A stretch of 64,000 nucleotides of DNA from an uncultured bacterium (GTDB lineage: Bacteria > Patescibacteriota > Minisyncoccia > Phycocordibacterales > Phycocordibacteraceae), in the NCBI GenBank assembly GCA_937879955.1, contig CALFMK010000002.1, forward strand, positions 1,175 to 65,174, written 5' to 3'. Position numbers and translations under genes: made by a program. The notes below the pieces were generated by a model. It made no database searches. It saw only the letters and a program-made list of their open reading frames with translations, and was not told where the DNA came from. Of the stretch, positions 1 through 64,000 are shown piece by piece. Within the stretch, counting starts at the first letter, position 1. Every line of letters begins with the position of its first letter.

Positions 1-3
1 CTA

Positions 4-32
4 TTGACAAAACACATGTATAGTGTAATGAT
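4..32 (+). promoter_or_regulatory. sigma70-like promoter candidate (TTGACA, ~17 nt spacer, TAATGA/AATGAT) upstream of the sortase gene
   Basis: Hexamer match read directly at the window start; no transcript data. Confidence 0.3.
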
Positions 33-46
33 AGCGGGACCCAGGT

Positions 47-706
47 ATGGCAGCAATCAATAACACAGTCAAGCTCATCCGCGCCCTCGGGCGCGCGTAT
101 GACAAGAAGTGGAGCTTTCTCGCGGCCTTCCTGGCGGTGTTCTTCGTCACGGTGTCGACCCTGTCGGCGCTCGACCTCCTTCCTGAGCCGCCTGCGAAGG
201 TCGCTGAGGAGGTAAGTGTCGCGCCCGCCGCGCTCTCGGCTGCCGCGCTCATGGCGGACCCTGAGGACGCGGTGCGCGTCGAGATCCCGAAGGTGGGCAT
301 CAACGTGACGATCAAGAACCCGAGCTCGACGGACGTCGCGGTGCTCGATGAGGCCCTCCTCACCGGAGCGGTCCGCTATCCTGCGTCCGCGAAGCTCGGC
401 GAGGAGGGGAACACGATCCTCTTCGGCCACTCGAGCTACCTGCCGATCGTGAACAACCAGTCCTTCAAGGCGTTCAACGAGATCCAGAACCTCGAGAAGG
501 GTGATCGCATCACCGTGTACGGCGAGGAGCGCGCGTACGTCTATGCCGTGACGCAGGTCGCGGAGGCGGACGCGAATTCCGACGCGATCCCGCTCACCAA
601 GACGGGCCATACCCTCACGCTCGCGACCTGCGACTCGTTCGGGAAGAAGACCGACCGCTTCATCGTGGTCGCGGACCTTGTAGAGAGCTACCCGCTCGCG
701 AGCTAA
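47..706 (+). CDS. sortase-family transpeptidase
   Basis: N-terminal TM segment; conserved His in LFGHSSY; catalytic-Cys motif TLTLATC typical of sortases (TLxTC); 219 aa. Confidence 0.6.
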   Translation: MAAINNTVKLIRALGRAYDKKWSFLAAFLAVFFVTVSTLSALDLLPEPPAKVAEEVSVAPAALSAAALMADPEDAVRVEIPKVGINVTIKNPSSTDVAVLDEALLTGAVRYPASAKLGEEGNTILFGHSSYLPIVNNQSFKAFNEIQNLEKGDRITVYGEERAYVYAVTQVAEADANSDAIPLTKTGHTLTLATCDSFGKKTDRFIVVADLVESYPLAS

Positions 707-818
707 TGCTCGTTGACGGATAGGTCGCTATAAGCGGCAAGGTGTCTGCATCCGCAGTCGACCGATCGTTCCTTCAACCCAGTCGCCCCCCCATACGGGC
801 GGCGCAATAAGGAGAAAA

Positions 819-1763
819 GTGATGAAAAAGATCATCACCCTATTCATGGCGCTGCTCCTCCTTGCGGGGGAGTGGACGCCTGCGATGGCTGCTCCTGGCA
901 TGTCGCGTTCCACCCGCCATTCCCTGTGCATCAACGGGATCGAGAGTCCCGAAGAGTTCGGGGGGCGGATCAAGGTCGCGATCGTGGCCGATCCGTCGGG
1001 AAAGCGTCGGATCAGGAACTGCCGCATAACCCCGAACGACCTGCTCGTCCTCTACAAGGACGCCGGTCCTGGGACCCCGAAGTCGCTCAGCGACCTCCCG
1101 GGGTACTTCCAGGCCGGCTGGGCGCTCGAGAAGCCCGAGCCCGGCGTGAAGCTGTGGTCGTCCTGCAAGGACGACTCCGGACGAGTCATCGTCCGGTGCT
1201 TCGCCCGCGAGCCGCACGCGAAGTCGCTCCGTGACCCGAGCCGGCCTGAGAAGGTCTGGGTCAAGGGCGACCAGCGACTGTTCGAGGACTGCGGGAACGT
1301 CCGCGTCCAGCGCGACGTCCCGAAGGACCAGTGCATCTACCTGAACGTCTACCTGAAGAAGGACGACGAGCTGCGCGTGATCCATGATCAAGCGCCCGCG
1401 CCGCCCGCCGGGCTCAAGGAGTGCCTCGCGCTCTGGAAGGCCGGCTCGGGCGAGTGGAGCACCACGCTGCTCGACGAGTGTCCTCGGACGAACTGCGTGC
1501 AGGGAAGCGACTGGTTCAAGACCCTGAGCTTCAAGGCCGAGACGGAAGGCACCTACGTGATCCGCCTGCCGGCTACGGTCCTGGGCCGGTTCCGGCTCTG
1601 CGTCATCCGTCCTGACGGGCGGCAGACCATGAGCAGCTACGTCTACCGGCGTTCGTTCCGGCTCAGCCATGCGTTCGTGGGCTACAAAGGATACACCGTC
1701 CCTCCGGCCGAATGGCCCGGGCTCATGCACACCTGGCTGTTCACGGACGGCCGCATCGACTGA
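819..1763 (+). CDS. secreted Cys-rich hypothetical protein
   Basis: RBS aaggagaaaag before the ATG; signal peptide MMKKIITLFMALLLLAGEWTPAMAAP; multiple Cys; the 840..1730 minus ORF is a GC shadow. Confidence 0.5.
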   Translation: MMKKIITLFMALLLLAGEWTPAMAAPGMSRSTRHSLCINGIESPEEFGGRIKVAIVADPSGKRRIRNCRITPNDLLVLYKDAGPGTPKSLSDLPGYFQAGWALEKPEPGVKLWSSCKDDSGRVIVRCFAREPHAKSLRDPSRPEKVWVKGDQRLFEDCGNVRVQRDVPKDQCIYLNVYLKKDDELRVIHDQAPAPPAGLKECLALWKAGSGEWSTTLLDECPRTNCVQGSDWFKTLSFKAETEGTYVIRLPATVLGRFRLCVIRPDGRQTMSSYVYRRSFRLSHAFVGYKGYTVPPAEWPGLMHTWLFTDGRID

Positions 1764-1901
1764 ATAGGGGAGCGGGGGCGGACATCTCGTCCGTCCCCCT
1801 ACCTTTCTCCCTTTTTATACGTCGCGAGAGCGGCAGGGCGTAAGTATTGACTTTTTACAATGTTCGTGATACAGTAGGAAATACCGTAATTACCAAGAGA
1901 T

Positions 1902-4265
1902 ATGGACCAGATACAGTCTTCGTACGCAGCAGCACGTCAGAACCCGGTGAAGACCGGCCTCTTCGCCGTTCTCGGCGTCGTCGCGATCGGCGTGCTCGCC
2001 GGCTTCGCGCTCGGCTACGACGCTCCTGCGAAGACCTGGGCCATGGTCTCTCCGGTCGTCGTCACGCCTCCTCCGCCACCGCCCCCTCCGGTCATCATCG
2101 CGCCGGTCGTCCCTGTCGTGACCCCTCCGCCGGTCGCTCCGGTCGTGGTGAATCCGCCTGCGCCGACCAAGGAGGAGACGACGCCTGCGCCGTCGACCGA
2201 GACGCCGAACGTCGTGAGTCCGGTCACCGTCACGCCGTCGACCGACAGCGACGATCATGGCGACCCGTGCTGCACCGACGTCACGCCGACTCCCGATGTC
2301 CCTGACACCGATACGCATGGCGACCCGTGCTGCACCGAGACGCCGACCACCGACACTCCGGTGACGCCTCCGGTCGTCGTCACGCCTCCGGTCGTGCCGC
2401 CCGTCGTGACGAACGACCTTTGCCCGAACCGTCCTGACCTCGATAAGAACAACCTTCCTGACGGCTACTACGTCGACGGGAACGGCGACTGCGTGCAGCG
2501 CACGACCACCGCGGTCCTCGAGTGCGTGTTCCTCCGCGGCACCCCTCAGGTCATAGCGCCGGGTCAGGCGGTCACGCTCGAGTGGCAGACCAAGAATGCG
2601 ACCTCGATCACTATCGACAACGGCGTCGGCGCGGTCACTCCTGTCGCCGGAGGCACCACGGTCGTCTATCCGACCCAGACTACGACGTATAAGGCTACGG
2701 TCACCGGCGCGTCCGGAACCGTGAACTGCCAGACCGTCGTCGAGGTGAAGCCAACGGTAGACGAGCATCCCGCGCAGTGCGTGTTCCTCAACGGAACGCC
2801 GAGCGTCATCAATGCGGGCGACCCTGTCCGCCTCGAGTGGAAGACCAAGGACGCTACCTCGATCACCATCGACAACGGTATCGGCCAGGTACTCCCGACC
2901 GCAGAGGGCTTCCTGATCGTGAACCCGACCCAGACCACGACCTACAAGGCGACGGTCACGGGCGCTACCGGCTCGGTGAACTGCCAGACCACGGTCACCG
3001 TCACTACGATCCAGCAGGGTCCTCAGTGCGTGAGCCTCACGGCGGACCGTACCCGCATCAAGTCCGGAGAGGCCGTGACCCTCTCGTGGGTCATATCGAA
3101 GGCAACGTCCGTCGTCCTCGATAATGGCATCGGCACCAAGACGGGCGAGACCGGCTCCGTCGTCGTGAACCCGACGTCCGACACGACGTACACCGCCAAG
3201 GTCCCGGGCGCTCCTGACAACGCGAACTGCAAGGTGGAGGTCGTCATCGAGTCCACGTCCTGCACCAGCAACTGTGGCGGCGGGGGAGGAGGCGGTGGCG
3301 GCGGTCGCCGCAGCGCGCGCGTCGGACTCGAGTCCTTCGTGCCAGACCTCGAGGAGCCGCTCTCGTACGTGTACCTCTCCGAGGTCCCGTACACCGGTCT
3401 CGAGCTCGGCACCTGGGGCACCGTCCTCTACTGGATGATGCTCATCGGCTGGAGCCTCGCGCTCGCGTACCTCGTCCTCTTCAATGTCGTGCCGTTCGCG
3501 CTCGCACGTGCTAAGAGCTTCGGCGGCAGCGTGAAGGAGGCGCTCAATGGCGATGCGCATGCACAGGACGGCCATGGCCATGCCGCGCATGCCGCTCCCG
3601 TAGCCCACGCGGCCCATGCCGCTCCGGCTCATCATGGCCACGCTCCGGCGCATGGTGGACATGACGCGCACGCGGCGCCCGCTGCGCCTGCGAAGCCGCA
3701 GGGCTACAACGCGCACGACGGATTCCGCTCGTTCGCCGCTGGCGAGGGTCTCACCATCGACGACATCGTGAAGGGCCTCTCCCGCGAGATCGAGCAGAAG
3801 CACGCGGTGCCTACCCACGAGGAGGTACTGGAGGCCGTCCATGAGGAGGCTCCGGTCCATGTACCGGCACCGGCAGCAGCTCCGGCTGCTGCGTACGAGG
3901 CGCCGAAGCCGGCCGCGCACGTCGCGATGGCTCCTATGAATGCGGATGTCCGCGACTTCGTCGCCGCGCTCCTCAACGGGGACCGCGACACCGTCTTCGG
4001 CATGATCCGCGCGATGGCGCGCCAGGGACAGGACACCGAGGCATTCGTCTCGCACGCGGCCTGCGCTCTCGATGACGCGTACCGCGCATGCATCGACGGC
4101 ACGACCTGCCATCCGGACATCGCGGAGCTCACGAACGGATGCCACCCGTCCTACCTCGAGCGCCTCGTGTCCTCGCTCACGACCGCGGTCGACGGCAGCT
4201 ACTCCGCTGGCATGACCGGCGTGAAGATGGCGCTCACGCGCGCTCTCGGCGTGGTCGCGGGATAA
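1902..4265 (+). CDS. large repeat-containing surface/membrane protein (Pro-rich linker, 2x HGDPCCT motif, 3 tandem ~85 aa Ig-like repeats, Gly10 tract, TM helix, His/Ala-rich region)
   Basis: 787 aa ORF with an N-terminal TM anchor; repeats CVFL.GTP.VI..G..V.LEW.TK.ATSITIDNG...TTYKATVTGA.G.VNCQT three times; HAAHAAP His-rich block; the 1890..4328 minus ORF is a low-complexity shadow. Confidence 0.6.
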   Translation: MDQIQSSYAAARQNPVKTGLFAVLGVVAIGVLAGFALGYDAPAKTWAMVSPVVVTPPPPPPPPVIIAPVVPVVTPPPVAPVVVNPPAPTKEETTPAPSTETPNVVSPVTVTPSTDSDDHGDPCCTDVTPTPDVPDTDTHGDPCCTETPTTDTPVTPPVVVTPPVVPPVVTNDLCPNRPDLDKNNLPDGYYVDGNGDCVQRTTTAVLECVFLRGTPQVIAPGQAVTLEWQTKNATSITIDNGVGAVTPVAGGTTVVYPTQTTTYKATVTGASGTVNCQTVVEVKPTVDEHPAQCVFLNGTPSVINAGDPVRLEWKTKDATSITIDNGIGQVLPTAEGFLIVNPTQTTTYKATVTGATGSVNCQTTVTVTTIQQGPQCVSLTADRTRIKSGEAVTLSWVISKATSVVLDNGIGTKTGETGSVVVNPTSDTTYTAKVPGAPDNANCKVEVVIESTSCTSNCGGGGGGGGGGRRSARVGLESFVPDLEEPLSYVYLSEVPYTGLELGTWGTVLYWMMLIGWSLALAYLVLFNVVPFALARAKSFGGSVKEALNGDAHAQDGHGHAAHAAPVAHAAHAAPAHHGHAPAHGGHDAHAAPAAPAKPQGYNAHDGFRSFAAGEGLTIDDIVKGLSREIEQKHAVPTHEEVLEAVHEEAPVHVPAPAAAPAAAYEAPKPAAHVAMAPMNADVRDFVAALLNGDRDTVFGMIRAMARQGQDTEAFVSHAACALDDAYRACIDGTTCHPDIAELTNGCHPSYLERLVSSLTTAVDGSYSAGMTGVKMALTRALGVVAG

Positions 4266-4393
4266 TCTCATCAATCTTGCATAGAAGAGGCTCGTCCGTC
4301 TGGACGGGTCTCTTCTCGTATAGAACATTGACAGTCATGTATTAATGATTCATTCTATACATAGACATATCGCGCTCTATAAGGAGAAGAGCA

Positions 4394-4552
4394 GTGGAGA
4401 AGCCGAGTACTGAAGCCAGCAAGGAGCTCATCGAGTTCGCCAAGAAGGAGCGGATGAAGGGCTGGATCGTGTCCGTGGTGTTCGGCCTCGTCCTGCCGGT
4501 GGCCATCGTCCTGTGCGTGGTCCTGTCGCCCATCGTGTTCCGCAGCCACTGA
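4394..4552 (+). CDS. small single-TM protein (52 aa), GTG start after RBS aaggaga
   Basis: RBS 6 nt upstream; hydrophobic stretch VVFGLVLPVAIVLCVVL; followed by a hairpin; shorter than the ORF-track cutoff. Confidence 0.35.
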   Translation: MEKPSTEASKELIEFAKKERMKGWIVSVVFGLVLPVAIVLCVVLSPIVFRSH

Positions 4553-4675
4553 CGTTTCGTGACGAACGAGGCCCGAAGCAGTCATGCTCCGGGCCTTTCC
4601 TCGTCGTGCGCTTGACGCGTCCCTTGCCGGGCGTACTGTTACTACGGATGCGTCATGCTCTATAGGAGAAGACCC

Positions 4676-4831
4676 ATGAGAACCTCAGGTGACGGAAGTG
4701 AGCGAAGGGGAATGATCGCGCCCTGGGCGCTCAAGGAACGCAGAGAGAACGCGCGGTTGTATGTGCTGATCGGCATCATCCTGCCGGCCATCGTCATCCT
4801 GTCCGCGGCCGTTTCGAAGCTGCACTCGTGA
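4676..4831 (+). CDS. small single-TM protein (51 aa), paralog-like to the 4394 gene
   Basis: RBS taggagaag then ATG; KERREN...LIGIILPAIVIL resembles KKERMKG...VVFGLVLPVAIVL; followed by a hairpin plus T-run at ~4846-4880. Confidence 0.35.
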   Translation: MRTSGDGSERRGMIAPWALKERRENARLYVLIGIILPAIVILSAAVSKLHS

Positions 4832-4952
4832 GAGCGAGGACTCAGGAAGCCCGGAACCATAGAGGTTACGGGCTTTTCTTTTTCTGACGCAGGCGCATAC
4901 TGCAGCGCAGCAGGGAATCGAACCTTCGCATAAAAATCCCAGGGAGGAAGTC

Positions 4953-5135
4953 ATGGGAATGCAGATCCGCACGTCCGGGATACAGAGGTCGTTCACGATC
5001 GCCGGAGTCGCGATCGTTGCGGCCACGGTCGCCCTGATCGCTGTCGTGACGATCGGGATACCGTTCATCGAGGACCAGAAGCAGGCCTGGCGCTACCGCA
5101 TGTACGTGCTCGCCGAGAGCCTCAGGGTGTACTGA
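4953..5135 (+). CDS. small single-TM protein (60 aa)
   Basis: RBS gggaggaag then ATG; TM stretch IAGVAIVAATVALIAVVTIGI; followed by a terminator. Confidence 0.4.
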   Translation: MGMQIRTSGIQRSFTIAGVAIVAATVALIAVVTIGIPFIEDQKQAWRYRMYVLAESLRVY

Positions 5136-5154
5136 AGGGATCGGATGCGTAAAA

Positions 5155-5190
5155 GGGCCCGGAGCAGTTACGCTGCTCCGGGCCCTTTCT
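5155..5190. terminator. bidirectional rho-independent terminator (gggcccggagcag/ctgctccgggccc, then tttct) between the small TM gene and thrS
   Basis: 13-bp perfect stem with a 5-nt loop read directly; T-run on the plus side, A-run on the other. Confidence 0.6.
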
Positions 5191-5197
5191 CCGTGCC

Positions 5198-6937
5198 TTA
5201 CGCGCGATCGCGGATCTCCTGCGTGACCTTCGCGACGAACGCGTCGAGGGCCATGGCACCCTCCTGGCCGCGGTCGCGGCTGTCGACGGAGACCTCGTTC
5301 GCCTCGACCTCCTTGCCGCCGATCACGAGCACGTACGGGAGCTTCTCCTGCTTCGCCGCGCGGATGCGCTTGCCGAGGGAATCGTTCGCGTCGTCGAGCG
5401 ATGCGCGGACGCCGGCGGCCTTGAGGGCCGATACGACGCTCGCCGCGTAGTCGGCCTGCTCTTCGGAGACCGGGAGCACGCGTACCTGCTCAGGAGAGAG
5501 CCAGGCAGGGAAGGCGCCTGCGAAGTGCTCGATCATGACGCCCATGAAGCGCTCGAGGGATCCGGAGATCGCGCGATGGATGACCACCGGGCGCTCCTTC
5601 TCGCCCTTCTCGTTCGTGTACTCGAGCGAGAAGCGCTCGGGCTGGTTGAAGTCGCACTGGATGGTGGCGAGCTGCCATTCGCGGCCGATGGCGTCCTTGA
5701 ACATGAAGTCGAGCTTCGGTCCGTAGAAGGCGGCCTCGCCCTCGACCCGCTCGTACGGGAGGTCGTTCGTCTTCGCCGCCTCCTCGAGCGCGCCCTCCGC
5801 CTTCTCCCAGACGTCGTCCGAGCCGAGGTACATGCCTTCAGGACCGCGCACCGAGAGGCGCACCCAGTATCCGTCGAGCATGCGCATGGTGGCATAGAAC
5901 TCCTTAATGATCGCGACGATGGTGCCTACCTCCTCCTTGATCTGCGAAGGGCGGCAGAACAGGTGGCCGTCGTCCTGCGTGATGGCGCGGACGCGGGTGA
6001 GGCCCGCGAGCTGGCCGGTCTTCTCGTCGCGATAGACGGTCGCCGGCTCGAAGTAGCGGACCGGCATCTGGCGGTACGAGAACTGGTTGTCCGCGAAGAT
6101 CTGCATGTGGTGCGGGCAGTTCATCGGCTTCATGATGAACTTCTCCTCCTTGCCGGAGACGCGGAAGAGCTCGTCGCCGAACTTCGACGCGTGGCCGCTC
6201 GTCTCGTAGAGCGCCTCCTTCGCGAGGTGCGGGGTCCAGACCCGGTCGTAGCCGCGGTCCTTGTGGAGAGACCATAGGTACTCCTCGATCTCGCGGCGGA
6301 TGAGCGCGCCCTTGGGCTGGAGGAGCGGAAGGCCCGAGCCTACGAGGGACGAGAGCGTGAAGAGCTTGAGCTCGCTGCCGAGCTTCCTATGGTCGCGCTT
6401 CCTCGCCTCCTCCTGCTGGCGCTGGTACGCTTCGAGCTCCTCCTTCGTGTCGAAGGCGAGGCCGTAGATGCGGGTGAGCATCGGGTTCTCCTCGCTGCCG
6501 CGCCAGTACGCGCCCGCGATGCGCTCGAGCACGAACGAGCCCTCCTTGATGTCATGGGACGGCTGCTCGGAGTGTCCGCCTCGGCAGAGGTCCGTGAAGC
6601 CGCCGGCCGTGTAGAGGGTGATAGGATCTCCCGCATCGACGATGCCGTCGATGATCTCGAGCTTGAAGGGGTTCCCGCTGAAGCGGTCGCGCGCGTCCTT
6701 CGCGGACACCTCGGCGCCCGTCATGGTCTTCCAGGAAGGGAGCATCTCCTCCATGGACTGCTGGAGCTCGGCGAGGTCCGCCTCCTTCGGCGGGCGCCCT
6801 CCGGAGAAGTCGAAGTCGTAATAGAAGCCGTTGTCGACGGCCGGGCCGATGGTCGGCTTCGCGTGCGGGTACTTCTCAAGGACCGCTGCGGCGAGCAAAT
6901 GGGCGAGGGTGTGACGCTTCTCTTCGAGGGATGCCAT
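5198..6937 (-). CDS. thrS: threonyl-tRNA synthetase (class II), lacking the N-terminal TGS extension
   Basis: 579 aa with editing-domain-like N-terminus (TLAHLLAAAV...YPHAKPTIGPAVDNGFYYDFDF), class II core motifs and anticodon-binding C-terminus. Confidence 0.9.
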   Translation of the reverse strand: MASLEEKRHTLAHLLAAAVLEKYPHAKPTIGPAVDNGFYYDFDFSGGRPPKEADLAELQQSMEEMLPSWKTMTGAEVSAKDARDRFSGNPFKLEIIDGIVDAGDPITLYTAGGFTDLCRGGHSEQPSHDIKEGSFVLERIAGAYWRGSEENPMLTRIYGLAFDTKEELEAYQRQQEEARKRDHRKLGSELKLFTLSSLVGSGLPLLQPKGALIRREIEEYLWSLHKDRGYDRVWTPHLAKEALYETSGHASKFGDELFRVSGKEEKFIMKPMNCPHHMQIFADNQFSYRQMPVRYFEPATVYRDEKTGQLAGLTRVRAITQDDGHLFCRPSQIKEEVGTIVAIIKEFYATMRMLDGYWVRLSVRGPEGMYLGSDDVWEKAEGALEEAAKTNDLPYERVEGEAAFYGPKLDFMFKDAIGREWQLATIQCDFNQPERFSLEYTNEKGEKERPVVIHRAISGSLERFMGVMIEHFAGAFPAWLSPEQVRVLPVSEEQADYAASVVSALKAAGVRASLDDANDSLGKRIRAAKQEKLPYVLVIGGKEVEANEVSVDSRDRGQEGAMALDAFVAKVTQEIRDRA

Positions 6938-6996
6938 ATGGGTACGAGGATAGCATATATGAGGGAAATGGCGGCTCCGGAGGGAGCCGTGGGCGC

Positions 6997-9900
6997 TTAG
7001 AGCAGCTTGAGGTTCTCCACGGAAAGCGACGTCTCGCCGTTGCGGACCGACACCGTCGCCTTCACGAGGAGGCAGCGGTCGGCGACCAGGAGGTCGGCCT
7101 TCTCCTTGTATATCTTCGGGAAAATCACGCCCTCGATGGCATCGGTCTTGTCGGAGAACTTGAGGAAGGCCATCTTCTCGCCCTTCTTGGTGAGGAGGGT
7201 GCGCACCTCGTCGAGGAGCACCGGCACGATGACAACCGTCCCGGCCTTCGGGTCGTTCTTGATCTGCGCGATGGTGAGGCCGGCCTTCGCGGTCTTCTCG
7301 ACGTGCGCGTCGAGCGGGTGGCCGGAGACGTAGATGCCGAGCAGCTCCTTCTCCCAGGAGAGCTTGTCCGAGATCGAGGTCTCGCCGCGAGCCGGCGGGA
7401 GCTGGAGGGTGGGCGCCGCGAACGCGAAGAGGGAATCCTGCGCGGGAGTGGCCGTAGCCTCGCGATGGAAAGTGAGCATGGTCTCGATGTGGTCGAGGAG
7501 GTGCGAGCGGCTCATGCTCTCGCCAGCTAAAGTGTCGAGCGCGCCCGCCTTGATGAGGCTCTCGAGGGACTTCTTGTTCAGGTTCTTCGAGCCCACGCGC
7601 GAGAGGAAGTCGGAGAGGGAGGAGAACGATCCGTGCTCGTTCCGCTCCTTGATGATGGCCTGCGAGATGCCCTCGCCGAAGTTCTTGATCGAGGTGAGCC
7701 CGAAGCGGATCGTGTCCTTCTCCTCGCCCGAGACCGTGAAGTCGGCGCCCGACTCGTTCACGTCCGGCGGGAGCACCGGGATCTTCAGGCGGTCCGCCTC
7801 GGCAACGAGGATCGCGATCGCCTCGGTGTCGCCGGCGTCGGCCGTGAGGAGGGCGGCCATGTACTCAACCGGATAGTTCGCCTTCATGTAGGCGGTCTGG
7901 TATGCCACCTTGCCGTAGCAGGCAGCGTGCGCCTTGCCGAAGCCGTAGGCGGCGAACGGCTCGATGAGCTGCCAGATCTTCGCGGCCTTCGCGTCAGAGA
8001 GCTTCCCGTACTCCTTGAAGCCCTTGAGGAGCTTCTCCTTCTGCGCCTCCATCTCCGCCGGGATTTTCTTTCCCATGGCCTTGCGGAGCGTGTCGGCCTC
8101 GAGCCAGGAGTACCCGCCGAGCGTGATCGCCGTGAGGAGGACGTCGTCCTGGTACACGAGGAGTCCGTAGGACGCCTCGAGGTAGCCCTTCATGCGTTCG
8201 TCGAGGTAGGTGATGAGGCGCGGGTTCGTCTTGCGCTCGATGTACTGCGGGATGGACTCCATCGGTCCTGGGCGGTAGAGCGCCACCATCGCGTTGATGT
8301 CGTGGATGGTCGTCGGGCGGAGCTCCTTCAGGTAGCGGGTCATGCCCGAGCCGTTCAGCTGGAAGGTGCCTTCCGTCTCGCCGCGCGCGAGCATGGCGTA
8401 GGTCTTCGCGTCGTCGATCGGCACGTTCTCGATGTCGATCCAGATGTCGCGGGTCTCCTTCACGCGGTCCACCGCGTCCGAGAGGATCGCGAGGTTCTTG
8501 ATGCCGAGGAAGTCGAACTTGAGGAGACCGGCGTCCTCCACCGCGTGCATGTCGAACTGCGTGATGCGCTTCTCCGGGTTCTTCGGGTCGAACTGCACCG
8601 GGGTCCATTCATACAAAGGAGTCGGCGCGATAACCACGCCCGCGGCGTGCACGCCCGTGTGGCGCACGCAGCCCTCGATCCTCTGCGCGAGGTCGATGAT
8701 CTCGCGCACGTCGTCGTCCTCGTCGTAGAGCTGCTTCAGCTCCGGCTCGAGCTCGAGCGCATGCTTGATCGTCATGGGGAAGCCCTGGCTTCCCATCGGG
8801 ATGAGCTTCGCGATGCGGTCGCCGGTGCGGTACGCGTGGCCGAGGGCGCGCGACACGTCGCGCACGGCCGCACGCGCGGCCAAGGTTCCGAAGGTGCCGA
8901 TCTGCGCTACCTTGTCCTCGCCGTACTTCTGGCGCGCGTACGCGATCATCTCGTCGCGCCTATCGTCGGCGAAGTCCATGTCGATATCCGGCGCCTTCGG
9001 GCGCTCCGGGTTCAGGAAGCGCTCGAACGGCAGCTTGTAGAAGAGGGGATCGACGTTCGTGATGCCGTTGAGGTACGACACCAGCGAGCCTGCCGCCGAG
9101 CCGCGCGTCGTGGACATGATGCCCGCCGACTTCGCGAAGGTGAGGAGGTCGGACACCGCGAGGAAGTACGGCGCGAATCCCTTCGAGATGATGACGTCGA
9201 GCTCGTACTCGATGCGCGACACCACCTCCTCGCTCCGCTCGAGCCCGCGCATGCTGATGCCGTCGTAGGTCTTGCGGCGCAGCTCCTCGGCGTGGGTAGT
9301 GCCTTCGGGGATGGTGACGTCGGGGAAGTTCCAGCTGCCGAGCTCCATGGTGACGAGGCAGCGGTCGGCGATCTCGCCCGAGGCGTCCACCGCCTCCGGC
9401 ACGTCCTCGAACCACTCGCGCATCATCGCTTCCGTGACGAACGAGAAGTCCTCCTCCTGGTTCGCGTCGCCCTTGTTCCCGTGCGCGATCCGTCGCATCA
9501 CCTCCGTAGCCTCGCGGTCCTCGGGCTTCAGGTAGTACACGTCGTGCTGCGCTACGAGCCGGATGCCCGACTCCTTCGCGAGCGCCTTGATCTGGTCCAT
9601 GCGCTGCATGTGCCCTTCGACCTTCGGGTGGTGCGTTATCTCGAGGTACACGTCGTCCTTCCCGAAGATGCTCGCGTACTCCGCGAGCGAGGCCGCCGCG
9701 CCGTTCTTGTCGCCGCTCTTGAGCGCCTGCGCCACGTCGCCCGCGAAGGAGGGGATGATGGCGATGAGGCCTTCGTGATGCTCGCGGAGGATCTCCTTGT
9801 CCATGCGCGGCTTCTCGCTGAAGCCCTCGAGGAAGGACCGCGTCACGAGGCGCATCAGGTTCTTGTACCCGACGTTATCCTTGGCGATGAGGACGAGGCG

Positions 9901-10152
9901 GGAGCGCTTCGGGTCCTCCATGTCCGTGCGCGACTTCGGCGCCACGTACGCGTCCACGCCGAAGATCGGCCTTATGCCGGCCTTCTCGGCCTTCTGATAG
10001 AACTCGATCGCGCCGTGCATATTGCCGGCATCGGTCAGTCCGAGCGCGTCCATGCCCTGCGCCTTCGCTTCCTTCACCAGCTCCGGGACCTTCGGGAGTG
10101 CCTCGAGGAAGCTGTAGTGGCTGTGCGTGTGGAGGTGGATGTAGCGACCCAT
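6997..10152 (-). CDS. dnaE: DNA polymerase III alpha subunit
   Basis: PHP-domain start MGRYIHLHTHSHYSFLEAL; 1052 aa; the ORF-track upstream extension to 10290 is a shadow of the pilin gene; start set at the ATG at 10152. Confidence 0.9.
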   Translation of the reverse strand: MGRYIHLHTHSHYSFLEALPKVPELVKEAKAQGMDALGLTDAGNMHGAIEFYQKAEKAGIRPIFGVDAYVAPKSRTDMEDPKRSRLVLIAKDNVGYKNLMRLVTRSFLEGFSEKPRMDKEILREHHEGLIAIIPSFAGDVAQALKSGDKNGAAASLAEYASIFGKDDVYLEITHHPKVEGHMQRMDQIKALAKESGIRLVAQHDVYYLKPEDREATEVMRRIAHGNKGDANQEEDFSFVTEAMMREWFEDVPEAVDASGEIADRCLVTMELGSWNFPDVTIPEGTTHAEELRRKTYDGISMRGLERSEEVVSRIEYELDVIISKGFAPYFLAVSDLLTFAKSAGIMSTTRGSAAGSLVSYLNGITNVDPLFYKLPFERFLNPERPKAPDIDMDFADDRRDEMIAYARQKYGEDKVAQIGTFGTLAARAAVRDVSRALGHAYRTGDRIAKLIPMGSQGFPMTIKHALELEPELKQLYDEDDDVREIIDLAQRIEGCVRHTGVHAAGVVIAPTPLYEWTPVQFDPKNPEKRITQFDMHAVEDAGLLKFDFLGIKNLAILSDAVDRVKETRDIWIDIENVPIDDAKTYAMLARGETEGTFQLNGSGMTRYLKELRPTTIHDINAMVALYRPGPMESIPQYIERKTNPRLITYLDERMKGYLEASYGLLVYQDDVLLTAITLGGYSWLEADTLRKAMGKKIPAEMEAQKEKLLKGFKEYGKLSDAKAAKIWQLIEPFAAYGFGKAHAACYGKVAYQTAYMKANYPVEYMAALLTADAGDTEAIAILVAEADRLKIPVLPPDVNESGADFTVSGEEKDTIRFGLTSIKNFGEGISQAIIKERNEHGSFSSLSDFLSRVGSKNLNKKSLESLIKAGALDTLAGESMSRSHLLDHIETMLTFHREATATPAQDSLFAFAAPTLQLPPARGETSISDKLSWEKELLGIYVSGHPLDAHVEKTAKAGLTIAQIKNDPKAGTVVIVPVLLDEVRTLLTKKGEKMAFLKFSDKTDAIEGVIFPKIYKEKADLLVADRCLLVKATVSVRNGETSLSVENLKLL

Positions 10153-10177
10153 GGCTCCATAGTAGTATAGGTCGCAT

Positions 10178-10675
10178 ATGACCGCACACGTCCGGCACCG
10201 CGGCTTTACGCTCATCGAGCTCCTGGTGGTCATCGCCATCATCGGCGTGCTCTCGACCATTGTTCTTGCGTCTTTGAGTACGGCGCGCACGCGTGCGAAC
10301 GACGCCGCCGTGAAGTCGAACTTGAACGCGGTCCGGACGCTCGGGCAGGAGTTCTACAGCGTGCAGGGAAGCTATTCCTCGGTTGTTGGCGGGAGTTCCT
10401 ACACCGGCGATTGTCTCACGAACCAATCGTTCTTTAGGATAACGGACCTTCCGGTCGGGAACGAGCTGCGCACCATCGCCGATAAGGTCGCGACCAGTAT
10501 CGAGGCGGCGTATCAGGCCGGCGGCGCGGTGGGCAAGCAGTGCCGTCTGAGCGCGGACCGCTCGCAGTACCTCATCATCATGAGCCTGCCGTCCGGCGGT
10601 TACTGGTGCATCGACAGTAGCGGCAATGCGAAGGCGACCACGACATTATCATCAGGTTCTTCCTTTACCTGCTGA
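10178..10675 (+). CDS. type IV pilin-like protein (prepilin leader MTAHVRHRG|FTLIELLVVIAIIGVLS)
   Basis: Class III signal peptide with the G|F cleavage motif and Glu at +5; 165 aa. Confidence 0.8.
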   Translation: MTAHVRHRGFTLIELLVVIAIIGVLSTIVLASLSTARTRANDAAVKSNLNAVRTLGQEFYSVQGSYSSVVGGSSYTGDCLTNQSFFRITDLPVGNELRTIADKVATSIEAAYQAGGAVGKQCRLSADRSQYLIIMSLPSGGYWCIDSSGNAKATTTLSSGSSFTC

Positions 10676-10676
10676 C

Positions 10677-11198
10677 ATGAATCGTGCCCCGAAAGCCTTC
10701 ACCCTCATCGAGCTTCTCGTTGTGATTGCAATCATCGGCATCCTCTCGGGTGTCGTGCTCGCGTCCTTGAACACGGCGCGCGAGAAGGCGCGGGACACCG
10801 AGCGCATCGCGGACATGAACGCGCTCATCCGGGCGCTCGAGCTCGCGAAGGGGGACGGCGACCTGCCGACCACCGGCTCGAGTGCCTATACGATAACGGG
10901 CACGAGCACGGTTGCTGCGCTCCGCACCCGCATCAGCGCGTACCTCACGTTCATCCCGTACGAGCGGTCGCTCACGGCGATCGACTCCGACTATAACTAC
11001 CGCTACTGCAACCGCTCGACGACGAGCAGTACGAGCGGCTGCACCACGGACGACGATCCGAACACGTACGCCATCCGGTTCGCCACGGAACGGAGGCCCT
11101 ACGGGAACACGATCTACTACTGCGCGACGAGCCGCGGCATAGAGGCCATGCCGGTTACGGAGAACGGCAACTCCCAGTACAACTGCGTGCAGCGGTAG
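10677..11198 (+). CDS. type IV pilin-like protein
   Basis: MNRAPKAFTLIELLVVIAIIGILS; ATG 1 nt after the upstream stop (tgacATGaat), i.e. translationally coupled. Confidence 0.75.
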   Translation: MNRAPKAFTLIELLVVIAIIGILSGVVLASLNTAREKARDTERIADMNALIRALELAKGDGDLPTTGSSAYTITGTSTVAALRTRISAYLTFIPYERSLTAIDSDYNYRYCNRSTTSSTSGCTTDDDPNTYAIRFATERRPYGNTIYYCATSRGIEAMPVTENGNSQYNCVQR

Positions 11199-11233
11199 GA
11201 AAGAGAGGGAAGGCTACGTGATAGACTTTCAGC

Positions 11234-11731
11234 ATGGAAGCGAACGTTACGAACGCATCTCGTGGCTTCACGCTCATCGAGCTCCTCGTAGTGATCGCCA
11301 TCATCGGCGTGCTCTCGGCGGTCGTGCTCGCATCACTCAACACGGCACGTACTCGCGCGAACGACGCGGCGGTGAAGTCGAACCTGAACGCGGTCCGCAC
11401 GCTCGGCCAGGAGTTCTTTTCCGTGCAGGGGAGCTATTCGTCGGACACGGGCGGGAGCCTCTATACTGGCGACTGCCTCACGAACCAGGCGTTCTTCCGC
11501 ATCACCAGCATGCCGGGCACCGAGCTCCGCGCGATCGCGGACAAGGTAACCGTCGCGCTCGAGGCGGCGTATCAGGCTGGAGGCGCGACGAACAAGCAAT
11601 GCCGGATGAGCGCGGACCGTTCCCAGTACCTCGTGCTGATGAGTCTTCCGTCCGGCGGCTTCTGGTGCATCGACAGCAGCGGCAGCGCGAAGGCGACGAG
11701 CACGATATCCGGGACCGCGATGACCTGCTGA
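11234..11731 (+). CDS. type IV pilin-like protein, near-identical paralog of 10178..10675
   Basis: MEANVTNASRGFTLIELLVVIAIIGVLS...; same length (165 aa) and largely identical body (NDAAVKSNLNAVRTLGQEF...SLPSGG.WCIDSSG.AKAT). Confidence 0.8.
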   Translation: MEANVTNASRGFTLIELLVVIAIIGVLSAVVLASLNTARTRANDAAVKSNLNAVRTLGQEFFSVQGSYSSDTGGSLYTGDCLTNQAFFRITSMPGTELRAIADKVTVALEAAYQAGGATNKQCRMSADRSQYLVLMSLPSGGFWCIDSSGSAKATSTISGTAMTC

Positions 11732-11732
11732 T

Positions 11733-12191
11733 ATGTATAGAAATTCTCGAGCCTTCACTCTCATAGAGCTCCTCGTGGTGATCGCCATCATCGGCATGCT
11801 ATCGGCGGTGGTGCTCGCGTCGCTTAATAGCGCACGCGCATCCGCGCGCGATGCGAAACGGAAGGCTGATCTCCAGCAGGTCGCGAAGGCCCTCGATCTG
11901 TACTATCTCGCGACGGGCGCCTACCCCGGAGAATACGCGTGCGACAGCAGTCTCGGCGTAAACCTGACCGCATGTCCTGCGACCGGTACGGACTGGGATC
12001 CGACGTCGTATATCCATGTCGCGCTCGTACCTACCTACATCGCGGACCTTCCGGTCGATCCGTTGAATAACACCTCGTACTACTACGTGTATGAGCCGCA
12101 GGTCTCTGGTAGCGACTACTGCCTCGCGGCAGGGCTCGAGAAGGGAGGGAGGTACCGTGTGAAGAACGGGGACACTGCCATAAACTGCTAG
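11733..12191 (+). CDS. type IV pilin-like protein
   Basis: MYRNSRAFTLIELLVVIAIIGMLS; ATG 1 nt after the previous stop. Confidence 0.75.
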   Translation: MYRNSRAFTLIELLVVIAIIGMLSAVVLASLNSARASARDAKRKADLQQVAKALDLYYLATGAYPGEYACDSSLGVNLTACPATGTDWDPTSYIHVALVPTYIADLPVDPLNNTSYYYVYEPQVSGSDYCLAAGLEKGGRYRVKNGDTAINC

Positions 12192-12193
12192 GC

Positions 12194-12784
12194 ATGCGGT
12201 ACGTCATCGGCGTGGACGAGGCAGGCCGCGGACCCCTGGCGGGACCTGTCGCGGTGGGTGTGGTCGCGGTCGAGGAAGGGTACGATATCCTCGCGCATTT
12301 CCCGGGCCTCAACGACTCGAAGAAGCTCTCCGAGAAGAAGCGCGATGCGTTGTTCAAGCTGCTTCAGGAAGAGGTGAGAGCGGGGAACGTCCGCGCTACC
12401 GTGACGCTCTCATCAGTCGCCATGATCGACGGGAAGGGCATCGCGAGCGCGGTCCGTCACGGCGTGGACACGGGCGTGCGGAAGCTGCTGCCGGACCCCA
12501 CAGAAGGGAAGGTGTGGCTCGACGGCTCATTGAAGGCGCCGGACGAGTACGAGCAGGAGACCGTGATCGGCGGCGACGGCCTTATTCCTGCCATCATGCT
12601 CGCATCCATCGCGGCGAAGGTGACGCGGGACCTGCGTATGCTGAAGATAGCCGAGAAATATCCGCTCTATGACTTCGCGAAGCATAAGGGGTACGGTACG
12701 AGGTCCCACATCGAGGCCATAAAGACGCACGGTCCCTCGAAGGAGCACCGCCTGAGCTTCCTGCGGAACATCCTCGGGACATGA
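12194..12784 (+). CDS. rnhB: ribonuclease HII
   Basis: N-terminal GVDEAGRGPLAGPV active-site motif; 196 aa. Confidence 0.85.
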   Translation: MRYVIGVDEAGRGPLAGPVAVGVVAVEEGYDILAHFPGLNDSKKLSEKKRDALFKLLQEEVRAGNVRATVTLSSVAMIDGKGIASAVRHGVDTGVRKLLPDPTEGKVWLDGSLKAPDEYEQETVIGGDGLIPAIMLASIAAKVTRDLRMLKIAEKYPLYDFAKHKGYGTRSHIEAIKTHGPSKEHRLSFLRNILGT

Positions 12785-13209
12785 GGAAAGGCCCGGCGAA
12801 ATGCTCGCCGGGCCCCGAAGCCCCGGAGGACTCCTTATTGTTCTAGAAAGGCATGTCTCGATGCGGGCCGGCATCCCGTCGCCTCGGATCAAGACACGAG
12901 CACCGATATTCCCCGTGCTCAGGGGTGGTTCCAGGCCGCTTCCCTAGATATCCGGAAGGGTGAGGTACACCCAGGCGGGAGGGTCGGTCTGGTGGCTCTG
13001 TGGCTTTACCATTTTCCTTCTCCAATAAGGAGAGCAAATGAGAGGTGGACAGAACCGAGGGAGGGAGCATCACGCCTCCGTTCCCTAGGGTACGCGTTCC
13101 GGTCATGCTGATGGGCCGGGACCTATTCTCTATACACCCGGGGCGGAAGGAAGCCAAGGAATAGCGCGCCCTTTCCCAAATAAAGCCTGTATGGTAGGGT
13201 ATTCCCACT

Positions 13210-13575
13210 ATGACCGTACGAATGCGCCACACCAGTTCGCACACGAAGAACCGCCGGAGCCACCATGCGCTCGTGGAGGGAGCTATCGTGAAGGACAAGG
13301 AGTCCGGAAACCTCCGCCTCCCACACAAGATCGACGAGGTCACGGGCATGTACCGTGGCAAGCAGATCGCTGCCCCTAAGGCAGTCGCCAAGAAGGGGAA
13401 GAAGGAGGGGCGCGGCGAGCGCTCCCAGGTAGAGGTCGTCGACACCACCCCGGTCGCCGTGAAGAACGACGCGAAGGCGAAGGAGGCGAAGAAGGAGGTG
13501 AAGAAGGGCTCCACGCTCGACAAGAGCACCAAGGGTCGCTCCACCACCCGCTCCGGATTCGGCGGCGGCGCGTAA
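13210..13575 (+). CDS. rpmF: 50S ribosomal protein L32 with a Lys-rich C-terminal extension
   Basis: [16 protein letters not shown] matches the bL32 signature (R.S.S...RR.H.AL); the C-terminal extension is Lys/Ala-rich. Confidence 0.7.
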
Positions 13576-13702
13576 GCGAAGCATTCTCCTCGAAAGAGCC
13601 GGGCCCCCTCCCGGCTCTTTCTCTTTGGCACTTATACACACCAAGGGCCTATGGCGGCTCGCGGCAGGTACCTGCTATGCTGGCTTCACGCTCTTTCCAT
13701 AT

Positions 13703-14593
13703 ATGGCCAACCGACATCTCGCCCGTTCCGTCGTCCTGCAGACCCTCTTCGAGTGGGATACCTCCCGCCTTACCGAAGCCGCGGCTGCCGAAGCGCTCCA
13801 GCGCAACGTCGAGGAGTTCGGCGGTGACGACACCGACCGGCCATTCATGGAAGCCCTCCAGCAGGGCGTGCTCGCGAAGCGCGCCGACCTCGACCTCGTG
13901 ATAACGAAGGCCGCTCCGGACTGGCCGCTCGAGCGCATCGCGCCGGTGGACCGCAACATCCTGCGCATCGGGCTCTATGAGCTCCTCTTCGCGGACCGCA
14001 CCCAGGTCCCGGCGAAGGTGGCCATCAACGAGGCGATCGAGCTCGCCAAGGTGTTCGGCGGCGATTCCTCAGGCCGCTTCGTGAACGGCGTGCTCGGCGC
14101 CGTGTACAAGGAGCTCGGCGAGCCAGGGAAGGACGAGCAGGGGAAGAAGGAGCGCGTGCGTCGCGAGGACCTTCCGGTGGAAGAGCTCGGCGGCGCGATC
14201 GTCTACGCCTTCCACGAGGGCCAGTACTATCTCGCGCTCGTGCATGACGTGTTCGGGCACTGGACCCTCTCGAAGGGGAAGATCCCTGCAGGGATGGGCG
14301 TCGAGGAAGGTACCGTCGAGGGTATCCGCGACGAGCTCGGCCTGCCGGTCACGATAAAAGACAAGATCGGCGAGAACGAGTACGTCGCCTCGCATCCGGA
14401 GAAGGGGAAGATGCGCAAGCACGTCACCTACTTCCTCGCGGAGTCCCCGTACATGGACGTGACGCTCGAGAAGAAGGGCGGGCTCGACGACGCGCGCTGG
14501 TTCCGCCTCACGGACATCCTCGACCTCAATTTCTACGACGACATGCTCCCGATCGTGACGGAGGCCGTCCAGAAGCTCCTCGACAAGCGATAG
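13703..14593 (+). CDS. nusB: transcription antitermination factor NusB fused to a C-terminal Nudix-like domain
   Basis: N-terminal ~140 aa NusB-like (RSVVLQTLFEWD...); C-terminal ~150 aa with a degenerate Nudix-box-like GKIPAGMGVEEGTVEGIRDELGL; start chosen at MANRHLAR (13703), the ORF-track start is 13625. Confidence 0.65.
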   Translation: MANRHLARSVVLQTLFEWDTSRLTEAAAAEALQRNVEEFGGDDTDRPFMEALQQGVLAKRADLDLVITKAAPDWPLERIAPVDRNILRIGLYELLFADRTQVPAKVAINEAIELAKVFGGDSSGRFVNGVLGAVYKELGEPGKDEQGKKERVRREDLPVEELGGAIVYAFHEGQYYLALVHDVFGHWTLSKGKIPAGMGVEEGTVEGIRDELGLPVTIKDKIGENEYVASHPEKGKMRKHVTYFLAESPYMDVTLEKKGGLDDARWFRLTDILDLNFYDDMLPIVTEAVQKLLDKR

Positions 14594-14624
14594 CCGCGAG
14601 GGATTCCGTTTATATACGAATCGT

Positions 14625-14630
14625 GGTATA
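14625..14630 (+). promoter_or_regulatory. extended -10 element TGGTATAAT 8 nt upstream of the rnc ATG (possible leaderless transcript)
   Basis: Perfect TATAAT with an upstream TG read directly; no SD between it and the ATG at 14639. Confidence 0.35.
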
Positions 14631-14638
14631 ATCCTGCC

Positions 14639-15328
14639 ATGCTAGATTTCGCCGCGCATGCGCAGAAACTCGGCCTCGCCTACAAGGACCTCGACCTGCT
14701 CGTCGAGGCCCTTACGCATCGCTCGTACCTGAACGAGAACCGCACCACGGCGGGCAATCATAACGAGCGTCTCGAGTTCCTCGGCGACGCCGTGCTCGAG
14801 CTCATCGTCACACACTTCCTCTTCGCGCGCTTCCCAGGGAAGCCCGAGGGCGACCTCACGGCGTACCGCGCCGCGCTCGTGAACACGTACTCGCTCGCGG
14901 AGACCGCGGAGGCGCTCGGCGTGAACGACATGCTCCTCCTCTCGAAGGGCGAGAAGAAGGACACGGGCCGCGCGCGCCAGATCATCCTCGCCAACGCGTT
15001 CGAGGCGATCCTCGGCAGCATCTATCTCGACCAGGGCTACGAGGCCACGGCTGCGTTCGTGAACCGCACCCTCACGCCGAAGATCGACAGCGTGCTCAAG
15101 AACCGCACCTGGCAGGACGCGAAGAGCCAGTTCCAGGAGGTGGCGCAGGAGAAGCAGGGCGTGACGCCGACCTACAAGACCGTGAGCGAGTCGGGTCCTG
15201 ACCATGACAAGCAGTTCACGGTCGGCGTGTTCCTCGGGGACAAGGAGGTGGCGCGCGGGGACGGGAAGAGCAAGCAGGAGGCGGAACAGGCGGCGGCGCA
15301 CGCGGCGCTCGAGATACTCGGCGCGTAG
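14639..15328 (+). CDS. rnc: ribonuclease III
   Basis: RNase III signature ERLEFLGDAVLELIV plus a C-terminal dsRBD; 229 aa. Confidence 0.9.
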   Translation: MLDFAAHAQKLGLAYKDLDLLVEALTHRSYLNENRTTAGNHNERLEFLGDAVLELIVTHFLFARFPGKPEGDLTAYRAALVNTYSLAETAEALGVNDMLLLSKGEKKDTGRARQIILANAFEAILGSIYLDQGYEATAAFVNRTLTPKIDSVLKNRTWQDAKSQFQEVAQEKQGVTPTYKTVSESGPDHDKQFTVGVFLGDKEVARGDGKSKQEAEQAAAHAALEILGA

Positions 15329-15413
15329 CGTTGACTTTTCCGTACTAAGACGTATCGTGCGGGCACGTCGCGGTTTCGCGCGGCCCGTTCCTCACTCATA
15401 AGGAGATACTGCG

Positions 15414-16022
15414 ATGGACCGATCCTGGTTCCGTCGGGCGGCCGTGCCGTCCGTCATCGCCCTCGGGTTCATGGCGTTCCTGACCCTCGGCTTCTACAAG
15501 CCCGGCACCTTCGCCGGGAACGCGTACGACATCGTCCGCTACTACATCGTGACGGCCCGTCTGGCCGGCATCGCTTCGCTCGCTGCGGCGGTCTATCTGC
15601 TGCTCTCTAGGCGAGACCGGCTGCAGGCGATGTCGATGGTGTGCGGCGGCGGCATGATCATGGCCGCCCTGTTCACGCTCTCCGCGCTCCGCGTGCAGGA
15701 TCTGCGCGAGCTCTGGTGGCCGGCCTGGTCCATCATGATCGCCAGCGTCCTCGCTGCGGTCTATGCGGTGCCGGGGACGCTGCCGGTGCGCTTCGCGTCC
15801 ATCGGATGGAGCGTGCCGTTCTTCTCGATCCCGTCCGCTATCCTGGCGCTCGCGCATGTCGCGGCCGCGGGGGACTGGGAAGTCTGGCAGGTGCTCGGCA
15901 TCCTTCTCGCCGGCGCCGGCCTGACATTCCTCGTCGCGCACATAATCGACGAGCTCCGCCTACGCGCCGAGGACGATGCGTCAGACGACGGATCGCCGGG
16001 CATCCTGCACGAGAAGTCCTGA
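15414..16022 (+). CDS. hypothetical multi-pass membrane protein
   Basis: RBS aaggagatact; about 6 hydrophobic segments; 202 aa. Confidence 0.5.
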   Translation: MDRSWFRRAAVPSVIALGFMAFLTLGFYKPGTFAGNAYDIVRYYIVTARLAGIASLAAAVYLLLSRRDRLQAMSMVCGGGMIMAALFTLSALRVQDLRELWWPAWSIMIASVLAAVYAVPGTLPVRFASIGWSVPFFSIPSAILALAHVAAAGDWEVWQVLGILLAGAGLTFLVAHIIDELRLRAEDDASDDGSPGILHEKS

Positions 16023-16085
16023 CTCACATCAGGCAAGGCCGCTCCTCCGGGAGCGGCCTTTTCCATGCGCTATACTGGAGGGCAA

Positions 16086-18296
16086 ATGCTCAAGAGGCTC
16101 GAGATCGCCGGATTCAAATCCTTCGCGCGCAAGACCGTGCTCGATTTCTCGTCCTCGGTGACGAGCGTGGTGGGTCCGAACGGCTCGGGCAAGTCGAACG
16201 TGGCAGAGGCGTTCCGCTTCGCACTCGGCGAGCAGTCCATGAAGTCCATGCGCGGCAAGCGCAGCGAGGACCTCATCTGGTCCGGCTCGAACATGGCGCC
16301 GAGAGCGAACCGCGCGGCCGTAACCATCGTCTTCGACAACGCGAAACGCATCTTCCCGAAGCTCGAGTTCGATGAGGTCGCCATCGAGCGCGCGGTCTTC
16401 CGCGACGGCGCGAGCGAGTACGCCATAAACGGATCGAAGGTGCGGCTCCGCGACGTGCAGGAGCTCCTCGCCAGCGCGAACGTGGGCGAGACCGGGCACC
16501 ACATCATCTCGCAGGGCGAGGCGGACCGCATCCTCACGGCTCCTCCGAAGGAGCGTCGCAGCATGCTCGAGGACGCGCTCGGCCTCAAGGTGTTCGAGTT
16601 CAAGAAGCAGGAAGCGGAGCGAAAGCTCGAGAAGACCGAGGAGAACGTCGCGCAGGTGGAGGCGCTGCGCCGAGAGATCGCGCCGCACATCCGCTTCCTC
16701 GCGAAGCAGGTGGAGCGCCTCGATCGCGCCGAGGAGCTCAAGAAGGAGCTGCGCGCGGCGTCGAAGGCATACTTCGCGATAGAGGAGGCGTACGTGCGCA
16801 TGGAGCGCGCGACCGCGGAATCGGCGCTCGCCGAGGTCTCCGAGCGCCTCGCGCGCCTCGAGGCTGAGCTCTCCGCGTTCGAGGAGCGTGCGACTACCGA
16901 CGTCGAGGGCATGAAGCGCTCCGAGGCGGTCCGCAAGGCCGAGCGCGAGCTCGACCGCCTCACGGGCGAGCGCTCGGAGCTCGCGCGGGAGATAGGGCGC
17001 GTCGAGGGCGCGCTCAACGCCGTGAAGGCGCGCAGCATGGCCGTGGCGAAGGAGCCGTACGTGAAGGTGCCGCGCGAGGACCTGAAGACGCTGCGTGAAG
17101 AAGTCGGAAGGCAGGTCGACGCTGTGGAGAGCGCGGAGCCGGGTGCCATGCTCGCGGCACTCAAGACGCTCCGCACGCTCGTGTCCGCCTTCTTCGAGCG
17201 GTACGGCACCGGCAGCGACGATCTCATGCTCGAGGAGGAGCAGGCCGCGCACGATCTCGAAGGCAAGCGCGCAGAGCTCGCCCAGAAGGACGGCGTGCTC
17301 TTCGAGTCCGTGGAGGCCGCGAGGAACGTGCTCCTCAAGGCTCGCGAAGCAACCATGGCGCACGAGGAGACCGGCCGCGAGCAGAACCGCCGGCTCCTCG
17401 AGCTCGCGGACCAGAAGGCGAAGGCCGAAGGCGAGCGCGCGCGGCTCCAGGCGCGCATGGGCGAGCTCGACTATCTCTCCGAGGAACTCTCGCAGGGGAA
17501 GCAGGAAGCGGTCGCGCTCGTGGGCGCGGACGCCATTTCATACGAAGCATTGTCTGACCTTCCGCAGGAGGACCGTCGGGCGCAGGAGGAGCGCAAGCGC
17601 CAGATGGAGCGCCTCAAGATCCGCGTGGAGGAGGCGGGAGGCTCGGGCGAGGACGTGCGCACCGAGTACCAGGACCTCACGGCGCGCGAGGCGTTCCTCG
17701 CCAAGGAGCTCGAGGACCTCGCGACGTCCGGCGCCGCGCTCCGCGAGCTCATCAAGGACCTCGATAGCGAGCTGCAGAAGTCGTTTACGGAAGGCCTCGC
17801 GAAGGTGAACGAATCGTTCAGCGCGTTCTTCAGCGTGATGTTCGGCGGCGGCGGCGCGCGCCTCATCCTCGAGGAGTTCTCGAAGGACGACGAGGAGGAC
17901 GAGGACGCGCTCGAGGAGGCGAAGCCCCAGAAGAGCCAGAAGCCAGGTATCGAGATCTCGGTGTCGCTCCCGAAGAAGCGCGTGCAGGCCCTCATGCAGC
18001 TCTCGGGCGGCGAGCGCGCCCTCACGTCGATCGCGCTCATCTTCGCCATGAGCCAGGTGAACCCGCCGCCGTTCCTCATCCTCGACGAGACCGACGCCGC
18101 GCTCGACGAGGCGAACAGCCGCCGGTACGGCGACATGATCGAGGAGCTCTCGAAGAAGTCGCAGCTCATCGTCATAACGCACAACCGTGAGACCATGAGC
18201 CGGGCCGGCATCCTCTACGGCGTCACCATGGGCAACGACGGCATCTCGAAACTTTTGTCCGTGAAGTTCGAGGAAGCGGCGAAGGTGGCGAAATAG
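16086..18296 (+). CDS. smc: SMC-family chromosome segregation ATPase, unusually short (about 737 aa) with no recognisable hinge
   Basis: N-terminus LKRLEIAGFKSFARKTVLDFSSSVTSVVGPNGSGKSNVAEAFRFALGEQS (Walker A); C-terminal signature LSGGERALTSIALIFAM and Walker B FLILDETDAALDE; coiled-coil-like Glu/Arg/Ala-rich middle. Confidence 0.75.
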   Translation: MLKRLEIAGFKSFARKTVLDFSSSVTSVVGPNGSGKSNVAEAFRFALGEQSMKSMRGKRSEDLIWSGSNMAPRANRAAVTIVFDNAKRIFPKLEFDEVAIERAVFRDGASEYAINGSKVRLRDVQELLASANVGETGHHIISQGEADRILTAPPKERRSMLEDALGLKVFEFKKQEAERKLEKTEENVAQVEALRREIAPHIRFLAKQVERLDRAEELKKELRAASKAYFAIEEAYVRMERATAESALAEVSERLARLEAELSAFEERATTDVEGMKRSEAVRKAERELDRLTGERSELAREIGRVEGALNAVKARSMAVAKEPYVKVPREDLKTLREEVGRQVDAVESAEPGAMLAALKTLRTLVSAFFERYGTGSDDLMLEEEQAAHDLEGKRAELAQKDGVLFESVEAARNVLLKAREATMAHEETGREQNRRLLELADQKAKAEGERARLQARMGELDYLSEELSQGKQEAVALVGADAISYEALSDLPQEDRRAQEERKRQMERLKIRVEEAGGSGEDVRTEYQDLTAREAFLAKELEDLATSGAALRELIKDLDSELQKSFTEGLAKVNESFSAFFSVMFGGGGARLILEEFSKDDEEDEDALEEAKPQKSQKPGIEISVSLPKKRVQALMQLSGGERALTSIALIFAMSQVNPPPFLILDETDAALDEANSRRYGDMIEELSKKSQLIVITHNRETMSRAGILYGVTMGNDGISKLLSVKFEEAAKVAK

Positions 18297-18358
18297 CGCT
18301 TCATTGCTTCTGGACGCGCTTTGCCGTATAAGAAGGCGCAGACAGCTGGAGAGCACCC

Positions 18359-18532
18359 ATGTACAGTAAGAAGCGAGGCAAGGACTCCATGATGGTCCCG
18401 GGCTCCGATCGCTACGATCTCATGAGCGAACGGGGCGACAGCCTCACGGATTTCCGTGACCGGCAGATCCTCAATCCCCCGAAGCCCTCTCCGTTCGCGC
18501 AGAGGAATGCTGCCGATAAGGAGCAGGAATAG
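18359..18532 (+). CDS. small hypothetical protein (57 aa)
   Basis: ORF followed by the hairpin cccgcgaccactggtcgcggg; weak support. Confidence 0.25.
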   Translation: MYSKKRGKDSMMVPGSDRYDLMSERGDSLTDFRDRQILNPPKPSPFAQRNAADKEQE

Positions 18533-18638
18533 CCGCACGGAATACCCGCCCGCGACCACTGGTCGCGGGCGTTTCCTTATCCCCATGGACGCTCTGGAGG
18601 GGAGGCGTATGCTTTGGCTACCCTAACCATTCATACCT

Positions 18639-19178
18639 ATGACCGAAGACCAGCTGATCGGGAAGCGCGTGCCAGACGTGACCTTCAAGACCCGGGTGCG
18701 CGACGAAGCCGTGGGCGGGGAGAACCCGTTCCGCTGGCAGGACGTCACGAGCGACGAGCTCTTCAAGGGTAAGAAGGTGGTGCTGTTCGGCCTTCCGGGC
18801 GCGTTCACGCCGACCTGCTCCTCGACGCACGCGCCGGGCTACGAGAAGAAGTACGACGAGTTCAAGGCGCATGGCGTCGACGACGTCATCTGCCTCTCCG
18901 TGAACGACGCGTTCACGATGTACCAGTGGGGACAGAAGCTCGGCATCTCGAAGGTGCGCATGCTTCCGGACGGGAACGGCGAGTTCACCCAGAAGCTCGG
19001 CATGCTCGTGAAGAAGGAGAACCTCGGGTTCGGCAACCGCTCGTGGCGCTACTCGATCCTCGTTGAGGACGGCGTCATAACGAAGGCGTTCGTCGAGCCG
19101 GGATTCTCCGACAACTGCGAGGAGGATCCGTTCGAGGTCTCTGACGCGGACACCATGCTCGCGGCGCTCTCGGCATAA
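18639..19178 (+). CDS. peroxiredoxin (Prx5-like / AhpC-TSA family)
   Basis: [10 protein letters not shown] peroxidatic-Cys motif; 179 aa. Confidence 0.85.
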
Positions 19179-19187
19179 GCATCCCGC

Positions 19188-20423
19188 ATGGCTGCATTCG
19201 ACTACTTCAAGCGGAACGTCGGGAAGGCCGCGGACCTGCTTCAGCTCTCGGACGAGGATCGTGCGTCGTTCATGGCGCCTGACCGCGTGCTGAAGGCGGA
19301 CCTCGAGGTCCTGATGGACGACGGGCGGACCGAGACCTATCCCGCGTACCGCGTGCAGTTCGATAACGCGCGCGGCCCGTACAAGGGCGGTATCCGCTTC
19401 CATCCGGACGCGGACGAGGACGAGGTGATGGCGCTCGCCGCGATGATGGCGATCAAGTGCGCGGTCGTGGACATCCCGTTCGGCGGCGCCAAGGGCGGCG
19501 TGACCGTCGACCCGAAGCGCCTCTCTGGCGCTGAGCTCGATCGCCTCGCGCGCGCATACGTCCGCGCGTTCGCTGAGAACCTCGGCCCTGATATTGACGT
19601 GCCAGCGCCTGACGTCTACACGAATCCGACGATCATGGCTGCCATGCTCGACGAGTACGAGGCCGTAACGGGGAAGCCCGCTCCCGCCATGATCACGGGA
19701 AAGCCCCTCGAGAAGGGCGGCATCGTCGGGCGCGACACGGCCACCGCCGACGGCGCGATCTACGTCCTCGAGGCGCTCCTCGAGGATCAGCACCGAAGCC
19801 TCGAGAAGATCGAGGTGGCGGTGCAGGGCGCCGGCAACGCGGGCGCGCAGGCGGCGCACCTCGTCGATACGCACGGCGGGAAGGTGGTGGCGCTCGCGGA
19901 CTCCCGCGGCACGCTTCTGAACGCGGACGGCATCAACGTCGCCGCGGTCCTCGCGCTCAAGGAGGCGGGTAAGTCCGTGCATGACGCGAGCGAGTACGGG
20001 ACCCCCGCGGGCCCCGAGGCCGTGATCACGGCCGCTTGCGACGTGCTCATCCCGGCCGCCCTCGAGGAGGTCGTCACCGGGAAGAACGCGGGGGACGTCA
20101 TGGCGACCGTAGTGCTCGAGGTGGCCAACGGGCCGGTCACGCCCGAGGCGGACGAGCTCCTGACGAGCCGCGCCATCGGCGTGGTGCCGGACGTGCTTGC
20201 GAACGCCGGCGGCGTCACGGTCTCGTACTTCGAATGGCTGCAGAACCGCTCGGGGGAGGCCTGGGACCGTGCCCGCGTCACGGAGCGCCTGCGCGCAACG
20301 ATGCGCGACGCATACCGGGACGTGGCGGATTTCGCGCACGAGCGCGGCATCACGCTGCGCGAGGCCGCGTACGCGCTCGCCCTCACGCGCATACTCGAGG
20401 CGCGCAGCCATACGGAAGGGTAG
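19188..20423 (+). CDS. gdhA: NAD(P)-dependent glutamate dehydrogenase (Glu/Leu/Phe/Val dehydrogenase family)
   Basis: KGGIRFHPDADEDEVMALAAMMAIKCAVVDIPFGGAKGG catalytic region; GAGNAG Rossmann motif. Confidence 0.85.
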   Translation: MAAFDYFKRNVGKAADLLQLSDEDRASFMAPDRVLKADLEVLMDDGRTETYPAYRVQFDNARGPYKGGIRFHPDADEDEVMALAAMMAIKCAVVDIPFGGAKGGVTVDPKRLSGAELDRLARAYVRAFAENLGPDIDVPAPDVYTNPTIMAAMLDEYEAVTGKPAPAMITGKPLEKGGIVGRDTATADGAIYVLEALLEDQHRSLEKIEVAVQGAGNAGAQAAHLVDTHGGKVVALADSRGTLLNADGINVAAVLALKEAGKSVHDASEYGTPAGPEAVITAACDVLIPAALEEVVTGKNAGDVMATVVLEVANGPVTPEADELLTSRAIGVVPDVLANAGGVTVSYFEWLQNRSGEAWDRARVTERLRATMRDAYRDVADFAHERGITLREAAYALALTRILEARSHTEG

Positions 20424-20490
20424 GGGCTAATCCCGTGAACCGAAGGACGCTGCGAACGTGGCGTCTTTCGCCTTTGCTATACTTTCCTTC

Positions 20491-21288
20491 ATGACCCGCC
20501 CCTCTCGCGGCTTCACCTTGATCGAGCTCCTCGTGGTGATCGCCATCATCGGCATTCTCTCGAGTGTCGTCCTCGCGTCGCTGAATACGGCACGAGAGAA
20601 GGCGAGGATCGCGGCGGGGCAGCAGTTCGACGGCTATACGTACAGGACGAGCGGCGCCGATGCGGAAGGGGCGTGGAGTTTCGATGAGGGGACGGGCACG
20701 ACGGTATCAGACCGTGCAGCGAGCCATACAGGGACATTCTCCGGATCTCCGGTGCCCGCATGGACCACCGATACGCCTGACGGCCGCGGCTATGCTCTGG
20801 ATTTCCCGTCAGGCGCGCGCATCACGCTCGCAGGGCCTATAACGACCCCTACGCCGAACATCACTATCACTGCCTGGGTGAAGACAACCGGAGGCGCTAC
20901 GCAGCCCATACTGAGCCTGCGAAGCGGAGGAAACATATATTTCGGAACGGCATCGGGGAAGCTGTATGCCTATGTGAACAATTCGAGCATTCCGGCGATG
21001 AATTCCTCCATATCGATAAACGACGGGAAATGGCACCATGTAGCATGGACCTCCGACGGGAGCACCTCGGTAATGTACATCGATGGAAAGATGGACATTA
21101 CACTTACGAGAACAGGCACCGCGGTTACGAACTCCGTCCCGTATATCGCCTATGATACGGAGTACGCGCCTCCCTTCATCGGGAAGCTCGATGGCGTAGC
21201 GGTGTATTCTCGCACGCTGCTCGCTTCGGATATCGAGAGGCAGTACGCGATGGGTACGCAGCGATTAGCGCTTAGCATGACGCCATGA
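20491..21288 (+). CDS. type IV pilin-like protein with a C-terminal LamG/concanavalin-like domain
   Basis: Leader MTRPSRG|FTLIELLVVIAIIGILS; C-terminal ITITAWVKT...KWHHVAWTSDGSTSVMYIDGK typical of the LamG fold; alternative GTG start at 20458. Confidence 0.7.
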   Translation: MTRPSRGFTLIELLVVIAIIGILSSVVLASLNTAREKARIAAGQQFDGYTYRTSGADAEGAWSFDEGTGTTVSDRAASHTGTFSGSPVPAWTTDTPDGRGYALDFPSGARITLAGPITTPTPNITITAWVKTTGGATQPILSLRSGGNIYFGTASGKLYAYVNNSSIPAMNSSISINDGKWHHVAWTSDGSTSVMYIDGKMDITLTRTGTAVTNSVPYIAYDTEYAPPFIGKLDGVAVYSRTLLASDIERQYAMGTQRLALSMTP

Positions 21289-21896
21289 TCCTCCCAAGCA
21301 TATCTGTCGTAGAGAATCAGGCTCGACGGAAGGGTGGCTTCACCCTCATCGAGCTCCTCGTGGTGATCGCGATCATCGGCATACTCTCGTCGGTGGTGCT
21401 CGCGTCTTTGAACACGGCACGGGCGAAAGCACGTGACGCGCGCCGCATGGCGGACGTGAAGCAGGTCTCGCTCGCACTCGAGCTCAACAGGGATGCGGCC
21501 GGCTCCTATCCTGACTTCACCATAGCTGCTCCTCGCGAAAGCTCCTGCTTCACGGGCGGCAGCGGAAGCGTGGCGGTAGGGCAGTGGGACACGATACTGG
21601 CTCCGATCGTTTCTGCCGGATATCTCGCGGGCGTGCCGCGGGACCCGAGGAACGACGGTCTCGTGTCCGGCGTGCCGGCACCGCAGTACTGCTACACGTA
21701 CTACCGCAATACCGGGGGTACGAGCCTGTACGACGCTTGCCGGAACAAGCAGACCGGCGAGATCCTCTACGCGAGGGACTACGAGTACTTCATCTACTAC
21801 TCCCTGGAGAACGCGAGCTCCTCACTGTACACGCTGAACTGGAACGGGTCCGCGAACCCGCCGGCGAACGCTTGCTTCCTCGGTCCGCGCCGGTAG
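21285..21896 (+). CDS. type IV pilin-like protein
   Basis: ...RRKGGFTLIELLVVIAIIGILS; its ATGA overlaps the stop of the upstream pilin gene. Confidence 0.7.
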   Translation: MILPSISVVENQARRKGGFTLIELLVVIAIIGILSSVVLASLNTARAKARDARRMADVKQVSLALELNRDAAGSYPDFTIAAPRESSCFTGGSGSVAVGQWDTILAPIVSAGYLAGVPRDPRNDGLVSGVPAPQYCYTYYRNTGGTSLYDACRNKQTGEILYARDYEYFIYYSLENASSSLYTLNWNGSANPPANACFLGPRR

Positions 21897-21929
21897 GGAA
21901 GCGACCCGTCGTTCTTGTATACTCAGGAC

Positions 21930-22436
21930 ATGAAAGGGAGAAAGGCAGCCGGCTTTACCCTCATCGAGCTCCTCGTGGTAATCGCGATCATCGGCGTGCT
22001 CTCGACTGTCATACTTGCATCGCTCAGCGCCGCGCGCTCGCGCAGCTACGACGCGCAGCGCGTCGCCAACATGCGCCAGGTACAGAAGGCGCTCGAGGCG
22101 TATGCGATCGACCATGATGGGAAGTATCCTGTGAGGACCGGCGGCAACTGGAACGGAACATGCAGCGCATGGGTCTCGCTCCCGCGCGATAGCGCGATCC
22201 CGAACCTCGTCTCGGAGGGCTACATGTCGCAGCTACCGCTCGATCCCGAAGTGAACCCGGCGACGAGCAAGTGCTGCTATCTCTATAATTCTTTTGATGG
22301 AAACGATTACAAGTACCTGATGTACGACTGCCCGACCTCGAAGGCGTGCTATGGCGCCGGCAGGAACATGTCGCTGAGCGATCCGGTGAGGTCCAACGCG
22401 TGCGCTGTGTACTCGCCTGGATACGCAAGCTTCTGA
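21930..22436 (+). CDS. type IV pilin-like protein
   Basis: MKGRKAAGFTLIELLVVIAIIGVLS; the ORF-track TTG start at 21915 is less likely. Confidence 0.7.
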   Translation: MKGRKAAGFTLIELLVVIAIIGVLSTVILASLSAARSRSYDAQRVANMRQVQKALEAYAIDHDGKYPVRTGGNWNGTCSAWVSLPRDSAIPNLVSEGYMSQLPLDPEVNPATSKCCYLYNSFDGNDYKYLMYDCPTSKACYGAGRNMSLSDPVRSNACAVYSPGYASF

Positions 22437-22485
22437 TTCTTAAAGAGAAAGCGCCCGCACATGCGGGCGCTTTCTTCGTATGGCT

Positions 22486-24450
22486 CTACGCCTGCTTCAC
22501 GATCGCGAAGTCGAGCTCGCGCTCCGGAAGCCTCGCGGCCATGAGCTTCACCCTGATCGGGTCGCCGAGCGCGTACGAAGTCTTCGTGCGCTCGCCGATG
22601 AGGCGGTACCGCTTCTCGTCGTAGACGAAGTAGTCGTCGCCGATGTCGCGCACGCGGATCATGCCCTCGGCACGGGTCTCCTTGAGCTCCACGAAGAGGC
22701 CGCGGTCGGAAACGCCCGAGATCACGGCGTCGAACTCCTCGCCGATGTGCTCGCTCATGAACTCCACCACCTTCATCTTGATGGAATCGCGCTCGGCTTC
22801 CACGGCTGCCGCCTCGCGTTCGGACGAATGGACGGCGAGCTGATCGAGCTCGGCTTGCTCCGCCTTCGTGAACTCGCCGTTCACGGTGTAGTGCTTCGTG
22901 AGGCGGTGGACGAGGAGGTCGGGGTAGCGGCGGATCGGGGAGGTGAAGTGCGTGTAAAACTCGAACGCGAGGCCGAAGTGCCCGATGTTACGGGTCGTGT
23001 ACACGGCCTTCGCCATGGAGCGGAGCGTCGCGGTCTTGATGAGGTACTCCTCGGGCTTTCCCTCGACCGCGGCGAGGAGCTTGTTCATGTCGTCGCCCTT
23101 CACCTTGCCGGCCTGGACGGGGAGGTCGTATCCCATGACCTTCAGGAACTGCGAGAGGGTCTCGATGCGATCGGCGTCAGGAGTGTCATGCACGCGGTAG
23201 ATGCTCGACGTGCGGTCCTTCTTTACTTGTTCGAAGAGGTACTCGGCCACGGCCTCGTTCGCGAGCAGCATGAAGTCCTCGATCACGAGCATGGTGTCGA
23301 TGCGGGTCTTGAGCACGATGTCGGTAGGCTTGCCGGTCTCGTCGATGAGCACCTTCACCTCCGGGGTGTCGAAGGAGATCGCGCCCTTCGCGGTCCTGCG
23401 CGCGCGGATCTGGTCCGCGAGCATCTTGAGGATGTTGAGCTCCTCGAGCATCTCGCCCGACTGGTTCGTGAGGACCTCCTGCGCGTTCTCGTACGTGAAG
23501 CGCTTGTCGGAGTGGATCACGGTAGGGCCGAACCAGCGCGAGACGATGCCGGCGTTGCGGTCGAGCTCGAAGACGGCGGACATGGAGAGACGGTCCTCGT
23601 TCGGGTTGAGCGAGCAGAGGTCGGTCGAGAGGATGTGCGGGAGCATCGGGATCGTGCGGTCCACGAGGTATACCGAGGTGGCGCGCTTCCTCGCCTCGTC
23701 GTCGATCGCGGTGCCGGGGACCACGAAGTGGGACACGTCCGCGATGTGGACGCCGATCTCGTAGTTGCCGTTCGGGAGCGTCTTCACCGAGAGCGCGTCG
23801 TCGAAGTCCTTCGCGTCGAACGGGTCGATGGTGAAGGTCGGGGTGCCGCGGAAGTCCTTGCGAGTGCCGGCCTTGATGCCTTCCTCCGCGCCGCTAGCTA
23901 GCATCTCCCTCCCATGCTCCTCGAGGTACTGCGCCTCCTTCATGACGCCGGGCGGGAAGTCGGAGCGGAAGCCCTGGGAGAGCGCGAGCGCGCGCATCTC
24001 GGTCTCGTGCTCGCCTGCCGGGCCGATGATCTCCTCGAGGGTGCCCCACGGGTACGGCTGGTGCTTGTTCCATCCCTGGAAGCGGATCACCACCTTCTGG
24101 CCGAGCGGGAGGGACTCGCCCTTCACCACGAACGGCACGTACATCTTCTTCCAGTCGGGCACGAGCATCGTGAGGTTCTCCTCCTTGTTCTCGACGAGGG
24201 TGCCCACGAACGTCTCGCGGCTCCGGGCCGTGACCTCCACGACCTTGCCCGCCGCCCGCTTCTTGCCGGTGCGCGCGTCGGTGTCGTAGCCGATGAACTC
24301 CACCTTCACGGTGTCGCCAGGGAAGGCGCCGCCCAGGTTCTCGCCGGCGATGAAGAGGTCCTCCTGCTCCGGGTCATAGGTGAAGAATCCCTTGCCTGTC
24401 TTGATGATAGTGATCGGCCCCTCGTACGTCGTGTCTTTCTTGAGTTCCAT
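22486..24450 (-). CDS. rnr: ribonuclease R / exoribonuclease II family (3'-5')
   Basis: OB-fold N-terminus, RNB catalytic domain (DPFDAKDFDDALSV, HIADVSHFV) and C-terminal S1; start at MELKKD (24450), the ORF-track extension to 24669 is unsupported. Confidence 0.85.
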   Translation of the reverse strand: MELKKDTTYEGPITIIKTGKGFFTYDPEQEDLFIAGENLGGAFPGDTVKVEFIGYDTDARTGKKRAAGKVVEVTARSRETFVGTLVENKEENLTMLVPDWKKMYVPFVVKGESLPLGQKVVIRFQGWNKHQPYPWGTLEEIIGPAGEHETEMRALALSQGFRSDFPPGVMKEAQYLEEHGREMLASGAEEGIKAGTRKDFRGTPTFTIDPFDAKDFDDALSVKTLPNGNYEIGVHIADVSHFVVPGTAIDDEARKRATSVYLVDRTIPMLPHILSTDLCSLNPNEDRLSMSAVFELDRNAGIVSRWFGPTVIHSDKRFTYENAQEVLTNQSGEMLEELNILKMLADQIRARRTAKGAISFDTPEVKVLIDETGKPTDIVLKTRIDTMLVIEDFMLLANEAVAEYLFEQVKKDRTSSIYRVHDTPDADRIETLSQFLKVMGYDLPVQAGKVKGDDMNKLLAAVEGKPEEYLIKTATLRSMAKAVYTTRNIGHFGLAFEFYTHFTSPIRRYPDLLVHRLTKHYTVNGEFTKAEQAELDQLAVHSSEREAAAVEAERDSIKMKVVEFMSEHIGEEFDAVISGVSDRGLFVELKETRAEGMIRVRDIGDDYFVYDEKRYRLIGERTKTSYALGDPIRVKLMAARLPERELDFAIVKQA

Positions 24451-24578
24451 GGTCCTTAGACTGTAGCAGATAGGCGCTGTTATGCTATGATGCCGCGGTG
24501 CTGCCGACATGCGGTTGCCTCCACACCGACCGTGGCAGCTGAGCTCAGTGCTGGCCCCAGCCAGCGAGCTCGACCGAG

Positions 24579-24666
24579 AGACGGGTCCCGGGGCCTGACC
24601 CCGCCCTCGACAGGGGACGATCAGCTCCGCCCCCAGCTGACGATCGTCCCTGGGGGACCCGTCTCT
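24579..24666 (+). other. 88-nt nested inverted-repeat element (outer 11-bp stem gagacgggtcc/ggacccgtctc enclosing a 9-bp stem gggacgatc/gatcgtccc and a cgggg/ccccg hairpin) in the rnr-rpsP intergenic region
   Basis: Perfect inverted repeats read directly; followed at 24699..24726 by the hairpin gcgcctgacc/ggtcaggcgc then tttcc. Confidence 0.4.
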
Positions 24667-24698
24667 CACCCCGCTTCGTACCTTCGTGCACCTCCCGC

Positions 24699-24726
24699 GC
24701 CTGACCCTCGGTCAGGCGCTTTCCAT
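24699..24726 (+). terminator. intrinsic terminator/attenuator-like hairpin 50 nt upstream of the rpsP start
   Basis: 10-bp perfect stem gcgcctgacc-ctc-ggtcaggcgc followed by tttcc on the plus strand. Confidence 0.45.
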
Positions 24727-24774
24727 AGCCTCGTTTGACCCGGTACCTACTATCTGGTACGCTTCCCGCTACAT

Positions 24775-25257
24775 ATGTTGATGATCCGATTCCAGCGCAT
24801 TGGCCGCAAGAACGACGCCGCTTTCCGCATGGCCGTGCTCGAGAAGACCGCCGGACCTAAGGCGGGCAAGTACGTCGACCTCGTCGGCACCTACAACCCG
24901 AAGACCAAGCAGATTACCTACAAGGCAGACCGCATCCAGGACTGGGTGAAGAAGGGAGCGCAGGTATCGCCATCCCTCAAGAACCTCCTTATCAAGAACG
25001 GCGTGCTCGAGGGCGAGAAGTCCGCGAAGGTCGTCTCGAAGAAGAACCTCGAGAAGAACATCCTGAAGGCGAAGGCAGAGGCCGAGGCCGCAGCGGCGAA
25101 GGCCGCCGAGGAGAAGGCGAAGGAGGAGGCCGCAGCAGCGAAGGCAGCCGAGGAGGCAGCCGCCGCAGCCGCTGAGGCCGCAGCTGCTCCTGCAGCAGAG
25201 GAAGCGCCCGCAGAGGCAGCTCCAGAGGAGACCAAGGAAGAGGAGGCAGCTGCGTAA
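24775..25257 (+). CDS. rpsP: 30S ribosomal protein S16 with an Ala/Glu/Lys-rich C-terminal extension
   Basis: MIRFQRIGRKNDAAFRMAVLEK...YNPKT matches the bS16 N-terminus; long low-complexity tail. Confidence 0.85.
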   Translation: MLMIRFQRIGRKNDAAFRMAVLEKTAGPKAGKYVDLVGTYNPKTKQITYKADRIQDWVKKGAQVSPSLKNLLIKNGVLEGEKSAKVVSKKNLEKNILKAKAEAEAAAAKAAEEKAKEEAAAAKAAEEAAAAAAEAAAAPAAEEAPAEAAPEETKEEEAAA

Positions 25258-25325
25258 GCTGCATCCCTGACGGGCCCTCATCCGTCTTACCCGTACCGAA
25301 TATCCTGACCCGCCGCAACGACCCT

Positions 25326-25634
25326 ATGGAACAAGACCACGCATACCTCGATTTCACTATCAAAGCGCTCGTCGACAATCCCGACAGCGTCGTGATCACC
25401 CGCTCGGTAGACGAGATGGGCGTCCTCCTCACGCTCACGGTAGCCCCTGAGGACATGGGCAAGATCATCGGCAAGGACGGGAACATCGCGAAGGCGATCC
25501 GCACCCTGCTGCGCGTCGTCGGCATGAAGCACAACGCGCGCGTGAACCTCAAGATCAACGAGCCGATGGGCGGCAAGCACTTCGAGACGGGCGAGAACAA
25601 GACGCTCGACCAGGTGCTCGGGGACATCCAGTAA
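25326..25634 (+). CDS. KH-domain RNA-binding protein (YlqC/UPF0109-like)
   Basis: KH GXXG region MGKIIGKDGNIAKAIRTLLR; conserved position between rpsP and trmD. Confidence 0.75.
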   Translation: MEQDHAYLDFTIKALVDNPDSVVITRSVDEMGVLLTLTVAPEDMGKIIGKDGNIAKAIRTLLRVVGMKHNARVNLKINEPMGGKHFETGENKTLDQVLGDIQ

Positions 25635-25676
25635 GAGAGAGCGGCGCGAGCCGCTCTTTTCCGCTACTATCTATCC

Positions 25677-26366
25677 ATGATCCGATTCCATCTCGTCACC
25701 CTCTTCCCGGAAGCCTGCGAAGCCTACCTGTCGGCGTCGATCCTCGGCCGCGCCCGCGCAGCCAAGAAGATGCGCGTCGACTACCAGTCCCCGCGCACCT
25801 ACGTCACGAACCGCTGGGGCAAGGTGGACGAGCGCCCGTACGGGGGAGGCCCTGGCATGGTGATGACGGCACTGCCCGTCGCGAAGGCGATCAAGAAGTC
25901 GCTCGGCCGCCGCAAAGGCAAGAAGGCCATCATCTGGTTCAGTCCTACCGGCAAGCAGTTCACGAACAAGGACGCGGACAGCCTCCTCAAGTTCGAGGAG
26001 ATCGTCTTCGTCTGCGGCCGCTACGAGGGCATCGACGAGCGCGCGAAGCTCATGGCGAAGACCATGGGCACCGTGAAGACGTTCGCGGTAGGCGAGGCGG
26101 TCTATACCGGAGGCGAGGTCCCTGCGCTCGCCATGGTGGATGCGATAACGCGCCGCATCCCCGGCGTGCTCGGGAAGGACGAGTCGGTGGAGGAGCGCCG
26201 GTTAGCTGCGCCTGACGTCTACACCCGTCCGGAAGCCATCGAGTGGGAAGGGAAGTCCTACAAGGTCCCGCCCGTGCTCAAGACCGGCGACCACAAGAAG
26301 ATCGACGCGTACCGCGCGAAGAAGCTCGCGGGCACCGTGAAGGCGAAGAAGGCCGCGGACGCGTAA
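25677..26366 (+). CDS. trmD: tRNA (guanine37-N1)-methyltransferase
   Basis: MIRFHLVTLFPE... SPOUT-fold N-terminus; CGRYEGIDER motif; 229 aa. Confidence 0.9.
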   Translation: MIRFHLVTLFPEACEAYLSASILGRARAAKKMRVDYQSPRTYVTNRWGKVDERPYGGGPGMVMTALPVAKAIKKSLGRRKGKKAIIWFSPTGKQFTNKDADSLLKFEEIVFVCGRYEGIDERAKLMAKTMGTVKTFAVGEAVYTGGEVPALAMVDAITRRIPGVLGKDESVEERRLAAPDVYTRPEAIEWEGKSYKVPPVLKTGDHKKIDAYRAKKLAGTVKAKKAADA

Positions 26367-26461
26367 TCCACCGCGCTCGCTTCATGAACGTGCGCCCATA
26401 GCGTATAGTTCCCGAGCGAACCTGGTGTTCAGGATGTCGCACGCACATTGTTGGAGGGAAT

Positions 26462-27022
26462 ATGGACGTGAAGTATTACGTCGTCGTGAGCGCTGGACTC
26501 AGCATCCTCGCGGCGATCCTTTTTCATTTCTGGGGAAGCCACGTGCATCCCGGCGCCACGCTCCTCGTGATGGGCTTGCTCGTCGCCGGGGTCGGCCTGG
26601 GGTCTTCGTCCGGGCAGCCGTCGCCGCTCAACCGGTTCGACCGGTTCATCTCGGCGCTCGCGCTCGGCCTGCTGTTTCTGGCCGTCGGTGTCGGGATCGT
26701 GCCGTTCGACGGATGGGACATCGTGAGGGTGCTCGTGAGCTCCTTCGTGGCGATCGTCGCCGGCTTCGTGCTCATGACGGAGCCTCCGTTCGAATCCCGT
26801 GTGTACGGGAAGCGGGAGAAGTTCTGCATGGTCAGCGCGACGGCGGTCCCGGTGCTCGGGCTCGCGGCCGTCACGTCGTTTGCGGGATCGCTCCCGCTCC
26901 AGAACGTGATGGCCCTGTGGGTGACCCTCATCGGCGCCCCGTCGCTCCTCGTATGGTTCGCGGCGCCGAGCATCCCGGCAGAACGCCGGCAGCAGCCGGT
27001 TCCGGCAAAGCAGGCGGCATAA
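26462..27022 (+). CDS. hypothetical multi-pass membrane protein
   Basis: RBS ggaggga; at least 5 hydrophobic segments; 186 aa. Confidence 0.45.
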   Translation: MDVKYYVVVSAGLSILAAILFHFWGSHVHPGATLLVMGLLVAGVGLGSSSGQPSPLNRFDRFISALALGLLFLAVGVGIVPFDGWDIVRVLVSSFVAIVAGFVLMTEPPFESRVYGKREKFCMVSATAVPVLGLAAVTSFAGSLPLQNVMALWVTLIGAPSLLVWFAAPSIPAERRQQPVPAKQAA

Positions 27023-27170
27023 GCCGCAGGCAGGGCGGTCTCCAGTATGGAGGCCGCCTTTTACCGTTCAGGGTATTGCGCAACGATTCCTGATATTGAC
27101 AAGATACACCTTTCGTGCATAATATGAGACGAGCCTGGACATCCAGGAAGTCACATGAGGGGATACCGTC

Positions 27171-27533
27171 ATGTCCGGTATGTATCTTGTCGTATGGGGC
27201 CTTGTTTGCGTTTCGATCGCTTCGTTCCAGTTCTGCGCGTGGCAGCGATGGCTTCCGAGTCTCCCTGTCGCACGCGTCGTCCTCGTGCTGGCGTTCGAGA
27301 TCGGCGTGGCCACGGTCGTGGTCCTGGCGCTCGGCATCGCGCCGGTACCAGTCATCGCGAGCCTGATCATCGGGACCGCGCTGAGCATCTTCTACGAGAA
27401 GGTGATCCGTTCCTGGATCTACCGCCAGGTCGAGCAAGGGAAGCTGAATCACCCTCGCTCGTCCACGGCCTTCCCGGACATCTCCGGGCCCGATCCGGAC
27501 CGGCCGGGACAGCACTACAATGTCCTGACCTGA
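27171..27533 (+). CDS. hypothetical membrane protein
   Basis: Three hydrophobic segments; 120 aa. Confidence 0.4.
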   Translation: MSGMYLVVWGLVCVSIASFQFCAWQRWLPSLPVARVVLVLAFEIGVATVVVLALGIAPVPVIASLIIGTALSIFYEKVIRSWIYRQVEQGKLNHPRSSTAFPDISGPDPDRPGQHYNVLT

Positions 27534-27590
27534 CCGGATCCCGGTACCCTAAGGCGGCTTTCCTCACGGAAGCCGCCTTTTACTATTTCT

Positions 27591-28256
27591 ATGGACAACG
27601 CTATCGGGGAAGCGCATACTCGCGCGCAGAGCCCGATCAACGGGCATAGGGAGGAACAGATGCTTGAGAACGTGTTTATTCAACGCTTCGGATTCTTGCT
27701 CGCGGCGGCATTTCTGCTCGCCTCGCTCGCGGCCGGAAGCCTTTCCGGCCTGTACGGCTGGGATATCGCCCGGTCCATGCGTGTCGTGGCTGACATCGGG
27801 ACCTACGTCTCAATCGCCGCGCTCGCCGTGTTCGCGATCGCGGCGGCGGCCTGCGTCGTCATGAAGAGGTCCGCGGATCATGCGCGGGTGGCAATCGCCT
27901 GGTGTGTCATCGTCTTGATGGTCTTCCGTGCGATCGTGCCGCTCGAGGGCGGTTCGAGCCTGCTCGCGACCATCATCGTGGCGTTCTTCGCGCCTGTTGT
28001 TACGACGTTCGTGGCCATGCTCCTGGTGCCGCAGAAGCGCCACCTGCTGCCGTACCATAAGCGGATGGCGTTCATCCTTTGCGCGGTCGCCCCGGGTGTG
28101 GCTGCCGTCCTGGCCTGGCACCTGGGCTTCGGTCTGGCATGGGGCGCGAACGCGCCTCTCGCAGCCGGCATCGTGGCTGCGCTTCTCGGGGTGTCTGCGC
28201 TCCTGGTCCCGCATCTCTCGAGGCACGAGCCTGAAGAGACGGACGCGATGGCGTGA
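27591..28256 (+). CDS. hypothetical multi-pass membrane protein
   Basis: About 6 TM segments; 221 aa; the start could instead be MLENVF at ~27660. Confidence 0.45.
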   Translation: MDNAIGEAHTRAQSPINGHREEQMLENVFIQRFGFLLAAAFLLASLAAGSLSGLYGWDIARSMRVVADIGTYVSIAALAVFAIAAAACVVMKRSADHARVAIAWCVIVLMVFRAIVPLEGGSSLLATIIVAFFAPVVTTFVAMLLVPQKRHLLPYHKRMAFILCAVAPGVAAVLAWHLGFGLAWGANAPLAAGIVAALLGVSALLVPHLSRHEPEETDAMA

Positions 28257-28330
28257 GTCATATGAAGGCGGTTTCCTCTCGGAAACCGCCTTTTCCTTTG
28301 GTCCGGACAGGGAACCCTGATATCCCCGGG

Positions 28331-28360
28331 TTGACGGTACCAGATCCTTCATCGTATATT
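28331..28360 (+). promoter_or_regulatory. sigma70-like promoter of rpoB (TTGACG, 18 nt spacer, TATATT) followed by an ~150 nt leader
   Basis: Hexamers read directly; the leader contains the perfect hairpin ggcacgta-cgta-tacgtgcc at 28454..28473. Confidence 0.4.
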
Positions 28361-28515
28361 TACCTTACGACTGAGTAACGACGGCACGACGGGTTCGGGG
28401 CAGAAAATCAGGGTTTTATTTTAAAAACAGCGTCTCCTAAGAACGAGGGGCGCGGCACGTACGTATACGTGCCCATTCGGCGTTTAGGGAGACACCGTAA
28501 CCATACGAAACTGAC

Positions 28516-31500
28516 ATGCAGCAGAAAAAGCTCGTGCAGAAGACCTTCGGCGCGTACCGCGCGCCGCGCGTCGAGTTCCCGGACCTGGTGGGGCACCAGC
28601 GGGAATCGTTCGCCTGGCTCCTCCAGGACGGGCTCAAGGAGCTCTTCAAGGAGTTCTCGCCAATTCCTGATTATTCCGGAAAGAAGTTCGAGCTCCGGTT
28701 CGACGGCTTCGAGATCGGCGCTCCAAAGGGCACCGAGGAGGAGGCGCGCGAGAACGCGCGCACGTACGAGGCGCCGCTCAAGGCGTCCGTGACGCTCGTG
28801 AACAAGACCTTCGGATCCGAGAAGACGCAGGAGATCTTCCTCACCGACATCCCGATGATGACGCCGCACGGCTCCTTCATCGTGTCGGGCGTCGAGCGCG
28901 CCATCGTGCCGCAGCTCGCGCGCTCCTTCGGCGCCTTCTTCGTCGCCGAGGAGAACAAGGGCCGCAACTATTTCGGCGCGAAGCTCATCCCTGCGCGCGG
29001 CGTATGGATCGAGATCGAGTCCGACGCGGACGGCGCGATCTACGTGAAGATCGACCGCAAGCGCAAGTTCCCGGTCACGAACCTCCTCTCTATCTTCGGC
29101 GCGGGAGTCCGCGACGAGATCCTCGCGAAGTTCAAGGGCGACGAGGTCGCGACCAAGGCGCTCCAGATGACGCTCGCGCATGACACCGCGCAGACGCTCG
29201 ACGACTCGTACGTCGAGGTGCACCGCCGCATGCGCGACGGCGACCTCGCGACCCCGGACAACGCCAAGTCCTACGTGAATACGCTCTTCGCGCCTGAGCG
29301 CTACGACCTCTCGAAGGTCGGCCGCCACCGCCTGAACGCCCGCTTCGGCCTCCCGACGGACAAGAAGTCGCTCGACCAGCGCGCCCTCACGCTCGACGAC
29401 CTCGTCCGCATCGTCGGCGAGATCGCCCGCATGAACACGGACGCGAACGCCGTCCCTGACGACATCGACCACCTCGGCTTCCGCCGCGTCCGCTTCGTCG
29501 GCGAGCTCCTCCAGGCCCGCATGCGCGTGGGCATGTCGCGCATGAAGCGCAACATCCAGGACCGCATGTCGACGATCGAGAGCGAGACCTCGCTCCCGAT
29601 GGCGTTCGTGAACCCGCGCCCGCTCTCCGCGAGCGTCCGCGAGTTCTTCACCGCGAACCAGCTCTCGCAGTTCATGGACCAGCAGAACATCCTCGCCGAG
29701 CTCGAGAACATGCGCACGCTCTCCGCGCTCGGTCCCGGCGGCCTCACGCGCGAGCGCGCCGGCTTCGAGGTCCGCGACGTGCATCCGTCCCACTACGGAC
29801 GCCTCTGCCCGATCCACACGCCTGAGGGCCAGAACATCGGCCTCATCCTCCGCCTCGCGCTCCATGCGCGCACCAACGAGTTCGGCGTCATCGAGACCCC
29901 GTACGCGAAGGTGAAGAACGGCGTCGTCACCGACGAGATCGAGTACCTCAACGCGCTCGACGAGGAGACCGTGGTCATCGCGCATGCCGCGACCCCGACC
30001 GACGAGAAGGGCCGCATCACGGTCGACGCCATCGAGGCGCGCCGCGGCGGCGAGCCTGCGGTCGTGCGCAAGGACGAGATCAACTACATGGACGCATCGA
30101 CGTACCAGATGTTCTCGGCCGCGACCGCGATGATCCCGTTCGTCGACCACGACGACGCGAACCGCGCGCTCATGGGTTCGAACATGCAGAAGCAGGCGAC
30201 CCCGGTGCTCATCCCGGAGGCGCCGCTCGTCTCGACCGGCATCGAGGGCCATGCCGCGCAGAACACCGGCCGCCTCGTCATCGCCGAGGAGGCGGGCGAG
30301 GTGACGTACTGCGACGCGCGCAAGGTCATCGTCACGCCGTCGAACGGCAAGCCGCACGAGTACAAGCTCCAGGGCCTCACGCAGACCAACCAGAACTCCG
30401 CGTTCATGCAGCGCCCGATCGTAGCGACCGGCATGAAGGTCAAGAAGGGCGACGTCCTCGCGGACGCATCGTCTTCGGACCAGGGACAGATGGCGCTCGG
30501 ACAGAACGTCCGCGTCGCCTTCATGTCCTGGAACGGCGCTAACTACGAGGACGCTATCATCGTCTCCGAGCGCCTCGTGGAGGAGTCCAAGTTCACTACC
30601 GTCCACATCGAGGACTTCGAGGCGGCGGTCCGCGACACCAAGCTCGGTGCCGAGGTGACCACCCACGACATCCCGAACGTCGGCGAGCTCCGTCTCAAGA
30701 ACCTCGACGAGGAGGGTATCGTCCGAATCGGCGCGGAAGTGCGCCCGGGCGACATCCTCGTGGGTAAGGTGACCCCGAAGGGCGAGACCCAGCTCACGCC
30801 TGAGGAGCGCCTTCTCCGCTCGATCTTCGGCGACAAGGCCAAGGACGTGAAGGACACCTCGCTCCGCATGGAGGGAGGGAAGCGCGGCCGTGTCATCGGC
30901 GTGAAGGTCTTCAGCCGCGAGCAGGGCGACCAGCTCGAGAGCGGCATCATCAAGAAGATCGTCGTCACCGTGGCCCAGGTGCGTAACGTGTCGGTGGGCG
31001 ACAAGCTCGCCGGACGTCACGGAAACAAGGGAGTCATCTCCCGCGTGCTTCCGGTCGAGGACATGCCGTACGACAAGGACGGCAACCCGGTCGACATCAT
31101 CCTCACGCCGCTCGGCGTCCCGTCCCGCATGAACCTGGGACAGATCCTCGAGCTCCATCTCGGGCTCGCGGCGAACACCCTCGGCTACCAGGCCGTGGTA
31201 CCGCCGTTCGCAGGCGCGACCCATGCCGAGATCCGCGACGAGCTCGTGAAGGCCGGCTACGACGCCTCCGGAAAGATGCGTCTCTTCGACGGCCGCACGG
31301 GCGAGGCGTTCGCACAGCCGATCTCCGTGGGCTACATGTACGTCCTGAAGCTCCATCACATGGTGGAGGACAAGATCCACATGCGCTCCATCGGCCCGTA
31401 CTCCCTCATCACCCAGCAGCCGCTCGGCGGAAAGGCCCAGAACGGCGGCCAGCGCTTCGGCGAGATGGAGGTGTGGGCGCTCCTCGGCTACGGCTCCGCC

Positions 31501-31692
31501 TACACGCTCCGGGAGATGCTCACCATCAAGTCCGACGATATCCAGGGCCGCTCCGCGACCTTCGACGCGATCGTGAAGGGCGAGCCCGTGTCGCACTCCG
31601 GCACGCCGGCTTCCTTCGCCGTCCTTACCAACCAGATCCGCGGTCTCGCGCTCGACATCGAGCCACTCGAGAATTACACGCAGGCTGACTAA
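28516..31692 (+). CDS. rpoB: DNA-directed RNA polymerase beta subunit (compact, 1058 aa)
   Basis: Conserved beta-subunit blocks throughout, e.g. the GRHGNKGVISRV catalytic region and the C-terminal GGQRFGEMEVWAL. Confidence 0.95.
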   Translation: MQQKKLVQKTFGAYRAPRVEFPDLVGHQRESFAWLLQDGLKELFKEFSPIPDYSGKKFELRFDGFEIGAPKGTEEEARENARTYEAPLKASVTLVNKTFGSEKTQEIFLTDIPMMTPHGSFIVSGVERAIVPQLARSFGAFFVAEENKGRNYFGAKLIPARGVWIEIESDADGAIYVKIDRKRKFPVTNLLSIFGAGVRDEILAKFKGDEVATKALQMTLAHDTAQTLDDSYVEVHRRMRDGDLATPDNAKSYVNTLFAPERYDLSKVGRHRLNARFGLPTDKKSLDQRALTLDDLVRIVGEIARMNTDANAVPDDIDHLGFRRVRFVGELLQARMRVGMSRMKRNIQDRMSTIESETSLPMAFVNPRPLSASVREFFTANQLSQFMDQQNILAELENMRTLSALGPGGLTRERAGFEVRDVHPSHYGRLCPIHTPEGQNIGLILRLALHARTNEFGVIETPYAKVKNGVVTDEIEYLNALDEETVVIAHAATPTDEKGRITVDAIEARRGGEPAVVRKDEINYMDASTYQMFSAATAMIPFVDHDDANRALMGSNMQKQATPVLIPEAPLVSTGIEGHAAQNTGRLVIAEEAGEVTYCDARKVIVTPSNGKPHEYKLQGLTQTNQNSAFMQRPIVATGMKVKKGDVLADASSSDQGQMALGQNVRVAFMSWNGANYEDAIIVSERLVEESKFTTVHIEDFEAAVRDTKLGAEVTTHDIPNVGELRLKNLDEEGIVRIGAEVRPGDILVGKVTPKGETQLTPEERLLRSIFGDKAKDVKDTSLRMEGGKRGRVIGVKVFSREQGDQLESGIIKKIVVTVAQVRNVSVGDKLAGRHGNKGVISRVLPVEDMPYDKDGNPVDIILTPLGVPSRMNLGQILELHLGLAANTLGYQAVVPPFAGATHAEIRDELVKAGYDASGKMRLFDGRTGEAFAQPISVGYMYVLKLHHMVEDKIHMRSIGPYSLITQQPLGGKAQNGGQRFGEMEVWALLGYGSAYTLREMLTIKSDDIQGRSATFDAIVKGEPVSHSGTPASFAVLTNQIRGLALDIEPLENYTQAD

Positions 31693-31703
31693 CCAGATCA
31701 TCT

Positions 31704-35423
<3,720 letters not shown>

Positions 35424-35442
35424 GACCCCGTTCCGTATCGAA

Positions 35443-35472
35443 GAAAGGCCCGCTTTCGAGCGGGCCTTTCTC
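35443..35472. terminator. bidirectional intrinsic terminator after rpoC (gaaaggcccgc-tttcg-agcgggcctttctc)
   Basis: Perfect hairpin flanked by A-run and T-run read directly. Confidence 0.6.
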
Positions 35473-35529
35473 ATGGGCATAAAAGAAACGCCGCGCCTGC
35501 CCATGGAAGGGAAGGTGCGGCGTCCTGGC

Positions 35530-35865
35530 TCAGGCGGCGACCGATACGCGGTCCGGGTCCATGAGCGACCAGTCGATGGCGCACGGCCGGTCGGTCGCGG
35601 TCCGCTCTCCGCAGAGAACCACGAAGACCGGATACAGACTCTCCACCATCCGTTCCGGACGGTGTTCCGCCGCGGATTCGAACAGCTCGGTGACGAGCGT
35701 CCGGGCCAGGACCTTCTGGGACTGGTCGCCGCGCCGGGCGTACGTTTCGAACGTCGAGCAGATCTTGTCGAGCGCGGTCTGGTTGTGCTTCGTGCCGGAC
35801 TGCTTCTGTACGACGGCCAGCGCGCTCGCACGTGCCAGGTTCTCCATGATGCTTGATGGTGTCAC
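35530..35865 (-). CDS. hypothetical protein
   Basis: ORF with RBS gggagag 6 nt before a GTG start; no recognised domain; the overlapping plus-strand ORFs are low-complexity shadows. Confidence 0.4.
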   Translation of the reverse strand: MTPSSIMENLARASALAVVQKQSGTKHNQTALDKICSTFETYARRGDQSQKVLARTLVTELFESAAEHRPERMVESLYPVFVVLCGERTATDRPCAIDWSLMDPDRVSVAA

Positions 35866-35982
35866 GATCACTCTCCCTATGAGGAACAATCAGACTATGT
35901 ATAGGACGGTATCCGGCACCCGTCAATCCTGGGGAAAGGGAAAGACCGCCGGGCACGAGGTGCCGGGCGGTCTCTTGGGCGA

Positions 35983-36366
35983 TCAGGCGGCCGCAGCCGT
36001 GGGGATGCAGTTCGTGATCTTCATGTGCTTGAACCTGACGCGGCCGAAGCTGTTCGTGCTGCCGGTCCACGGCTGGTGGTCGGTCGAGCAGTAGAGGCCG
36101 TTCGGGACGATCTCCAGGGCGTAGTGCTGTGTGATCTCGGCGATCTTCTCCCAGAGCTCGTCGCTCGGACCGATGTCCGCGCTCCAGTCCCGGAAGAAGA
36201 CGGTGTACTGCCCGTCGGGGAAGGCGGCCAGCTTCGCCTCGTGCTCACGGCCGTGGAGGACCTTGAGCAGGCCGTCCATGGTGAGGACGATGACGTCGTT
36301 CTGGTAGCCTCTGCGGTACTCCGGCGGTCTCACGATCGCTTCTTCGCGCTGCGCTTCGATGTGCAT
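35983..36366 (-). CDS. hypothetical protein (127 aa), tandem paralog of the 36484..36864 gene
   Basis: RBS aggaggg 4 nt before the ATG; shared C-terminal pattern L.P.G.Y...PWTGS; its own terminator at 35940..35975. Confidence 0.5.
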   Translation of the reverse strand: MHIEAQREEAIVRPPEYRRGYQNDVIVLTMDGLLKVLHGREHEAKLAAFPDGQYTVFFRDWSADIGPSDELWEKIAEITQHYALEIVPNGLYCSTDHQPWTGSTNSFGRVRFKHMKITNCIPTAAAA

Positions 36367-36483
36367 GGTTCCCTCCTGAGGAAAATCTGGTCTGAGAGCA
36401 CTATACAATATATAAAATATATTGCAATACCTGGCAGGGCAAAGACGAAGACCGCCGCGGCATTCTGCCGGGCGGTCTCTGTG

Positions 36484-36864
36484 CTAGGCGGCCTGCGCGT
36501 CAGCGCGCCGGCGGATCCGGATGGTGAGGATGCGGCCGGGGTCGTGGCTGCCGCCCGTCCAGGGCATGAAGCCGCATTCGCCGGGCGCGAGCACGTCCAC
36601 CACGTGCGTCTTGCCGATGTCCGTGAGGACCTGGCGCAGCGGATCGTCAGGGCCGATCATGAGCCCCTTCGGGCTGATGATGTTCACGGTGAACGGGCGG
36701 TCCGGGTCCTCGTCGAGGCGCTTGCGGTAGCTCTGCGCGGGCTTCTTCCCGGGCTCGATATAGCCGTCCTCGCTAAGGACGTCGATCACGTTCTGGGTCG
36801 TATGGGCGTTCCAGTCGTGGGTATTGCCGCGGACCGGCATGAAGCCGGCCTGGGTATCGTTCGA
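36484..36864 (-). CDS. hypothetical protein, tandem paralog of the 35983..36366 gene
   Basis: ...LAPGECGFMPWTGGSHD aligns with ...GLYCSTDHQPWTGSTNS of the neighbour; terminator agaccgcc..ggcggtct at 36446..36480; start ambiguous (GTG 36864 or ATG 36840). Confidence 0.45.
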   Translation of the reverse strand, partial: SNDTQAGFMPVRGNTHDWNAHTTQNVIDVLSEDGYIEPGKKPAQSYRKRLDEDPDRPFTVNIISPKGLMIGPDDPLRQVLTDIGKTHVVDVLAPGECGFMPWTGGSHDPGRILTIRIRRRADAQAA

Positions 36865-36973
36865 CACGTGTAATGCTCCCTCAAAGGTTCTGAACTGGGG
36901 TCTACTATGCCATATTCCGGGCCGTTCCACGACCCGAGCGCGCAAGCGCCTGAGGCGGTAAAATACGGAGGAC

Positions 36974-38686
36974 ATGGATACCGTCGAGCAGGTGAAGGCG
37001 AAGCTCTCGATCCTCGAGGTCGTTTCGCCGTACGTGAAGCTCACGAAGTCCGGCCGCAACTACAAGGGTCTCTCGCCGTTCAACAAGGAGAAGACCCCGT
37101 CCTTCTACGTGAACGTGGAGCGCGGCACGTACTACTGCTTCTCCTCGGGACAGGGCGGCGACCAGTTCGAGTTCATCCAGAAGATGGAGGGCGTGGACTT
37201 CAAGGGCGCGCTCAAGATACTCGCGGAGAAGGCGGGGGTAGAGATCGTGTACCAGGGCGGCGGCGCCTCGAAGGCGGACAAGGACAAGCGCGACCGCCTG
37301 TACGAGGCGATGGCACGCGCGGAGGCGAAGTACGCGGCAGGCCTCCTCGAGGGGAAGGACGTCGCGGGAAGCGCGTACGCGTATGCGCTCTCGCGTGGAT
37401 TGTCCGCTGAGACCATCAAGACCTGGAACCTCGGCTACGCGCCGGACGCGTGGCGCACGATCCTCGAGAGCCTGACGGCAGACGGCTTCACGAACGCGGA
37501 GCTCGTCGCGGCTGGCTTGGTTAAGGAAGCGGACGAGAAGAAGGGGACCTGGTACGACCGCTTCCGCAAGCGCCTCATGTTCCCGATACGGGACTCGGCC
37601 GGACGCACCGTAGCGTTCACGGGACGCGCGCTCGACCCTAGCGATCTCGCGAAGTACCTGAACTCCCCGGAGACCGACCTCTACAAGAAGTCGGAGATCC
37701 TCTTCGGCATGGACAAGGCGAAGGACGCGATACGCCAGCGGGGGTTCGCGCTCTTGGTTGAGGGGCAGATGGACCTCCTCATGCTGCATCAGATCGGCTT
37801 CCAGAACACCGTAGCACTCTCGGGCACGGCGCTCACCCCGCAGCACCTTTCCTTGATAAAGCGCTACGCGGACAACCTCATGCTCGCGCTCGACTCGGAC
37901 CGCGCGGGACTGAACGCCAGCATGAAGAACGCCATCGCGGCACTCAAGGCCGGCATGCACGTGAAGGCGGTGCGGCTGCCTGCAGGGAAGGACCCGGCCG
38001 ACATGGCGAACGAGGACCCGAAGGCGTTAACCGCTCGTATCAAGGGCAGCGAGCCTATCGTAGAGTTCTTCCTCTCGGTCCTGGCCGAGACGGAGAAGGA
38101 CCCACATCGATTGATCATGCTCGTGGAGAAGACCGTGCTCCCTCTGATAGCGGCCATCCAGAGCCCGATGGAGCAGGAGCACTTCGTGGGCATAACGGCG
38201 CGCTCGCTCGGCTCGACGCCTGAGGCCATCCGGGCCGCGCTCGCCCGGCTCCCGAAAGAAGGGCGCCAGCCAGAGGCGGCTAGGCCCTTCGAGCAGCCCG
38301 TACAGACCCGTCCGCAGGCTCCTGTAGCCATGTCAGCGAGCGAGCGGCACGGGATGAAGCTTCGCGCCGTGGCGGCCGCGTATGCCGATACGGCCATTGC
38401 GAGGAAGGTGGAAAATGAGTATAATCGCATCATCGGCGTACCGTTCCCGGACGTGCCCCCTCCCGAAGACATGATCTTCGAGGCAGGAATAGCCTTTGGC
38501 GAGGCCCCCGGAGAAACGGACGCGGACGATCTCATCGTCGCATTCGAGAAGGCACTCCTAGCGGAGCGGCTCCAGGCCGCTACCGCTCGCTTGCGCGTTG
38601 CAGAGACGTCCCGAGACGAGACTCAGATTAAGGAAGCAGGGCAGGAATGCGAAGAGCTCCGGAAGAGGCTCGCCCTATTTTCATAA
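36974..38686 (+). CDS. dnaG: DNA primase
   Basis: CHC2 zinc finger ([15 protein letters not shown]), Toprim domain ([14 protein letters not shown]...LDSDRAG); 570 aa. Confidence 0.9.
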
Positions 38687-38717
38687 CGTTCGATTTACTC
38701 GTTCACCTACATCCCCG

Positions 38718-39995
38718 ATGCCAACTGCGAAGAAGCCAGCCAAGAAGGCTGCACCGAAGAAAGTAGTGAAGAAGGCCGCTCCTAAGAAGGCGGTGAAGAA
38801 GGCTGCGCCTAAGAAGGCAGCCAAGAAGGCGCCTGCGAAGAAGGCAGCGGTTGCGAAGAAGCCGACCAAGAAGGTCGCGCTCAAGAACATCGTCCGCGCG
38901 GCAGCGACAGGCGCGAAGGCGAAGGCCGCAGCCGTGAAGGTAGACAAGGCCGACGTCCTCATCAAGAAGGGCAAGGAGCGCGGCTACATCACGTACTCGG
39001 AGATCCTCAAGGAGTTCCCGCACGTGGAGGACGACATCATGTTCCTCGACGAGCTCTACGAGAAGTTCACCGCCGCCGGCATCGACATCCTCGAGGGCGG
39101 CATGCTCGCCGATGACACGGACCAGTACCTCGCTACCCGCAACATAAAGAGCCGCGACTCAGGCGCGTACGACTCCATCCAGATCTACCTCCGCGAGATC
39201 GGCCAATACCCGCTCCTCACGGCTTCCGAAGAGCGCGAGCTCGCGCAGCGTATCGAGAAGGGGGACGACGAGGCGCGCAATATCCTCGCCCGCTCGAACC
39301 TCCGCCTCGTGGTATCGATCGCAAAGAAGTACGTAGGCCGGTCTCCTGACCTGACCCTTCTCGACCTCATCCAGGAGGGCAACCTCGGCCTCTTCAAGGC
39401 CGTCGACAAGTTCGACTGGAACAAGGGATTCAAGTTCTCGACCTATGCGACGTGGTGGATCCGCCAGGCCATCACCCGCGCGCTCGCGGACCAGTCCCGC
39501 ACCATCCGCATCCCGGTGCACATGGTGGAGACCATCGCGAAGTACAAGCAGGTGTCCCGCCGCTTGGCACAGGTGCTCGGCCGCGATCCGCAGCCTGAGG
39601 AGATCGCCATCGAGATGGGCGTCGAGGTGGACAAGATCTACCAGATCGAGAAGATCAACCAGGACACGCTCTCGCTCGAGAACCCTATAGGCTCCGATGA
39701 CGACCAGAACTCCACCCTCGGTGACTTCATCGCGGACGATAAGATCCCGTCTCCTATCCAGGAGTCCTCGGAGCGCATCCTCGGCGAGCAGGTCCGCGAC
39801 ATCCTCGAGGACCTCTCTCCGAAGGAGCGCAAGATCCTCGAGATGCGCCACGGCCTCCTCGACGGCGTGTACCACACGCTCGAGGAAGTGGGTAAGGAGT
39901 TCGGCGTCACCCGCGAGCGTATCCGCCAGATCGAGGCGAAGGCGCTGGAGAAGATCAGGACGCATGAGAAGTCCCGTCGTTTGAAGAGTTACTAA
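38718..39995 (+). CDS. rpoD: RNA polymerase sigma-70 factor with a histone-H1-like Lys/Ala-rich N-terminal repeat tract
   Basis: Regions 2-4 ([41 protein letters not shown]-terminal [23 protein letters not shown]); the N-terminus is [18 protein letters not shown]... repeats. Confidence 0.9.
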
Positions 39996-39999
39996 ACGA

Positions 40000-40027
40000 A
40001 AGACCCGCGAGAGCGGGTCTTTTGTTT
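40000..40027 (+). terminator. intrinsic terminator after rpoD (aagacccgc-gaga-gcgggtcttttgttt); also the left edge of the low-GC island
   Basis: Hairpin plus T-run read directly; base composition switches from high GC to AT-rich immediately downstream. Confidence 0.6.
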
Positions 40028-41053
40028 ATGGAACAGATAAAATTTTCCTGGATTTTTAATAAAAAATCAGTCTATTGCGATTTAAGAAACGAAGTCCATA
40101 CTTGCTTCATGAAGGAAAGGGATTCGGTTCGGCCACAGAACAATCAAGAAGGCAAATTAAAAAAGCAACAGAAAAATTCTGTTGTGAATAAGCAATCGCT
40201 GTCGCTTGTTGGAAATACCATCGATAGTATTGATGTACGATTGAGCTATAAAATTGTAGAGCTTTTTTCTGAGGGTCTGTACGCAAGTCCTAATAAGGCA
40301 GTTGAAGAGCTTGTTGCTAACTCATTTGATGCTGGTGCAAGGAAAGTCTTAGTACTTCTCTCAAAAGATCTGCATGGGCAAGATGCATCAATTGCAGTTA
40401 TTGATGATGGCGAGGGTATGAATGCAGCAGGTTTGAAGCAGCACTGGCTTATAGGGGTAAGCGGGAAACGAAAGGAGCATCCGCTACCGAATGGCAGGCA
40501 GCAAATTGGAAAATTCGGAATTGGTAAACTGGCAACCTACGTTCTTTCAAACCAACTCACACATGTAAGTAAGCGTGGAGGTAAATATTTTGCGACCTCG
40601 ATGAATTATGCAGACATTGACCAGCGAGTCGGTAAGGAAATAGAACCAAAGACTCCAATGAAGATTCCACTTCACCAGCCAACAGAAGCTGAAGTTATGG
40701 AGCTCCTAAGGCCCTGGACTGAGACTGCAGCCTTCAAAACCTCTGGTATGAAACTTTTCGGAAAAGGGTCTCCCAAGTCGTGGACAGTGACTCTCATGAG
40801 CTCTCTAAAAGACAAGGTTCATGACATTAGGCCAGGTCACCTGGAGTGGGTTCTTAGAACCGCCATGCCGCTTCGACCAGATTTTGAAGTTTGGATGAAT
40901 GATAAGAAACTAGCTCCAAGTAAACAAGGAAAGGGAGTGCTTAAGGAGTGGGTGCTTGGAAAAGATCTTATAGAGCTGCCAAAGCCAGCGTCAAAGGAAA
41001 TTGAGATATCAGAGGATAAGAGCGTAGATAGTGCTGATCCTAAACGTTTCTGA
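40028..41053 (+). CDS. GHKL (Bergerat-fold, MORC/MutL/Hsp90-like) ATPase N-terminal part; ends at a TGA that is in frame with the next ORF
   Basis: N-box ELVANSFDAGARKVLVLL; Gly-rich G1/G2 region IDDGEGMNAAGLKQHWLIGVSGK...GKFGIGKLATYV; low GC; start uncertain (ATG 40028 or 40109). Confidence 0.6.
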   Translation: MEQIKFSWIFNKKSVYCDLRNEVHTCFMKERDSVRPQNNQEGKLKKQQKNSVVNKQSLSLVGNTIDSIDVRLSYKIVELFSEGLYASPNKAVEELVANSFDAGARKVLVLLSKDLHGQDASIAVIDDGEGMNAAGLKQHWLIGVSGKRKEHPLPNGRQQIGKFGIGKLATYVLSNQLTHVSKRGGKYFATSMNYADIDQRVGKEIEPKTPMKIPLHQPTEAEVMELLRPWTETAAFKTSGMKLFGKGSPKSWTVTLMSSLKDKVHDIRPGHLEWVLRTAMPLRPDFEVWMNDKKLAPSKQGKGVLKEWVLGKDLIELPKPASKEIEISEDKSVDSADPKRF

Positions 41054-41107
41054 CTGTTAACACCCCAGCTTGGGCGTATTACGGGATATGTTGAGGCTTA
41101 CAAGGAT

Positions 41108-42730
41108 TTGCTGACCGGAAAATCTGACGAAATAGGAAGGAGCTACGGCTTCTTCGTATATGTATTTGATCGTCTCGTTAATGTCGAGGATGGTCACTTT
41201 GGAATCTCACCTGATGAACTTCGGCATGGAACCTTTGGTCGCTTCAGGGCGGTGGTCCACATGAACGGTCTTGATAGGCTTTTAAGGGCAAACCGTGAAG
41301 CACTTATGGAAGGACCGGAACTTGAAGAGGCAAGAAATATCTTGCGAGGCATCTTTAACTCCGTTCGTTCTACAATTGAGAGTCAGGTAAGTCTCGAAGA
41401 ACCTGGAGCACAACTCGCCCGAAAGCTTGCTGCAAGCCCCGGAAGCTTGTCTCGATCACCAATCGTCGAGCTGGCACGTGCTGTGGTGGAGAAGCGTAGT
41501 AATGCACATTATCTTTCCGTACCTGATTTAAAGAACGATTCTGAACGAGAAGCTTTTATAAGCGAGCTTGAATCTCGCGCTGCGGATCCAGAAAAATTCG
41601 TTTCTGGACTCACTCTCGATTACAACGGTAGTCCCGATGAAGGTTTTGCAAAATATGATACCCAAACGGCAAACCTACGTATAAACGCCTGGCATCCACT
41701 TGTCGCAACTTTCCACGACGAATTCTCAAGTAAAACGAGCGGACAGCCTCTCGAGGTCTTGGCAATGGCCGAAGTACTTGCTGAGTCGCATCTGCACGCA
41801 CTCGGGGTTCCTGGAACTACAATTAGTGACTTTCTCGCAACACGCGATAGGCTGCTCCGGTATCTTGCAAATGAATCCGGACATCAAAGTGCATTTTCTG
41901 TTGCAGCCTCATTAAAAGAAGCAAGAAATAATCCTGACTCTTTAGAAGATAAGGTATGCGCTGCTTTCTCAAGTCTTGGATTTGAAACCATCCCTATTGG
42001 AGGTAAGGGTAAGCCGGACGGGGTTGCAACAGCACATCTTTCCGCGGGTGAAGACGGACAGTCTCGTCGTTACTCCGTGAGTCTTGAAGCAAAAAGTAAA
42101 GAGAAGGATGGAGTCAGGGTCGCCAATGCTAGTGTACGAGTGTCGGCAATTGCGCGCCAGCGCGATGAGTATGCCTGTAACCACGCAATTATCGTCGGTC
42201 CGTCCTTCTCAACGACAGCGGGCGAGAGCTCAGCACTCGCAAAAGAGATTAGCGCTGACCGAGAAGGTACGGAGGCAAGGGGTAATCGGAAGACCATTAC
42301 GCTTATAACAGTCGATGATTTGGCACGGCTCGTAACACTCCGTCCCCTTAAACAGCTCGGTCTTTCTGAGATCCGGAGCCTTTTTGAGTGTAGGTTACCC
42401 GAGGAAAGCAGGGAATGGGTAGATGGTATCCAGGCAAAGATTGTCGAAAAGCCACCGTACAAAGAGATCATTGGAGCTATTCACAAGCTCCAGAAAGACT
42501 TTAATCAAGCAAGTGTTAAATATTCGGCATTGCGCGTAGAGCTCTCGCATCTCTTACCGCCCATTAAATTTGATAGAGATGATGAACTTATCGAGCTCTG
42601 TAATGCGCTGGCGCAAATGTCATCAGGAGCCATGCATGCCAATACTGGAACAGTTGAGCTCGATCAGAGTAGGGAAAATGTAATTACCGCTATCGAAGCT
42701 GCGATGAGGGAGTATAATGGCCAGAGTTAA
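41108..42730 (+). CDS. continuation/partner of the GHKL ATPase (540 aa) with a C-terminal PD-(D/E)xK-like nuclease motif
   Basis: Same reading frame as 40028..41053 across the single stop; the 18 codons after the TGA are open (LLTPQLGRITGYVEAYKDLLTGK...); near the C-terminus GGKGKPDGVA ...~20 aa... YSVSLEAKSK fits D...E.K; no ATG until residue ~52. Confidence 0.5.
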   Translation: MLTGKSDEIGRSYGFFVYVFDRLVNVEDGHFGISPDELRHGTFGRFRAVVHMNGLDRLLRANREALMEGPELEEARNILRGIFNSVRSTIESQVSLEEPGAQLARKLAASPGSLSRSPIVELARAVVEKRSNAHYLSVPDLKNDSEREAFISELESRAADPEKFVSGLTLDYNGSPDEGFAKYDTQTANLRINAWHPLVATFHDEFSSKTSGQPLEVLAMAEVLAESHLHALGVPGTTISDFLATRDRLLRYLANESGHQSAFSVAASLKEARNNPDSLEDKVCAAFSSLGFETIPIGGKGKPDGVATAHLSAGEDGQSRRYSVSLEAKSKEKDGVRVANASVRVSAIARQRDEYACNHAIIVGPSFSTTAGESSALAKEISADREGTEARGNRKTITLITVDDLARLVTLRPLKQLGLSEIRSLFECRLPEESREWVDGIQAKIVEKPPYKEIIGAIHKLQKDFNQASVKYSALRVELSHLLPPIKFDRDDELIELCNALAQMSSGAMHANTGTVELDQSRENVITAIEAAMREYNGQS

Positions 42731-42732
42731 TT

Positions 42733-43992
42733 ATGCCGGCAAAAGCAAGTACAACACAGAAGAAGGGTAAGACAATGTACGATGCACTGGGACGTGACTC
42801 AGTGCACCCCTTTCCGGCCCGAATGGCCCCGACAATCGCGCTCGAAGTACTAGAGAACTCAAAGAGACCTCTCAGGATCCTCGACCCAATGATGGGTTCT
42901 GGGACAGTCATCGCTCTTGCGCGAGCGAATGGACATCAAGCAAGAGGAATTGATATAGATCCTCTGGCGGTGCTACTTTCGAAGGTATGGACGACTGCGG
43001 TTGATATTGAACACATAAATACCGTAGCTAAGAATGTTCTGGCCATAGCAGAAAAAAGTTTCCCTAATATGCCCCTGGAGAAGGCGTATCCAATAGAATC
43101 TGATGATGAGACGAAAGAGTTCATTGACTATTGGTTTGATCCCATTGTCCGTAGGCAAATGACTTCTCTTTCAAACGCGATCCTAGCCGTTGAGGATGAG
43201 GACGAGCGAGATGTACTTTGGTGTGCGCTTTCTCGCTTAATTATCGTGAAGAGCTCAGGCGTATCACTCGCGATGGATCTATCACATAGTCGTCCGCATA
43301 GAGTCTACGAAGAAGCTCCAGTAAGGCCGTTTGATAAATTTCTACCCATGGTTCTGAAGGTGACAAAGAGTTGTCTTGATAAGAAAGACAAGGCTCGCGG
43401 ACCTGTAGCGAAGGTTGCAAGGGGTGATGCTCGAAAACTCCCGATTAGAAAATCTTCGATAGATATCGTGCTTACTTCTCCTCCCTATCTTAATGCTATT
43501 GATTACATGCGTTGTAGTAAATTTTCATTGGTGTGGATGGGGTATAAAATTGGTGAACTAAGAAAGCTCCGTACCGATAGTATTGGTAGTGAATTAAGCA
43601 GTGGTATTGCTAACGAAGATGAGAGTGTGAAGCTTGTAGTAAAGGGATTAAATCTACAGCCTCGACTGACAACACGGAATCAGGCCATACTTTCTCGATA
43701 TATATATGATATGACCTCTTCAATAAAAGAGGTTGCAAGAGTATTAGTCCCAAATGGAAAGGCAATTTATGTGGTCGGTGAAAATACGATCAAGGGAACC
43801 TATATAAGGAATTCTGTTGTAATGGAAATTGTTGCAAAGCAAGTAGGGCTAGCGCTGACAGAAAAAAAAGTTCGAATTTTACCTGCCAATCGTCGTTATC
43901 TTCCGCCTCCAACAAAAAGATCAAGCAAGGCTTCGATGGATGCGCGTATGCGGAGAGAAGTTGTAATGACCTTCACGAAACTGGCGATTTAA
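42733..43992 (+). CDS. SAM-dependent amino (N6-adenine or N4-cytosine) DNA methyltransferase
   Basis: Motif I DPMMGSGTV near the N-terminus; motif IV VLTSPPYLNAIDY about 200 aa downstream; ATG 2 nt after the upstream stop. Confidence 0.8.
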   Translation: MPAKASTTQKKGKTMYDALGRDSVHPFPARMAPTIALEVLENSKRPLRILDPMMGSGTVIALARANGHQARGIDIDPLAVLLSKVWTTAVDIEHINTVAKNVLAIAEKSFPNMPLEKAYPIESDDETKEFIDYWFDPIVRRQMTSLSNAILAVEDEDERDVLWCALSRLIIVKSSGVSLAMDLSHSRPHRVYEEAPVRPFDKFLPMVLKVTKSCLDKKDKARGPVAKVARGDARKLPIRKSSIDIVLTSPPYLNAIDYMRCSKFSLVWMGYKIGELRKLRTDSIGSELSSGIANEDESVKLVVKGLNLQPRLTTRNQAILSRYIYDMTSSIKEVARVLVPNGKAIYVVGENTIKGTYIRNSVVMEIVAKQVGLALTEKKVRILPANRRYLPPPTKRSSKASMDARMRREVVMTFTKLAI

Positions 43993-44050
43993 TATTAGTG
44001 AACTTGTCAAATTCTGTGCCAGGATTATCTATCTGATAAGATATTTATGA

Positions 44051-44398
44051 ATGGCCGATATAGAAAAACTCAAGGAAATGGTGGTCCAATTCCGAGACGA
44101 TCGGGACTGGAAGCAATTTCATACTCCTAAAGACCTGGCCATTTCCATGGCTCTCGAGGCTGGGGAAGTCCTTGAGCATTTCCAGTGGAAAGACGAAAGG
44201 GCCCAATGGGCACATGGTGAGGCCAAAAGGGAGGATATTGGCGACGAGCTCGCCGACGTTCTGTATTGGGTTCTTCTCCTAAGTAACGATCTGAATATTG
44301 ATATTTCAGAGGCTTTTGTTCGCAAGCTCGAAAAGAATAACGAGAAGTATCCCGTAGAAAAGGCGAAGGGAAGAAACGCGAAGTACACAGAACTCTAG
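44051..44398 (+). CDS. MazG-like nucleoside triphosphate pyrophosphohydrolase (all-alpha NTP-PPase)
   Basis: WKQFHTPKDLAISMALEAGEVLEHFQWK...IGDELADVLYWVLLLSNDLNIDISEAF matches the MazG/HisE-type EExxE/D motifs; 115 aa. Confidence 0.75.
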   Translation: MADIEKLKEMVVQFRDDRDWKQFHTPKDLAISMALEAGEVLEHFQWKDERAQWAHGEAKREDIGDELADVLYWVLLLSNDLNIDISEAFVRKLEKNNEKYPVEKAKGRNAKYTEL

Positions 44399-44400
44399 CC

Positions 44401-45966
44401 ATGTCCGAGATCGAAAGCTTTGAATTTAAGAGAAGCGAATCGGATAAAATTCGAAAATATAAATTCGGAAGCAATTGGCCCGTTGTGTATCTTCTCGAAG
44501 ACGGGAAAGAGCTCTATGTGGGGCAGACCACTCGTGCCTTTGTGCGCAGCAAGCAGCATCTCGATACCCCGTCCCGGGCAAAGCTAAAGAAGATGCATAT
44601 AATCAGTGACGAGGAATTTAATATCTCAGCTGCTCTCGATATCGAATCCTGGCTCATTCAGTACCTTTCAGCGGAAGGTACGTTTCAGCTACAGAACTCC
44701 AATAAGGGTCTGAGGAATCATGAGTACTTTGATCGTGAGAAGTACAAGGCGAAGTTCGAGCTTATTTGGGAGAAGCTCAGGGCAATGTCGCTTGCTACCC
44801 AGGACCTCGTACAGCTCAGGAATAGTGACGTATTCAAATACTCTCCCTATAAGTCTCTTAGTGACGATCAGCTGATCATTGCCACTGATCTCTTTAAGAA
44901 GATCGCGAAGAACGAACAGAAAACGTATCTCATTAATGGAAAGCCAGGAACCGGAAAAACCGTCTTGGCAATCTATTTGATGAAGTACCTTGCGCAGGAG
45001 AAGGAGACACGGCATTTGAAGATTGCTCTTGTGGTGCCCATGACCTCGCTGCGGCAGACTATACGGAACGTCTTCAGGAAAATCCCTGGTCTCAAGACCA
45101 CTCAGGTTATCGGTCCTGCTGACGTAACGAGAGGAGACTACGATCTACTTATTGTGGACGAGGCCCATAGGCTCAAACAGCGCGTAAACATAGCCAATTA
45201 CCAGTCTTTTGATGTGGTTAACAAAAGGCTCGGTTTTGGTAACGAAGGCACCGAACTCGACTGGATACTCGCTTCTTCAAAACAGCAGATACTCTTTTAC
45301 GACAGGAACCAGAGTGTACGCCCATCCGATGTTTCCGAGCAACGATTCTCTCAACTGAAGGCTGATTTCTATAACCTAGCCAGCCAGCTGAGAGTGGAGG
45401 GAGGAGAGGAATATCTTGAATATGTAGACGGTGTTCTCAGCCTCAGAAATACCTCCTATGTACCTCAGGACTATGACTTCGCTATCTATGAGGACATTCG
45501 GGAGATGATCTCTGATATCAAGAAAAGAGACGCTGAGACTGGTCTGGCTCGTGTAGTGGCAGGATATGCCTGGGACTGGAAGACAAAGAACGGGGGAGAG
45601 GAATATGATATCGAGATCGATGGTCTAAGGCTGATCTGGAACTCAACAACGAGTGATTGGGTTAATTCCAAGAACGCTGTTAATGAAATAGGTTGTATCC
45701 ATACTATCCAGGGCTATGACCTCAATTATGCTGGCGTTATTATCGGACCTGAGATCTCATATGATCCCGAGCAGCACCGTATCGTTGTTGATCCAAAGAA
45801 GTATAAGGACATAAACGGAAAGCGATCCGTTGAGAATCCTGAAGAACTTGAGCGATATGTCATTAATATCTACAAGACCCTTCTCACGCGTGGGATTAAG
45901 GGAACCTACGTATATATCGCAGATGAAGAGCTGAGGAAGCTTTTTCGAAAGAATCTAATCGCTTAA
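44401..45966 (+). CDS. GIY-YIG nuclease domain fused to a DUF2075-type P-loop ATPase/helicase-like domain
   Basis: N-terminal VVYLLEDGKELYVGQTTRAFVRSKQH (GIY...YIG...R...H); Walker A GKPGTGKTV; Walker B DEAH-like LLIVDEAHRL; ATG 3 nt after the MazG stop. Confidence 0.75.
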   Translation: MSEIESFEFKRSESDKIRKYKFGSNWPVVYLLEDGKELYVGQTTRAFVRSKQHLDTPSRAKLKKMHIISDEEFNISAALDIESWLIQYLSAEGTFQLQNSNKGLRNHEYFDREKYKAKFELIWEKLRAMSLATQDLVQLRNSDVFKYSPYKSLSDDQLIIATDLFKKIAKNEQKTYLINGKPGTGKTVLAIYLMKYLAQEKETRHLKIALVVPMTSLRQTIRNVFRKIPGLKTTQVIGPADVTRGDYDLLIVDEAHRLKQRVNIANYQSFDVVNKRLGFGNEGTELDWILASSKQQILFYDRNQSVRPSDVSEQRFSQLKADFYNLASQLRVEGGEEYLEYVDGVLSLRNTSYVPQDYDFAIYEDIREMISDIKKRDAETGLARVVAGYAWDWKTKNGGEEYDIEIDGLRLIWNSTTSDWVNSKNAVNEIGCIHTIQGYDLNYAGVIIGPEISYDPEQHRIVVDPKKYKDINGKRSVENPEELERYVINIYKTLLTRGIKGTYVYIADEELRKLFRKNLIA

Positions 45967-46040
45967 TTGGGAGCTTTCAGACTTTATCAAAAATTTATCT
46001 AGATTTGATATCCTCCTGTCTTAGGCTAATACAATCAACC

Positions 46041-46673
46041 ATGAATAAGACGGTACTTATAGCGATTGCAGCCTTCCTCATTCTTGTCGGTGGCATGTAT
46101 TACTTCACCCGCTCGTCGGAGGAATCAGCTACCGTGGTAGATACTTCAGGTTGGAATACCTATACAAATACTACCTATTCATATTCGCTTTCATACCCTG
46201 ATGGCCTCAGACTGGGATACCCGGGTATGGCTGAAACGGTGCGGATCGAGGAGACTGACGATCTTATGATTGATGCTGATCTTAAGCCAGCCATCTTTGG
46301 TGTGACAGCATATACCGTTGATACAGCACATGACTCTCCGGCCATTAAGGAGCGAAACAGTTTGGCCACTCTACCACTTAAAGAGTTTGCTGAAGGTGTC
46401 CGACAGCTGCAGGTAAATGACTCAAATTCTTCAATCCAAGATAAAACGGTTGGAGAGTTACAGGAAATTACGTTTGCAGGAAAGCCGGCCTATTCCTTCA
46501 CTCTAAACAAAGCGTTTGTCTCAGATTCACTTGGTAGTGGCTATATTCTCACACCAGAAGATACGAACTTTAATTTCATCTTCGTTGAGAATAAGTTCGG
46601 CCAGAAACTTATGGTTCGGTATCTTGTGAACGATACCGCTGCAGAAGGTATAAAGAATTCATTCAAGCTCTAG
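46041..46673 (+). CDS. hypothetical secreted/anchored protein (low GC)
   Basis: N-terminal TM/signal MNKTVLIAIAAFLILVGGMYYF; no recognised domain; followed by a bidirectional hairpin at ~46690..46725. Confidence 0.5.
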   Translation: MNKTVLIAIAAFLILVGGMYYFTRSSEESATVVDTSGWNTYTNTTYSYSLSYPDGLRLGYPGMAETVRIEETDDLMIDADLKPAIFGVTAYTVDTAHDSPAIKERNSLATLPLKEFAEGVRQLQVNDSNSSIQDKTVGELQEITFAGKPAYSFTLNKAFVSDSLGSGYILTPEDTNFNFIFVENKFGQKLMVRYLVNDTAAEGIKNSFKL

Positions 46674-46751
46674 CGCTGCATTATAATTAATAAAAAGCCC
46701 CCGGCTCTCGAAAGAGAGTCGGGGGTAGTTCGTTAAGAGCTTAGCTCTTGG

Positions 46752-47450
46752 TTATTGGCAGGTGGCTGCGGGGTAATGCATGTTACTGCCGGAATGAAGC
46801 GGGTCTGGAATCAAAGCATACTGGTACCAGTACTCCGTTGCCTGACTCTCAGATCCAGCAAACGGATCACGGCTTGTACCGCTGGCCGACATCGAGCTAC
46901 GTAGCTCGAAGTGTAGGTGAGGTCCGGTGACACTCCCGCTCCTGCCCGAGAGACCGACCAGTGTTCCGCCAGGGCCGCTCACGCAGGTGATCGATTGTCC
47001 GTTGGTGACGTTGACCGAGCTCAGGTGCGCATAGAGCGTGTACCAGCCATCAGCATGCTGAATCCAGACGTGGTTGCCCAGGTTGCTGCCGCAGGACGGA
47101 TTGCCGGTCGCTGGACAGCCTGTCGTTACGGAAGCAACCGTTCCGCTCGCTGCCGCATAGACCGACGTACCAGATGATACGCCAAAGTCCGTTCCTCGAT
47201 GCCTCGGGTTGTTGCCGTAATAGTACGGCGAGGTGGACGGTATGACCGTGGCATCGTAACGAATGTTGGTGTTGGTCGCGTAGGGTGTATGCCAGTGGTC
47301 CATCCATGCCGTAATGCTATACGGCACGTAGGCAAGCGGGAGCCTGTACTTTGTTTGCGCTTGAGCTGCGCTCCCGTTCAAGAACGTGAGAAAAAGCGCG
47401 ACCGCCGCACATAGAGTGGCCAGCAGTCCCTGATTCCTGTAGCTTCTCAT
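46752..47450 (-). CDS. secreted M23 (LytM-type) metallopeptidase
   Basis: Signal peptide; HRGTDFG...GNHVWIQHADGWYTLYAHLS...GLSGRSGSVTGPHLHFEL contains the HxxxD and HxH zinc-ligand motifs. Confidence 0.8.
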   Translation of the reverse strand: MRSYRNQGLLATLCAAVALFLTFLNGSAAQAQTKYRLPLAYVPYSITAWMDHWHTPYATNTNIRYDATVIPSTSPYYYGNNPRHRGTDFGVSSGTSVYAAASGTVASVTTGCPATGNPSCGSNLGNHVWIQHADGWYTLYAHLSSVNVTNGQSITCVSGPGGTLVGLSGRSGSVTGPHLHFELRSSMSASGTSRDPFAGSESQATEYWYQYALIPDPLHSGSNMHYPAATCQ

Positions 47451-47591
47451 CTATACTCTCCAAATATGTAGGTTTGAGGTTGTGTAGATACATAGACTGC
47501 ACTACGGACCCATGCAAGCCCCCTTTGAAAGAACAAAGTTCGCACTATTTGCGAATACCTGACTCGAAATAGTCAGGTGCAGCATCCTACC

Positions 47592-48053
47592 TTACGAAGA
47601 TAAAGAGAAAATAAAGTCGAAATGCTCTGAAGAAACCGGTGTCACTGAAAGCCTCGAACCCGGTTGCAGAATCATCATCTTCCCAAGATGAGAATCTGCC
47701 CTGATGTCAGTCAGCGTAACCGGCACCTCGAGCTTCCGAACGAACGCGATATCAACCAAGTCCCAGATAGGCTTCGCTTCAGTGGCGCGCGGATCATAAT
47801 AGCTGCTCTTCGGGTCGAACTGGGTCGGGTCAGGATAGGGCAGGGAGACAACCTCGGCGATGCCGTAGACGCCTGGCACCTTACAGTTCGAATGATAGAA
47901 GAGCACATGGTCTCCGGGCTTCATCTCGCGCATATAGTTCCGGGCCTGAAAGTTCCGGACTCCGGTCCAAGCAGTCTTCCCGTCCTTCTTGAGATGGTCG
48001 ATTCCGTAGCTCTCGGGCTCGGATTTCATGAGCCAATATCGCTTTTCAGACAT
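47592..48053 (-). CDS. EVE (PUA-like) domain protein
   Basis: YWLMKSEPESYGIDHL...WTGVRNFQARNYMREMKPGDHVLFYHSN is the EVE/Thump-like PUA signature; start at MSEKRYW, the ORF-track N-terminal extension is unlikely. Confidence 0.75.
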   Translation of the reverse strand: MSEKRYWLMKSEPESYGIDHLKKDGKTAWTGVRNFQARNYMREMKPGDHVLFYHSNCKVPGVYGIAEVVSLPYPDPTQFDPKSSYYDPRATEAKPIWDLVDIAFVRKLEVPVTLTDIRADSHLGKMMILQPGSRLSVTPVSSEHFDFIFSLSS

Positions 48054-48111
48054 TGTTTCCAGTATATATAAAATCCAGTTTTTCTTTATATTCCTGAGAT
48101 ACATTGCAGCA

Positions 48112-48531
48112 ATGAATACTGCAAAAAAGGAAAGGGACTTCAGAAAGCGTGTCACAAGACGTCTGAAAAGGAGTGACCCTGTTCGGTGGGAAGGTCTTTC
48201 TGAGGAAGAACGGTTGAGTGCCGTAGAGGTCTATGCAGATCTTGTGGACCCAAAGAATTTGGATCCCTTGTCCCTTATCAATGAGACATGGAATCGTGCC
48301 GATGCAGTAGACAATCTAATGATGGGTGTGCTGCTCGGGCTTTTCGGAACTGCTGCAGGCAATGTCATTGAAAATTACCTTGCTCCCGCCGGGATAGTGT
48401 ATGAATTCTTCGCGGTAACATTCTTCCTTGGTATTTTCTTTATCTTCAACTGGATACCGGGAGAGATTCTCAATCGAAGCTATAAGGAAGGTCGCTTGCT
48501 CGAGAAGCTCTTAAGGGAGAAGAAATCGTAA
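48112..48531 (+). CDS. hypothetical membrane protein (low GC)
   Basis: Two C-terminal hydrophobic segments; divergent from the EVE gene across an AT-rich 58-bp gap. Confidence 0.4.
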   Translation: MNTAKKERDFRKRVTRRLKRSDPVRWEGLSEEERLSAVEVYADLVDPKNLDPLSLINETWNRADAVDNLMMGVLLGLFGTAAGNVIENYLAPAGIVYEFFAVTFFLGIFFIFNWIPGEILNRSYKEGRLLEKLLREKKS

Positions 48532-48835
48532 ATCGTATAAGAAAACCGGCCGCCCCAAAGGAGCGGCCGATGTACTAACACAAACGCTTACGCTTCCATG
48601 TCGAAGCGGAGCCTCTCTTCGGAAGCCGCTCTCGCCGAGGACCCGGGGTCCAAGCAGGCCGGTGCTCCTTCACGATGCGAGGCGCCGTAATCGCTGTCGT
48701 AGCCAGAAGGCTCGTGAATACGAGCCCGATGATCAATCTCATATTGGTCCCTCCGATTTCCTCGTACAGACTGCCTCTCGCGAGCCTCCTCGTCAACAAA
48801 GAAAGAGGCCGCTCCAGAGGAGCGGCCTCGGCCTT

Positions 48836-49126
48836 TCAGTGCACCGTCGCGAACGTATACAGATAGAAGCAGGTGCCGATTGCCGGTAGGGCGAGCAGAG
48901 GCAGCGCATCGAGATTCTTGAGACTGCCTTCGACGTGGGTGCGCGGACAGCTCCATTCCTCGCGGTTGCTCACGAGCGGCCCGATCTTCGCCTCGATGAA
49001 CACGGGCCTGCCGAGCTCCTTCTCCATGGCTTCACGAACCTGGTCGATGGAAAGGTTCGCGGGGTAGTGGCCGAGCCGGAGCTCGAATTCCACTTTGGTA
49101 TCGATAGGTGCTCCTTCGAAAGCCAT
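48836..49126 (-). CDS. hypothetical small protein (96 aa)
   Basis: RBS ggaga 7 nt before the ATG; it is the C-terminal part of a longer shadow ORF; no recognised domain. Confidence 0.4.
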   Translation of the reverse strand: MAFEGAPIDTKVEFELRLGHYPANLSIDQVREAMEKELGRPVFIEAKIGPLVSNREEWSCPRTHVEGSLKNLDALPLLALPAIGTCFYLYTFATVH

Positions 49127-49213
49127 CCTCGGTTCTCCTATGTGCTGGAGGCTGCTCTGCCTAGGGTTGTACCTCCCCGGGAAGGAAGCGTCAAACGTAG
49201 GTATAGTGGGAGG

Positions 49214-49783
49214 ATGACCGTGCCGTACGAGATACGCGAATCCACCCGCGCCAAGCGCCTCGGCCTCACGGTGCACCCGGACGGGCGGGTAACCGTCACG
49301 AAGCCCGTACGGACTCCGCTGAAGAAGGCGGAGCAGTTTGCCGCCAAGCACGAGGACTGGATCCTGGCGGCCCAGGAATCCTTCCGGAGGAGGGCAGAGA
49401 AGCGGAAGAAGGCCGGCATAGAGCAGGTGCAGCTCCCGCGCCCACGGAAGGGATCGAACGCGTACAAGGAGGCCAGAGAGGCCGCCCGAGCGCTCGTATC
49501 GGAGCGCCTCGCATATTTCAATCAGCTCTACGGCTTCCGGTACGGATCCATATCCATACGGGACCAGAAGACCCGATGGGGAAGCTGCTCGGCTGCCGGG
49601 AACCTCTCCTTCAACTATCGTCTCGCATACCTGCCCGAGCGGCTCCAGGACTACGTCGTGGTGCACGAGCTCTGCCACGTGAAGGAGCACAACCATTCCC
49701 CGAGGTTCTGGGACCAGATGACGCGAGCGCTGCCGGACCATGTCGCTCTCCGGAAGGAGCTCCGTACCCGCTACGCGGCCTGA
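49214..49783 (+). CDS. YgjP/DUF45-family zinc metallohydrolase (WLM/SprT-like HExxH)
   Basis: YVVVHELCHVKEHNHSPRFWDQM motif near the C-terminus; 190 aa; the ORF-track upstream extension is not supported. Confidence 0.7.
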   Translation: MTVPYEIRESTRAKRLGLTVHPDGRVTVTKPVRTPLKKAEQFAAKHEDWILAAQESFRRRAEKRKKAGIEQVQLPRPRKGSNAYKEAREAARALVSERLAYFNQLYGFRYGSISIRDQKTRWGSCSAAGNLSFNYRLAYLPERLQDYVVVHELCHVKEHNHSPRFWDQMTRALPDHVALRKELRTRYAA

Positions 49784-49849
49784 GTGGACTTCGGAGTGCA
49801 TGGTGGTATAAGTACCCCAGACGTTCGTACCAGCAGAAAGGAGTACGCC

Positions 49850-50356
49850 ATGCTACAGACCGTAGCGAGACAGAAGGCCGTAGCTCCGCGCGGAGGCACG
49901 GTCCTGAGCATCGATCTTCCGATCGCCTGTGCCGAATCCTGGCGCCGTGGCATCTATACCGGCGCGCCCGATACGGATCCAGGCGCGCCGGAATGGAGGG
50001 CAGAGAAGTATTTCCTCCCCGGCGAGGCGGACCTAGACGCGCACCCGCGCCTGCTCCTCATGTGGGCAGGCGAGCGCATGACGCCCCTGGACGCCATCTC
50101 GTGGGGGAAGCGCTACGGCCTGCGCAGGACGCACCCGCTCGAGGTGTTCGCGCTCTCGGCCGCGTTCCCGTACCTGTACTGGGGTTTCGGCCTGAAGGGC
50201 GTCGGACTCGTCCCGACCCAGCTCGGCCAGTACTGCCGCAAGCCGCATGCCTGCAGCGTGTGGCAGTCCCTGAAGCGCGGGGCGAGGGAAGCTAAGCTGC
50301 AGCCGGCGGACGCCGGCCTGCATGACCAGACGATCTTCGTCTTCGGCGAGTACTGA
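49850..50356 (+). CDS. hypothetical protein
   Basis: ORF downstream of ygjP; no recognised domain; followed by a hairpin at 50407..50450. Confidence 0.4.
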   Translation: MLQTVARQKAVAPRGGTVLSIDLPIACAESWRRGIYTGAPDTDPGAPEWRAEKYFLPGEADLDAHPRLLLMWAGERMTPLDAISWGKRYGLRRTHPLEVFALSAAFPYLYWGFGLKGVGLVPTQLGQYCRKPHACSVWQSLKRGAREAKLQPADAGLHDQTIFVFGEY

Positions 50357-50710
50357 TCCAAGAGAGCCGCCATTCCATCGGGATGGCGGCCTTTCTCTTT
50401 CCACGTAAAAAGCCGCTCGCGAGAGTGCGAGCGGCTTCATTAAGGTGCAAGCGAGCGTCAGCCGTCTTGATTTTTCCGCTGCTCATAGCCGCGACTTCAC
50501 AGGGGCCCGGTGAGGGGCTTGGTCGGACGTACATTCGGCGTGGCCTACGTCTCTCGGAGCGCTATCGAGGATGAGTGGTGCGCTGAGACAACCCGGCTGC
50601 TTTCCTACGCTTTCCCGCCTCCGGCGCTTCATATCGCCTTCGGGGGAGTCCCATCCGGGCGTATGGTAGCACCCGGTACGCTCCCTACAAGAGTCAGGTA
50701 GAATGAGGGC

Positions 50711-53557
50711 ATGACCGACGAGACCGCATTCAAGGCAGGCTACGCGAAGCTCGATAGCGCCCAGAAGCTCGCCGTGGATACGGTCGAGGGGCCCGTGCTC
50801 GTGATCGCAGGCCCTGGTACCGGCAAGACCCACATCCTCACGCTCCGCATCGCGAACATCCTGCGCGAGACCCAGGCGAATGCGACCAACATCCTCGTCC
50901 TCACGTTCACCGAATCCGCCGCGCGTACCGTCCGGGAACGCCTCGCGACCCTCATCGGCGATGAGACCGCCCGCGACGTGTTCATCTCCACCTTTCACGG
51001 ATTCGCGAACCACGTGCTGAGCGAGTACGCGGACTTCTTCCCGGACTGGGCAGGCAAGCGCCAGGCCGGCGACGTGGAGTCGACGCTCCTGTGGCGCGAG
51101 GTCCTCGAGACCGAAGAGCTCGTGCACCTGCGCACCCCGAAGTCCCCGTTCTTCTACCTCCGGGACCTCGCCCGGCTCCGCGACGATCTCGCCCGCGAGC
51201 GCATCTCCCTCGACGACTATCGCGCCTTCGCGAAGGAGGAAGAGGAGCGCCAGCGCGCGGACGAATCGAACTACTACCAGCGCGACAGCAAGTACGGGAA
51301 GAAGGGAGACCTGAAGCCCGACGGGCTAAAGAAGATCGCGCGACTCGAGAAGGTGTACGAGGCCGCCCGCCTCATTGAAAGTTACGACCGCCTCAAGGAC
51401 GAGCGCGACCTCTACGACTTCACCGACGTGCTCCGCATCGTGACGGACGCCCTCGCTGAGGATGAGGCCTTGCGTACTACGCTCCAGGAGCAGTACCAGT
51501 ACGTGCTCGCGGACGAGCATCAGGACGCGAACGCGCTCCAGCACGCGCTCCTCGATGCGCTCGCGTACGACGAGCACCCGAACCTTTTCGTAGTGGGAGA
51601 CGAGAAGCAGGCCATCTTCCGCTTCCAAGGTGCAGACGCCTCGCACTTCGGCGAGTTCCTCGCGCAGTACCCGCGCACCACCGTGGTGGAGCTCGCGACC
51701 AGCTACCGCTCGCTCGCGCCTATCCTCGAGGCCGCTCAGGGCCTTACGGGAGGCATCCCGGCCTCCCGGGGCGAGCACAAGGCGCTCTCGGCGCACCGCA
51801 CGGACGCCACTGCATCCCTCGACCTCCTCGTAGCGGACGATCCGCTCGCAGAGCGGGACCAGGTAGGGAGCCTCGTGGAGAAGGCGATCAAGGAGGGCAC
51901 CAGGCCCGAGGAGATCGCGGTCATCGCGCGTACGAACGCGAACGCCACCCTGTTCGCCGAGCACTTGGCTGCCCGCGGCATCCCGACGCTCCGTGCCGGC
52001 GACGTCTCGCTCTCCTCGCGCCCTATCATCCGCGCCGTACAGGCCCTCATGCAGGCCGTGGCTGATCCGCTCGATATTGCTGCACTGAGGGAGTCCTTGC
52101 TCGCGCCGTGGTGGGAGGCGTCTCTCCAAGAGCGCGCGCTCTTCCTGCGCGAGACTCGTGACTTCGAGCTCAGAACTCTTCTCAAGGAGAAATTCCCCTC
52201 GATAGAAGAGACCGTTTCCATACTCCAGGAGTCCGCGCAGCGCCTCGCTCCCATCGAGCTCATCTCGAAGCTTCTCGAGCGCTCAGGCGCCCGCGCATTC
52301 CTCCTCTCCCATGCGGACCATCTGGACGATGTGCTCCTCATCCGCCGCCTCATCATGCATATCGAGGAGCTCGTCCGTCGCGACACGAACGCGTCGTTTT
52401 CGGCCGTGATCGCAGAGCTCCGGAAGGCGGAGGAGCACGGCCTCGAGAGCGTGAAGGCGACCGTGCTCCAAAAGGAGGGCTATGTCACCGTGATAACGGC
52501 GCACAAGGCCAAGGGCATGGAGTTCGAGCGCGTGTTCCTCGTCTCCGCCACCGCGCGCGAATGGGAGAAGGGCGGCCGTGCGGCCACCATCCCGTCGCCG
52601 GTAGCCTCTTTGCACGCGGCCGAGGACGCCGTGCGCCTCTTCTACGTGGCCCTCACGCGCGCCAAGGACGCCCTCACGGTCTCGTACAGCGCGTTCTCTG
52701 GCGACGGCAAGGAGCAGGCGCCGTCCACCCTCATCCCGGACGGCCTGAATGTCGTCGCTCCCGAGCGCGACCTCCTGCCGCTCATGCACTCGGCCGTGGA
52801 CGCGTCGGAACTCGTCTGTGATCTCACGAAGCGCTACCTCATGCACGACGGCCTCTCGCCGTCCGCGCTCAACGAGTACCTCGAGTCGCCGGCATCCTTC
52901 TTCGCGAAGCGCGTGCTGCGCCTGCGAGAGCCCGAAGCCCCGGCGCTCGTCATCGGCATCGCGGTGCATGCCGGCATCGCGAGCTATCTCGAGCACAAGG
53001 ACGAGGCGAAGGCGAAAGCCGCCCTCGAGGCGTCGCTCCGCCATTCCTTGCTCCCGAGGAACGCCGCGTACGACCGCATCGCAGAGCATGCCCGGCAGAG
53101 CCTTTCGGCATACCTCGCGTACCGCGAGGAGGACGGCATGCTGGGGGCACCCTCCGCTATCGAGAAGACGTACGAGACCACGCGCGAGATAGACGGGACC
53201 ACGGTGAAGCTCAAGGGCCAGATCGACGCGCTGTTCGAGACCCGGAACGGCATCTGCATCGCGGACTTCAAGACCACGAGCGAGGTGAAGGCGATGGACG
53301 AGAAGTACGTCCGCCAGCTCGCGTTCTACGACCTTCTGGTGCGCGAGAACGGCGGCAACCCTACGCAGGCTGCCATCGTGCAGGTGGGTCCGGACGGCGT
53401 GACGGACCATGAGGTCCCGCTCACGCCTGAATCCCGCGCCGAGCTCGTCCAGGTCCTCGACGAGGTCCTGAAGGAGCTCCTCTCAGGCACGTGGCGCGAA
53501 GGGGAGGCAGGCGAGTATGACGACCTCCTGAAGCTCTTTGCGTCGGAGATGCCGTAG
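50711..53557 (+). CDS. UvrD/PcrA-family SF1 helicase fused to a C-terminal PD-(D/E)xK (RecB/Cas4-like) nuclease
   Basis: Helicase motifs VIAGPGTGKT, FTESAARTVRERL, VLADEHQD, TSYRS, AHKAKGMEFERVFLV; C-terminal GQIDALFE...ICIADFKTTS nuclease core; 948 aa. Confidence 0.85.
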   Translation: MTDETAFKAGYAKLDSAQKLAVDTVEGPVLVIAGPGTGKTHILTLRIANILRETQANATNILVLTFTESAARTVRERLATLIGDETARDVFISTFHGFANHVLSEYADFFPDWAGKRQAGDVESTLLWREVLETEELVHLRTPKSPFFYLRDLARLRDDLARERISLDDYRAFAKEEEERQRADESNYYQRDSKYGKKGDLKPDGLKKIARLEKVYEAARLIESYDRLKDERDLYDFTDVLRIVTDALAEDEALRTTLQEQYQYVLADEHQDANALQHALLDALAYDEHPNLFVVGDEKQAIFRFQGADASHFGEFLAQYPRTTVVELATSYRSLAPILEAAQGLTGGIPASRGEHKALSAHRTDATASLDLLVADDPLAERDQVGSLVEKAIKEGTRPEEIAVIARTNANATLFAEHLAARGIPTLRAGDVSLSSRPIIRAVQALMQAVADPLDIAALRESLLAPWWEASLQERALFLRETRDFELRTLLKEKFPSIEETVSILQESAQRLAPIELISKLLERSGARAFLLSHADHLDDVLLIRRLIMHIEELVRRDTNASFSAVIAELRKAEEHGLESVKATVLQKEGYVTVITAHKAKGMEFERVFLVSATAREWEKGGRAATIPSPVASLHAAEDAVRLFYVALTRAKDALTVSYSAFSGDGKEQAPSTLIPDGLNVVAPERDLLPLMHSAVDASELVCDLTKRYLMHDGLSPSALNEYLESPASFFAKRVLRLREPEAPALVIGIAVHAGIASYLEHKDEAKAKAALEASLRHSLLPRNAAYDRIAEHARQSLSAYLAYREEDGMLGAPSAIEKTYETTREIDGTTVKLKGQIDALFETRNGICIADFKTTSEVKAMDEKYVRQLAFYDLLVRENGGNPTQAAIVQVGPDGVTDHEVPLTPESRAELVQVLDEVLKELLSGTWREGEAGEYDDLLKLFASEMP

Positions 53558-53583
53558 CCAGGCGCGAGGTATATACTTCTGTC

Positions 53584-54054
53584 ATGCTTGAACGGATGCC
53601 TGAGAATCGCGCGCCTCGCCCTGAGGTGCCCGCGCCCTCGCTGCGGCTCGAGGATGTCGAGGACATAGACGACGCGCGCGAGTACGTGGAGGAGCAGCTC
53701 GCCGCGGGCGTCCGTCCCGTCATCACGGTTCCCGAGGAATACGTAGCGGACGTGCAGCAGAACGGCATCATGAGCGTCCCGAAGGAGGACCTGCTCACGG
53801 GCAAGAGGTTCTCGTTCATCGCGGGCACGATCGGGCTCGACCCGTACCTTCCGGAGAACGGCACCCGGTACGTGTTCGAGATAGACCCTGCGCAGGTGCG
53901 CATCGAGCCGCGCATGACCGGAAGCGACCGCAAGTTCCATGGCGTCGTCGGCTTCGTCGACGGGGTTCCGGCATCCGCTCTCATCCCGATAGGGAGGCAC
54001 TCCATGGAGACGTGGGATGCGGAGTCTGGAAAAGAGAAAGGCCCGCTCCACTAG
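53584..54054 (+). CDS. hypothetical protein
   Basis: 156 aa ORF; no recognised domain. Confidence 0.35.
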   Translation: MLERMPENRAPRPEVPAPSLRLEDVEDIDDAREYVEEQLAAGVRPVITVPEEYVADVQQNGIMSVPKEDLLTGKRFSFIAGTIGLDPYLPENGTRYVFEIDPAQVRIEPRMTGSDRKFHGVVGFVDGVPASALIPIGRHSMETWDAESGKEKGPLH

Positions 54055-54078
54055 TCGTGGAGGGGCCCTTTGTATTTT

Positions 54079-54453
54079 TTAGTGAAGCTCGGTATCGAGG
54101 CCGGCGCCGTAGACTTCGATGGCCGGCCCGCTCCATTTGAGCAGGATGCCGTGGTCCTCGGTGCCGATCAGGACGTCCTTGCCGTCCGCGAACTGGCGAA
54201 TGCCGTGATTCGCGCACGAGAGCGGGAAATGCACGACCCGCTCGACGAGCTGATCCGGCATGGCCTGCATCTTGTGTCCGGTGACCTTCTCCCTGTGGAG
54301 ATCGATCGTGACGCCGCCGCGGCCCAGCTCCGTCGTGCCGCCGAAGGCGACGCGATGGATGATGGCGAGGGACCCGAGCTCTTCGATGGCTTCGGACGCC
54401 GGATTGAAGGTCTCTGAACGCTTGCCGACGATCGTGATGAAGCCTACGAGCAT
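54079..54453 (-). CDS. hypothetical protein
   Basis: 124 aa ORF; no confident domain assignment. Confidence 0.35.
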   Translation of the reverse strand: MLVGFITIVGKRSETFNPASEAIEELGSLAIIHRVAFGGTTELGRGGVTIDLHREKVTGHKMQAMPDQLVERVVHFPLSCANHGIRQFADGKDVLIGTEDHGILLKWSGPAIEVYGAGLDTELH

Positions 54454-54533
54454 CTATACCCCCTTCGAAAGAACGATGAGAAAGCACTATATAGGTATAT
54501 AGTGCTTTTGTCAATAGCCCGGAAAGGGCTTCG

Positions 54534-55229
54534 TTACGGCGCCTTCGCGATCGCGTCCTCGATGACGCGCTTCATGTCCTCGTACGTGAGGGAGCCCTGG
54601 ATACCTACCGGATCCTGGCCGTCGATAAGGACGAGCGTGAACGGCGCGCCCTCCGCGCCCACCTCGAGCGCGTTGCTGCTGTCCTCGTAGACCTTCTTCG
54701 TGAAGCGGCCGTTCTCGAGGCAGGCCTTGAACTCCGCCTGCGGGAGGCCGAGCTGCGCGGCGATCGCAGGGTAGCCGCTCACGGGGAACTGGGTGTCGCC
54801 CGGCGCTGCCGCCTGCATCGCGTCGATGAAGCGCCAGAAGGCGTCGTCGTCGCCGAGGTAACCGGCGCACTCTGCCGCTTCGGCGTGCGAGGCTGCGCCT
54901 GCGTGCTGGTCGAGGAGCGGGAAGTGGCGGTACACCCACGCGACCTTGCCGCCTGCGGCGTACTCGCTCATGAGCTGCTCCATGGTTGCCTGGAACTGCT
55001 TGCTGTACGCGGAGTCGATGTCGGCGTACTCCACCAGCTTCACGGGCGCCTGCGGGTTGCCGATGATGCGGTCCGACGGGTTCACGGGACGGACCATGGC
55101 AGGGACGCCCGCACCGAGCTTCGGCGAAGCGTCGGTGCGCACGGCATAGACGGTGAGCGCGATTATCGCTCCCGCGAGCACGATGGCGCCCGGAAGGATG
55201 TAATCGCGGCGCATTTGCTGTATGTCCAT
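54534..55229 (-). CDS. DsbA-like thioredoxin-fold protein lacking the CxxC active site
   Basis: N-terminal TM; GNPQAPVKLVEYADIDSAYSKQF parallels the DsbA/BdbD ...VEFSDYECPFCKRF with CPFC replaced by SAYS. Confidence 0.5.
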   Translation of the reverse strand: MDIQQMRRDYILPGAIVLAGAIIALTVYAVRTDASPKLGAGVPAMVRPVNPSDRIIGNPQAPVKLVEYADIDSAYSKQFQATMEQLMSEYAAGGKVAWVYRHFPLLDQHAGAASHAEAAECAGYLGDDDAFWRFIDAMQAAAPGDTQFPVSGYPAIAAQLGLPQAEFKACLENGRFTKKVYEDSSNALEVGAEGAPFTLVLIDGQDPVGIQGSLTYEDMKRVIEDAIAKAP

Positions 55230-55294
55230 GGAAAAATCATAGCACGCAGGCAAAAGGAAACCGCCTCGAGCACTGGGTGCTCGAGGCGGGGGTG

Positions 55295-55627
55295 TCAGGC
55301 GGCCTCGGCCTTCCCGAACCTGATCATGTACTTTGGGTGATGGCCGGACGCGTCGCTCACGGTGAGCTTCGTGACCTTCTCGCCGAGGAGGTCGTGGGCC
55401 GCGTGGGCGATCTTTCCGAGCACGCCGCGTGCTCCGGAGACCGGGAACCGCTCGTCCTCAGGAGGGGCGTCGAAGACCGTGATGATGATGGTCTGCGCGT
55501 TGTCCGTGCAGCCGTCGGTCCTCGAGACCTGAGCGCCGCCGCATGCGGCGGAGAGTTTTTCGAGAAAATCGGCCTCCTCCTCGCTTTTTGCGAAGAGGCC
55601 GTCGGTGAAGCAGGCGAATATGAGCAT
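55295..55627 (-). CDS. hypothetical protein
   Basis: 110 aa ORF; no recognised domain. Confidence 0.3.
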   Translation of the reverse strand: MLIFACFTDGLFAKSEEEADFLEKLSAACGGAQVSRTDGCTDNAQTIIITVFDAPPEDERFPVSGARGVLGKIAHAAHDLLGEKVTKLTVSDASGHHPKYMIRFGKAEAA

Positions 55628-55693
55628 CTGAGCACTCCTGATGCCGTGGAAGGTTTCTGTGAGAATAATAGCACGAAATACAGAAAGTGCAAC

Positions 55694-56272
55694 CTAAAGC
55701 CCGAGCGTATGGGTGAAGGCGTTCGGCGCCTGCTCGGCCTGCCAGGTGGAGGTGTCGAGCTTCACGTCGCGGAGGTCCTTGAGGTCCTTGTACTTGAGGC
55801 CGCCCTTCTCGAGCGCGAAATCATAGAGGTCGCGCGTGATCTTCACGTCCTGGATGCAGTACTGGCGGACCTTCTCGTACAGGCCCTCCTGCCACCAGCG
55901 CACCGACTCGAGACCGTTGCCGGATTTGCCGACCTTGAGCGTCGCCTCGGCGAGCGACTGGAGGCGCAGACGGCGGCCCAGCACCTTCTGCACCTCTACC
56001 ATGAGGTCGATGGAGCGGATCTTCGTGAGGTCGCCCGGGTAGTACTTGTTGAGGAGCGGGATGTCGAAGGAGTCCGAGTTGTACCCGATGAGGGTGTCCG
56101 CCTTCTCGATGATGGGCCAGAGCTTCGGGAGCTCGCTCTGGTCGTAGGACGAGAACTCTCCGGTCTCGGAGTCGTGGATCGCCACCACGGCGAGGTCGAG
56201 ACGCGTCACGTCCTGGCGGGCCAGGGACGGCAGGACGTTGGAGGTCTCGATGTCGAACGTGATCTCGCGCAT
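55694..56272 (-). CDS. predicted 3'-5' exonuclease (RNase H-like, DEDD-type)
   Basis: N-terminal FDIETSN (Exo I-like DxE), then AIHDSETGEF...YNSDSFD acidic motifs; 192 aa; directly downstream of hisS on the minus strand. Confidence 0.5.
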   Translation of the reverse strand: MREITFDIETSNVLPSLARQDVTRLDLAVVAIHDSETGEFSSYDQSELPKLWPIIEKADTLIGYNSDSFDIPLLNKYYPGDLTKIRSIDLMVEVQKVLGRRLRLQSLAEATLKVGKSGNGLESVRWWQEGLYEKVRQYCIQDVKITRDLYDFALEKGGLKYKDLKDLRDVKLDTSTWQAEQAPNAFTHTLGL

Positions 56273-56274
56273 AG

Positions 56275-57543
56275 CTAGCGGAGGATGAGGTGCGCGAGCT
56301 CGTCCTCGGAGACCGTATCCTCCGTGCTCGACGCGAGCGTCTTGAGCTTCAGGGTGCCGGACTTCGCCTCGTTCTCGCCGTACGCGAAGAAGTACGGGAT
56401 GCCGCGCTTCACGGCCTCCTTCACCTGGTCCCCGAGCGCCTTCGACGATACGTTCACGAGCACGTTCAATCCCTGAGCGCGGAGCTCCGTGGCGAGTTTC
56501 TGCGCGGCAGCGATGTCGCTCTCTGTAGGGGTCCCGATGAATACGTGCGCGCCGACGGGCGCCTTGGGGAGAAGATCATGCGTCTCGAGGAAATCCATGA
56601 GCGTGACGTCGCCGAACGCGAAGCCTACGGCAGGCAATGGCTCCACGCCGAAGAGGGAGACGAGGCCGTCATAGCGGCCGCCGCCCATGAGCGCGCGCGG
56701 GTTCTCCGGGTCGGTATCGAATACCTCGAACACGAGTCCGGTGTAGTACAGGAAGCCGCGGATCACCGTCGGGTCGAACACGACGTTCTCCATGCCGCGC
56801 GCGCGGAAGCCCTCGATGAGGGAAAGGAGCGTCTGGCGCTCGGCCTCGACGGACTCGTCCGAGCCTGCCTCGATGAGTTCGAGCGGATCGGTACCGCTGC
56901 GGCGGAAGGGAGCGCGCGCCTCCTCGAACTTCTCCGCGTCCATCTTGTTCTTGCGATCGAGGATGCCGAGGTAGCTCGCCATCTCCGCGGACGAGAGGCC
57001 GAGCGCCTCGCCTGCGGCGTTCAGGAGCGTGCGGGAGTTTATCCTGATCGAGAAGTCCTCGTCCTTCGCGCCGAACGCGCGGAGTATCTCGTACGCCATC
57101 ACCACGGCCTCGCCCTCGGCGCGCTCGTTCGGGATGCCGACGATGTCGACGTCCACCTGGTAGAACTCGCGGAGGCGGCCCTTCTGCGGGCGCTCGTAGC
57201 GGAAGCGGTTGCCGATGGAGAACCAGCGGGCAGGGAAGACGAGCTCGCGGCGCTTCCCGGCGATCATGCGCGCCAGGGATGGGGTCATCTCCGGGCGGAG
57301 CGTCACGCGCCGGTCGCCGCGGTCCGTGAAGGTGTAGGTCTGCTCATTCACGATCTCCTCCGAGGTCTTGCTCTCGTAGAGCTCCGCGCGCTCGAGCGGG
57401 GAGGCCTGGTACTCCTCGAAGCCGTAGGAGCGGAGCACCTTCCGGACGGTATCGAACGCGGACTGCAGGCGCGCCCAATCCTCAGGATAGAAGTCGCGGA
57501 CGCCCTTGTACGGCTCGGTGGAGAGGGGCTGCTTGTCGGTCAT
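56275..57543 (-). CDS. hisS: histidyl-tRNA synthetase
   Basis: Class II motifs and the anticodon-binding C-terminus; N-terminus TEPYKGVRDFYPEDW; 422 aa. Confidence 0.9.
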   Translation of the reverse strand: MTDKQPLSTEPYKGVRDFYPEDWARLQSAFDTVRKVLRSYGFEEYQASPLERAELYESKTSEEIVNEQTYTFTDRGDRRVTLRPEMTPSLARMIAGKRRELVFPARWFSIGNRFRYERPQKGRLREFYQVDVDIVGIPNERAEGEAVVMAYEILRAFGAKDEDFSIRINSRTLLNAAGEALGLSSAEMASYLGILDRKNKMDAEKFEEARAPFRRSGTDPLELIEAGSDESVEAERQTLLSLIEGFRARGMENVVFDPTVIRGFLYYTGLVFEVFDTDPENPRALMGGGRYDGLVSLFGVEPLPAVGFAFGDVTLMDFLETHDLLPKAPVGAHVFIGTPTESDIAAAQKLATELRAQGLNVLVNVSSKALGDQVKEAVKRGIPYFFAYGENEAKSGTLKLKTLASSTEDTVSEDELAHLILR

Positions 57544-57692
57544 AGGTTGATTCTAGCAAGCCTCGCGGCATTCCTGAAGCCTCGCGGCATTCCTGAAGCC
57601 TCGACGCGTTCATTCGGGGTTGAATGTTGAGAATAGTGTGGTACGTTCAGGTGGTTCGCATACCGCGGACGCTTTGGATAGGAGTTCTTCTC

Positions 57693-58112
57693 ATGTGCGA
57701 TTTCAGTCTCGAGCATTTCGCATCTCGCGATGCGAAGGTCGGCGACGCCCTGATCACCCGGGCGCTCGGCGAGCACGACACCATCGGCTTCACCGCTCCG
57801 GACGATCCGTATGTCGCCGTCTGCCTGCTCCCCGGCACGCGCCTGGCCATCACGGACGCGCCCGATGCCTTGCGGTCCGACTACAGTCTCTCCGTGGGCG
57901 ATAGCGCCACGTTCGCCCAGCGCACCCTGCCGGAAGGCACCGTCAGCTACCGCGATGGGCTGGTCTTCGACCACCATACCGAAGGCGAGCCGATCCTGCT
58001 CCAGAACCTGCTCGCCGGCCTCGCCGTCACGGTCGAGTCCGTTCCCGTCGAGGCCCCGTCGTCCGTGGACGAGCCGGCCGCCGCGAGCGAGCGTGTGCTC
58101 GAGCCGGCCTGA
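57693..58112 (+). CDS. hypothetical protein
   Basis: RBS aggag 9 nt before the ATG; no recognised domain. Confidence 0.35.
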   Translation: MCDFSLEHFASRDAKVGDALITRALGEHDTIGFTAPDDPYVAVCLLPGTRLAITDAPDALRSDYSLSVGDSATFAQRTLPEGTVSYRDGLVFDHHTEGEPILLQNLLAGLAVTVESVPVEAPSSVDEPAAASERVLEPA

Positions 58113-58167
58113 GCCGCTCACAGAAAAGACCCATCGCCATGCTCGGCGATGGGTCTTCTTTCATACG

Positions 58168-58719
58168 CTACGTATCCTTCTCCTTATGCAGGAGCGCGAT
58201 CTCGCTCATGATGAGGTCGCGCATGCCGGTCGGGTCCTCGATGCCGTCCATCACGAAATGACGGGAGGCGTCGCCCGCGGTCTCGACCCGCACCGACCCG
58301 AAGCCCAGGAGATCGGCGAGGATGCCGTCCACGGTGGTGGAGACGTCCTGGACCTTCAGGAGGAGGAAGCTCGACACCTCGCGGCTGAAGAAGCCCCACT
58401 GGCGCACGCGCACGATGCGCGACGTCGTGATGACCCAGTGGTTGAGGTAGTACTGCGTGAACGCGTTGAAGGCCGCGATCCACAGAGACAGCCACCAGAG
58501 TCCGAGGAAGAGCCGGTACCAGCGGTTCTCGCCGTTCAGCATCAAAAGGAACGCGGCGGTCTGCTCGTCGAAGCGCGCATGCCCGACGACGAATCCCGGC
58601 AGCACCGCAGGGATCCACGCGAGGAGGAGGAACGGGATGAGGGAGGTCACGAGCACGAACCAGTGCTTCCGGACGGTCCGGATCACGCGCTCGCCTGCGT
58701 CGAGAGGGAATTCTTCCAT
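58168..58719 (-). CDS. bacterial PH-domain (YdbS/YdbT-like) membrane protein
   Basis: Two N-terminal TM helices followed by a soluble domain; 183 aa. Confidence 0.5.
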   Translation of the reverse strand: MEEFPLDAGERVIRTVRKHWFVLVTSLIPFLLLAWIPAVLPGFVVGHARFDEQTAAFLLMLNGENRWYRLFLGLWWLSLWIAAFNAFTQYYLNHWVITTSRIVRVRQWGFFSREVSSFLLLKVQDVSTTVDGILADLLGFGSVRVETAGDASRHFVMDGIEDPTGMRDLIMSEIALLHKEKDT

Positions 58720-58720
58720 A

Positions 58721-58954
58721 TCAGCCGATGATGCCGCTCACGGCGTAGCCCGCGAGGAGCCATGACACCACGACGTGCACGATGAGCGCCGGGATCGCCA
58801 CGATGGAGCGGTGCCCGTACCGGAGCCAGTGGTACGCGGAGATGAGCGTATAGACCGCCCATACGACGAAGAGGAACAGGAACACGAGCGAGACGACCGT
58901 CTCGATGTTGCTGCCCAGGAGAAGGAGCGCTGGATTGGGCGTCTCGGTCTGCAT
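58721..58954 (-). CDS. small two-TM membrane protein
   Basis: 77 aa; overlaps the prmC stop by 1 nt. Confidence 0.4.
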   Translation of the reverse strand: MQTETPNPALLLLGSNIETVVSLVFLFLFVVWAVYTLISAYHWLRYGHRSIVAIPALIVHVVVSWLLAGYAVSGIIG

Positions 58955-59697
58955 CAGGCGTAGTATCCCACGACGATACGGGGCCTGCTATACAGGTCCG
59001 TGCGTATCTCGGTGCGCTTCGCGCCGCGCTCAGCGAGGAGCCGCTCCGCCTCCTCTATGTTCTCGATGTCGCATTCGAGCCAGAGCTCGCCGCCCGGGTT
59101 GAGGCGCGACGCCGCCTCGAGCGCGATGCGGCGGATGAGGTCGAGTCCGTCCGCTCCCGCGAAGAGGGCGCGCGGCGGCTCGAAGTCCGCGACGCTCTTG
59201 TCGAGCGCGCGATGCGCGGGCACGTACGGCGGGTTCGCGGCGATCACGTCGAAGCGCTCGCCGAACGGGAACGCCTCGAAGAGGTCGCTCTCGCGCACGA
59301 CCGCGCGGTCCGCGTCGAGCCCGTTCTCCTCGATGTTCTTCCGTATGAGCGCGACGTGCTCGGGCTCGAGCTCGCCGAAGGTGACGCGCGCGTTCGGGAG
59401 ATTGAGGAGCACCGCGAGGCCGATGGCGCCCGAGCCTGCGCACAGGTCGAGGAAGCCGAACGGCGTATCGCCGAAGCGCTCTTCGAGACGCTTCACGAGC
59501 GCTTCCGTCCACCATTCGGTCTCCGGGCGCGGGATGAGCGGGCGGGAGTCGAGCCCGATGCGGAGCCCGAGGAACGGCATCCAGCCGATCACGTACGCGA
59601 GCGGCTCGCCGGCCGAGAGGCGCGCGAGGTCCACCGCGTGCTCGGCGCCCTCGTCGCCGTCGTACTTGTCTCGTATGAGGAGGTCGCGGTCGTTCAT
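58954..59697 (-). CDS. prmC: release factor glutamine N5-methyltransferase
   Basis: LDLCAGSGAIGLAV (motif I) and VIAANPPYVP (NPPY motif); 247 aa. Confidence 0.8.
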   Translation of the reverse strand: MNDRDLLIRDKYDGDEGAEHAVDLARLSAGEPLAYVIGWMPFLGLRIGLDSRPLIPRPETEWWTEALVKRLEERFGDTPFGFLDLCAGSGAIGLAVLLNLPNARVTFGELEPEHVALIRKNIEENGLDADRAVVRESDLFEAFPFGERFDVIAANPPYVPAHRALDKSVADFEPPRALFAGADGLDLIRRIALEAASRLNPGGELWLECDIENIEEAERLLAERGAKRTEIRTDLYSRPRIVVGYYA

Positions 59698-59742
59698 GTA
59701 TCCACTGTACCGTCCTCCTGCTAGGAGTGGTAGGCTTCAGGT

Positions 59743-60183
59743 ATGAAAGCACTCTGGAACATCATCTTCTCGCTCTTCTTCGTCGGGCTCGTGCTCGCAG
59801 GATCCTATTATCTCGCGGGGCAGGGGAAGCTCCTCGCCGATATCCCGCTCCTCGACCTCGTGCTCATGGCGCTCGCCACCTTCCGCCTCGTGCGCCTCTT
59901 CACGTACGACCACATAACCGCGTTCCTGCGCGAGTGGCTCGCCCCGGCTCGTCCTGGCACCTTCTTCGGCACCGTGAACGATCTCCTGCGCTGCCCGTGG
60001 TGCACCGGCGTCTGGTTCAGCTTCCTCGTCTACTTCGGCTACGCGTTCGCGCGCGCGGAAGTCATGCCGCTCATCCTGATCCTCGCGATCGCAGCGCTCG
60101 CGTCCTTCTTCCAGATCTTCGCGAACCTCGTCGGCTGGAACGCCGAGGACAAGAAGCTCGACGTGAAGCACAAGGCGGACTAG
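59743..60183 (+). CDS. hypothetical membrane protein (possibly DUF1360-like)
   Basis: Four hydrophobic segments; conserved-looking CPWCTGVW motif; 146 aa. Confidence 0.45.
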   Translation: MKALWNIIFSLFFVGLVLAGSYYLAGQGKLLADIPLLDLVLMALATFRLVRLFTYDHITAFLREWLAPARPGTFFGTVNDLLRCPWCTGVWFSFLVYFGYAFARAEVMPLILILAIAALASFFQIFANLVGWNAEDKKLDVKHKAD

Positions 60184-60242
60184 CTGCAAACAAAAGGAAA
60201 ACGCCCCTCCGAAGAGGGGCGTTTTCCGTGAGGTTGGCTAGA

Positions 60243-60608
60243 TTAGTAGCCGCCCTGGTAGCCACCACGGTCGCCGCCGCCGAAGCCTCCGCGGTTCCCA
60301 CCGCCGAAGCCGCCGCCGCGGTTGCCGCCGAAGCCGCCCTCGCGAGGAGGACGGTCGCCCTGTGGGCGCGCCATGGAAACGGAGAGCATGCGCCCGTCGA
60401 ACTCCTTGCCATCCCAACGGTCGATTGCCGCCTGGCCCTCTGCCTCGGAAGACATCTCGACGAAGCCGAATCCGCGAGAGCGGCCGGTCATACGATCGCT
60501 GATAATGCTTGCGGATACGACCTCACCTGCTTCCTGGAAAGCGGTGCGGAGCTCATCCTCGGTCGTGCGATACGGGATACCGCCGACGTACAGTTTGCAT
60601 GTTGCCAT
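60243..60608 (-). CDS. RRM-type RNA-binding protein with a Gly/Arg-rich (RGG-like) C-terminal tail
   Basis: RNP2 LYVGGI and RNP1 RGFGFVEM; C-terminal GGFGGNRGGGFGGGNRGGFGGGDRGGY; start at MATCKL, the ORF-track extension to 60992 is unsupported. Confidence 0.75.
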   Translation of the reverse strand: MATCKLYVGGIPYRTTEDELRTAFQEAGEVVSASIISDRMTGRSRGFGFVEMSSEAEGQAAIDRWDGKEFDGRMLSVSMARPQGDRPPREGGFGGNRGGGFGGGNRGGFGGGDRGGYQGGY

Positions 60609-60827
60609 GTGGCTTGTGGATACCTGGATAACCTCGCTGATGCCGAACGCTAGGAGCAATTTGGAGTTTCGGCGAGTTGTCAACAGTATGCGGTAAATAT
60701 CCCAAAAACGCAATTGACAAAAGGGTTTATGGGGATAAGGAAACCGTCCGAGGAAATATTGCGAAATATATGAAAGTATGTTACAATATTCCCGGACGTT
60801 CCGTTCAGCAGCATAGGGAATCAGCGC

Positions 60828-61535
60828 ATGCATCATGCGAAAGTACGGGTCACCGAATACGGGTACCCGAAAGCGTACTCCGGCCTGAAGCCGCTCGAGG
60901 AGCAGATCTGTATGCTCCAGAAGAAGGTGAGCCATTGGGCCGATATCGAGCTCGACGTCGAGCCTGCGCTCGCGTTCGCGCGTGAGCTGCAAGCGTCTTC
61001 ATCGCTCCCGGACGGGGCCGAAGGCCGCGCCGCGATCATCGCGCCCGGCATCCGTGGCGACCACCAGCACGACGTCGCGCTCGCGCTCGAGCTCTTCCAC
61101 GCCATGAAGAGCACGGCGACGCCCGAGGACTTCGATCCCGCGGCGTTCCGTCTCGACGAGCGGACCGAGCGGATGCTCGATGCGCTCTGCGAGATGCAGG
61201 CCGGGCCGATCCTCATCCTGCCCGTGCAGTTCGGCAAGCGGCACGCGAAGCGCATCGACACGGACGTCGTGAGCGGGTTCGGGGACCATCCCGAGTTCGC
61301 CCTCGACCTCCTGAGCATGGTCTCGCTCCTCATCACGCATCCGGAGCGCCTGGCCGATTACAGCGCGCTCGGGATCAGCTGTCCGGGCGACGAGTACGAC
61401 TACCTGCGCACCAGCACGTTCGAACGCTCGCTGATGATGCTGGCCCAGGCCGGCCAGATCAAGCTGCGCTCGCGGCCGAAGGACTACAACTCGACCGACC
61501 ACGGCGTGGTGACAGGATTCCTGCACGCAGCCTGA
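60828..61535 (+). CDS. hypothetical protein
   Basis: 235 aa ORF; no recognised domain. Confidence 0.4.
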   Translation: MHHAKVRVTEYGYPKAYSGLKPLEEQICMLQKKVSHWADIELDVEPALAFARELQASSSLPDGAEGRAAIIAPGIRGDHQHDVALALELFHAMKSTATPEDFDPAAFRLDERTERMLDALCEMQAGPILILPVQFGKRHAKRIDTDVVSGFGDHPEFALDLLSMVSLLITHPERLADYSALGISCPGDEYDYLRTSTFERSLMMLAQAGQIKLRSRPKDYNSTDHGVVTGFLHAA

Positions 61536-61593
61536 AGCTGTCCGTTCTCATGAACGGACGAAGCCGCCCGATTACTCGGGCGGCTTTTTCTTT

Positions 61594-62292
61594 TTACTTC
61601 GCGTGCGCCTGGAGCTCGCGGATGGAGCGGTTCCGATGGATGAGCTCGTCGTTCCTGATCGATTCGAAGAGCTCGTACTCGCTGCGCGCGTGGCGCCCGT
61701 AGAAGGTGAGAAATTCCGAATAGACGGGCGTGTCGCGCAGGCGCTCGCCGTAGAGCGCGAGGAATTCCGAGTATTGCTGGTACGCGTGACTCTCGAAGAG
61801 GAAGTTGAGTTCGAGTGCGGACTTGCGGGACACCATGTACAGGATGTAGATGGTCCAGAAGTAGAAGAGGGCGAACAGGAGCGGGATGAGGAAATGCCTG
61901 AAGAACCCTTCGCACTTGAGCCGCTTCACGATCTGCGAGATCACCACGACGTGCATGGTCTCGTTGTCTTGCGCCTGGCGCGAGAACGTGCCGGTCTTCG
62001 TGAGCTCGATGGCGCGCTTCTCGTCCGAGTAGAGGCCCGTGAGGAGGGTGTAGCTCGCTACCTCCCACGACTGGTAAGGGATGCGCGCGATCACCTCCAC
62101 GGCCTTGAACTTCTCGTAGGACGGCTTCTTGCCGTAGACCAGGTTGCCGCAGGCGACGAGCAGCCAGCCGAGGACGTTCGCGACGAAGCCGGGCTTGTAG
62201 CTGTCGTACGCGCGGGCGTACTCGGCGCGCAGCACCGGATCGTTGAGCTCCTTAACGAGCGCTTCATGCGCCCTGAATTCTTCTTCGGTCAT
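61594..62292 (-). CDS. alternative oxidase (AOX/PTOX-like) di-iron carboxylate protein
   Basis: Helix-pair motifs AVEVIARIPY, NETMHVVV (NE.MH), FESHAYQQY (E..H..Y) and RNDELIHR (DE..HR) match AOX/PTOX iron ligands; hydrophobic segment FLIPLLFALFYFWTIYILY; start may instead be the GTG at 62343. Confidence 0.55.
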   Translation of the reverse strand: MTEEEFRAHEALVKELNDPVLRAEYARAYDSYKPGFVANVLGWLLVACGNLVYGKKPSYEKFKAVEVIARIPYQSWEVASYTLLTGLYSDEKRAIELTKTGTFSRQAQDNETMHVVVISQIVKRLKCEGFFRHFLIPLLFALFYFWTIYILYMVSRKSALELNFLFESHAYQQYSEFLALYGERLRDTPVYSEFLTFYGRHARSEYELFESIRNDELIHRNRSIRELQAHAK

Positions 62293-62343
62293 ATGGAAGT
62301 AATCTAGCACGAGCGAATGCTGTCGGATGGCAATGAAGCCCAC

Positions 62344-63999
62344 CTATACCTTCCGCAGCATGTCCCGCTCGATATCCTCGAACGTGCCGCGCACCTTCTT
62401 GCCCGGGTTGAAGATATCTTCCGGGTCGAAGATATCCTTCGTCCTCTCGAAGAGCGTAACCATGTCCTTGCCGAAGAGCTGCGGAAGGTACGGCGTGCGG
62501 ATGATGCCGTCGTTATGCTCACCGGTGGTGGTACCGCCGTACTTGATGACGAGGTCGTACACCTTGGGCGAGAGCTCGAGGATGATCTGCCGGACCTTCG
62601 GGTCCTTTAGGTCCATGAGCGGGATGATATGGAAATTGCCGTTGCCGATGTGGCCGGCGATCGTGTAGAGGATGTCGTACTGCGCGAGAAGCGCGTTAAG
62701 CTCCGGCATGAACTGCGGATAGGAATCCGGCGGCACCACGAAGTCGTCGATGAAGGGAGCGGCGTAGAGCCCCTTCGCGTTCTTCCGCAGGAGCGCGAAG
62801 CTCTCGCGGCGCACCTTCCAGTACTTCGCCGCCGCCTTCTCGTCCCGCTTGATGCTCATCGGGAGGCCGAGCGGCTTCAGCGCCGCCATCGCCTGCGTAG
62901 CCTTGAACAAGGCCTGCTCATGCGTGTCCTCGGAGAACTCGGCCATGAGCACGAGCTTCGGGAGGCCGCCGGCGAGCGCCATGCCCACTTCCGGCAGGAA
63001 GGAGAGCCCGAGCCCGATTGCAGGGAAGAGGCCCATCTGCCCGAGCATCTGCGGGAGGAACTTTATCGCGAGCTGGAAGGTGTGGTCGTCATAGGACTCG
63101 AAGCTCTCGGGATTGAACGGGAGCACCTTGCGCACGATCTCCGGGAGCACGTCGGCCGAATCGAGGAATATCACGAGCATCGAGCGGAAGCCCTGCTCCT
63201 TCACGAGACGGAGCTTCATCCGGGTCGTGAGCGCGAGCGTGCCCTGCGCGCCGCAGACGAGCTTCGCGAGGTTCATGCCGCCGTCCTCCGTCATCACGTC
63301 CCAGAGCGCGTAGCCCGCGGAGTTCTTCGACACCTTCGGCTTCGCCTGCATGATCTCTTCCTTATGCTCGGTTATGAGGCTGCGGATGTCGCGGTAGATG
63401 CTGCCTTCGAGCGTGTCGAGCGCGCACTTCTGCTCGACCTCCTCCTTCGAGAGCGCCTTGAAGACGGTGCGCGTCCCGTCGGAGAGCACCACGTCGGCCT
63501 CGAGCACGTAGTCGCGCGTCTTGCCGTACTCAAGGGTCCGCTCGCCGCCCGAGTCGTTGTTGAAGAGGCCGCCCATCGCCGCGAGGTCGCGGGACGCCGG
63601 GTAGGAGGGGAGTATTTGGTTCCCGTGCGCGAGCGTGGCCTTCTCGAAGTCGCGGTAGTAGACGCCGGGCTCGGTTATGGCGTATCCGTCGCCTACCTCT
63701 ACGATCCGGTTCAGGTACTTCGTGAACACGGCCACGACCGAATCCGTGAGCGGCCCGCCGGACATGTCGGTGCCGGCTGAGCGCGCGGTGACGGACGCCT
63801 TGATGCCGTCCTTCCGTGCCTCCGCCACGGCGTGCACGAGCGCCGCGACGTCGTCGGCATTCTTCGGGAATACCACGAGCTCGGGCGTCTTCGTGAAGAC
63901 GCTGGTGTCGCGCGCGTACGTGGCGCGGCTCGCCGCGTCGTCCGCGACGTCTCCCGTGATCGCGCCCTTGATCCTCGCTTTCAGCTCCGAGTCCTTCAT
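62344..63999 (-). CDS. FAD-linked oxidase (GlcD / D-lactate dehydrogenase-like)
   Basis: 551 aa with an N-terminal FAD-binding PCMH-type region (PELVVFPKNADDVAALVHA...), a substrate domain and a C-terminal HIGNGNFH motif; the start codon is at the window edge. Confidence 0.8.
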   Translation of the reverse strand: MKDSELKARIKGAITGDVADDAASRATYARDTSVFTKTPELVVFPKNADDVAALVHAVAEARKDGIKASVTARSAGTDMSGGPLTDSVVAVFTKYLNRIVEVGDGYAITEPGVYYRDFEKATLAHGNQILPSYPASRDLAAMGGLFNNDSGGERTLEYGKTRDYVLEADVVLSDGTRTVFKALSKEEVEQKCALDTLEGSIYRDIRSLITEHKEEIMQAKPKVSKNSAGYALWDVMTEDGGMNLAKLVCGAQGTLALTTRMKLRLVKEQGFRSMLVIFLDSADVLPEIVRKVLPFNPESFESYDDHTFQLAIKFLPQMLGQMGLFPAIGLGLSFLPEVGMALAGGLPKLVLMAEFSEDTHEQALFKATQAMAALKPLGLPMSIKRDEKAAAKYWKVRRESFALLRKNAKGLYAAPFIDDFVVPPDSYPQFMPELNALLAQYDILYTIAGHIGNGNFHIIPLMDLKDPKVRQIILELSPKVYDLVIKYGGTTTGEHNDGIIRTPYLPQLFGKDMVTLFERTKDIFDPEDIFNPGKKVRGTFEDIERDMLRKV

Positions 64000-64000
64000 C

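What the first reader, a model, noticed from the sequence alone, without database searches (positions are those of the whole stretch)
40000..48560. Low-GC island inserted right after the rpoD terminator carrying an ATPase-nuclease-methyltransferase-MazG-GIY-YIG/DUF2075 cluster (candidate undescribed defence system)
Base composition drops abruptly from about 65% GC to AT-rich at 40022, exactly after the rpoD terminator. It recovers near 48.56 kb. Within the island five genes are tightly coupled, with gaps of 2-55 nt and ATGs 2-3 nt after the upstream stop. They are a MORC-like GHKL ATPase, a 540 aa protein with a PD-(D/E)xK-like C-terminus, an amino DNA methyltransferase, a MazG-like NTP pyrophosphohydrolase, and a GIY-YIG nuclease fused to a DUF2075 P-loop ATPase. 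Downstream are a secreted protein, an M23 peptidase and an EVE modified-base reader. A YgjP/DUF45 hydrolase and a UvrD-nuclease fusion follow immediately outside the island. GHKL/MORC-type ATPases next to methylases have been proposed as restriction-modification-like modules. This exact five-gene arrangement does not match any named system I know (BREX, DISARM, Gabija, Septu, Hachiman, Nhi and others). No integrase, transposase or tRNA is visible, so the insertion mechanism is unclear.
Basis: partly seen in the sequence, partly recalled or inferred. Interest (0 to 1): 0.85.

Follow-up and report, generated by a model that had tools for sequence, protein, structure and literature searches.

The report
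Defence-gene hotspot downstream of rpoD
The low-GC stretch after rpoD is real, but it is not one five-gene system: it is a cargo slot in a candidate-phyla-radiation bacterium, filled in relatives mostly with restriction systems and helicase-type genes, and here it holds two unrelated two-gene modules, one of them a restriction-modification-like pair whose nuclease gene carries a premature stop.

Summary
GC falls from 0.64±0.03 to 0.47 between the rpoD terminator (about 40.0 kb) and about 48.55 kb, and the domain calls are largely right.

The interpretation as one undescribed five-gene system does not hold.
- The "GHKL ATPase" and the "540-aa protein" are one ~873-aa gene. An in-frame TGA (41051-53) interrupts it at a near-invariant Gly. 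More than 120 homologs are single ~850-aa proteins.
- The MazG-like gene is a dCTP pyrophosphatase 1 (DCTPP1) homolog. It sits directly upstream of the DUF2075 helicase in 72 of 76 loci and never with the GHKL gene (0 of 83). This is a separate, Nhi-like pair.
- EVE, YgjP and UvrD-nuclease are backbone genes. One close relative has rpoD abutting EVE with nothing between. Others carry type I, IIG/ISP or III restriction-modification systems, other helicase or DUF2075 genes, or unknown genes there.

The host is a Paceibacterota (CPR) bacterium. Both modules are uncharacterised variants of known kinds. Interest is moderate.

The parts
38718..39995 (+). rpoD. Backbone gene and left border of the variable slot.
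   Evidence: 94-98% identical to rpoD of relatives L085, L086, L168-L170. Best named hits are Patescibacteria, Paceibacterota and Parcubacteria.
39993..40028 (.). rpoD terminator hairpin. DNA similarity to relatives ends here.
   Evidence: Inverted repeat I3: 16-nt arms, 94% complementary. In the alignment with L086 and L168-L170, conservation stops at the stop codon and hairpin.
40109..42730 (+). One ~873-codon gene, interrupted by an in-frame stop. It encodes a MORC/Hsp90-like GHKL ATPase, a middle region, a HindIII/FokI-like PD-(D/E)xK nuclease and C-terminal winged-helix domains.
   Evidence: The read-through translation has at least 1650 homologs. The top 120 are single 845-918-aa proteins, 61-68% identical over 96-100% of the query. 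Bergerat ATPase motifs E67xxxN71xxD74, D99-G101xG103 and G134xxG137xG139 are invariant. Foldseek hits TRAP1, MORC2 and MORC3 at E 6e-9 to 1e-7.
41051..41053 (+). In-frame TGA that splits the GHKL-nuclease gene.
   Evidence: It aligns with a Gly that all 11 homologs share (RFG[LIF]). GGA makes up 27 of the 77 codons in this gene that are one substitution from TGA. There is no other in-frame TGA in this gene or in the MTase. TGA is used as a stop elsewhere in the window.
41933..42199 (+). Core of the PD-(D/E)xK restriction-endonuclease domain (residues about 609-697).
42733..43992 (+). Amino (N6-A or N4-C) DNA methyltransferase, intact, starting 2 nt after the nuclease gene.
   Evidence: Pfam N6_N4_Mtase 2.7e-8; PADLOC MTase_II 2.8e-33 across residues 23-387. 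The sequence shows LDPMMGSGT (AdoMet-binding motif) and TSPPY (catalytic motif). A homolog is present in 77 of 84 loci, directly downstream of the GHKL gene in most close relatives.
44051..44398 (+). MazG-like all-alpha NTP pyrophosphohydrolase, homologous to DCTPP1/RS21-C6.
   Evidence: PF12643 at 1.1e-17. PDB dCTP pyrophosphatase 1 (6sqw, 2a3q) at E 1.8e-20 and 4qgp at 1.5e-20. PHROG 'pyrophosphatase' at 4e-19.
44401..45966 (+). Probable GIY-YIG nuclease (residues about 25-110) fused to a DUF2075/Schlafen-group-3-type SF1 helicase. Nhi-like architecture.
   Evidence: PF09848 at 1.2e-67 over residues 174-508. At least 7897 homologs. GIY-YIG evidence: Pfam E 0.046; hhalign puts the VY...YVG motif in register with E. 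coli UvrC but with low probability; Y30, Y39, G41, R49, H53, E82 and N99 are invariant. A MazG homolog is directly upstream in 72 of 76 loci and in Bacillus mycoides plasmid p479.
46005..46673 (+). Protein of 222 aa or fewer with an N-terminal hydrophobic segment. Function unknown. Variable cargo.
   Evidence: Only a weak PsbP_2 hit (E 1.4e-3). No homolog in any of the 167 related loci compared by tblastn. GC3 0.44.
46752..47450 (-). Secreted M23 metallopeptidase. Not syntenic with relatives.
   Evidence: PF01551 at 4.4e-23. Absent from the same slot in relatives. GC3 0.66.
47592..48053 (-). EVE/PUA-like domain protein. Backbone gene and right border of the slot.
   Evidence: PF01878 at 2e-57. 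67-78% identical to EVE genes in the same position and orientation in L086, L168 and L169. In L169 it abuts rpoD.
48112..48531 (+). Protein of about 139 aa that looks membrane-associated from its sequence, divergent from EVE. Semi-conserved.
   Evidence: 39% identical to the 139-aa gene that follows EVE in L168. No family hit.
48935..49783 (+). YgjP-like (DUF45) metallopeptidase-fold protein. Backbone gene. The true start is probably about 90 codons downstream of 48935.
   Evidence: PF01863 at 1e-45. 65-83% identical to 183-189-aa genes in L168-L170, with alignment starting at residue 90-98.
50711..53557 (+). UvrD/PcrA-type helicase fused to a PD-(D/E)xK (Cas4/AddB-like) nuclease. Backbone gene.
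   Evidence: Pfam UvrD-helicase, UvrD_C and PDDEXK_1. 83% identical to L169 and L170, 64% to L086.

Best explanation
The 40.0-47.6 kb segment is horizontally acquired cargo. It sits in a lineage-specific variable slot between the convergent 3' ends of rpoD and an EVE-domain gene in a Paceibacterota (CPR/Patescibacteria) genome. It is a mosaic, not one system.

Module 1 (40109-43992) is a two-gene restriction-modification-like unit.
- The methyltransferase marks host DNA.
- The partner is a single ~873-aa enzyme with an N-terminal MORC/Hsp90-type GHKL ATPase, a HindIII/FokI-type PD-(D/E)xK cleavage domain and winged-helix DNA-binding domains.
- Inferred mechanism: ATP-driven dimerisation of the GHKL domains on unmodified DNA brings two FokI-like cleavage domains together for a double-strand cut.
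- In this genome the nuclease gene carries a TGA at a conserved Gly codon, so as sequenced it is probably inactive. The methyltransferase is intact.

Module 2 (44051-45966) is an independent, tightly conserved operon.
- It encodes a DCTPP1-like MazG pyrophosphatase and a (probable GIY-YIG) nuclease fused to a DUF2075 SF1 helicase, an architecture like the Nhi and Nhi-like anti-phage proteins.
- Inferred mechanism: the helicase-nuclease attacks replicating foreign DNA, while the pyrophosphatase hydrolyses dCTP or modified dCTP that phage replication needs.

The secreted protein and the M23 peptidase are further unrelated cargo. EVE, YgjP and UvrD-nuclease are resident backbone.

Shown here: gene structure, folds, gene linkage and synteny. 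Inferred: all enzymatic activities, the defence role, and uptake of cargo by homologous recombination through the conserved flanks.
For: One gene, not two:
- Same frame with a single TGA.
- The 120 best homologs are single ~850-aa proteins covering 96-100% of the read-through.
- The TGA aligns with a Gly shared by all aligned homologs.

Folds:
- GHKL domain matches MORC2, MORC3 and TRAP1.

Linkage:
- MTase with GHKL in 77 of 84 loci; MazG, DUF2075 and EVE in 0 of 84.
- No third gene recurs in more than 9 of 53 canonical loci. The recurrent neighbours are type I hsdS and hsdM.
- MazG directly upstream of DUF2075 in 72 of 76 loci; GHKL in 0 of 83. The same pair occurs on a Bacillus mycoides plasmid.
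- MazG is a DCTPP1 homolog at E 1.8e-20.

Hotspot (the same rpoBC-dnaG-rpoD ... EVE/YgjP/UvrD backbone in relatives):
- Empty site in L169.
- Type I restriction-modification in L168.
- Type IIG/ISP in L170.
- Type III in L173.
- DUF2075 fused to Peptidase_S24 in L175.
- SNF2, other helicases and DUF2075 in L085.
- Unknown genes plus MazG-DUF2075 in L086.
- Unknown genes in L174.
- GC also dips after rpoD in L085 and L086.
- Cargo GC3 is 0.39-0.54 against 0.84-0.93 for the backbone.

Host: rpoD hits are named Patescibacteria, Paceibacterota or Parcubacteria.
Against: - No activity was measured for any protein.
- The GHKL middle region (residues 271-431) was modelled poorly, so the S5/transducer domain is unconfirmed.
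- The nuclease gene is interrupted here, so module 1 may be only an orphan methylase in this genome.
- GIY-YIG is below significance in every statistical test tried.
- Neighbours of MazG-DUF2075 in 17 metagenomic loci are mostly housekeeping genes (SecDF, ABC transporters, pilus and cell-division genes), with only a few restriction-type genes. The defence context for module 2 is therefore weak outside this hotspot.
- The hotspot sample is only nine genomes.
- No att sites or recombinase were found, so the insertion route is unproven.
Confidence: 0.75

Rival explanations
1. GHKL ATPase, nuclease, methyltransferase, MazG and GIY-YIG/DUF2075 form one new multi-gene defence system that works as a unit.
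For: All genes are on one strand with short gaps of 2-58 nt and share low GC. PADLOC assigns them to no named multi-gene system.
Against: The two halves do not co-occur in 84 GHKL loci or in 83 DUF2075 loci, apart from one locus with an MTase homolog. Each half is by itself a tightly conserved pair. GC3 also differs between the halves: 0.39-0.40 against 0.53-0.54.
Confidence: 0.04
2. The MazG-DUF2075 pair is not an immune module. It is an accessory DNA-repair and nucleotide-pool sanitation pair: a DCTPP1-like enzyme removes non-canonical dCTP derivatives, and the nuclease-helicase processes damaged or mis-incorporated DNA.
For: The closest solved relatives are dCTP pyrophosphatase 1 enzymes, which are known from the literature as house-cleaning enzymes (my knowledge). 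The 150 neighbouring ORFs in 17 loci are mostly housekeeping. The family is very large and well conserved, at 43-77% identity.
Against: Presence among close relatives at this locus is patchy, and the gene occurs in three different forms. GC3 is strongly foreign. The pair sits in a slot that otherwise holds restriction systems. Its architecture parallels the experimentally validated Nhi and Nhi-like proteins. It occurs on Bacillus plasmids next to zeta toxin and HNH genes.
Confidence: 0.25
3. The GHKL-nuclease is still functional. The TGA would then be an assembly or sequencing error, a minority allele of the population, or a stop that is read through, and module 1 would be an active restriction-modification system in this organism.
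For: There is only one lesion. Both halves keep full-length similarity of 61-68% to intact homologs, with no frameshift. The window appears to come from a 65.5-kb contig of uncultured origin whose proteins are found in NCBI/ENA (and, for P0121, Logan), where single-base errors or polymorphisms are possible.
Against: TGA is an ordinary stop in this window, for example at the end of YgjP. There is no restart codon with a plausible ribosome-binding site; the first in-frame start is a TTG 18 codons downstream. Loss of the nuclease with retention of the methylase is a common fate of restriction-modification systems (my knowledge). Several other loci also show broken GHKL genes.
Confidence: 0.25
4. 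The TGA is a relic of a donor that uses genetic code 25 (Gracilibacteria/Absconditabacteria, where TGA encodes Gly), because it sits exactly on a conserved glycine.
For: The TGA aligns with a conserved Gly. Code-25 lineages belong to the same superphylum as the host (my knowledge).
Against: There is one TGA against 63 ordinary Gly codons in this gene and 18 in the MTase, with no other in-frame TGA. GGA is 35% of all codons one substitution from TGA here, so a nonsense mutation at a Gly is unremarkable. The closest named homologs are annotated to Kaiserbacteria, Pseudomonadota and Phycisphaerales, lineages not known to use code 25 (my knowledge).
Confidence: 0.03
5. The segment is a degraded prophage or integrative element rather than a recombination hotspot.
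For: Low GC. An M23 peptidase that hits phage tape-measure and endolysin PHROGs. In other genomes the GHKL-MTase pair lies next to serine or tyrosine recombinases.
Against: No integrase, transposase, tRNA, att-like repeats or phage structural genes were found. Eight relatives carry different cargo at the same junction, and one has a clean empty site.
Confidence: 0.05

Closest known systems
MORC/paraMORC GHKL ATPases of restriction-modification operons (Iyer, Abhiman and Aravind 2008, PMC2292703), especially paraMORC3 with a C-terminal restriction-endonuclease-fold E-D-ExK domain
   Same: GHKL ATPase with intact ATP-binding motifs. C-terminal restriction-endonuclease-fold nuclease with E...D...ExK. 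Operon link to a DNA methylase. Patchy distribution across bacteria and archaea that suggests lateral mobility.
   Different: That work is computational only. No profile of paraMORC3 was available here, so family identity was not tested. The endonuclease-bearing paraMORC3 genes were described as standalone, whereas this family is almost always MTase-linked. It also carries winged-helix domains after the nuclease.
BbrUII/HgiDII family Type II restriction enzymes (NCBIfam NF050001) and REBASE-derived PADLOC REase_II models PDLC03419 and PDLC03485
   Same: These named restriction enzymes have an N-terminal GHKL-type ATPase domain. They are the best-scoring named families for this protein.
   Different: The match is to the N-terminal roughly 130 residues only: 72 bits against a cutoff of 550, and E 1.6e-9 in PADLOC. 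It is not a member of these families.
FokI, HindIII and BspD6I restriction endonuclease catalytic domains
   Same: [quoted passage not shown] FokI-type domains cut only after dimerisation, which fits a GHKL dimerisation gate (inference).
   Different: Sequence identity is only 11-19%. Those enzymes have no ATPase domain.
GHKL-Shedu (VcSduA, Shedu type I-D; PMC12137116)
   Same: One polypeptide with an N-terminal GHKL ATPase and a C-terminal PD-(D/E)xK nuclease. The proposed role of the ATPase is control of the nuclease.
   Different: No DUF4263 Pfam hit and no PADLOC Shedu hit. No entry described as Shedu appears among the listed structural matches. Shedu works without a methyltransferase, whereas this family is MTase-linked.
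Nhi (S. epidermidis; 10.1101/776245) and Nhi-like (Millman et al. 2022; 10.1101/2022.05.11.491447) anti-phage nuclease-helicases
   Same: N-terminal nuclease plus DUF2075 SF1 helicase in one protein. The PADLOC Nhi model hits the helicase part at E 9.6e-13.
   Different: Nhi has a PD-(D/E)xK nuclease; here the nuclease is probably GIY-YIG. Nhi and Nhi-like act as single proteins, whereas this family has a conserved DCTPP1-like partner (72 of 76 loci). The library search found no paper containing both the terms DUF2075 and MazG.
dCTP pyrophosphatase 1 (DCTPP1/RS21-C6) and nucleotide-depletion defences (dCTP deaminase, dGTPase)
   Same: The MazG-like protein is a clear DCTPP1 homolog. Depleting dNTPs is an established anti-phage strategy (my knowledge).
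   Different: Substrate is unknown. No known depletion system pairs a MazG with a helicase-nuclease.
Defence islands and integration hotspots between conserved core genes
   Same: Variable defence cargo between fixed flanks, an empty site in a relative, and atypical GC.
   Different: The location (the rpoD|EVE junction) and the host (a reduced-genome CPR bacterium) were not found in the papers searched here. No recombinase is present.

Membership tests
Restriction-modification system (Type II-like) | An endonuclease with a restriction-endonuclease catalytic fold and conserved active-site residues | tested here: met
Restriction-modification system (Type II-like) | A cognate DNA methyltransferase encoded next to the endonuclease | tested here: met
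   MTase homolog present in 77 of 84 loci, directly downstream in most close relatives. PADLOC MTase_II at 2.8e-33.
Restriction-modification system (Type II-like) | An intact endonuclease reading frame in this genome | tested here: not met
   In-frame TGA at 41051-53 at a conserved Gly. A sequencing error cannot be excluded.
Restriction-modification system (Type II-like) | Sequence-specific cleavage that is blocked by the cognate methylation | not testable with these tools
   Needs a methylome and cleavage assays.
BbrUII/HgiDII restriction enzyme family (NCBIfam NF050001) | Whole-protein score at or above the curated cutoff of 550 bits | tested here: not met
   72.3 bits, covering only residues 29-156.
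MORC/paraMORC GHKL ATPases | Bergerat-fold ATPase with motifs I-III | tested here: met
   PF13589 at 2e-21. Invariant ExxxNxxD, DxGxG and GxxGxG. Foldseek matches to MORC2 and MORC3.
MORC/paraMORC GHKL ATPases | An S5-fold transducer domain after the GHKL domain | tested here: inconclusive
   Residues 271-431 have pLDDT below 50. The conserved GFFVYVxxRLxN block resembles, from my recollection, the S5 region of MORC-type ATPases, but it was not compared with any reference.
MORC/paraMORC GHKL ATPases | Sequence membership in a specific paraMORC family (1-5) | not testable with these tools
   No paraMORC profiles were available. Only the description in PMC2292703 could be compared.
Shedu (DUF4263 nuclease) | A DUF4263 / SduA nuclease domain | tested here: not met
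   No Pfam hit on the C-terminal half up to E=1. No PADLOC Shedu hit. No entry described as Shedu among the listed structural matches.
Nhi / Nhi-like | A DUF2075-type SF1 helicase domain | tested here: met
   PF09848 at 1.2e-67, covering 353 of the 354 profile positions.
Nhi / Nhi-like | An N-terminal nuclease domain | tested here: inconclusive
   GIY-YIG Pfam E 0.046. hhalign against UvrC is in register but has probability 1.2%. A profile against PDB sequences found nothing. The catalytic-type residues are invariant.
Nhi / Nhi-like | A match to the Nhi model over the whole protein, and action as a single gene | tested here: not met
   PADLOC Nhi at E 9.6e-13 over residues 145-330 only. A conserved MazG partner is present in 72 of 76 loci.
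MazG-like / DCTPP1 NTP pyrophosphohydrolase | A Pfam PF12643 score above the gathering cutoff, and homology to solved DCTPP1 structures | tested here: met
   64.4 bits against a cutoff of 27. PDB 6sqw and 2a3q at E 1.8e-20.
Named multi-gene defence systems (BREX, DISARM, Gabija, Septu, Hachiman, MADS, Mza, Dpd, Ssp) | Significant full-length PADLOC hits to the signature proteins | tested here: not met
   Only weak partial hits: MzaB 1e-6, mad2 2.5e-7, mad8 7e-5, SspC 4e-5, DpdE 6e-4.
Defence-island hotspot | The same flanking core genes with different cargo in relatives, plus an empty site | tested here: met
   Window plus eight relatives. L169 is empty. L168, L170 and L173 carry type I, IIG/ISP and III restriction-modification systems. 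L085, L086, L174 and L175 carry other cargo.

The most novel reading that the evidence does not exclude
Three readings remain open.
- Both modules could be undescribed immune systems. One would be an ATP-gated restriction enzyme class in which a MORC-type GHKL clamp licenses a FokI-like nuclease, a possible prokaryotic model for how MORC ATPases act on DNA.
- The other would be a two-component system in which a DCTPP1-like pyrophosphatase (destroying dCTP or phage-specific modified dCTP) cooperates with a GIY-YIG-DUF2075 Schlafen-type helicase-nuclease.
- In addition, the rpoD|EVE junction could be a defence hotspot of Paceibacterota whose unannotated cargo (L086 2791-7465, L174 11544-15577) may hold further unknown systems.
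Probability: 0.35. Interest if true: 0.7.

Novelty: new variant of a known kind. Interest (0 to 1): 0.5.

Why it matters
- It corrects a tempting over-reading. Tight spacing and shared low GC do not make a single system; co-occurrence across genomes splits this cluster into two independent pairs.
- The GHKL-HindIII/FokI-like nuclease plus methylase pair is widespread. There are at least 1650 homologs, in Acidobacteriota, Planctomycetota, Proteobacteria, Nitrospira, CPR bacteria and archaea. The PADLOC models tried here did not recognise it as a restriction enzyme, and the papers searched here report no experiment on it. It offers a simple bacterial system for studying MORC-type ATPases.
- The DCTPP1-like plus DUF2075 pair links two protein families with human relatives, DCTPP1 and Schlafen. 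The library search found no paper containing both terms (DUF2075 and MazG).
- A variable slot, filled mostly with restriction systems and helicase-type genes, next to rpoD in reduced CPR genomes is a practical handle for mining new immunity genes in organisms that cannot be cultured.

Tried and rejected
- Megablast of the whole island against plasmids found no match.
- Profile searches against PDB sequences found nothing significant, either for the nuclease region (A4) or for the DUF2075 N-terminus (A5). The full-length profile (A1) found only weak Hsp90 N-domain hits, and A2 found nothing useful.
- Fold search with the full-length model was dominated by GHKL hits and hid the C-terminus. This was solved by modelling residues 560-873 separately.
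- The exact-sequence lookup of the source contig failed. Cluster lookup gave no accession or name.
- hhalign of the DUF2075 N-terminus against the E. coli UvrC GIY-YIG domain aligned the right motif but was not significant.
- The search for att-like direct repeats flanking the island found only short chance-level pairs. Promoter and terminator scans were at background level.
- Neighbourhood enrichment for MazG-DUF2075 found mostly housekeeping genes, so it gives no strong defence-island signal.
- The search for a conserved third gene in GHKL-MTase loci found none. The best recurrence is 9 of 53 loci, and those are type I hsdS and hsdM genes.
- Selenocysteine (not checked with any tool; the TGA sits at a conserved Gly) and code-25 explanations of the TGA were considered and judged unlikely.
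- Literature searches for DUF2075+MazG and for MazG-like+anti-phage+helicase found nothing relevant.

Full report
**1. Observation**

The composition change is real and large. Sliding 500-nt windows inside 40000-48560 average GC 0.469 (range 0.398-0.59). The 217 windows outside average 0.641 with sd 0.029, and only one is below 0.55.

The drop starts immediately after the rpoD stop codon (39995) and its hairpin (39993-40028). GC3 makes the contrast sharper. It is 0.84-0.93 for rpoB, rpoC, dnaG, rpoD and UvrD. It is 0.40, 0.39, 0.54 and 0.53 for the four co-directional cargo genes.

- HATPase_c_3 and N6_N4_Mtase (PADLOC MTase_II)
- MazG-like and DUF2075/SLFN-g3 helicase
- Peptidase_M23 and EVE
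- YgjP-like, and UvrD plus PDDEXK_1

No tRNA and no Rfam family occurs in the window.

**2. The first two ORFs are one gene**

ORF 40022-41053 and ORF 41108-42730 are in the same frame. A single TGA at 41051-53 separates them.

The read-through translation has at least 1650 homologs. The best 120 are all single proteins of 845-918 aa, 61-68% identical over 96-100% of the query. In an alignment with 11 of them, the TGA falls on a Gly that all share (RFG[LIF]).

GGA accounts for 27 of the 77 codons in this gene that are one substitution from TGA. There is no other in-frame TGA in this gene or in the methyltransferase. A simple GGA-to-TGA change, or a base-calling error, is therefore the economical reading. 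A code-25 origin is unlikely. TGA is used as a normal stop elsewhere in the window.

**3. What the GHKL protein is**

The N-terminus has the invariant Bergerat motifs ExxxNxxD, DxGxG and GxxGxG. In a full-length model it matches TRAP1/Hsp90, MORC2 and MORC3. The middle part (residues 271-431) was modelled poorly.

A separate model of residues 560-873 is confident (pLDDT 83.7, pTM 0.77). Its matches are:
- then winged-helix domains of Cdc6/ORC and histone H1

The conserved E613, P636-D637 and E660-A-K662 lie where the catalytic residues of this fold belong.

The best-scoring named sequence families are the BbrUII/HgiDII restriction enzymes (NCBIfam) and two REBASE-derived PADLOC REase_II models. 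These match only over the GHKL N-terminus and far below cutoff. There is no DUF4263/Shedu signal.

**4. The conserved unit is two genes**

I fetched 84 loci that encode relatives of this protein. They come from Acidobacteriota, Planctomycetota, Proteobacteria, Nitrospira moscoviensis, Paceibacterota, Kaiserbacteria and archaea.

A homolog of the window's methyltransferase is present in 77 of them, directly downstream on the same strand in most close relatives. Homologs of MazG, DUF2075, EVE and the secreted protein are present in none. None of these loci lies near rpoD, EVE, YgjP or UvrD.

No third gene recurs in more than 9 of 53 canonical loci. The recurrent neighbours are type I hsdS and hsdM. 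Elsewhere the pair sits next to serine or tyrosine recombinases.

This is the signature of a mobile two-gene restriction-modification-like module. It is the kind predicted computationally for MORC/paraMORC ATPases by Iyer et al. 2008. The mechanism I propose is inference: ATP-driven GHKL dimerisation on unmodified DNA juxtaposes two FokI-type cleavage domains.

**5. MazG and DUF2075 form a separate pair**

The 521-aa protein has at least 7897 homologs. About half of the close ones carry an extra Peptidase_S24 domain.

In 80 metagenomic loci plus three found by exact lookup, a homolog of the window's MazG gene lies immediately upstream on the same strand in 72 of the 76 loci with enough upstream sequence. 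The GHKL gene is present in 0 of 83 loci, and the methyltransferase in 1 of 83. The same arrangement occurs on Bacillus mycoides plasmid p479, as 'nucleotide pyrophosphohydrolase' followed by 'DUF2075 domain-containing protein'.

The MazG-like protein is a clear homolog of dCTP pyrophosphatase 1/RS21-C6 (E 1.8e-20).

The N-terminal GIY-YIG assignment rests on three lines:
- invariant Y30, Y39, G41, R49, H53, E82 and N99
- a sub-threshold Pfam hit at E 0.046
- an in-register but non-significant hhalign match to UvrC

It is probable but not shown.

The architecture of a nuclease plus a DUF2075 helicase is that of the anti-phage proteins Nhi and Nhi-like. A fusion of DUF2075 to GIY-YIG has been noted in the literature. 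The library search found no paper containing both DUF2075 and MazG.

The neighbourhoods of this pair in 17 loci are mostly housekeeping genes. A repair or pool-sanitation role therefore remains a serious rival.

**6. The site is a recurrent variable slot, and EVE, YgjP and UvrD are backbone**

rpoD identifies the host as Patescibacteria/Paceibacterota. Eight relatives with 94-98% identical rpoD share the backbone rpoB-rpoC-...-dnaG-rpoD ... EVE(-)-YgjP-UvrD/PDDEXK-DsbA-RNaseH-HisRS. They differ between rpoD and EVE/YgjP as follows:

| Locus | Content after rpoD |
|---|---|
| L169 | Empty; rpoD stop and EVE stop are 3 nt apart |
| L168 | HTH plus type I hsdMSR |
| L170 | A type IIG/ISP enzyme |
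| L173 | A type III mod/res pair |
| L175 | DUF2075 fused to Peptidase_S24 |
| L085 | SNF2 and other helicases plus DUF2075 |
| L086 | Eight unknown small genes plus MazG-DUF2075 |
| L174 | Six unknown genes |

Identity of the window's proteins to these relatives:

| Protein | Identity |
|---|---|
| EVE | 67-78% |
| YgjP | 49-83% |
| UvrD | 64-83% |

DNA similarity to the relatives stops at the rpoD stop codon and hairpin. GC also dips after rpoD in L085 and L086.

No att-like repeats or recombinase are present. Uptake by homologous recombination through the conserved flanks is the likeliest route, but this is inference.

**7. Verdict**

The interpretation as one undescribed five-gene system is not supported.

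The island is a mosaic in a variable slot. It contains:
- a GHKL-HindIII/FokI-like nuclease plus methylase module, whose nuclease gene is interrupted here
- an independent DCTPP1-like plus (GIY-YIG)-DUF2075 Nhi-like pair
- unrelated secreted and peptidase genes

Both modules are uncharacterised variants of known kinds. Interest is moderate. The hotspot, and the two well-conserved but unstudied gene pairs, are the useful leads.

Noticed in passing
L086 2791-7465; L174 11544-15577: In two relatives the same rpoD-downstream slot holds runs of 6-8 ORFs, almost all without a recognisable domain (one has only a faint Hydrolase_like hit). The L086 run is co-directional and low in GC (0.39-0.46). They may be unknown defence genes.
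   Followed up: no
L175 11438-13435 (and P0141, P0142, P0146 and others): About half of the close DUF2075 homologs are ~672 aa and carry a Peptidase_S24 (LexA-like) domain. In L175 this form sits in the rpoD slot without a MazG gene.
   Followed up: partly
L006 8296-9603; L008 7192-8823: In 7-9 of 53 loci the GHKL-MTase pair lies directly downstream of type I hsdS or hsdM genes, so it clusters with other restriction systems.
   Followed up: partly
L053, L055, L062, L063 (about 10-14 kb in each locus): The GHKL-nuclease gene appears truncated, or split by extra DNA, in several other genomes while the MTase homolog remains. This suggests recurrent loss of the nuclease.
   Followed up: no
L121 8216-8548: This is the only one of 83 MazG-DUF2075 loci with a homolog (50% identity) of the window's methyltransferase. 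It lies about 0.5 kb downstream, at the contig end.
   Followed up: no
window 48545-48571 and 48805-48829: Two near-identical GC-rich hairpin terminators on the minus strand, 259 nt apart, at the right edge of the low-GC region.
   Followed up: no
window 38718-38960: RpoD has an N-terminal Lys/Ala-rich repeat tail (PAKKAAPKK...), reminiscent of histone H1-like tails. Its length varies among relatives.
   Followed up: no
window 48935-49783: The YgjP-like ORF extends about 90 codons upstream of where homologs start (183-189 aa), and a long antisense ORF overlaps it. The annotated start is probably too early.
   Followed up: partly
L168 17915-18466: The backbone EVE gene is split into two fragments (85 and 62 aa) in the relative that carries a type I restriction-modification system in the slot.
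   Followed up: no
window 60243-60992 (-), GC dip at about 60.5 kb: This is the only other window below 0.55 GC (0.528). It lies beside a gene for an RRM-type RNA-binding protein with a Gly-rich RGG-like tail.
   Followed up: no

Follow-up and report, generated by a model that had tools for sequence, protein, structure and literature searches.

An in-frame TGA codon at a conserved glycine position in the ATPase-nuclease gene of a putative restriction-modification module

The locus downstream of rpoD

The window, by which is meant the whole stretch of 64,000 nucleotides analysed here, belongs to a metagenome-assembled genome of a member of the Paceibacterota (CPR) with 64% GC, whose RpoC groups with those of Paceibacterota/Parcubacteria. 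Between the rpoD terminator and an EVE gene lies a variable segment of 7.6 kb (40023..47619) with a GC content of 42-50% versus about 64% in the host, in agreement with the low-GC island of a preliminary description made from the sequence. Within the segment, GC3 was 0.39-0.54 in the + strand genes and 0.66 in an M23 peptidase gene, versus 0.84-0.93 in host genes. Also located in the segment are a MazG-like gene (44051-44398), an SLFN-g3/DUF2075 helicase gene (44401-45966) and a 222-aa ORF. A related contig (L065) is syntenic to the window up to position 40022 and again from 47620, and harbours an HTH gene and a type I hsdMSR system in between. The segment is a recent acquisition in a variable defence slot downstream of rpoD. 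The two relatives, with about 90% nucleotide identity, hold wholly different restriction-modification (R-M) cargo in this slot.

On the + strand, positions 40109..42730 form a single frame of 873 codons whose sole interruption is a TGA at 41051..41053, in the context ...CGT TTC TGA CTG TTA..., with C as the next base. The flanking ORFs had been described as sharing one frame and being split by this TGA alone, and this was confirmed: ORFs 40022/40028/40109..41053 and 41108..42730 are in a common frame, whose 903 codons contain no other stop. The publicly annotated start is the ATG at 40109, not 40028, and the public annotation consists of two CDSs with products of 314 aa (P0128) and 489 aa (P0248, from ATG 41261), both listed under NCBI, ENA and Logan. 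The 18 codons leading from the TGA to a TTG at 41108 read LLTPQLGRITGYVEAYKD and align with some of the most conserved residues of the family; across 23 homologues ten of these residues do not vary (P, G, R, G, Y, E, A, Y, K and D), which bears out the earlier impression of a continuing polypeptide. The first in-frame ATG 3′ of the stop is that at 41261, 51 codons past TTG 41108. Upstream of this TTG an AAGGA ends 1 nt before and a GAGG lies at 11 nt, so that by eye no well-spaced Shine-Dalgarno sequence is present, nor is one seen ahead of ATG 41261. A promoter-like site was looked for ahead of both codons and none was found. The downstream ORF was thus rightly described as having no ATG for about 50 codons and no convincing RBS.

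Homologues and fold matches indicate that the whole conceptual gene (40109..42730, +) encodes a GHKL ATPase, a middle, transducer-like domain, a helical region, a PD-ExK nuclease and a winged-helix C-terminus. The N-terminal fragment of 314 aa up to the stop (40109..41053, +) has a Bergerat ATP-binding fold and matches Pfam HATPase_c_3 above the gathering score (E 1.8e-21). The ExxxNxxD, DxGxG and GxxGxG signatures of the GHKL (Bergerat-fold) superfamily are all found, in motif I EELVANSFDAG (40304-40336, +), motif II IDDGEGM (40400-40420, +) and motif III GKFGIGKLA (40508-40534, +), and these motifs are invariant across the family. Foldseek matched this part to HSP90 (NTD-MD), MORC2 and GyrB (GyrB43) with low TM-scores, and a PDB sequence search returned weak HSP90 N-domain matches only. 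After the TGA, the annotated "intergenic gap" (41054..41260, +) is really coding sequence, in which the middle domain is at its most conserved and has invariant columns; it contains the conserved middle-domain stretch GRITGYVEAYKD (41072-41107, +) and LLTGKS (41108-41125, +), a candidate phosphate-sensing lysine loop. The remainder of the gene, corresponding to the 489-aa product (41261..42730, +), comprises the helical region, the nuclease with its core sequences KPDGVA (42011-42028, +) and SLEAKSK (42080-42100, +) and the winged-helix-like end, and stops at a TAA; the C-terminal part displays fold matches to HindIII, FokI and BspD6I. A structural model of one homologue (P0001) has a beta-rich middle domain at residues about 235-360, with a pLDDT of 31-46 over residues 311-350, and the glycine equivalent to the TGA position, Gly290, sits in a beta-strand (289-293) within a block of pLDDT 80-87. 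The middle region had no match to an S5-type domain in Pfam. Judged from the model, the stop falls within the folded middle domain and parts the GHKL fold from the LTGKS loop and the nuclease.

The gene that follows encodes an intact DNA amino-methyltransferase (MTase) of 419 aa (42733..43992, +; PADLOC MTase_II, E 2.8e-33), starts 2 nt past the stop of the nuclease gene and contains both motif I DPMMGSGT (42883-42906, +) and motif IV TSPPY (43474-43488, +). An MTase homologue is found directly downstream (within 400 nt) of the ATPase gene in 58 of 64 genome loci, and the nuclease and MTase genes thus share a conserved operon, as in an R-M system. By this gene order the ATPase-nuclease and the amino-MTase would constitute a conserved, mobile two-gene module, R-M type II-like and predicted to be ATP-dependent, and ATP-controlled cleavage is the predicted native mechanism.

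Homologues and the glycine column

The conceptual fusion of the two ORFs matched more than 120 proteins with E=0 and 96-100% coverage of both halves. These homologues are 845-918 aa long and 61-68% identical to the fusion, and the earlier characterisation as a MORC-sized ATPase-nuclease of about 900 aa is a fair one, the nuclease being backed by fold comparison. Among 64 genome loci, 51 have the gene as an uninterrupted single ORF, and these come from many phyla. None of the 64 has a gene boundary at the TGA site, and no homologue starting near 41108 was found among the proteins and genome loci. Aligned to full-length homologues in this way, the two ORFs are contiguous and are halves of one gene, with a continuity far beyond chance; its predicted product is a restriction-type enzyme of about 850-870 aa. 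The public two-CDS annotation with a 207-nt gap is wrong, and one pseudogene should stand there.

The residue at the TGA position is glycine in 120 of the 120 best protein homologues and in 57 of the 64 genome loci, with GGA as the codon in 12 of 64. The closest relatives, two CPR genomes (L002 and L003; Paceibacterota, Kaiserbacteria), have GGC/GGG at the site and no in-frame TGA in the aligned gene. A TGA at this position is absent from all 64 loci and all 120 proteins. Since the TGA is aligned with an invariant glycine that is encoded by GGA in 12 of the loci, one G>T change (GGA>TGA) explains the stop. GGA is the commonest glycine codon of the ATPase-nuclease gene (27/63) and makes up 36% of all its codons one step from TGA; by chance, 36% of the nonsense changes to TGA would be expected to fall on glycine. 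No relative of the gene with more than 70% identity was present in the searched collections, and none above 77% in the genome collection, so the ancestral codon is deduced from homologues and not directly seen. A 26-mer spanning the stop, its mutated base replaced by N, had no exact match in JGI metagenome contigs, and no contig encoding exactly the MTase, the helicase or the 314-aa product was found.

The interruption is most probably a recent nonsense mutation (GGA>TGA) that struck the restriction gene of a putative paraMORC-type R-M module and left the MTase intact. This was the first of the explanations in the preliminary description, and it is supported by the single-ORF family, the invariant glycine reachable through GGA>TGA, the intact MTase and the conservation of both halves. 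No further decay is seen in the interrupted gene, in which 235 of the 238 columns of at least 97% conservation are kept. The ratio of C-half to N-half identity is 0.974 versus 0.952 ± 0.022 in intact homologues; with the nearest homologue at just 68% identity, such a comparison of divergence before and after the stop lacks the power to date the mutation. A very recent mutation would account for the total lack of decay 3′ of the stop, and an error or ongoing selection via readthrough would do so equally well.

A sequencing or assembly artefact, or a polymorphism within the population, is unlikely; the gene would then be intact, with GGA at 41051-41053 in reality or in most of the population. 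The source is a 65.5-kb metagenome-assembled contig and the downstream half retains its conserved columns as in an intact gene, but a consensus assembly seldom contains substitution errors. The 314-aa and 489-aa products also recur identically under the three public sources, although this weighs little since these may go back to the same reads or the same record. In 11 of the 64 loci the ATPase-nuclease gene is broken, at varied places and in other ways; the family is thus often truly disrupted, which gives a prior in favour of a true mutation over a base-call error.

Decoding of TGA and alternative readings

Decidedly unlikely is a UGA that is decoded as sense at useful frequency, either by near-cognate readthrough at UGA-C or as UGA=Gly in the manner of code 25, yielding full-length enzyme at a reduced level. 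Among CPR bacteria, the related Gracilibacteria and Absconditabacteria use UGA=Gly; the host is one of the Patescibacteria, and the stop lies on an invariant glycine column, is followed by C and has no decay downstream of it. Host reassignment was first suspected because the long genes end in TAA or TAG despite 64% GC: rpoB, rpoC, dnaG and rpoD all end in TAA, other long host genes in TAA or TAG, and TGA is the stop of only about 10 of 37 host ORFs. Host genes including rpoD, rnhB and rpoB had earlier been said to use TGA/TAA as true stops; rpoB and rpoD end in TAA, not TGA, but for the approximately ten TGA-ended ORFs the statement holds, as these stops are genuine. The TGA at 16020-16022 is followed by a GC hairpin and T-run and then by an SMC gene that starts at profile position 1; in a YgjP-like gene the terminal TGA coincides with profile position 206/207; and the orthologues at 35530-35889(-) of the window and 8118-8462(-) of the related contig L065 have their TGA stop at the same residue. 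GC3 collapses at host TGA stops, being 0.81-0.96 ahead of them and 0.40-0.72 over the next 40 codons. No in-frame TGA occurred in the long host genes covered (rpoB, rpoC, dnaG, rpoD, a UvrD-like helicase gene and others; roughly 10,000 codons). The host uses TGA as a true stop, and on these observations a reassignment of UGA in it was rejected.

The segment itself likewise speaks against sense decoding. The TGA at 41051 is one among 127 Gly-type codons of the segment's + strand genes, which has a probability of P<=2e-5 at 10% TGA usage and 0.011 at 5%; the TGA is absent from the homologues, and a glycine site is expected by chance at the 36% given above. A tRNA scan of the 64-kb window found no tRNA, and by its RpoC the host groups away from the code-25 classes. 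A still less probable variant has the UGA acting as a throttle, in which low but useful decoding, by a code-25-like tRNA that inserts Gly or by near-cognate readthrough, would keep a newly acquired, potentially toxic ATP-dependent nuclease far below the level of the methylase. The exact fall of the stop on a glycine invariant in 120/120 homologues and the lack of downstream decay are compatible with such a throttle. Programmed readthrough or recoding, as suggested previously, did not find support: the stop is not conserved in orthologues (64 loci and 120 proteins), no signal accompanies it, the host has verified TGA stops, and the RNA after the stop had a fold z of -0.30 and no match in an Rfam search. 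In E. coli, UGA followed by C is reportedly the weakest termination context (Poole, Brown and Tate 1995), and some full-length protein could be made by leakage at UGA-C.

It is very improbable that the locus is a functional two-gene split, in which the 314-aa ATPase fragment would assemble with a C-terminal protein made from TTG 41108 or ATG 41261. The public annotation has two CDSs and TTG 41108 is in frame, but no homologue is so organised and the break would cut through a beta-strand inside a folded domain. Translation from TTG 41108 would lack the invariant GRITGYxEAYKD, and translation from ATG 41261 would lack 70 residues including LTGKS and DGHFGISPDELRHGTFGRFR; neither start is preceded by a well-spaced Shine-Dalgarno sequence or promoter-like site. 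Restart at either codon was rejected because of the conserved residues lost and the missing ribosome-binding site, and the genuine two-gene split considered in the preliminary description is refuted, the homologues being single ORFs.

Extremely improbable is that the segment came from a donor in which UGA is a sense codon, as in code 4 or code 25, the TGA being a relic of the donor code. The low GC of the segment, the CPR origin of the closest homologues and the match of a glycine position to code 25 would suit such a donor, but there is one TGA in 873 codons and no further in-frame TGA in the MTase, MazG-like, helicase and 222-aa genes, and the chance of at most one among 64 Gly codons is 0.0096 at 10% usage. 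Such a donor with UGA as sense, proposed earlier, was rejected on these binomial grounds and by the GGC/GGG codons of the closest relatives, whose aligned gene is free of in-frame TGA. The probability of selenocysteine insertion is negligible: UGA is the Sec codon, but the aligned residue is glycine and never cysteine, and the downstream RNA had no hairpin beyond chance and no SECIS or other Rfam match, by which this reading is effectively refuted.

The inactivated restriction gene and its relatives

Under the nonsense mutation preferred here, the module would have been acquired recently in the low-GC segment downstream of rpoD, and a single G>T would have turned a conserved glycine codon (GGA) into TGA. 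As the host reads TGA as a stop, translation would end after 314 residues, leaving a product that would keep the ATP-binding fold and would lack the nuclease and the rest of the middle domain, with its invariant LTGKS loop. The conserved residues so lost are not recovered by any usable restart, and the restriction component is therefore most likely inactive. The restriction component would thus be lost and the methyltransferase kept, a course toward an orphan methylase. Inactivation of a restriction gene by point mutation beside an intact methylase is a general phenomenon and the origin of orphan methyltransferases, and an R-M system usually begins its way to an orphan methylase by losing the R gene while the methylase is kept. 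With its premature stop, intact M gene and recent acquisition, the present case differs in nothing essential from other point-mutated R genes beside intact M genes, and belongs to this category.

The family resembles paraMORC3, which comprises a GHKL domain, a middle domain and a C-terminal PD-(D/E)xK (E-D-ExK) nuclease, with a predicted R-M role together with methylases and a sporadic distribution across distant phyla that suggests lateral mobility (Iyer, Abhiman and Aravind 2008, PMC2292703). Judged from the published description, the likeness extends to the GHKL and middle domains, the C-terminal restriction-endonuclease fold and the sporadic spread, and the window gene has the extra C-terminal restriction-endonuclease-fold domain with E-D-ExK motifs by which paraMORC3 is recognised. 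Many nuclease-bearing paraMORC3 genes stand alone with no conserved neighbours (PMC2292703), whereas the family described here is linked to the amino-MTase in 58/64 loci. At the position of the S5-fold middle domain of MORC/paraMORC proteins, which carries a conserved phosphate-contacting lysine, the family has a beta-rich domain whose putative S5 fold is only moderately modelled and in which LTGKS is the candidate lysine loop.

A single polypeptide with an N-terminal GHKL ATPase and a C-terminal PD-(D/E)xK nuclease is also found in VcSduA (Shedu type I-D, Vibrio cholerae), which has GHKL motifs I-IV and requires both activities for anti-phage defence (PMC12137116). VcSduA acts alone, whereas the family here has a cognate MTase and a nuclease nearest to the HindIII/FokI fold. 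DUF4263, the hallmark domain of Shedu, had no match in the C-terminal part of the window protein (E<=0.01) or in 32 members of the family (E<=0.1), and the PADLOC Shedu models did not match the window protein. The N-terminal GHKL/HATPase_c_3 domain is shared with the type II restriction enzymes of the BbrUII/HgiDII family (NF050001), and of the NCBIfam models this one matched the N-terminal fragment best (E 3.8e-19). Membership was rejected at 68.7 bits versus a cut-off of 550, with only profile positions 11-149 of 659 matching, and the C-terminal 560 residues gave no match to this profile. The catalytic domains of FokI, HindIII and BspD6I match the nuclease in fold at 12-19% sequence identity, but these enzymes are without a GHKL ATPase and are not ATP-dependent.

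The best reading of the locus is an ordinary, recently inactivated gene and not a recoding event: it would be a textbook knockout of a restriction gene by one base change with a surviving methylase, and has little importance as a recoding candidate. The finding flags a mis-annotation, as the 314-aa and 489-aa "proteins" stand in public records with a false 207-nt gap, and it points to a slot for defence-gene exchange downstream of rpoD in ultra-small CPR bacteria. The module of a GHKL ATPase-HindIII/FokI-like nuclease and an amino-MTase is widespread and uncharacterised, in at least 64 species-level genomes of more than 10 phyla. It may be regarded as an R-M-linked counterpart both of the predicted paraMORC3 proteins and of the recently validated GHKL-Shedu protein VcSduA, which sets a precedent, by experiment, for a nuclease under ATPase control.

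Reading frame and homologues of the interrupted gene

Translation of 40022..42730 gave 903 codons with the TGA at 41051..41053 (context …CCT AAA CGT TTC TGA CTG TTA ACA…) as the sole stop inside, and the ORF 41108..42730 is in the same frame as the ORF ending at 41053, which bore out the interrupted frame of the preliminary description. The 18 codons from the TGA to the mechanical TTG 'start' at 41108 encode LLTPQLGRITGYVEAYKD and match, in the homologue alignment, the block in which the family is most conserved, with P, G, R, G, Y, E, A, Y, K and D invariant. The low-GC island described earlier was also recovered, at 42–50% GC around the gene versus approximately 64% elsewhere in the window. 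The public annotation of the contig holds a 314 aa N-terminal CDS from ATG 40109 (P0128) and a 489 aa C-terminal CDS from ATG 41261 (P0248), with the 207 nt between them (41054–41260), which are conserved coding sequence, left unannotated. The two should be annotated as one pseudogene.

A search of 5.8 billion proteins with both halves joined, and an X at the stop, returned more than 120 matches with E = 0 (845–918 aa, 61–68% identity) that covered 96–100% of the fusion, the two halves being contiguous. A genome scan with one genome per species found 63 loci, or 64 with L001, the locus of the closest homologue P0001, in Planctomycetota, Acidobacteriota, Proteobacteria, Chloroflexota, Verrucomicrobiota, CPR and others. 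The gene is an uninterrupted single ORF in 51 of the 64 and cut by contig ends in two. The remaining 11 (L014, L022, L028, L042, L045, L046, L053, L058, L061, L063 and L064) are broken by frameshifts, stops or, in L045, an insertion of about 1.1 kb, at differing positions other than that of the window's TGA. Several of these are long-read MAGs, and some breaks may be assembly errors; these aside, the disruptions suggest that the nuclease gene is often lost.

Explanations of the TGA

The residue at the TGA column, raised as a check in the preliminary description, is Gly in 120/120 of the best protein homologues and in 57 of the 64 genome loci, the other seven having Ala, Ser or Arg. The Gly codon is GGA in 12 loci. 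L002 (Paceibacterota) has GGC and L003 (Kaiserbacteria) GGG; these two CPR loci are the nearest genome relatives. Among the gene's Gly codons GGA is the most frequent (27/63), and one G>T transversion converts it to TGA. As it makes up 36% of the gene's sense codons one step from TGA, a nonsense mutation on Gly is no notable coincidence.

The equivalent residue in P0001, Gly290, lies in a beta-strand (289–293) of the middle domain and not in a linker, in a block with pLDDT 80–87. Truncation leaves 314 aa, which retain the ATP-binding fold and have lost both the nuclease and the invariant block GRITGYxEAYKDLLTGKS…DGHFGISPDELRHGTFGRFR. Restart at TTG 41108 was rejected, as invariant residues would be missing and, in agreement with the weak downstream start described earlier, no well-spaced Shine-Dalgarno precedes it (read by eye, AAGGA ends 1 nt before and GAGG is 11 nt upstream). 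Restart at the next in-frame ATG, 41261, would leave the product short of 70 residues. Since no promoter-like (or terminator-like) site was found between the halves either, loss of the restriction component's function is likely.

Among columns at least 97% conserved, 235/238 are retained in the window copy, and its C-half/N-half identity ratio of 0.974 falls inside the spread seen among intact homologues (0.952 ± 0.022), so the lesion is recent, or not real. A strain polymorphism or consensus error would fit these data as well as a recent fixed mutation does, but is less favoured, because the disruption of 11/64 family loci sets the priors towards a true mutation. Among the four explanations proposed at the outset, the best supported, with good confidence, is that the restriction component recently suffered a nonsense mutation and the methylase stayed intact: the family is single-ORF, the column is Gly, TGA is one step from GGA, and the methyltransferase is present with both its motifs. 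Each of the other three is either refuted or without support.

In E. coli, termination is weakest at UGA-C, and as the base after this UGA is C, unprogrammed leakage is possible. Programmed readthrough or recoding is without support because the stop is conserved nowhere; the 91 nt around and after it have no more stable a fold than shuffled sequences (z = −0.30), and an Rfam scan of 39900–49000 returned nothing relevant. Selenocysteine was rejected on the same fold and Rfam results and on an aligned residue that is never Cys. A donor reading UGA as sense is unsupported, as a UGA = Gly donor with 10% usage would be expected to leave more than one TGA (P of at most one among 64 Gly codons = 0.0096; P = 2e-5 for all 127 Gly-type codons of the segment's + strand genes), and the CPR relatives carry GGC and GGG. 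A genuine two-gene split is refuted, since the homologues are not consistently two genes but single ORFs, and none of the 64 loci has a gene boundary at the TGA position.

Reading of TGA in the host

Two points called for caution here. The host RpoC shares 91–95% identity with proteins that carry the label Patescibacteria or Candidatus Paceibacterota, and two other classes of this phylum read UGA as Gly. The genes rpoB, rpoC, dnaG and rpoD end in TAA, and other long window genes in TAA or TAG. Window ORFs with host-like GC by codon position, counted systematically, end in TAA (n = 14), TAG (n = 13) or TGA (n = 10). The TGA share is unusually low for a genome at 64% GC whose GC3 is near 0.9. 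Past the host TGA stops, GC3 drops from 0.81–0.96 to 0.40–0.72. The TGA at 16020–16022 is followed by GGCCGCTCC-tccg-GGAGCGGCC-TTTTCC (16023–16064), which has the shape of an intrinsic terminator and separates a 202-aa ORF with no Pfam matches from an SMC gene starting at ATG 16065, which aligns to its Pfam profile from position 1 onwards. The YgjP-like gene 48935..49783 terminates on TGA at profile position 206/207, and …VS(V/A)AA-TGA is the shared end of the ORF 35530..35889(−) and of its orthologue in L065, a related contig. With these cases, no in-frame TGA in the long host genes examined and no tRNA genes encoded in the window, we conclude that the host uses the standard code with TGA as a functional stop. 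Of the genes named in the earlier statement that neighbouring host genes use TGA/TAA as true stops, rpoB and rpoD end in TAA and not in TGA; TGA is nevertheless the stop of ten host ORFs.

The restriction-modification module and its genomic slot

The N-terminus matches HATPase_c_3 (Pfam, E 1.8e-21) with GHKL motifs I–III intact, and in profile searches is weakly similar to BbrUII/HgiDII restriction enzymes, MutL, HSP90 and MzaB; membership of the BbrUII/HgiDII family was rejected (score 68.7 bits, cut-off 550). Pfam, NCBIfam and PADLOC gave no match for the C-terminal 558 residues. An AlphaFold2 model of P0001 made with 32 homologues (mean pLDDT 71, pTM 0.48, C-terminal half mostly 80–90) gave Foldseek matches to HSP90 NTD-MD, MORC2, GyrB43, FokI, HindIII and BspD6I, and places the conserved P611-D612 and E634-x-K636 on predicted beta-strands as in PD-(D/E)xK nucleases. 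The corresponding motifs in the window are KPDGVA (42011–42028) and SLEAKSK (42080–42100), and 8/32 family members have weak Mrr_cat matches over this region.

The predicted architecture of GHKL, middle domain and RE-fold nuclease corresponds to that described as paraMORC3 by Iyer et al., who predicted a role in R-M systems (PMC2292703), and is comparable to VcSduA of V. cholerae, in which phage defence was shown to need both ATPase and nuclease (PMC12137116). Unlike in VcSduA (Shedu), DUF4263 was not detected in the window protein or family members. Unlike both, the nuclease is nearest HindIII and FokI, and the gene is almost always coupled to a methyltransferase, a homologue of which lies within 400 nt downstream of it in 58/64 loci; in the window this is a 419 aa amino-methyltransferase with DPMMGSGT and TSPPY motifs. 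The pair is best described as a putative mobile, ATP-dependent R-M-like system, in which the GHKL module, by analogy with other GHKL machines and VcSduA, probably serves to gate or position the nuclease. In L001 the pair has as neighbours an HTH gene and a large serine recombinase of 598 aa (5916–7712), which fits carriage on an integrative mobile element; the segment in the window showed no recombinase.

In L065, RpoC is 95% identical and rpoB, rpoC, dnaG and rpoD show about 86–92% nucleotide identity to the window. Collinearity ends at 40022, just past the rpoD terminator hairpin (40002–40019), and is back only at 47620–48092 in the EVE gene, L065 holding an HTH gene and type I hsdM-hsdS-hsdR in its slot (13184–19903). 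Given this gap and the different cargo, 40023–47619 is an allele of a defence slot whose content varies, bounded by the rpoD terminator and the EVE gene. This allele carries the GHKL-nuclease/MTase pair, a MazG-like gene, a DUF2075/SLFN-g3 helicase, a 222-aa ORF and an M23 peptidase. GC3 of the slot's + strand genes (0.39–0.54, versus 0.84–0.93 in host genes) points to recent acquisition. The EVE gene of L065 is split into 85-aa and 62-aa pieces. At 44051–45966 the MazG-like pyrophosphatase gene (115 aa) is followed after 2 nt by the SLFN-group-3/DUF2075 helicase (521 aa), which has weak PADLOC matches to Nhi and AbiO; the two are possibly a second, separate two-gene defence module. The rpoC-dnaG interval contains tandem small paralogous ORFs (107–190 aa, no Pfam) at 35441–37059 (−), in L065 at 8118–9895 and in L066 at 502–4207, most with a C-terminal ...PWTG... 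motif, and the L066 copies appear inverted, palindromic in arrangement.

The interruption itself is an ordinary phenomenon. The residual value is in the correction of the annotation, in the CPR defence slot and in an uncharacterised family of GHKL-HindIII/FokI-like R-M systems.

Follow-up and report, generated by a model that had tools for sequence, protein, structure and literature searches.

The window, by which we mean the whole stretch of 64,000 nucleotides that was analyzed, carries a restriction-modification (R-M) cassette. Its restriction gene would encode a single chain of about 850 amino acids (aa) with an N-terminal GHKL ATPase and a nuclease domain in the C-terminal half, and the gene next to it encodes a DNA methyltransferase. 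In the reading that we favor, and that we hold with good confidence, the two genes form an operon, the enzyme would work as a clamp operated by ATP, and the copy in the window carries a nonsense codon. The features on which this reading is based are listed in Table 1. Residue numbers refer to an 873-aa reconstruction that begins with the ATG at 40109. Translation may start at this ATG or at a GTG near 40184, which would fit the N termini of the homologs.

Table 1. Features of the R-M cassette and of the island that contains it (positions in the window)
Feature	Position	Strand	Basis or remark
Low-GC variable island between the rpoD terminator and an EVE-domain gene	40023..47619	.	Composition profile, synteny
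5' part of the restriction gene: GHKL (Bergerat-fold) ATPase and first half of the transducer	40109..41050	+	PF13589, motifs, model
In-frame TGA splitting the restriction gene	41051..41053	+	Residue 315 of the 873-aa reconstruction
3' part of the restriction gene: remainder of the transducer, helical middle, nuclease, tail; ends in TAA	41054..42730	+	Homologs, model
PD-(D/E)xK (FokI/Mrr-like) nuclease domain	41888..42355	+	Conservation, model, Foldseek, hhalign, PDB profile search, Pfam
Predicted catalytic codons	E613 41945-41947; D637 42017-42019; E660 42086-42088; K662 42092-42094	+	
C-terminal helical region with a beta-hairpin, winged-helix-like	42362..42727	+	Model, weak Foldseek matches
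Intact DNA amino-methyltransferase	42733..43992	+	PF01555, PADLOC; starts 2 nucleotides past the TAA of the restriction gene

A single gene interrupted by a stop codon

The initial annotation connected the nuclease motif with a GHKL ATPase and regarded the latter as a separate "ATPase partner." The connection with the GHKL domain stands, as both parts lie on one polypeptide in every homolog, but the separate partner does not. The two open reading frames (ORFs), 40022-41053 and 41108-42730, share one reading frame, and a lone TGA separates them. Judged by comparison with the homologs, they are one gene, and the partner is an artefact of the in-frame stop. When the joined sequence was used as the query, the matches were single proteins of about 850 aa, with 61 to 68% identity and 96 to 100% coverage, and in the related loci (n = 84) the tblastn matches of both fragments abut, one codon apart. 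The cultured organism Nitrospira moscoviensis NSP M-1 has an intact single ORF of 851 aa, which lies together with a methyltransferase of 411 aa in the interval 1602516-1615418 of NZ_CP011801.1. Shorter database entries (380 to 750 aa) were considered as a variant architecture without the ATPase, and this was rejected; all of them begin at internal positions of the same alignment and are N-terminal truncations.

The stop falls on the glycine of an RFG(L/I) motif, a residue that is a glycine in 15 of 15 close homologs. Since the stop replaces a near-invariant glycine, genetic code 25, in which TGA encodes glycine, was considered. It was rejected, as rpoB and rpoC (1064 and 1245 aa) and other long ORFs of the host are uninterrupted under the standard code. 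Also against it, some ORFs with high GC3 end in TGA, and the host groups with the Patescibacteria/Paceibacterota based on DnaG.

Apart from the stop, the window copy does not deviate from the consensus in any of the 66 highly conserved columns (at least 93% conserved), which indicates that the interruption is recent or is a sequencing error. As written in the window, the enzyme is probably non-functional, unless the stop is such an error. Based on the sequence, the restriction gene was most likely inactivated recently, and the methyltransferase beside it would still be functional and is effectively an orphan. R-M systems usually decay by losing the restriction gene while the methyltransferase is kept, and this counts against the alternative that the system is intact and functional. 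In that case the TGA would be an error of sequencing or assembly or a minority variant, or each fragment would act as a subunit of its own. The undisturbed conserved columns agree with an intact system, and so does the preservation of every catalytic and ATP-binding residue. It would also take only one base change, from GGA to TGA, to lose the glycine, and there is a TTG at 41108 with a weak GAGG upstream. However, the stop is present in the given sequence. It is located inside the transducer domain in the full-length model, which makes it unlikely that the fragments fold independently, and a conserved two-gene arrangement was found in none of the 84 loci, the shorter entries being truncated at the N terminus. 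We therefore consider an intact system unlikely, but it deserves to be kept in mind, and a recently inactivated restriction gene is the interpretation that we prefer.

The nuclease domain

Translation of the plus strand from 39983 to 42733 reads ...AAFSSLGFETIPIGGKGKPDGVATAHLSAGEDGQSRRYSVSLEAKSKEKDGV..., and this frame holds both peptides in which the initial annotation had seen an hPD...(D/E)xK core. The motif stretch in the same translation is ...SLEDKVCAAFSSLGFETIPIGGKGKPDGVATAHLSAGEDGQSRRYSVSLEAKSKEK..., and both peptides are indeed found within 41960-42130, on the strand that is translated. The aspartate of the PD and the glutamate are 23 residues apart. When the 540-aa ORF was shuffled 2000 times, 13% of the resulting sequences contained the bare pattern PD.{10,30}[DE].K. 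The pattern is also present in 9 of the 170 six-frame ORFs in the window that are 150 aa or longer, so that the pattern alone is no proof. The significance of the motif rests on conservation, fold, and profile matches and not on the bare pattern.

Conservation of the motif residues was followed in 45 full-length cluster representatives with 26 to 48% identity, together with the window copy (46 sequences). A glutamate in the preceding helix, E613, and the lysine K662 are present in all 46 sequences. Position 637 is an aspartate in 42 sequences and a glutamate in 4, and position 660 is a glutamate in 25 and an aspartate in 21. Such exchanges are the pattern that is expected of acidic metal ligands. 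Overall, the catalytic residues are kept, with interchange of aspartate and glutamate, over homologs that are 26 to 68% identical. The last 304 residues were also used to search 1.84 billion cluster representatives, which resulted in 409 relatives (clusters at 50% identity), and in the full-length relatives among these the match was always at the same C-terminal position.

An AlphaFold2 model of the C-terminal part, based on a 58-sequence alignment, was obtained with a pLDDT of 94 and a pTM of 0.88. It contains the core α-β-β-β-α-β (helix 40-53, strands 57-60, 69-73, and 86-92, helix 104-118, and strand 123-128 in the numbering of this model), with the glutamate on the first helix, the aspartate at the start of the second strand, and the ExK on the third strand. 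The best Foldseek match in the PDB is FokI (E value of 1.5e-4, about 190 aligned columns), and HindIII, AspBHI, the small subunit of R.BspD6I, AF1548, MspJI, and Hjc are further top matches. The TM-scores are modest (0.36 to 0.42 on the query), since the modeled query extends into the tail, which is not part of the nuclease. Among viral models, the best named Foldseek matches are annotated as restriction endonucleases or PD-(D/E)xK nucleases. The restriction-endonuclease fold that had been proposed for this region is thus borne out by the model, with the D/E/K residues in place and with FokI and HindIII among the top matches.

Profile comparisons point in the same direction. With hhalign, the family profile matched the FokI cleavage domain with an E value of 6.5e-5, and D637, E660, and K662 were paired with D450, D467, and K469 of FokI. 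A profile search of PDB sequences reproduced the FokI alignment (2fok residues 416 to 469) and ranked HindIII first. When family members were scanned singly against Pfam (E ≤ 1), Mrr_cat (PF04471) was matched by 20 of the 35 members (best E value, 3.3e-7), FokI_cleav_dom (PF09254) by 10 of the 35 (best E value, 1.7e-5), and RE_HindIII by 2 of the 35. The window's own copy matched none of these three families at this threshold, and its C-terminal 558 aa gave nothing meaningful against Pfam, PADLOC, NCBIfam, or PDB sequences. Its nuclease fold is revealed only by the family profile and the structure model. Two checks named in the initial annotation therefore came out in its favor: the profile search of the C-terminal region reached FokI, HindIII, and Mrr catalytic domains through the family profile or its members, and the motif residues are held in homologs down to 26% identity.

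These results support the flagged motif as the predicted catalytic site (E613, D637, E660-x-K662) of a FokI/Mrr-like PD-(D/E)xK domain. It could be argued that the motif is a chance match in a C-terminal region that has no nuclease function, as the pattern is frequent in shuffled sequences and the window's sequence has no direct database match. With conservation at the level of single residues, the fold, and the profile matches all opposed to it, we find this explanation hardly credible and treat the C-terminal half as containing a predicted nuclease.

The ATPase half and the C-terminal tail

The N-terminal ORF (40022-41053) matches the Pfam family HATPase_c_3 (PF13589) with 76.8 bits, against a cut-off of 25, and the Bergerat motifs ExxxN, DxGxG, and GxxGxG are present in the GHKL domain. 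No variation is seen at nine residues (E66, E67, N71, D74, D99, G101, G134, G137, and G139) across 58 sequences that reach down to 30% identity, and ATP binding is evidently under selection. A full-length AlphaFold2 model (pLDDT of 86) aligns over about 430 to 450 columns with the ATPase modules of MORC3 (6o1e), MORC2 (9cdj), MORC4, and TRAP1/Hsp90. This match identifies the N-terminal half as a GHKL domain together with a transducer domain. In the models, the domain order is a GHKL ATPase, a transducer of the MORC/Hsp90/MutL type, a helical middle region, the nuclease, and a winged-helix-like tail.

The tail comprises about 120 residues after the nuclease core and consists in the C-terminal model of helices 236-244 and 255-268, strands 273-275 and 279-282, and helix 286-303. 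No Pfam match was obtained for it, and Foldseek gave weak matches to the winged-helix domains of ORC/Cdc6, to histone H1, and to forkhead domains. The tail may be a putative DNA-binding winged helix, as far as the model indicates.

The methyltransferase and its genomic neighborhood

The gene that follows contains the methyltransferase motifs FxGxG (near residue 55) and SPPY (near residue 240), and its product matches N6_N4_Mtase (PF01555) with 34.5 bits, against a cut-off of 26.7, and the PADLOC model MTase_II with an E value of 2.8e-33. The SPPY motif may point to m4C as the modification. A homolog of this methyltransferase is present in 83 of the 84 related loci and is usually directly adjacent to the restriction gene, mostly 30 to 110 bp downstream in the same orientation, whereas some loci have it directly upstream. 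In the sole locus without it, the contig ends inside the restriction gene. The loci span Acidobacteria, Planctomycetes, Proteobacteria, Nitrospira, Chloroflexi, Actinobacteria, Bacteroidetes, Firmicutes, and Archaea, and all neighbors other than the methyltransferase vary between them. The conserved neighborhood supports the nuclease and the methyltransferase as a classical (Type II-like) R-M pair, and the methyltransferase, which had been proposed as the protective partner from the outset, proves to be the constant companion of the family. Its presumed role is to protect the host DNA.

A different possibility is that the nuclease is modification dependent (Type IV, Mrr/MspJI-like) and cuts foreign methylated DNA rather than unmethylated DNA. 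The family most often matched in Pfam, Mrr_cat, would fit with this, and AspBHI and MspJI are among the structural matches. However, the catalytic domains of Mrr, FokI, and HindIII are close relatives within one fold, and the protein showed no SRA-like domain or other reader of modified bases. A methyltransferase that is tightly linked, co-oriented, and almost universal is moreover the signature of a classical R-M system. A Type IV enzyme is thus very improbable in our view, and we retain the assignment to a Type II-like pair.

In the window, the two genes lie on an island with a GC content of about 45%, compared to 64% in the flanks, in a genome of the Patescibacteria. Synteny with a closely related contig (L085) is lost at 40022 and restored at 47620. 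In this contig, rpoB-rpoC-dnaG-rpoD and the EVE-domain gene still border the site, one on each side, but a Type I R-M system lies between them. The site is a defense hotspot with exchangeable cargo. The window contains no tRNA genes, the scanned ORFs of the island did not include an integrase, and the repeats in the flanks of the island are only short and are likely due to chance. No phage or plasmid homologs were found by tblastn. The MazG-like gene and the SLFN-type helicase gene downstream were considered as parts of the system and rejected, as they are conserved neighbors in none of the 84 loci. The cassette in the window is a horizontally acquired one in a defense hotspot, and its restriction gene has most likely been knocked out.

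Proposed mechanism and significance

In the mechanism that we propose, the restriction gene and the gene for the DNA amino-methyltransferase form a two-gene operon, and the pair is transferred horizontally as a cassette. By analogy with related enzymes, ATP binding would dimerize the N-terminal GHKL domains and so close the clamp on the DNA. Closure would bring two single-site nuclease domains together, and both strands would be cut. The methyltransferase would mark the sites of the host, which would then be protected. In the window, where the nonsense codon interrupts the restriction gene, the methyltransferase is most likely the only active component.

The GHKL enzymes MutL, GyrB, Hsp90, and MORC show ATP-dependent N-terminal dimerization and clamp closure. 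FokI has a single active site per domain, and its dimerization is required for double-strand cleavage. The combination of this clamp behavior with the need for pairing makes an ATP-closed dimeric clamp that pairs the nuclease domains probable. From the same analogy we infer that cleavage would depend on ATP. A point against this is that HgiDII, which also contains a GHKL domain, was reportedly found as an ordinary Type II activity. Going one step further, the family may represent an uncharacterized mechanistic class, in which a MORC/MutL-like clamp closed by ATP forces two FokI-like domains to pair and in this way gates cleavage. This last proposal is a tentative one, about which we are slightly more doubtful than confident. 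If it is true, the gate would be a dimerization switch driven by ATP, as opposed to translocation (Type I and Type III) or simple binding (Type IIP).

The system in the window is of an ordinary kind, and its copy is disrupted. The family to which it belongs is of wider interest, as it is widespread, with its 409 clusters distributed over many bacterial and archaeal phyla, and as it combines, in a natural fusion, a MORC-like ATP clamp and a FokI-like cleavage domain. Its nuclease half is largely missed by current annotation (Pfam, NCBIfam, and PADLOC), and public records label these proteins "ATP-binding protein" or "histidine kinase-like ATPase." As a consequence, surveys of defense and R-M systems overlook the restriction component and score the partner methyltransferase as an orphan. 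The intact copy in the cultured N. moscoviensis strain makes an older proposal, in which prokaryotic relatives of GHKL/MORC proteins gate the nucleases of R-M systems, directly testable. The architecture of GHKL and PD-(D/E)xK domains in restriction enzymes was already predicted in 2008 (PMC2441816, PMC2292703), and what is added here is modest: the FokI-like assignment, the near-universal linkage with a methyltransferase, and the breadth of the family.

Comparison with known systems

In the nuclease domain, the window family resembles FokI (1FOK/2FOK; PF09254). FokI shares with it the PD-(D/E)xK fold and a strikingly similar local sequence (LE-KV--F---G-----GG--KPDG ... Y-V--(D/E)-K), and it likewise has one active site per domain, which implies pairing for a double-strand cut. 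FokI, however, has N-terminal winged-helix recognition domains and no ATPase, whereas in the window family the nuclease domain follows a GHKL ATPase and is itself followed by a helical tail of its own.

N-terminal GHKL domains have been described in five REBASE subfamilies (Orlowski and Bujnicki 2008, PMC2441816). In one of these, the R.VeiORF1182P subfamily of putative Type II enzymes, the GHKL domain is combined with a PD-(D/E)XK domain at the C terminus (PMC2441816). By this published description, its architecture is that of the window family. The best NCBIfam match of the window protein is the BbrUII/HgiDII family (NF050001), which are Type II enzymes with an N-terminal GHKL domain as well. 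Membership in this family was rejected, as the score of 68.7 bits is far under the cut-off of 550 and only the GHKL part is aligned (profile positions 11 to 149 of 659). The C-terminal domain of HgiDII is of unknown fold (PMC2441816).

Iyer, Abhiman, and Aravind (2008, PMC2292703) reported paraMORC families from R-M operons and assigned an E-D-ExK domain to the C terminus of paraMORC3. The paraMORC3 family was later equated with GHKL-Shedu (VcSduA, Shedu type I-D), for which the ATPase and the nuclease residues are both needed for phage defense (PMC12137116). These proteins resemble the window family in having a GHKL ATPase at the N terminus, a clamp-like middle, and a PD-(D/E)xK nuclease with E-D-ExK at the C terminus, and the ATPase of paraMORC3/VcSduA is thought to control its own nuclease. 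Based on the shared order and on the C-terminal domain described for paraMORC3, the window protein could be regarded as a Shedu-like (paraMORC3/VcSduA-type) stand-alone defense nuclease that senses phage DNA independently of methylation, with the methyltransferase as unrelated cargo. The nuclease of the paraMORC3/Shedu proteins, however, is DUF4263, and neither DUF4263 (PF14082) nor the PADLOC Shedu model was matched by the window protein or by any of the 35 family members. The best structural matches are FokI and HindIII and not Shedu-type nucleases. The paraMORC3/Shedu genes also stand alone, whereas the genes described here are accompanied by the methyltransferase in all loci but one. Synteny largely refutes a stand-alone Shedu-like nuclease, which we judge to be quite improbable, and an R-M enzyme paired with its methyltransferase is the better description of the window family.

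With respect to the ATPase, the N-terminal 430 or so residues superpose with MORC2, MORC3, MORC4, and TRAP1 (E values of about 1e-12 to 1e-13, TM-score of about 0.55 on the target). The window protein differs from MORC, MutL, and Hsp90 in what is attached to this module, as it has no CW domain, coiled coil, or MutL C-terminal endonuclease and instead carries, as its predicted effector, a nuclease of the restriction type.

Between the rpoD terminator and an EVE-domain gene lies a defence hotspot whose content varies. This was seen when window positions 40023-47619, which carry the restriction-modification cassette, were compared with positions 13184-19903 of a related Patescibacteria contig (L085), where the equivalent site holds an HTH gene and a complete Type I restriction-modification system (HsdM/S/R). 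In L085 the EVE gene at the right border is broken into two ORFs, and a HEPN gene lies immediately past it. EVE domains are PUA-like readers that are tied to modified bases.

Features in and around the variable island
Feature	Position	Strand	Pfam match
RpoD	38598-39995	+	
MazG-like nucleotide pyrophosphohydrolase	44051-44398	+	PF12643, E 1.1e-17
Schlafen group 3 / DUF2075 helicase-domain protein, 521 aa	44401-45966	+	PF09848, E 1.2e-67
Secreted PsbP-like protein (in the island)	46005-46673	+	weak
M23 peptidase (in the island)	46752-47450	-	
EVE-domain protein (right border of the island)	47592-48155	-	PF01878, E 1.9e-57

In the restriction gene of the cassette, an in-frame TGA at 41051-41053 takes the place of a near-invariant glycine of the family (RFG-L); a single base change would be enough to turn a GGA codon into this stop. 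Outside it the gene shows no sign of decay, and none of the 66 conserved columns is altered. The TGA is either a very recent event or an error. The host appears to be a high-GC (64%) member of the Patescibacteria/Paceibacterota. Among those ORFs of the window that have a high third-position GC, few end in TGA (about 3 of 17), a scarcity that is unusual in a GC-rich genome. The RpoD of this host has a long, repeat-containing, Lys/Ala/Pro-rich N-terminal extension before region 1.1.

The genes for the PsbP-like protein and the M23 peptidase have an intermediate GC content, and neither product has an obvious connection with defence. The MazG-like gene lies immediately 5' of the helicase gene, with 2 nt between them, so close that they may belong together as a pair; among the 84 related loci compared, the MazG-like gene is not kept beside the restriction-modification cassette in the other loci. 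The helicase gene probably encodes a nuclease-helicase that acts in defence separately. The N-terminal ~130 residues of its product contain a GIY-YIG-like motif with a sub-threshold Pfam match (E 0.047), and in PADLOC the protein weakly matches Nhi, AbiO and PDC-S14.

Follow-up and report, generated by a model that had tools for sequence, protein, structure and literature searches.

Among described immune proteins, the closest to the locus considered here is Nhi of S. epidermidis (SERP2475), a nuclease-helicase that acts on phage replication intermediates (Bari et al., 10.1101/776245), together with the Nhi-like system, from which a phage escapes by losing its own DNA methylase (Millman et al. 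2022, 10.1101/2022.05.11.491447). DUF2075 domains fused to GIY-YIG or PD-(D/E)XK nucleases, and also adjoining modification-dependent enzymes, were described by Lutz et al. 2019 (PMC6765204), and type IV modification-dependent restriction enzymes combine PUA/EVE or DUF3427 sensors with NOV_C (DUF3883), HNH or PD-(D/E)XK nucleases (PMC6765204). Within rare dNTP-depleting PUA-HAD systems, a MazG-like protein has been proposed as an alternative dNTP-targeting effector (10.64898/2026.01.15.699771). A pyrophosphatase and DUF2075 pair was itself selected as a defence candidate, in two versions (Millman et al. 2022, 10.1101/2022.05.11.491447, Table S2): SG192, from Bacillus firmus, is marked "x", no defence observed, and SG193 "Cloning failed", and the candidate is missing from the main text of that paper.

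The window analyzed here, a stretch of 64,000 nt, belongs to the high-GC genome of a member of the Paceibacterota (CPR). Its MazG-like gene, followed by a GIY-YIG/DUF2075 gene, lies in a variable slot of low GC that is delimited by rpoD and an EVE-domain gene. The architecture of the second protein is that of Nhi and the Nhi-like proteins with the nuclease head swapped: all join, in one chain, a nuclease at the N-terminus to a DUF2075 SF1B-type helicase, and all occur in defence-island-type contexts, but the nuclease is of the PD-(D/E)XK type in Nhi and Nhi-like and of the GIY-YIG type in the window protein. Moreover, a single gene makes up the Nhi and the Nhi-like system, whereas the window helicase has a MazG-like enzyme as its obligatory partner, to which it is coupled in translation; frequent S24 fusions distinguish the window family from both, and the glyoxalase/Ble domain fused in Nhi is a separate adjoining gene at some loci of the pair. 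The SG192/SG193 candidate is closer in composition, as its pyrophosphatase is MazG-like (47% identical to the window MazG) and its partner is also a DUF2075 protein, but the N-terminus of the latter is of the PD-(D/E)XK type (the type seen at locus L042).

Domain architecture of the coupled pair

The first gene (44051..44398, + strand) encodes a MazG-like all-alpha NTP pyrophosphohydrolase of the DCTPP1/RS21-C6 type, 115 aa long and lacking a regulatory domain. It scores 64.4 bits with PF12643 (cut-off 27) and 33.2 bits with PF03819 (cut-off 22), and phmmer against the PDB retrieves the archaeal pyrophosphatase 4qgp (1.5e-20) and mouse and human DCTPP1 (1.8e-20), which belong to the same all-alpha MazG-like fold family. 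The metal-binding acids of the ExxE...ExxD motif are intact, with E36, E39, E66 and D69 aligned to E63, E66, E95 and D98 of mouse DCTPP1; none of the four varies across 40 homologues, and the W20/W46 equivalents are kept as well. DCTPP1 prefers 5-modified dCTP, and the substrate suggested below for the window enzyme is extrapolated from this similarity. Unlike DCTPP1, the window MazG is a bacterial stand-alone protein and the translationally coupled partner of a nuclease.

The second gene (44401..45966, + strand) encodes a 521-aa protein, in which a GIY-YIG nuclease domain is fused to a DUF2075/SLFN-group-3 SF1B-like helicase. The helicase core, delimited by the Pfam match (PF09848, 229 bits, residues 174-508; 44920..45924, + strand), contains the Walker A motif GKPGTGKT at 44938-44961 and the Walker B/DEAH motif at 45157-45168, both read from the sequence on the + strand, and its residues G180, P182-K186, D253, E254, H256, Q437-G438 and R497 show no variation. 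The AlphaFold model of the full-length protein (pLDDT 89.4) is matched by Foldseek to RecD2, Dna2, SLFN11, Upf1 and Dda at 1e-10 to 1e-6, and also to nsp13. PADLOC detects Nhi (9.6e-13) and AbiO (5.5e-10) in the helicase half, the similarity to the Nhi profile being partial rather than full-length (residues 145-330 only, profile positions 176-328 of 470).

The N-terminal domain (residues 1-140; 44401..44820, + strand) is a GIY-YIG alpha/beta fold in the predicted structure. Searches of PDB sequences, whether started from the one protein or from profiles, gave nothing significant (EndoII and UvrC at E 0.18-1), and the fold was therefore settled by structure prediction. PF01541, the Pfam GIY-YIG family, does not match the window protein at E <= 0.01, and gives 23.3 bits (cut-off 22.6) and 21.5 bits with Bacillus homologues in which the domain is 38% identical; the PADLOC match to this end of the protein is PDC-S14 (1.9e-7). 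Seven residues, Y30 (44488), Y39, G41, R49 (44545), H53, E82 (44644) and N99 (44695), do not vary in 54 sequences, and from the motif spacing of I-TevI and UvrC we take them to be the catalytic Tyr...Tyr-x-Gly...Arg-x3-His...Glu...Asn set. The MazG and GIY-YIG/DUF2075 assignments of the first-pass annotation are thus upheld by profiles, predicted structure and intact catalytic residues.

The window protein is a short form, ending at residue 521 and lacking a C-terminal S24 domain. A UmuD/LexA-like S24 domain is present at the C-terminus in about 45% of close homologues, and in the ten long homologues that we inspected the CG site and GDSM are found in all ten, and the TIK[E/M]Y pattern in eight. 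The S24 domain would probably tie the activity of these long proteins to RecA-ssDNA.

Conservation, partners and genomic setting

The two reading frames meet at a TAG-CC-ATG junction (44396..44403, + strand, read directly), that is, with a 2-nt spacer, and no Shine-Dalgarno-like sequence was noticed by eye before the ATG at 44401. The co-translation proposed on the basis of this junction is supported as a conserved translational coupling: of 25 loci, 22 have a stop-start gap between –4 and +5 nt. The pairing also recurs in other genomes: in all 21 genome loci with a helicase at least 48% identical to that of the window, MazG is directly upstream, as it is in three further loci (L035, L037 and L123). 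On IMG/VR contigs the gene order is reversed, and the gap is still 2 nt. The helicase family is large, with 493 clusters at 50% identity (E <= 1e-30) and thousands of clusters at 90% identity, and the branch that combines nuclease-helicase and MazG is found mainly in bacteria of the candidate phyla radiation, being very abundant in Patescibacteria. The pair is also present on megaplasmids of the Bacillus cereus group, including B. thuringiensis pIS56-233 (genes H175_RS30570/30565) and B. mycoides p479 (genes EXW49_RS29230/29225), with MazG 54% and helicase 37% identical, and in two viral-classified sources, the IMG/VR contigs and a virome scaffold.

The association has its exceptions. More distant GIY-YIG-DUF2075 relatives (38–46% identity) have no MazG, and in L036, a sister contig, a premature stop cuts MazG beside an identical helicase gene, which indicates that MazG may be dispensable. 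A mirror-tree (Mantel) comparison of MazG and helicase distances in 30 pairs yielded a weak correlation, r = 0.18, a value reached by 214 of 2000 permutations; as most of the pairs are about 40–44% divergent, it is of little informative value. In a census anchored on MazG, the partner is a DUF2075 protein in 40 of 77 assessable loci. Partners of the subfamily comprise PD-(D/E)XK-DUF2075, GIY-YIG-DUF2075, NOV_C, Vsr, BsaWI-like and RadC proteins, and proteins with weak HNH or PD-(D/E)XK signals; NUDIX, HIT or Vsr genes adjoin some members. At 13 of the 77 loci no recognizable partner is found, hence the MazG enzyme can work alone.

Some of the alternative partners combine NOV_C with a weak match to EVE, or have HNH-like termini, a likeness to the type IV enzymes, from which the window protein differs in having no recognizable modified-base reader. 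For the N-termini of the partners of the L039 and L041 types, considered as candidate PUA/EVE-like domains, Pfam signals are weak (EVE 0.029, Hjc 0.0047, HNH_2 0.079), a phmmer search against the PDB found nothing, and the hhalign probabilities in comparison with an alignment of EVE were 37% and 4%; the two types resemble each other (79%).

The slot starts after rpoD, which ends at 39995, and its far edge is the EVE-domain gene (47592..48155, – strand; PF01878, 2e-57). The cargo has a GC content of 0.38–0.46 compared to 0.55–0.64 in the flanks, and a GC3 of 0.53 compared to 0.84. The EVE gene is 72–79% identical in three other loci (L035, L123 and L124), where rpoD and EVE enclose a different cargo, and close relatives hold other restriction or toxin cargo in this slot; for example, a relative with dnaG 85% identical has MmeI, ResIII and T5orf172 there, and no MazG/DUF2075. 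No tRNA and no RNA families were found within the window, and no convincing direct repeats flank the edges of the island. Across the loci of the pair, neighbors of the defence or toxin type include R-M genes, OLD-like ATPase, Panacea TA, Fic, NYN, Mokosh proteins, M78/DUF4411 and PemK, with Zeta toxin, PemK or Panacea modules as neighbors at some of the loci. A part of the loci has housekeeping or repair-like neighbors, namely glycosyltransferases, Smr, an AddA-like helicase, ExoIII-like and glyoxalase/Ble proteins and a separate S24 protein; this part of the neighborhood counts against a defence role. No conserved repair operon was found around the pair in the loci examined.

Directly upstream of the pair lie a GHKL ATPase gene, similar to the BbrUII-HgiDII-like restriction enzymes (40022..42730, + strand), and a gene of an N6/N4 DNA methyltransferase (42733..43992, + strand; PF01555, PADLOC MTase_II 2.8e-33). 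An in-frame TGA at 41051-41053 breaks the frame of the former, and this restriction-modification cassette is probably decayed. An alternative genetic code was considered as the source of this TGA and set aside, as one TGA cannot decide and no other ORF of the island has an internal TGA under table 11.

The first-pass annotation had offered two readings of this arrangement, a separate module standing next to the ATPase-methyltransferase pair, or the effector arm of a single larger system. In favor of the latter, the four genes run in one direction, and the methyltransferase and MazG are separated by a 58-nt spacer, in which the promoter and terminator scan (whose counts do not exceed those in shuffled sequence) placed no site, and the pair may be co-transcribed with the restriction-modification genes in the window. 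Besides, a homologous methyltransferase, 45% identical, adjoins the pair in one locus (L016), and a more distant homologue is present in L035/36. However, these are the only loci with a methyltransferase homologue near the pair, and a GHKL homologue is absent from 21 of 21 genome loci and from the other loci examined. The GC3 of the GHKL and methyltransferase genes (0.39–0.41) differs from that of MazG and DUF2075 (0.53–0.54), the GHKL gene is interrupted by a stop, relatives hold different R-M or TA cargo, and close ones either retain the pair among other neighbors or do not have it. The effector-arm reading is thus not supported, and we regard it as highly improbable, while the first reading stands: the pair is a self-contained, horizontally mobile module, independent of the adjacent restriction-modification pair.

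Proposed function and competing explanations

The structural and comparative part of our explanation, the coupled MazG and nuclease-helicase as mobile cargo of a variable slot, we hold with high confidence. That the pair serves in defence against invaders appears probable, and the entire explanation, a mobile two-gene module carried as slot cargo and acting against invading DNA, is favored by a little over even chances. According to this explanation, the helicase would load on foreign DNA and move along it, and cleavage of this DNA would be the task of the GIY-YIG domain. The targets would be those reported for Nhi and Nhi-like, either replication intermediates or methylated or otherwise modified DNA. 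MazG would hydrolyze non-canonical dNTPs, most likely base-modified and dCTP-like. As a result, either phages would be starved of modified precursors, or modified nucleotides from degraded DNA would be kept out of the host chromosome. This specific mechanism of MazG is a tentative suggestion, to which we give clearly less credence than to the defence role.

The pair could instead be a housekeeping module for DNA repair and nucleotide hygiene in reduced-genome CPR bacteria and not an immune system, with the nuclease-helicase processing damaged or imported DNA, MazG cleaning salvaged dNTPs, and the S24 variants answering an SOS signal. The frequency of UmuD/LexA-like fusions among close homologues, the abundance of the family in Patescibacteria, the repair-type genes near some loci (Smr, ExoIII-like, AddA-like, glyoxalase/Ble, separate S24) and the MazG subfamily members that stand alone or beside NUDIX, HIT or Vsr are all consistent with such a role. 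So is the negative phage-defence result for SG192, the sole homologous pair assayed, which counts against a defence role. On the other hand, a close relative does without the pair and has other defence cargo at the equivalent chromosomal slot, the composition of the pair is foreign to its host, and Bacillus megaplasmids and viral-classified contigs carry it, while variable R-M, TA, OLD, Fic and Mokosh genes, rather than a conserved repair operon, dominate its neighborhoods. We therefore consider the housekeeping role unlikely, though it deserves to be kept in mind. A toxin-antitoxin-like arrangement, in which the small upstream MazG neutralizes a toxic nuclease-helicase and the pair is addictive and selfish rather than protective, is very improbable. 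It is suggested by the layout typical of TA modules, in which a small leading gene is tightly coupled to a larger one for a nuclease, by the failed cloning of SG193, and by the Zeta toxin, PemK and Panacea modules nearby; but the invariance of the MazG enzymatic residues in 40 sequences speaks for catalysis and not for binding alone, some loci have the reversed gene order, and the helicase gene persists intact beside a truncated MazG in L036 and, in relatives of 38–46% identity, with no MazG.

The same invariant catalytic residues would suit abortive infection with MazG as the effector: once the nuclease-helicase had sensed foreign DNA, it would release or activate MazG, which would deplete dCTP or dNTPs, comparable to what happens in dCTP deaminase/dGTPase or PUA-Cal-HAD systems. 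A set ratio of the two proteins, and perhaps a complex between them, is implied by their translational coupling, and a MazG-like protein has been noted as an alternative dNTP-targeting effector in PUA-HAD systems. What the PUA-Cal-HAD/PUA-MazG-HAD systems share with the window pair is a MazG-like enzyme, proposed there as the nucleotide-targeting component of an anti-phage module tied to modified-base sensing. In contrast to these systems, the window pair has neither HAD nor a fused PUA, MazG is joined by a nuclease-helicase, and nothing indicates regulation by a modified-nucleotide ligand. Further, MazG is a 115-aa protein with no regulatory domain, the helicase partner has what appears from its sequence to be an intact nuclease active site of its own, and L036 tolerates a truncated MazG. 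MazG also occurs alone or with unrelated proteins that are plausible effectors themselves and of which several, though not RadC and NUDIX, are nucleases. These observations make abortive infection by MazG a rather poor candidate.

Implications for nuclease-helicase immunity

Returning to the explanation that we favor, a more general version of it is conceivable, if speculative: DNA-degrading immune nucleases of the Nhi-like and type IV-like kinds may generally recruit DCTPP1-like MazG as an accessory for pool hygiene, hydrolyzing base-modified dNTPs, with S24 variants switched by RecA-ssDNA through UmuD-like self-cleavage. If so, either phages would lose access to their modified precursors, or the re-incorporation into the host genome of modified nucleotides from destroyed foreign DNA, which would provoke autoimmunity, would be prevented.

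Nhi-type nuclease-helicases are thought to work alone, and, in contrast to them, a large and widely spread branch of nuclease-helicases is tied to a nucleotide pyrophosphatase. Should the pairing prove functional, it would link the cutting of foreign DNA with nucleotide-pool editing, two defence themes that are usually handled separately, and would give a concrete role to many small MazG-like genes located beside nucleases. The plasmid versions in B. thuringiensis and B. mycoides provide a tractable host for testing this idea, and the S24 fusions, a natural handle on how nuclease-helicases are switched on. Finally, the region from rpoD to EVE is documented as a defence hot spot in Paceibacterota, a group whose immunity has barely been explored by experiment.

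The two genes and their products

The MazG-like ORF (44051–44398, plus strand; 115 aa, stop codon TAG at 44396–44398) is followed by the GIY-YIG–DUF2075 ORF (44401–45966, plus strand; 521 aa), which starts two bases past the MazG stop. The former matches the Pfam MazG-like family PF12643 (64 bits vs. the cut-off of 27), and its closest solved relatives by sequence are the 4qgp pyrophosphatase (E 1.5e-20) and the DCTPP1/RS21-C6 enzymes (1.8e-20). E36, E39, E66 and D69 align with E63, E66, E95 and D98 of mouse DCTPP1, while E36, E39, E42, E66, D69, W20 and W46 are invariant in 40 homologues of 60–90% identity. As the metal-site residues are aligned and invariant, the gene is predicted to encode an intact dCTP-pyrophosphatase-type enzyme. 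Two contigs, L035 (9650–9997) and L036 (9663–9920), encode identical helicase proteins, but a premature stop shortens MazG in L036, which may mean either that MazG is dispensable or that the assembly is in error.

The 521-aa protein matches SLFN-g3_helicase, PF09848 (229 bits, residues 174–508), the former DUF2075, with Walker A GKPGTGKT at residues 180–187 and IVDEAH at 251–256, both as read in the first-pass annotation. AlphaFold models the full-length protein with confidence (pLDDT 89.4, pTM 0.81), and by Foldseek its C-terminal two thirds resemble the SF1B-type helicases RecD2, Dna2, SLFN11, Upf1, nsp13 and Dda. In the N-terminal part, all of 54 homologues retain Y30, Y39, G41, R49, H53, E82 and N99, and Pfam GIY-YIG matches Bacillus homologues whose N-terminal domain is 38% identical to that of the window protein. 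The first-pass GIY-YIG/DUF2075 assignment is correct.

Conservation of the pair and its place in a variable slot

Among 34 genome loci encoding helicase relatives, MazG is found directly upstream on the same strand in all 21 loci with a helicase at least 48% identical, and likewise in L035, L037 and L123; the pair recurs in other genomes without a GHKL homologue. In 22 of 25 loci, –4 to +5 nt separate the stop from the next start, and ATGA overlaps occur in three; this short conserved distance is the signature of translational coupling, in agreement with the co-translation suggested earlier. Gene order is reversed on two IMG/VR contigs, the gap again being 2 nt, and MazG is first on virome scaffold MT836409. 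MazG is absent beside GIY-YIG–DUF2075 relatives of 38–46% identity (Atopobium/Lancefieldella, some Firmicutes). On Bacillus cereus-group megaplasmids (L127, 544–6581; L129; L130), 147 nt separate MazG (54% identical) from the GIY-YIG–DUF2075 gene downstream (37% identical), in a conserved block with the order HNH_2 endonuclease, Zn-ribbon protein, MazG, GIY-YIG–DUF2075, with a GIY-YIG–KAP NTPase gene between the last two in one plasmid and a zeta-toxin gene preceding the block in two of three. The pair is a conserved unit with cross-phylum, mobile distribution.

G+C is about 64% in the host sequence and 39–52% at approximately 40000–48500; GC3 is 0.84 for dnaG and rpoD, 0.39–0.41 for the GHKL and MTase genes, and 0.53–0.54 for the pair. 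The best named relatives of the window primase are from Patescibacteria/Candidatus Paceibacterota. The upstream dnaG–rpoD genes are common to five related genomes, and an EVE gene is downstream in four: it bounds the slot (39996–47591) in the window and in three of four relatives (L123, L124, L035, L042), the L042 sequence ending before any EVE gene. The cargo after rpoD is GHKL (with an in-frame stop)/MTase and MazG–helicase in the window; DUF4411/M78 and MazG–helicase in L123 (dnaG 87% identical); Panacea TA, MazG, PD-type DUF2075 and Fic in L042; and MmeI, ResIII and T5orf172, without MazG or DUF2075, in L124 (dnaG 85% identical). As the cargo differs from genome to genome and its G+C is below that of the flanks in all of them, the pair is accessory cargo of a variable slot.

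The pair might be regarded as a part of the upstream restriction-modification system or, as the first-pass annotation allowed, as the effector arm of one larger system. This one-larger-system reading is not supported: a GHKL homologue is found in none of the other loci examined, and MTase homologues near the pair are limited to a close one in L016 and a distant one in L035. The other proposal, a module separate from the GHKL–MTase pair, stands. The GHKL ATPase/BbrUII-HgiDII-like restriction-enzyme gene (40022–42730) is a single frame with one in-frame TGA at 41051–41053 (343 + 540 aa), and the adjacent methyltransferase (42733–43992) is intact; with one frame broken and the other not, the restriction half looks inactivated and the MTase left orphan.

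Downstream of the pair and still within the low-GC stretch, 46005–47450 encodes a 222-aa protein that is membrane-anchored and weakly matches PsbP_2 and, on the opposite strand, a secreted M23 peptidase; among the loci compared, the former has no match and the latter has one weak, unlinked match (L034). A glyoxalase/bleomycin-resistance-like gene is directly upstream of MazG in four loci (L001, L003, L037/L038), and seven contexts (L001, L002, L003, L035, L037, L042, L123) have a YgjP-like (DUF45) metallohydrolase gene no more than a few genes away from the pair.

MazG partners and S24 fusions

A MazG-anchored scan gave 80 metagenome loci; with four context look-ups added, 77 loci are assessable. 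The tightly coupled downstream partner is DUF2075 with a PD-(D/E)XK-like head in 30 (two with S24), GIY-YIG–DUF2075 in ten (four with S24), a 365–370-aa protein with weak PD-(D/E)XK signal in six, a 323–354-aa family with an HNH-like or NOV_C nuclease end in six, RadC in four, and singletons, including Vsr, a BsaWI-like enzyme, NUDIX and HIT, in eight; 13 loci have no co-directional partner. MazG thus stays constant while its nuclease partner varies; partners unrelated to one another are translationally coupled to this one MazG subfamily, which also stands alone. Two partner families may begin with a PUA/EVE-like domain. The NOV_C nuclease partner (among L039–L122) has a weak EVE signal, and the HNH end of the Bacillus plasmid HNH_2 protein resembles that of the L041-type partner (E 2e-7).

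Of the 120 helicase homologues closest to the window protein, about 45% have a length of roughly 670 aa and carry PF00717; the window copy has no S24 domain. In 10/10 long forms checked, the additional C-terminal domain contains a VPLxGSxxCG site and GDSM serine, and in eight also the TIK[E/M]Y lysine, which matches a UmuD/LexA-type self-cleaving module. Such fusion suggests RecA–ssDNA-triggered self-cleavage. S24 is fused C-terminally to DUF2075 proteins of the GIY-YIG type as well as of the PD-(D/E)XK type (P0037, P0056, P0063, P0021 and others), with loci including L059, L062, L099, L101 and L108.

Possible role of the pair

The analysis establishes what both proteins are at the domain level and that their active sites are intact and their coupling is conserved; it also shows that the pair is mobile, is spread across phyla and does not depend on the restriction-modification cassette. 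The module would be an Nhi-like DNA-targeting defence, with the MazG partner hydrolysing non-canonical, probably base-modified, dNTPs. Nhi is a PD-(D/E)XK + DUF2075 enzyme, a proposed degrader of phage replication intermediates, and in S. epidermidis has a glyoxalase/bleomycin-resistance-like domain fused at its C-terminus (10.1101/776245), whereas in L001, L003 and L037/L038 the glyoxalase-like gene is separate. Millman et al. gave the name "Nhi-like" to a protein of Nhi architecture (10.1101/2022.05.11.491447); phages escape from it by loss of a DNA methylase, implying that methylated DNA is targeted. No paper within the literature searched mentions "DUF2075" and "MazG" together. Still, a "Pyrophosphatase" candidate appears in Table S2 of Millman et al.: SG192 from Bacillus firmus, in which a pyrophosphatase of 98 aa with 47% identity to the window MazG is paired with a 643-aa DUF2075 protein, has observed defence "x", and SG193 is entered as "Cloning failed" (10.1101/2022.05.11.491447).

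Caution on the defence reading comes chiefly from the negative SG192 result and from the 13 loci where MazG stands alone. Less probably, the pair is a housekeeping repair or salvage module. Across loci, it has neighbours of defence, toxin or mobile-element type (R-M, OLD-like ATPase, Panacea, Fic, NYN, Mokosh proteins, HNH, Bro-N) as well as housekeeping genes. MazG could also be a dNTP-depleting effector or could form a toxin–antitoxin pair with the nuclease-helicase. A 2026 preprint notes that PUA-HAD dNTP-depleting systems in rare cases have MazG-like as the effector instead (10.64898/2026.01.15.699771). The pair as a defence module is not yet a new principle, and stands as a well-defined, experimentally tractable hypothesis.
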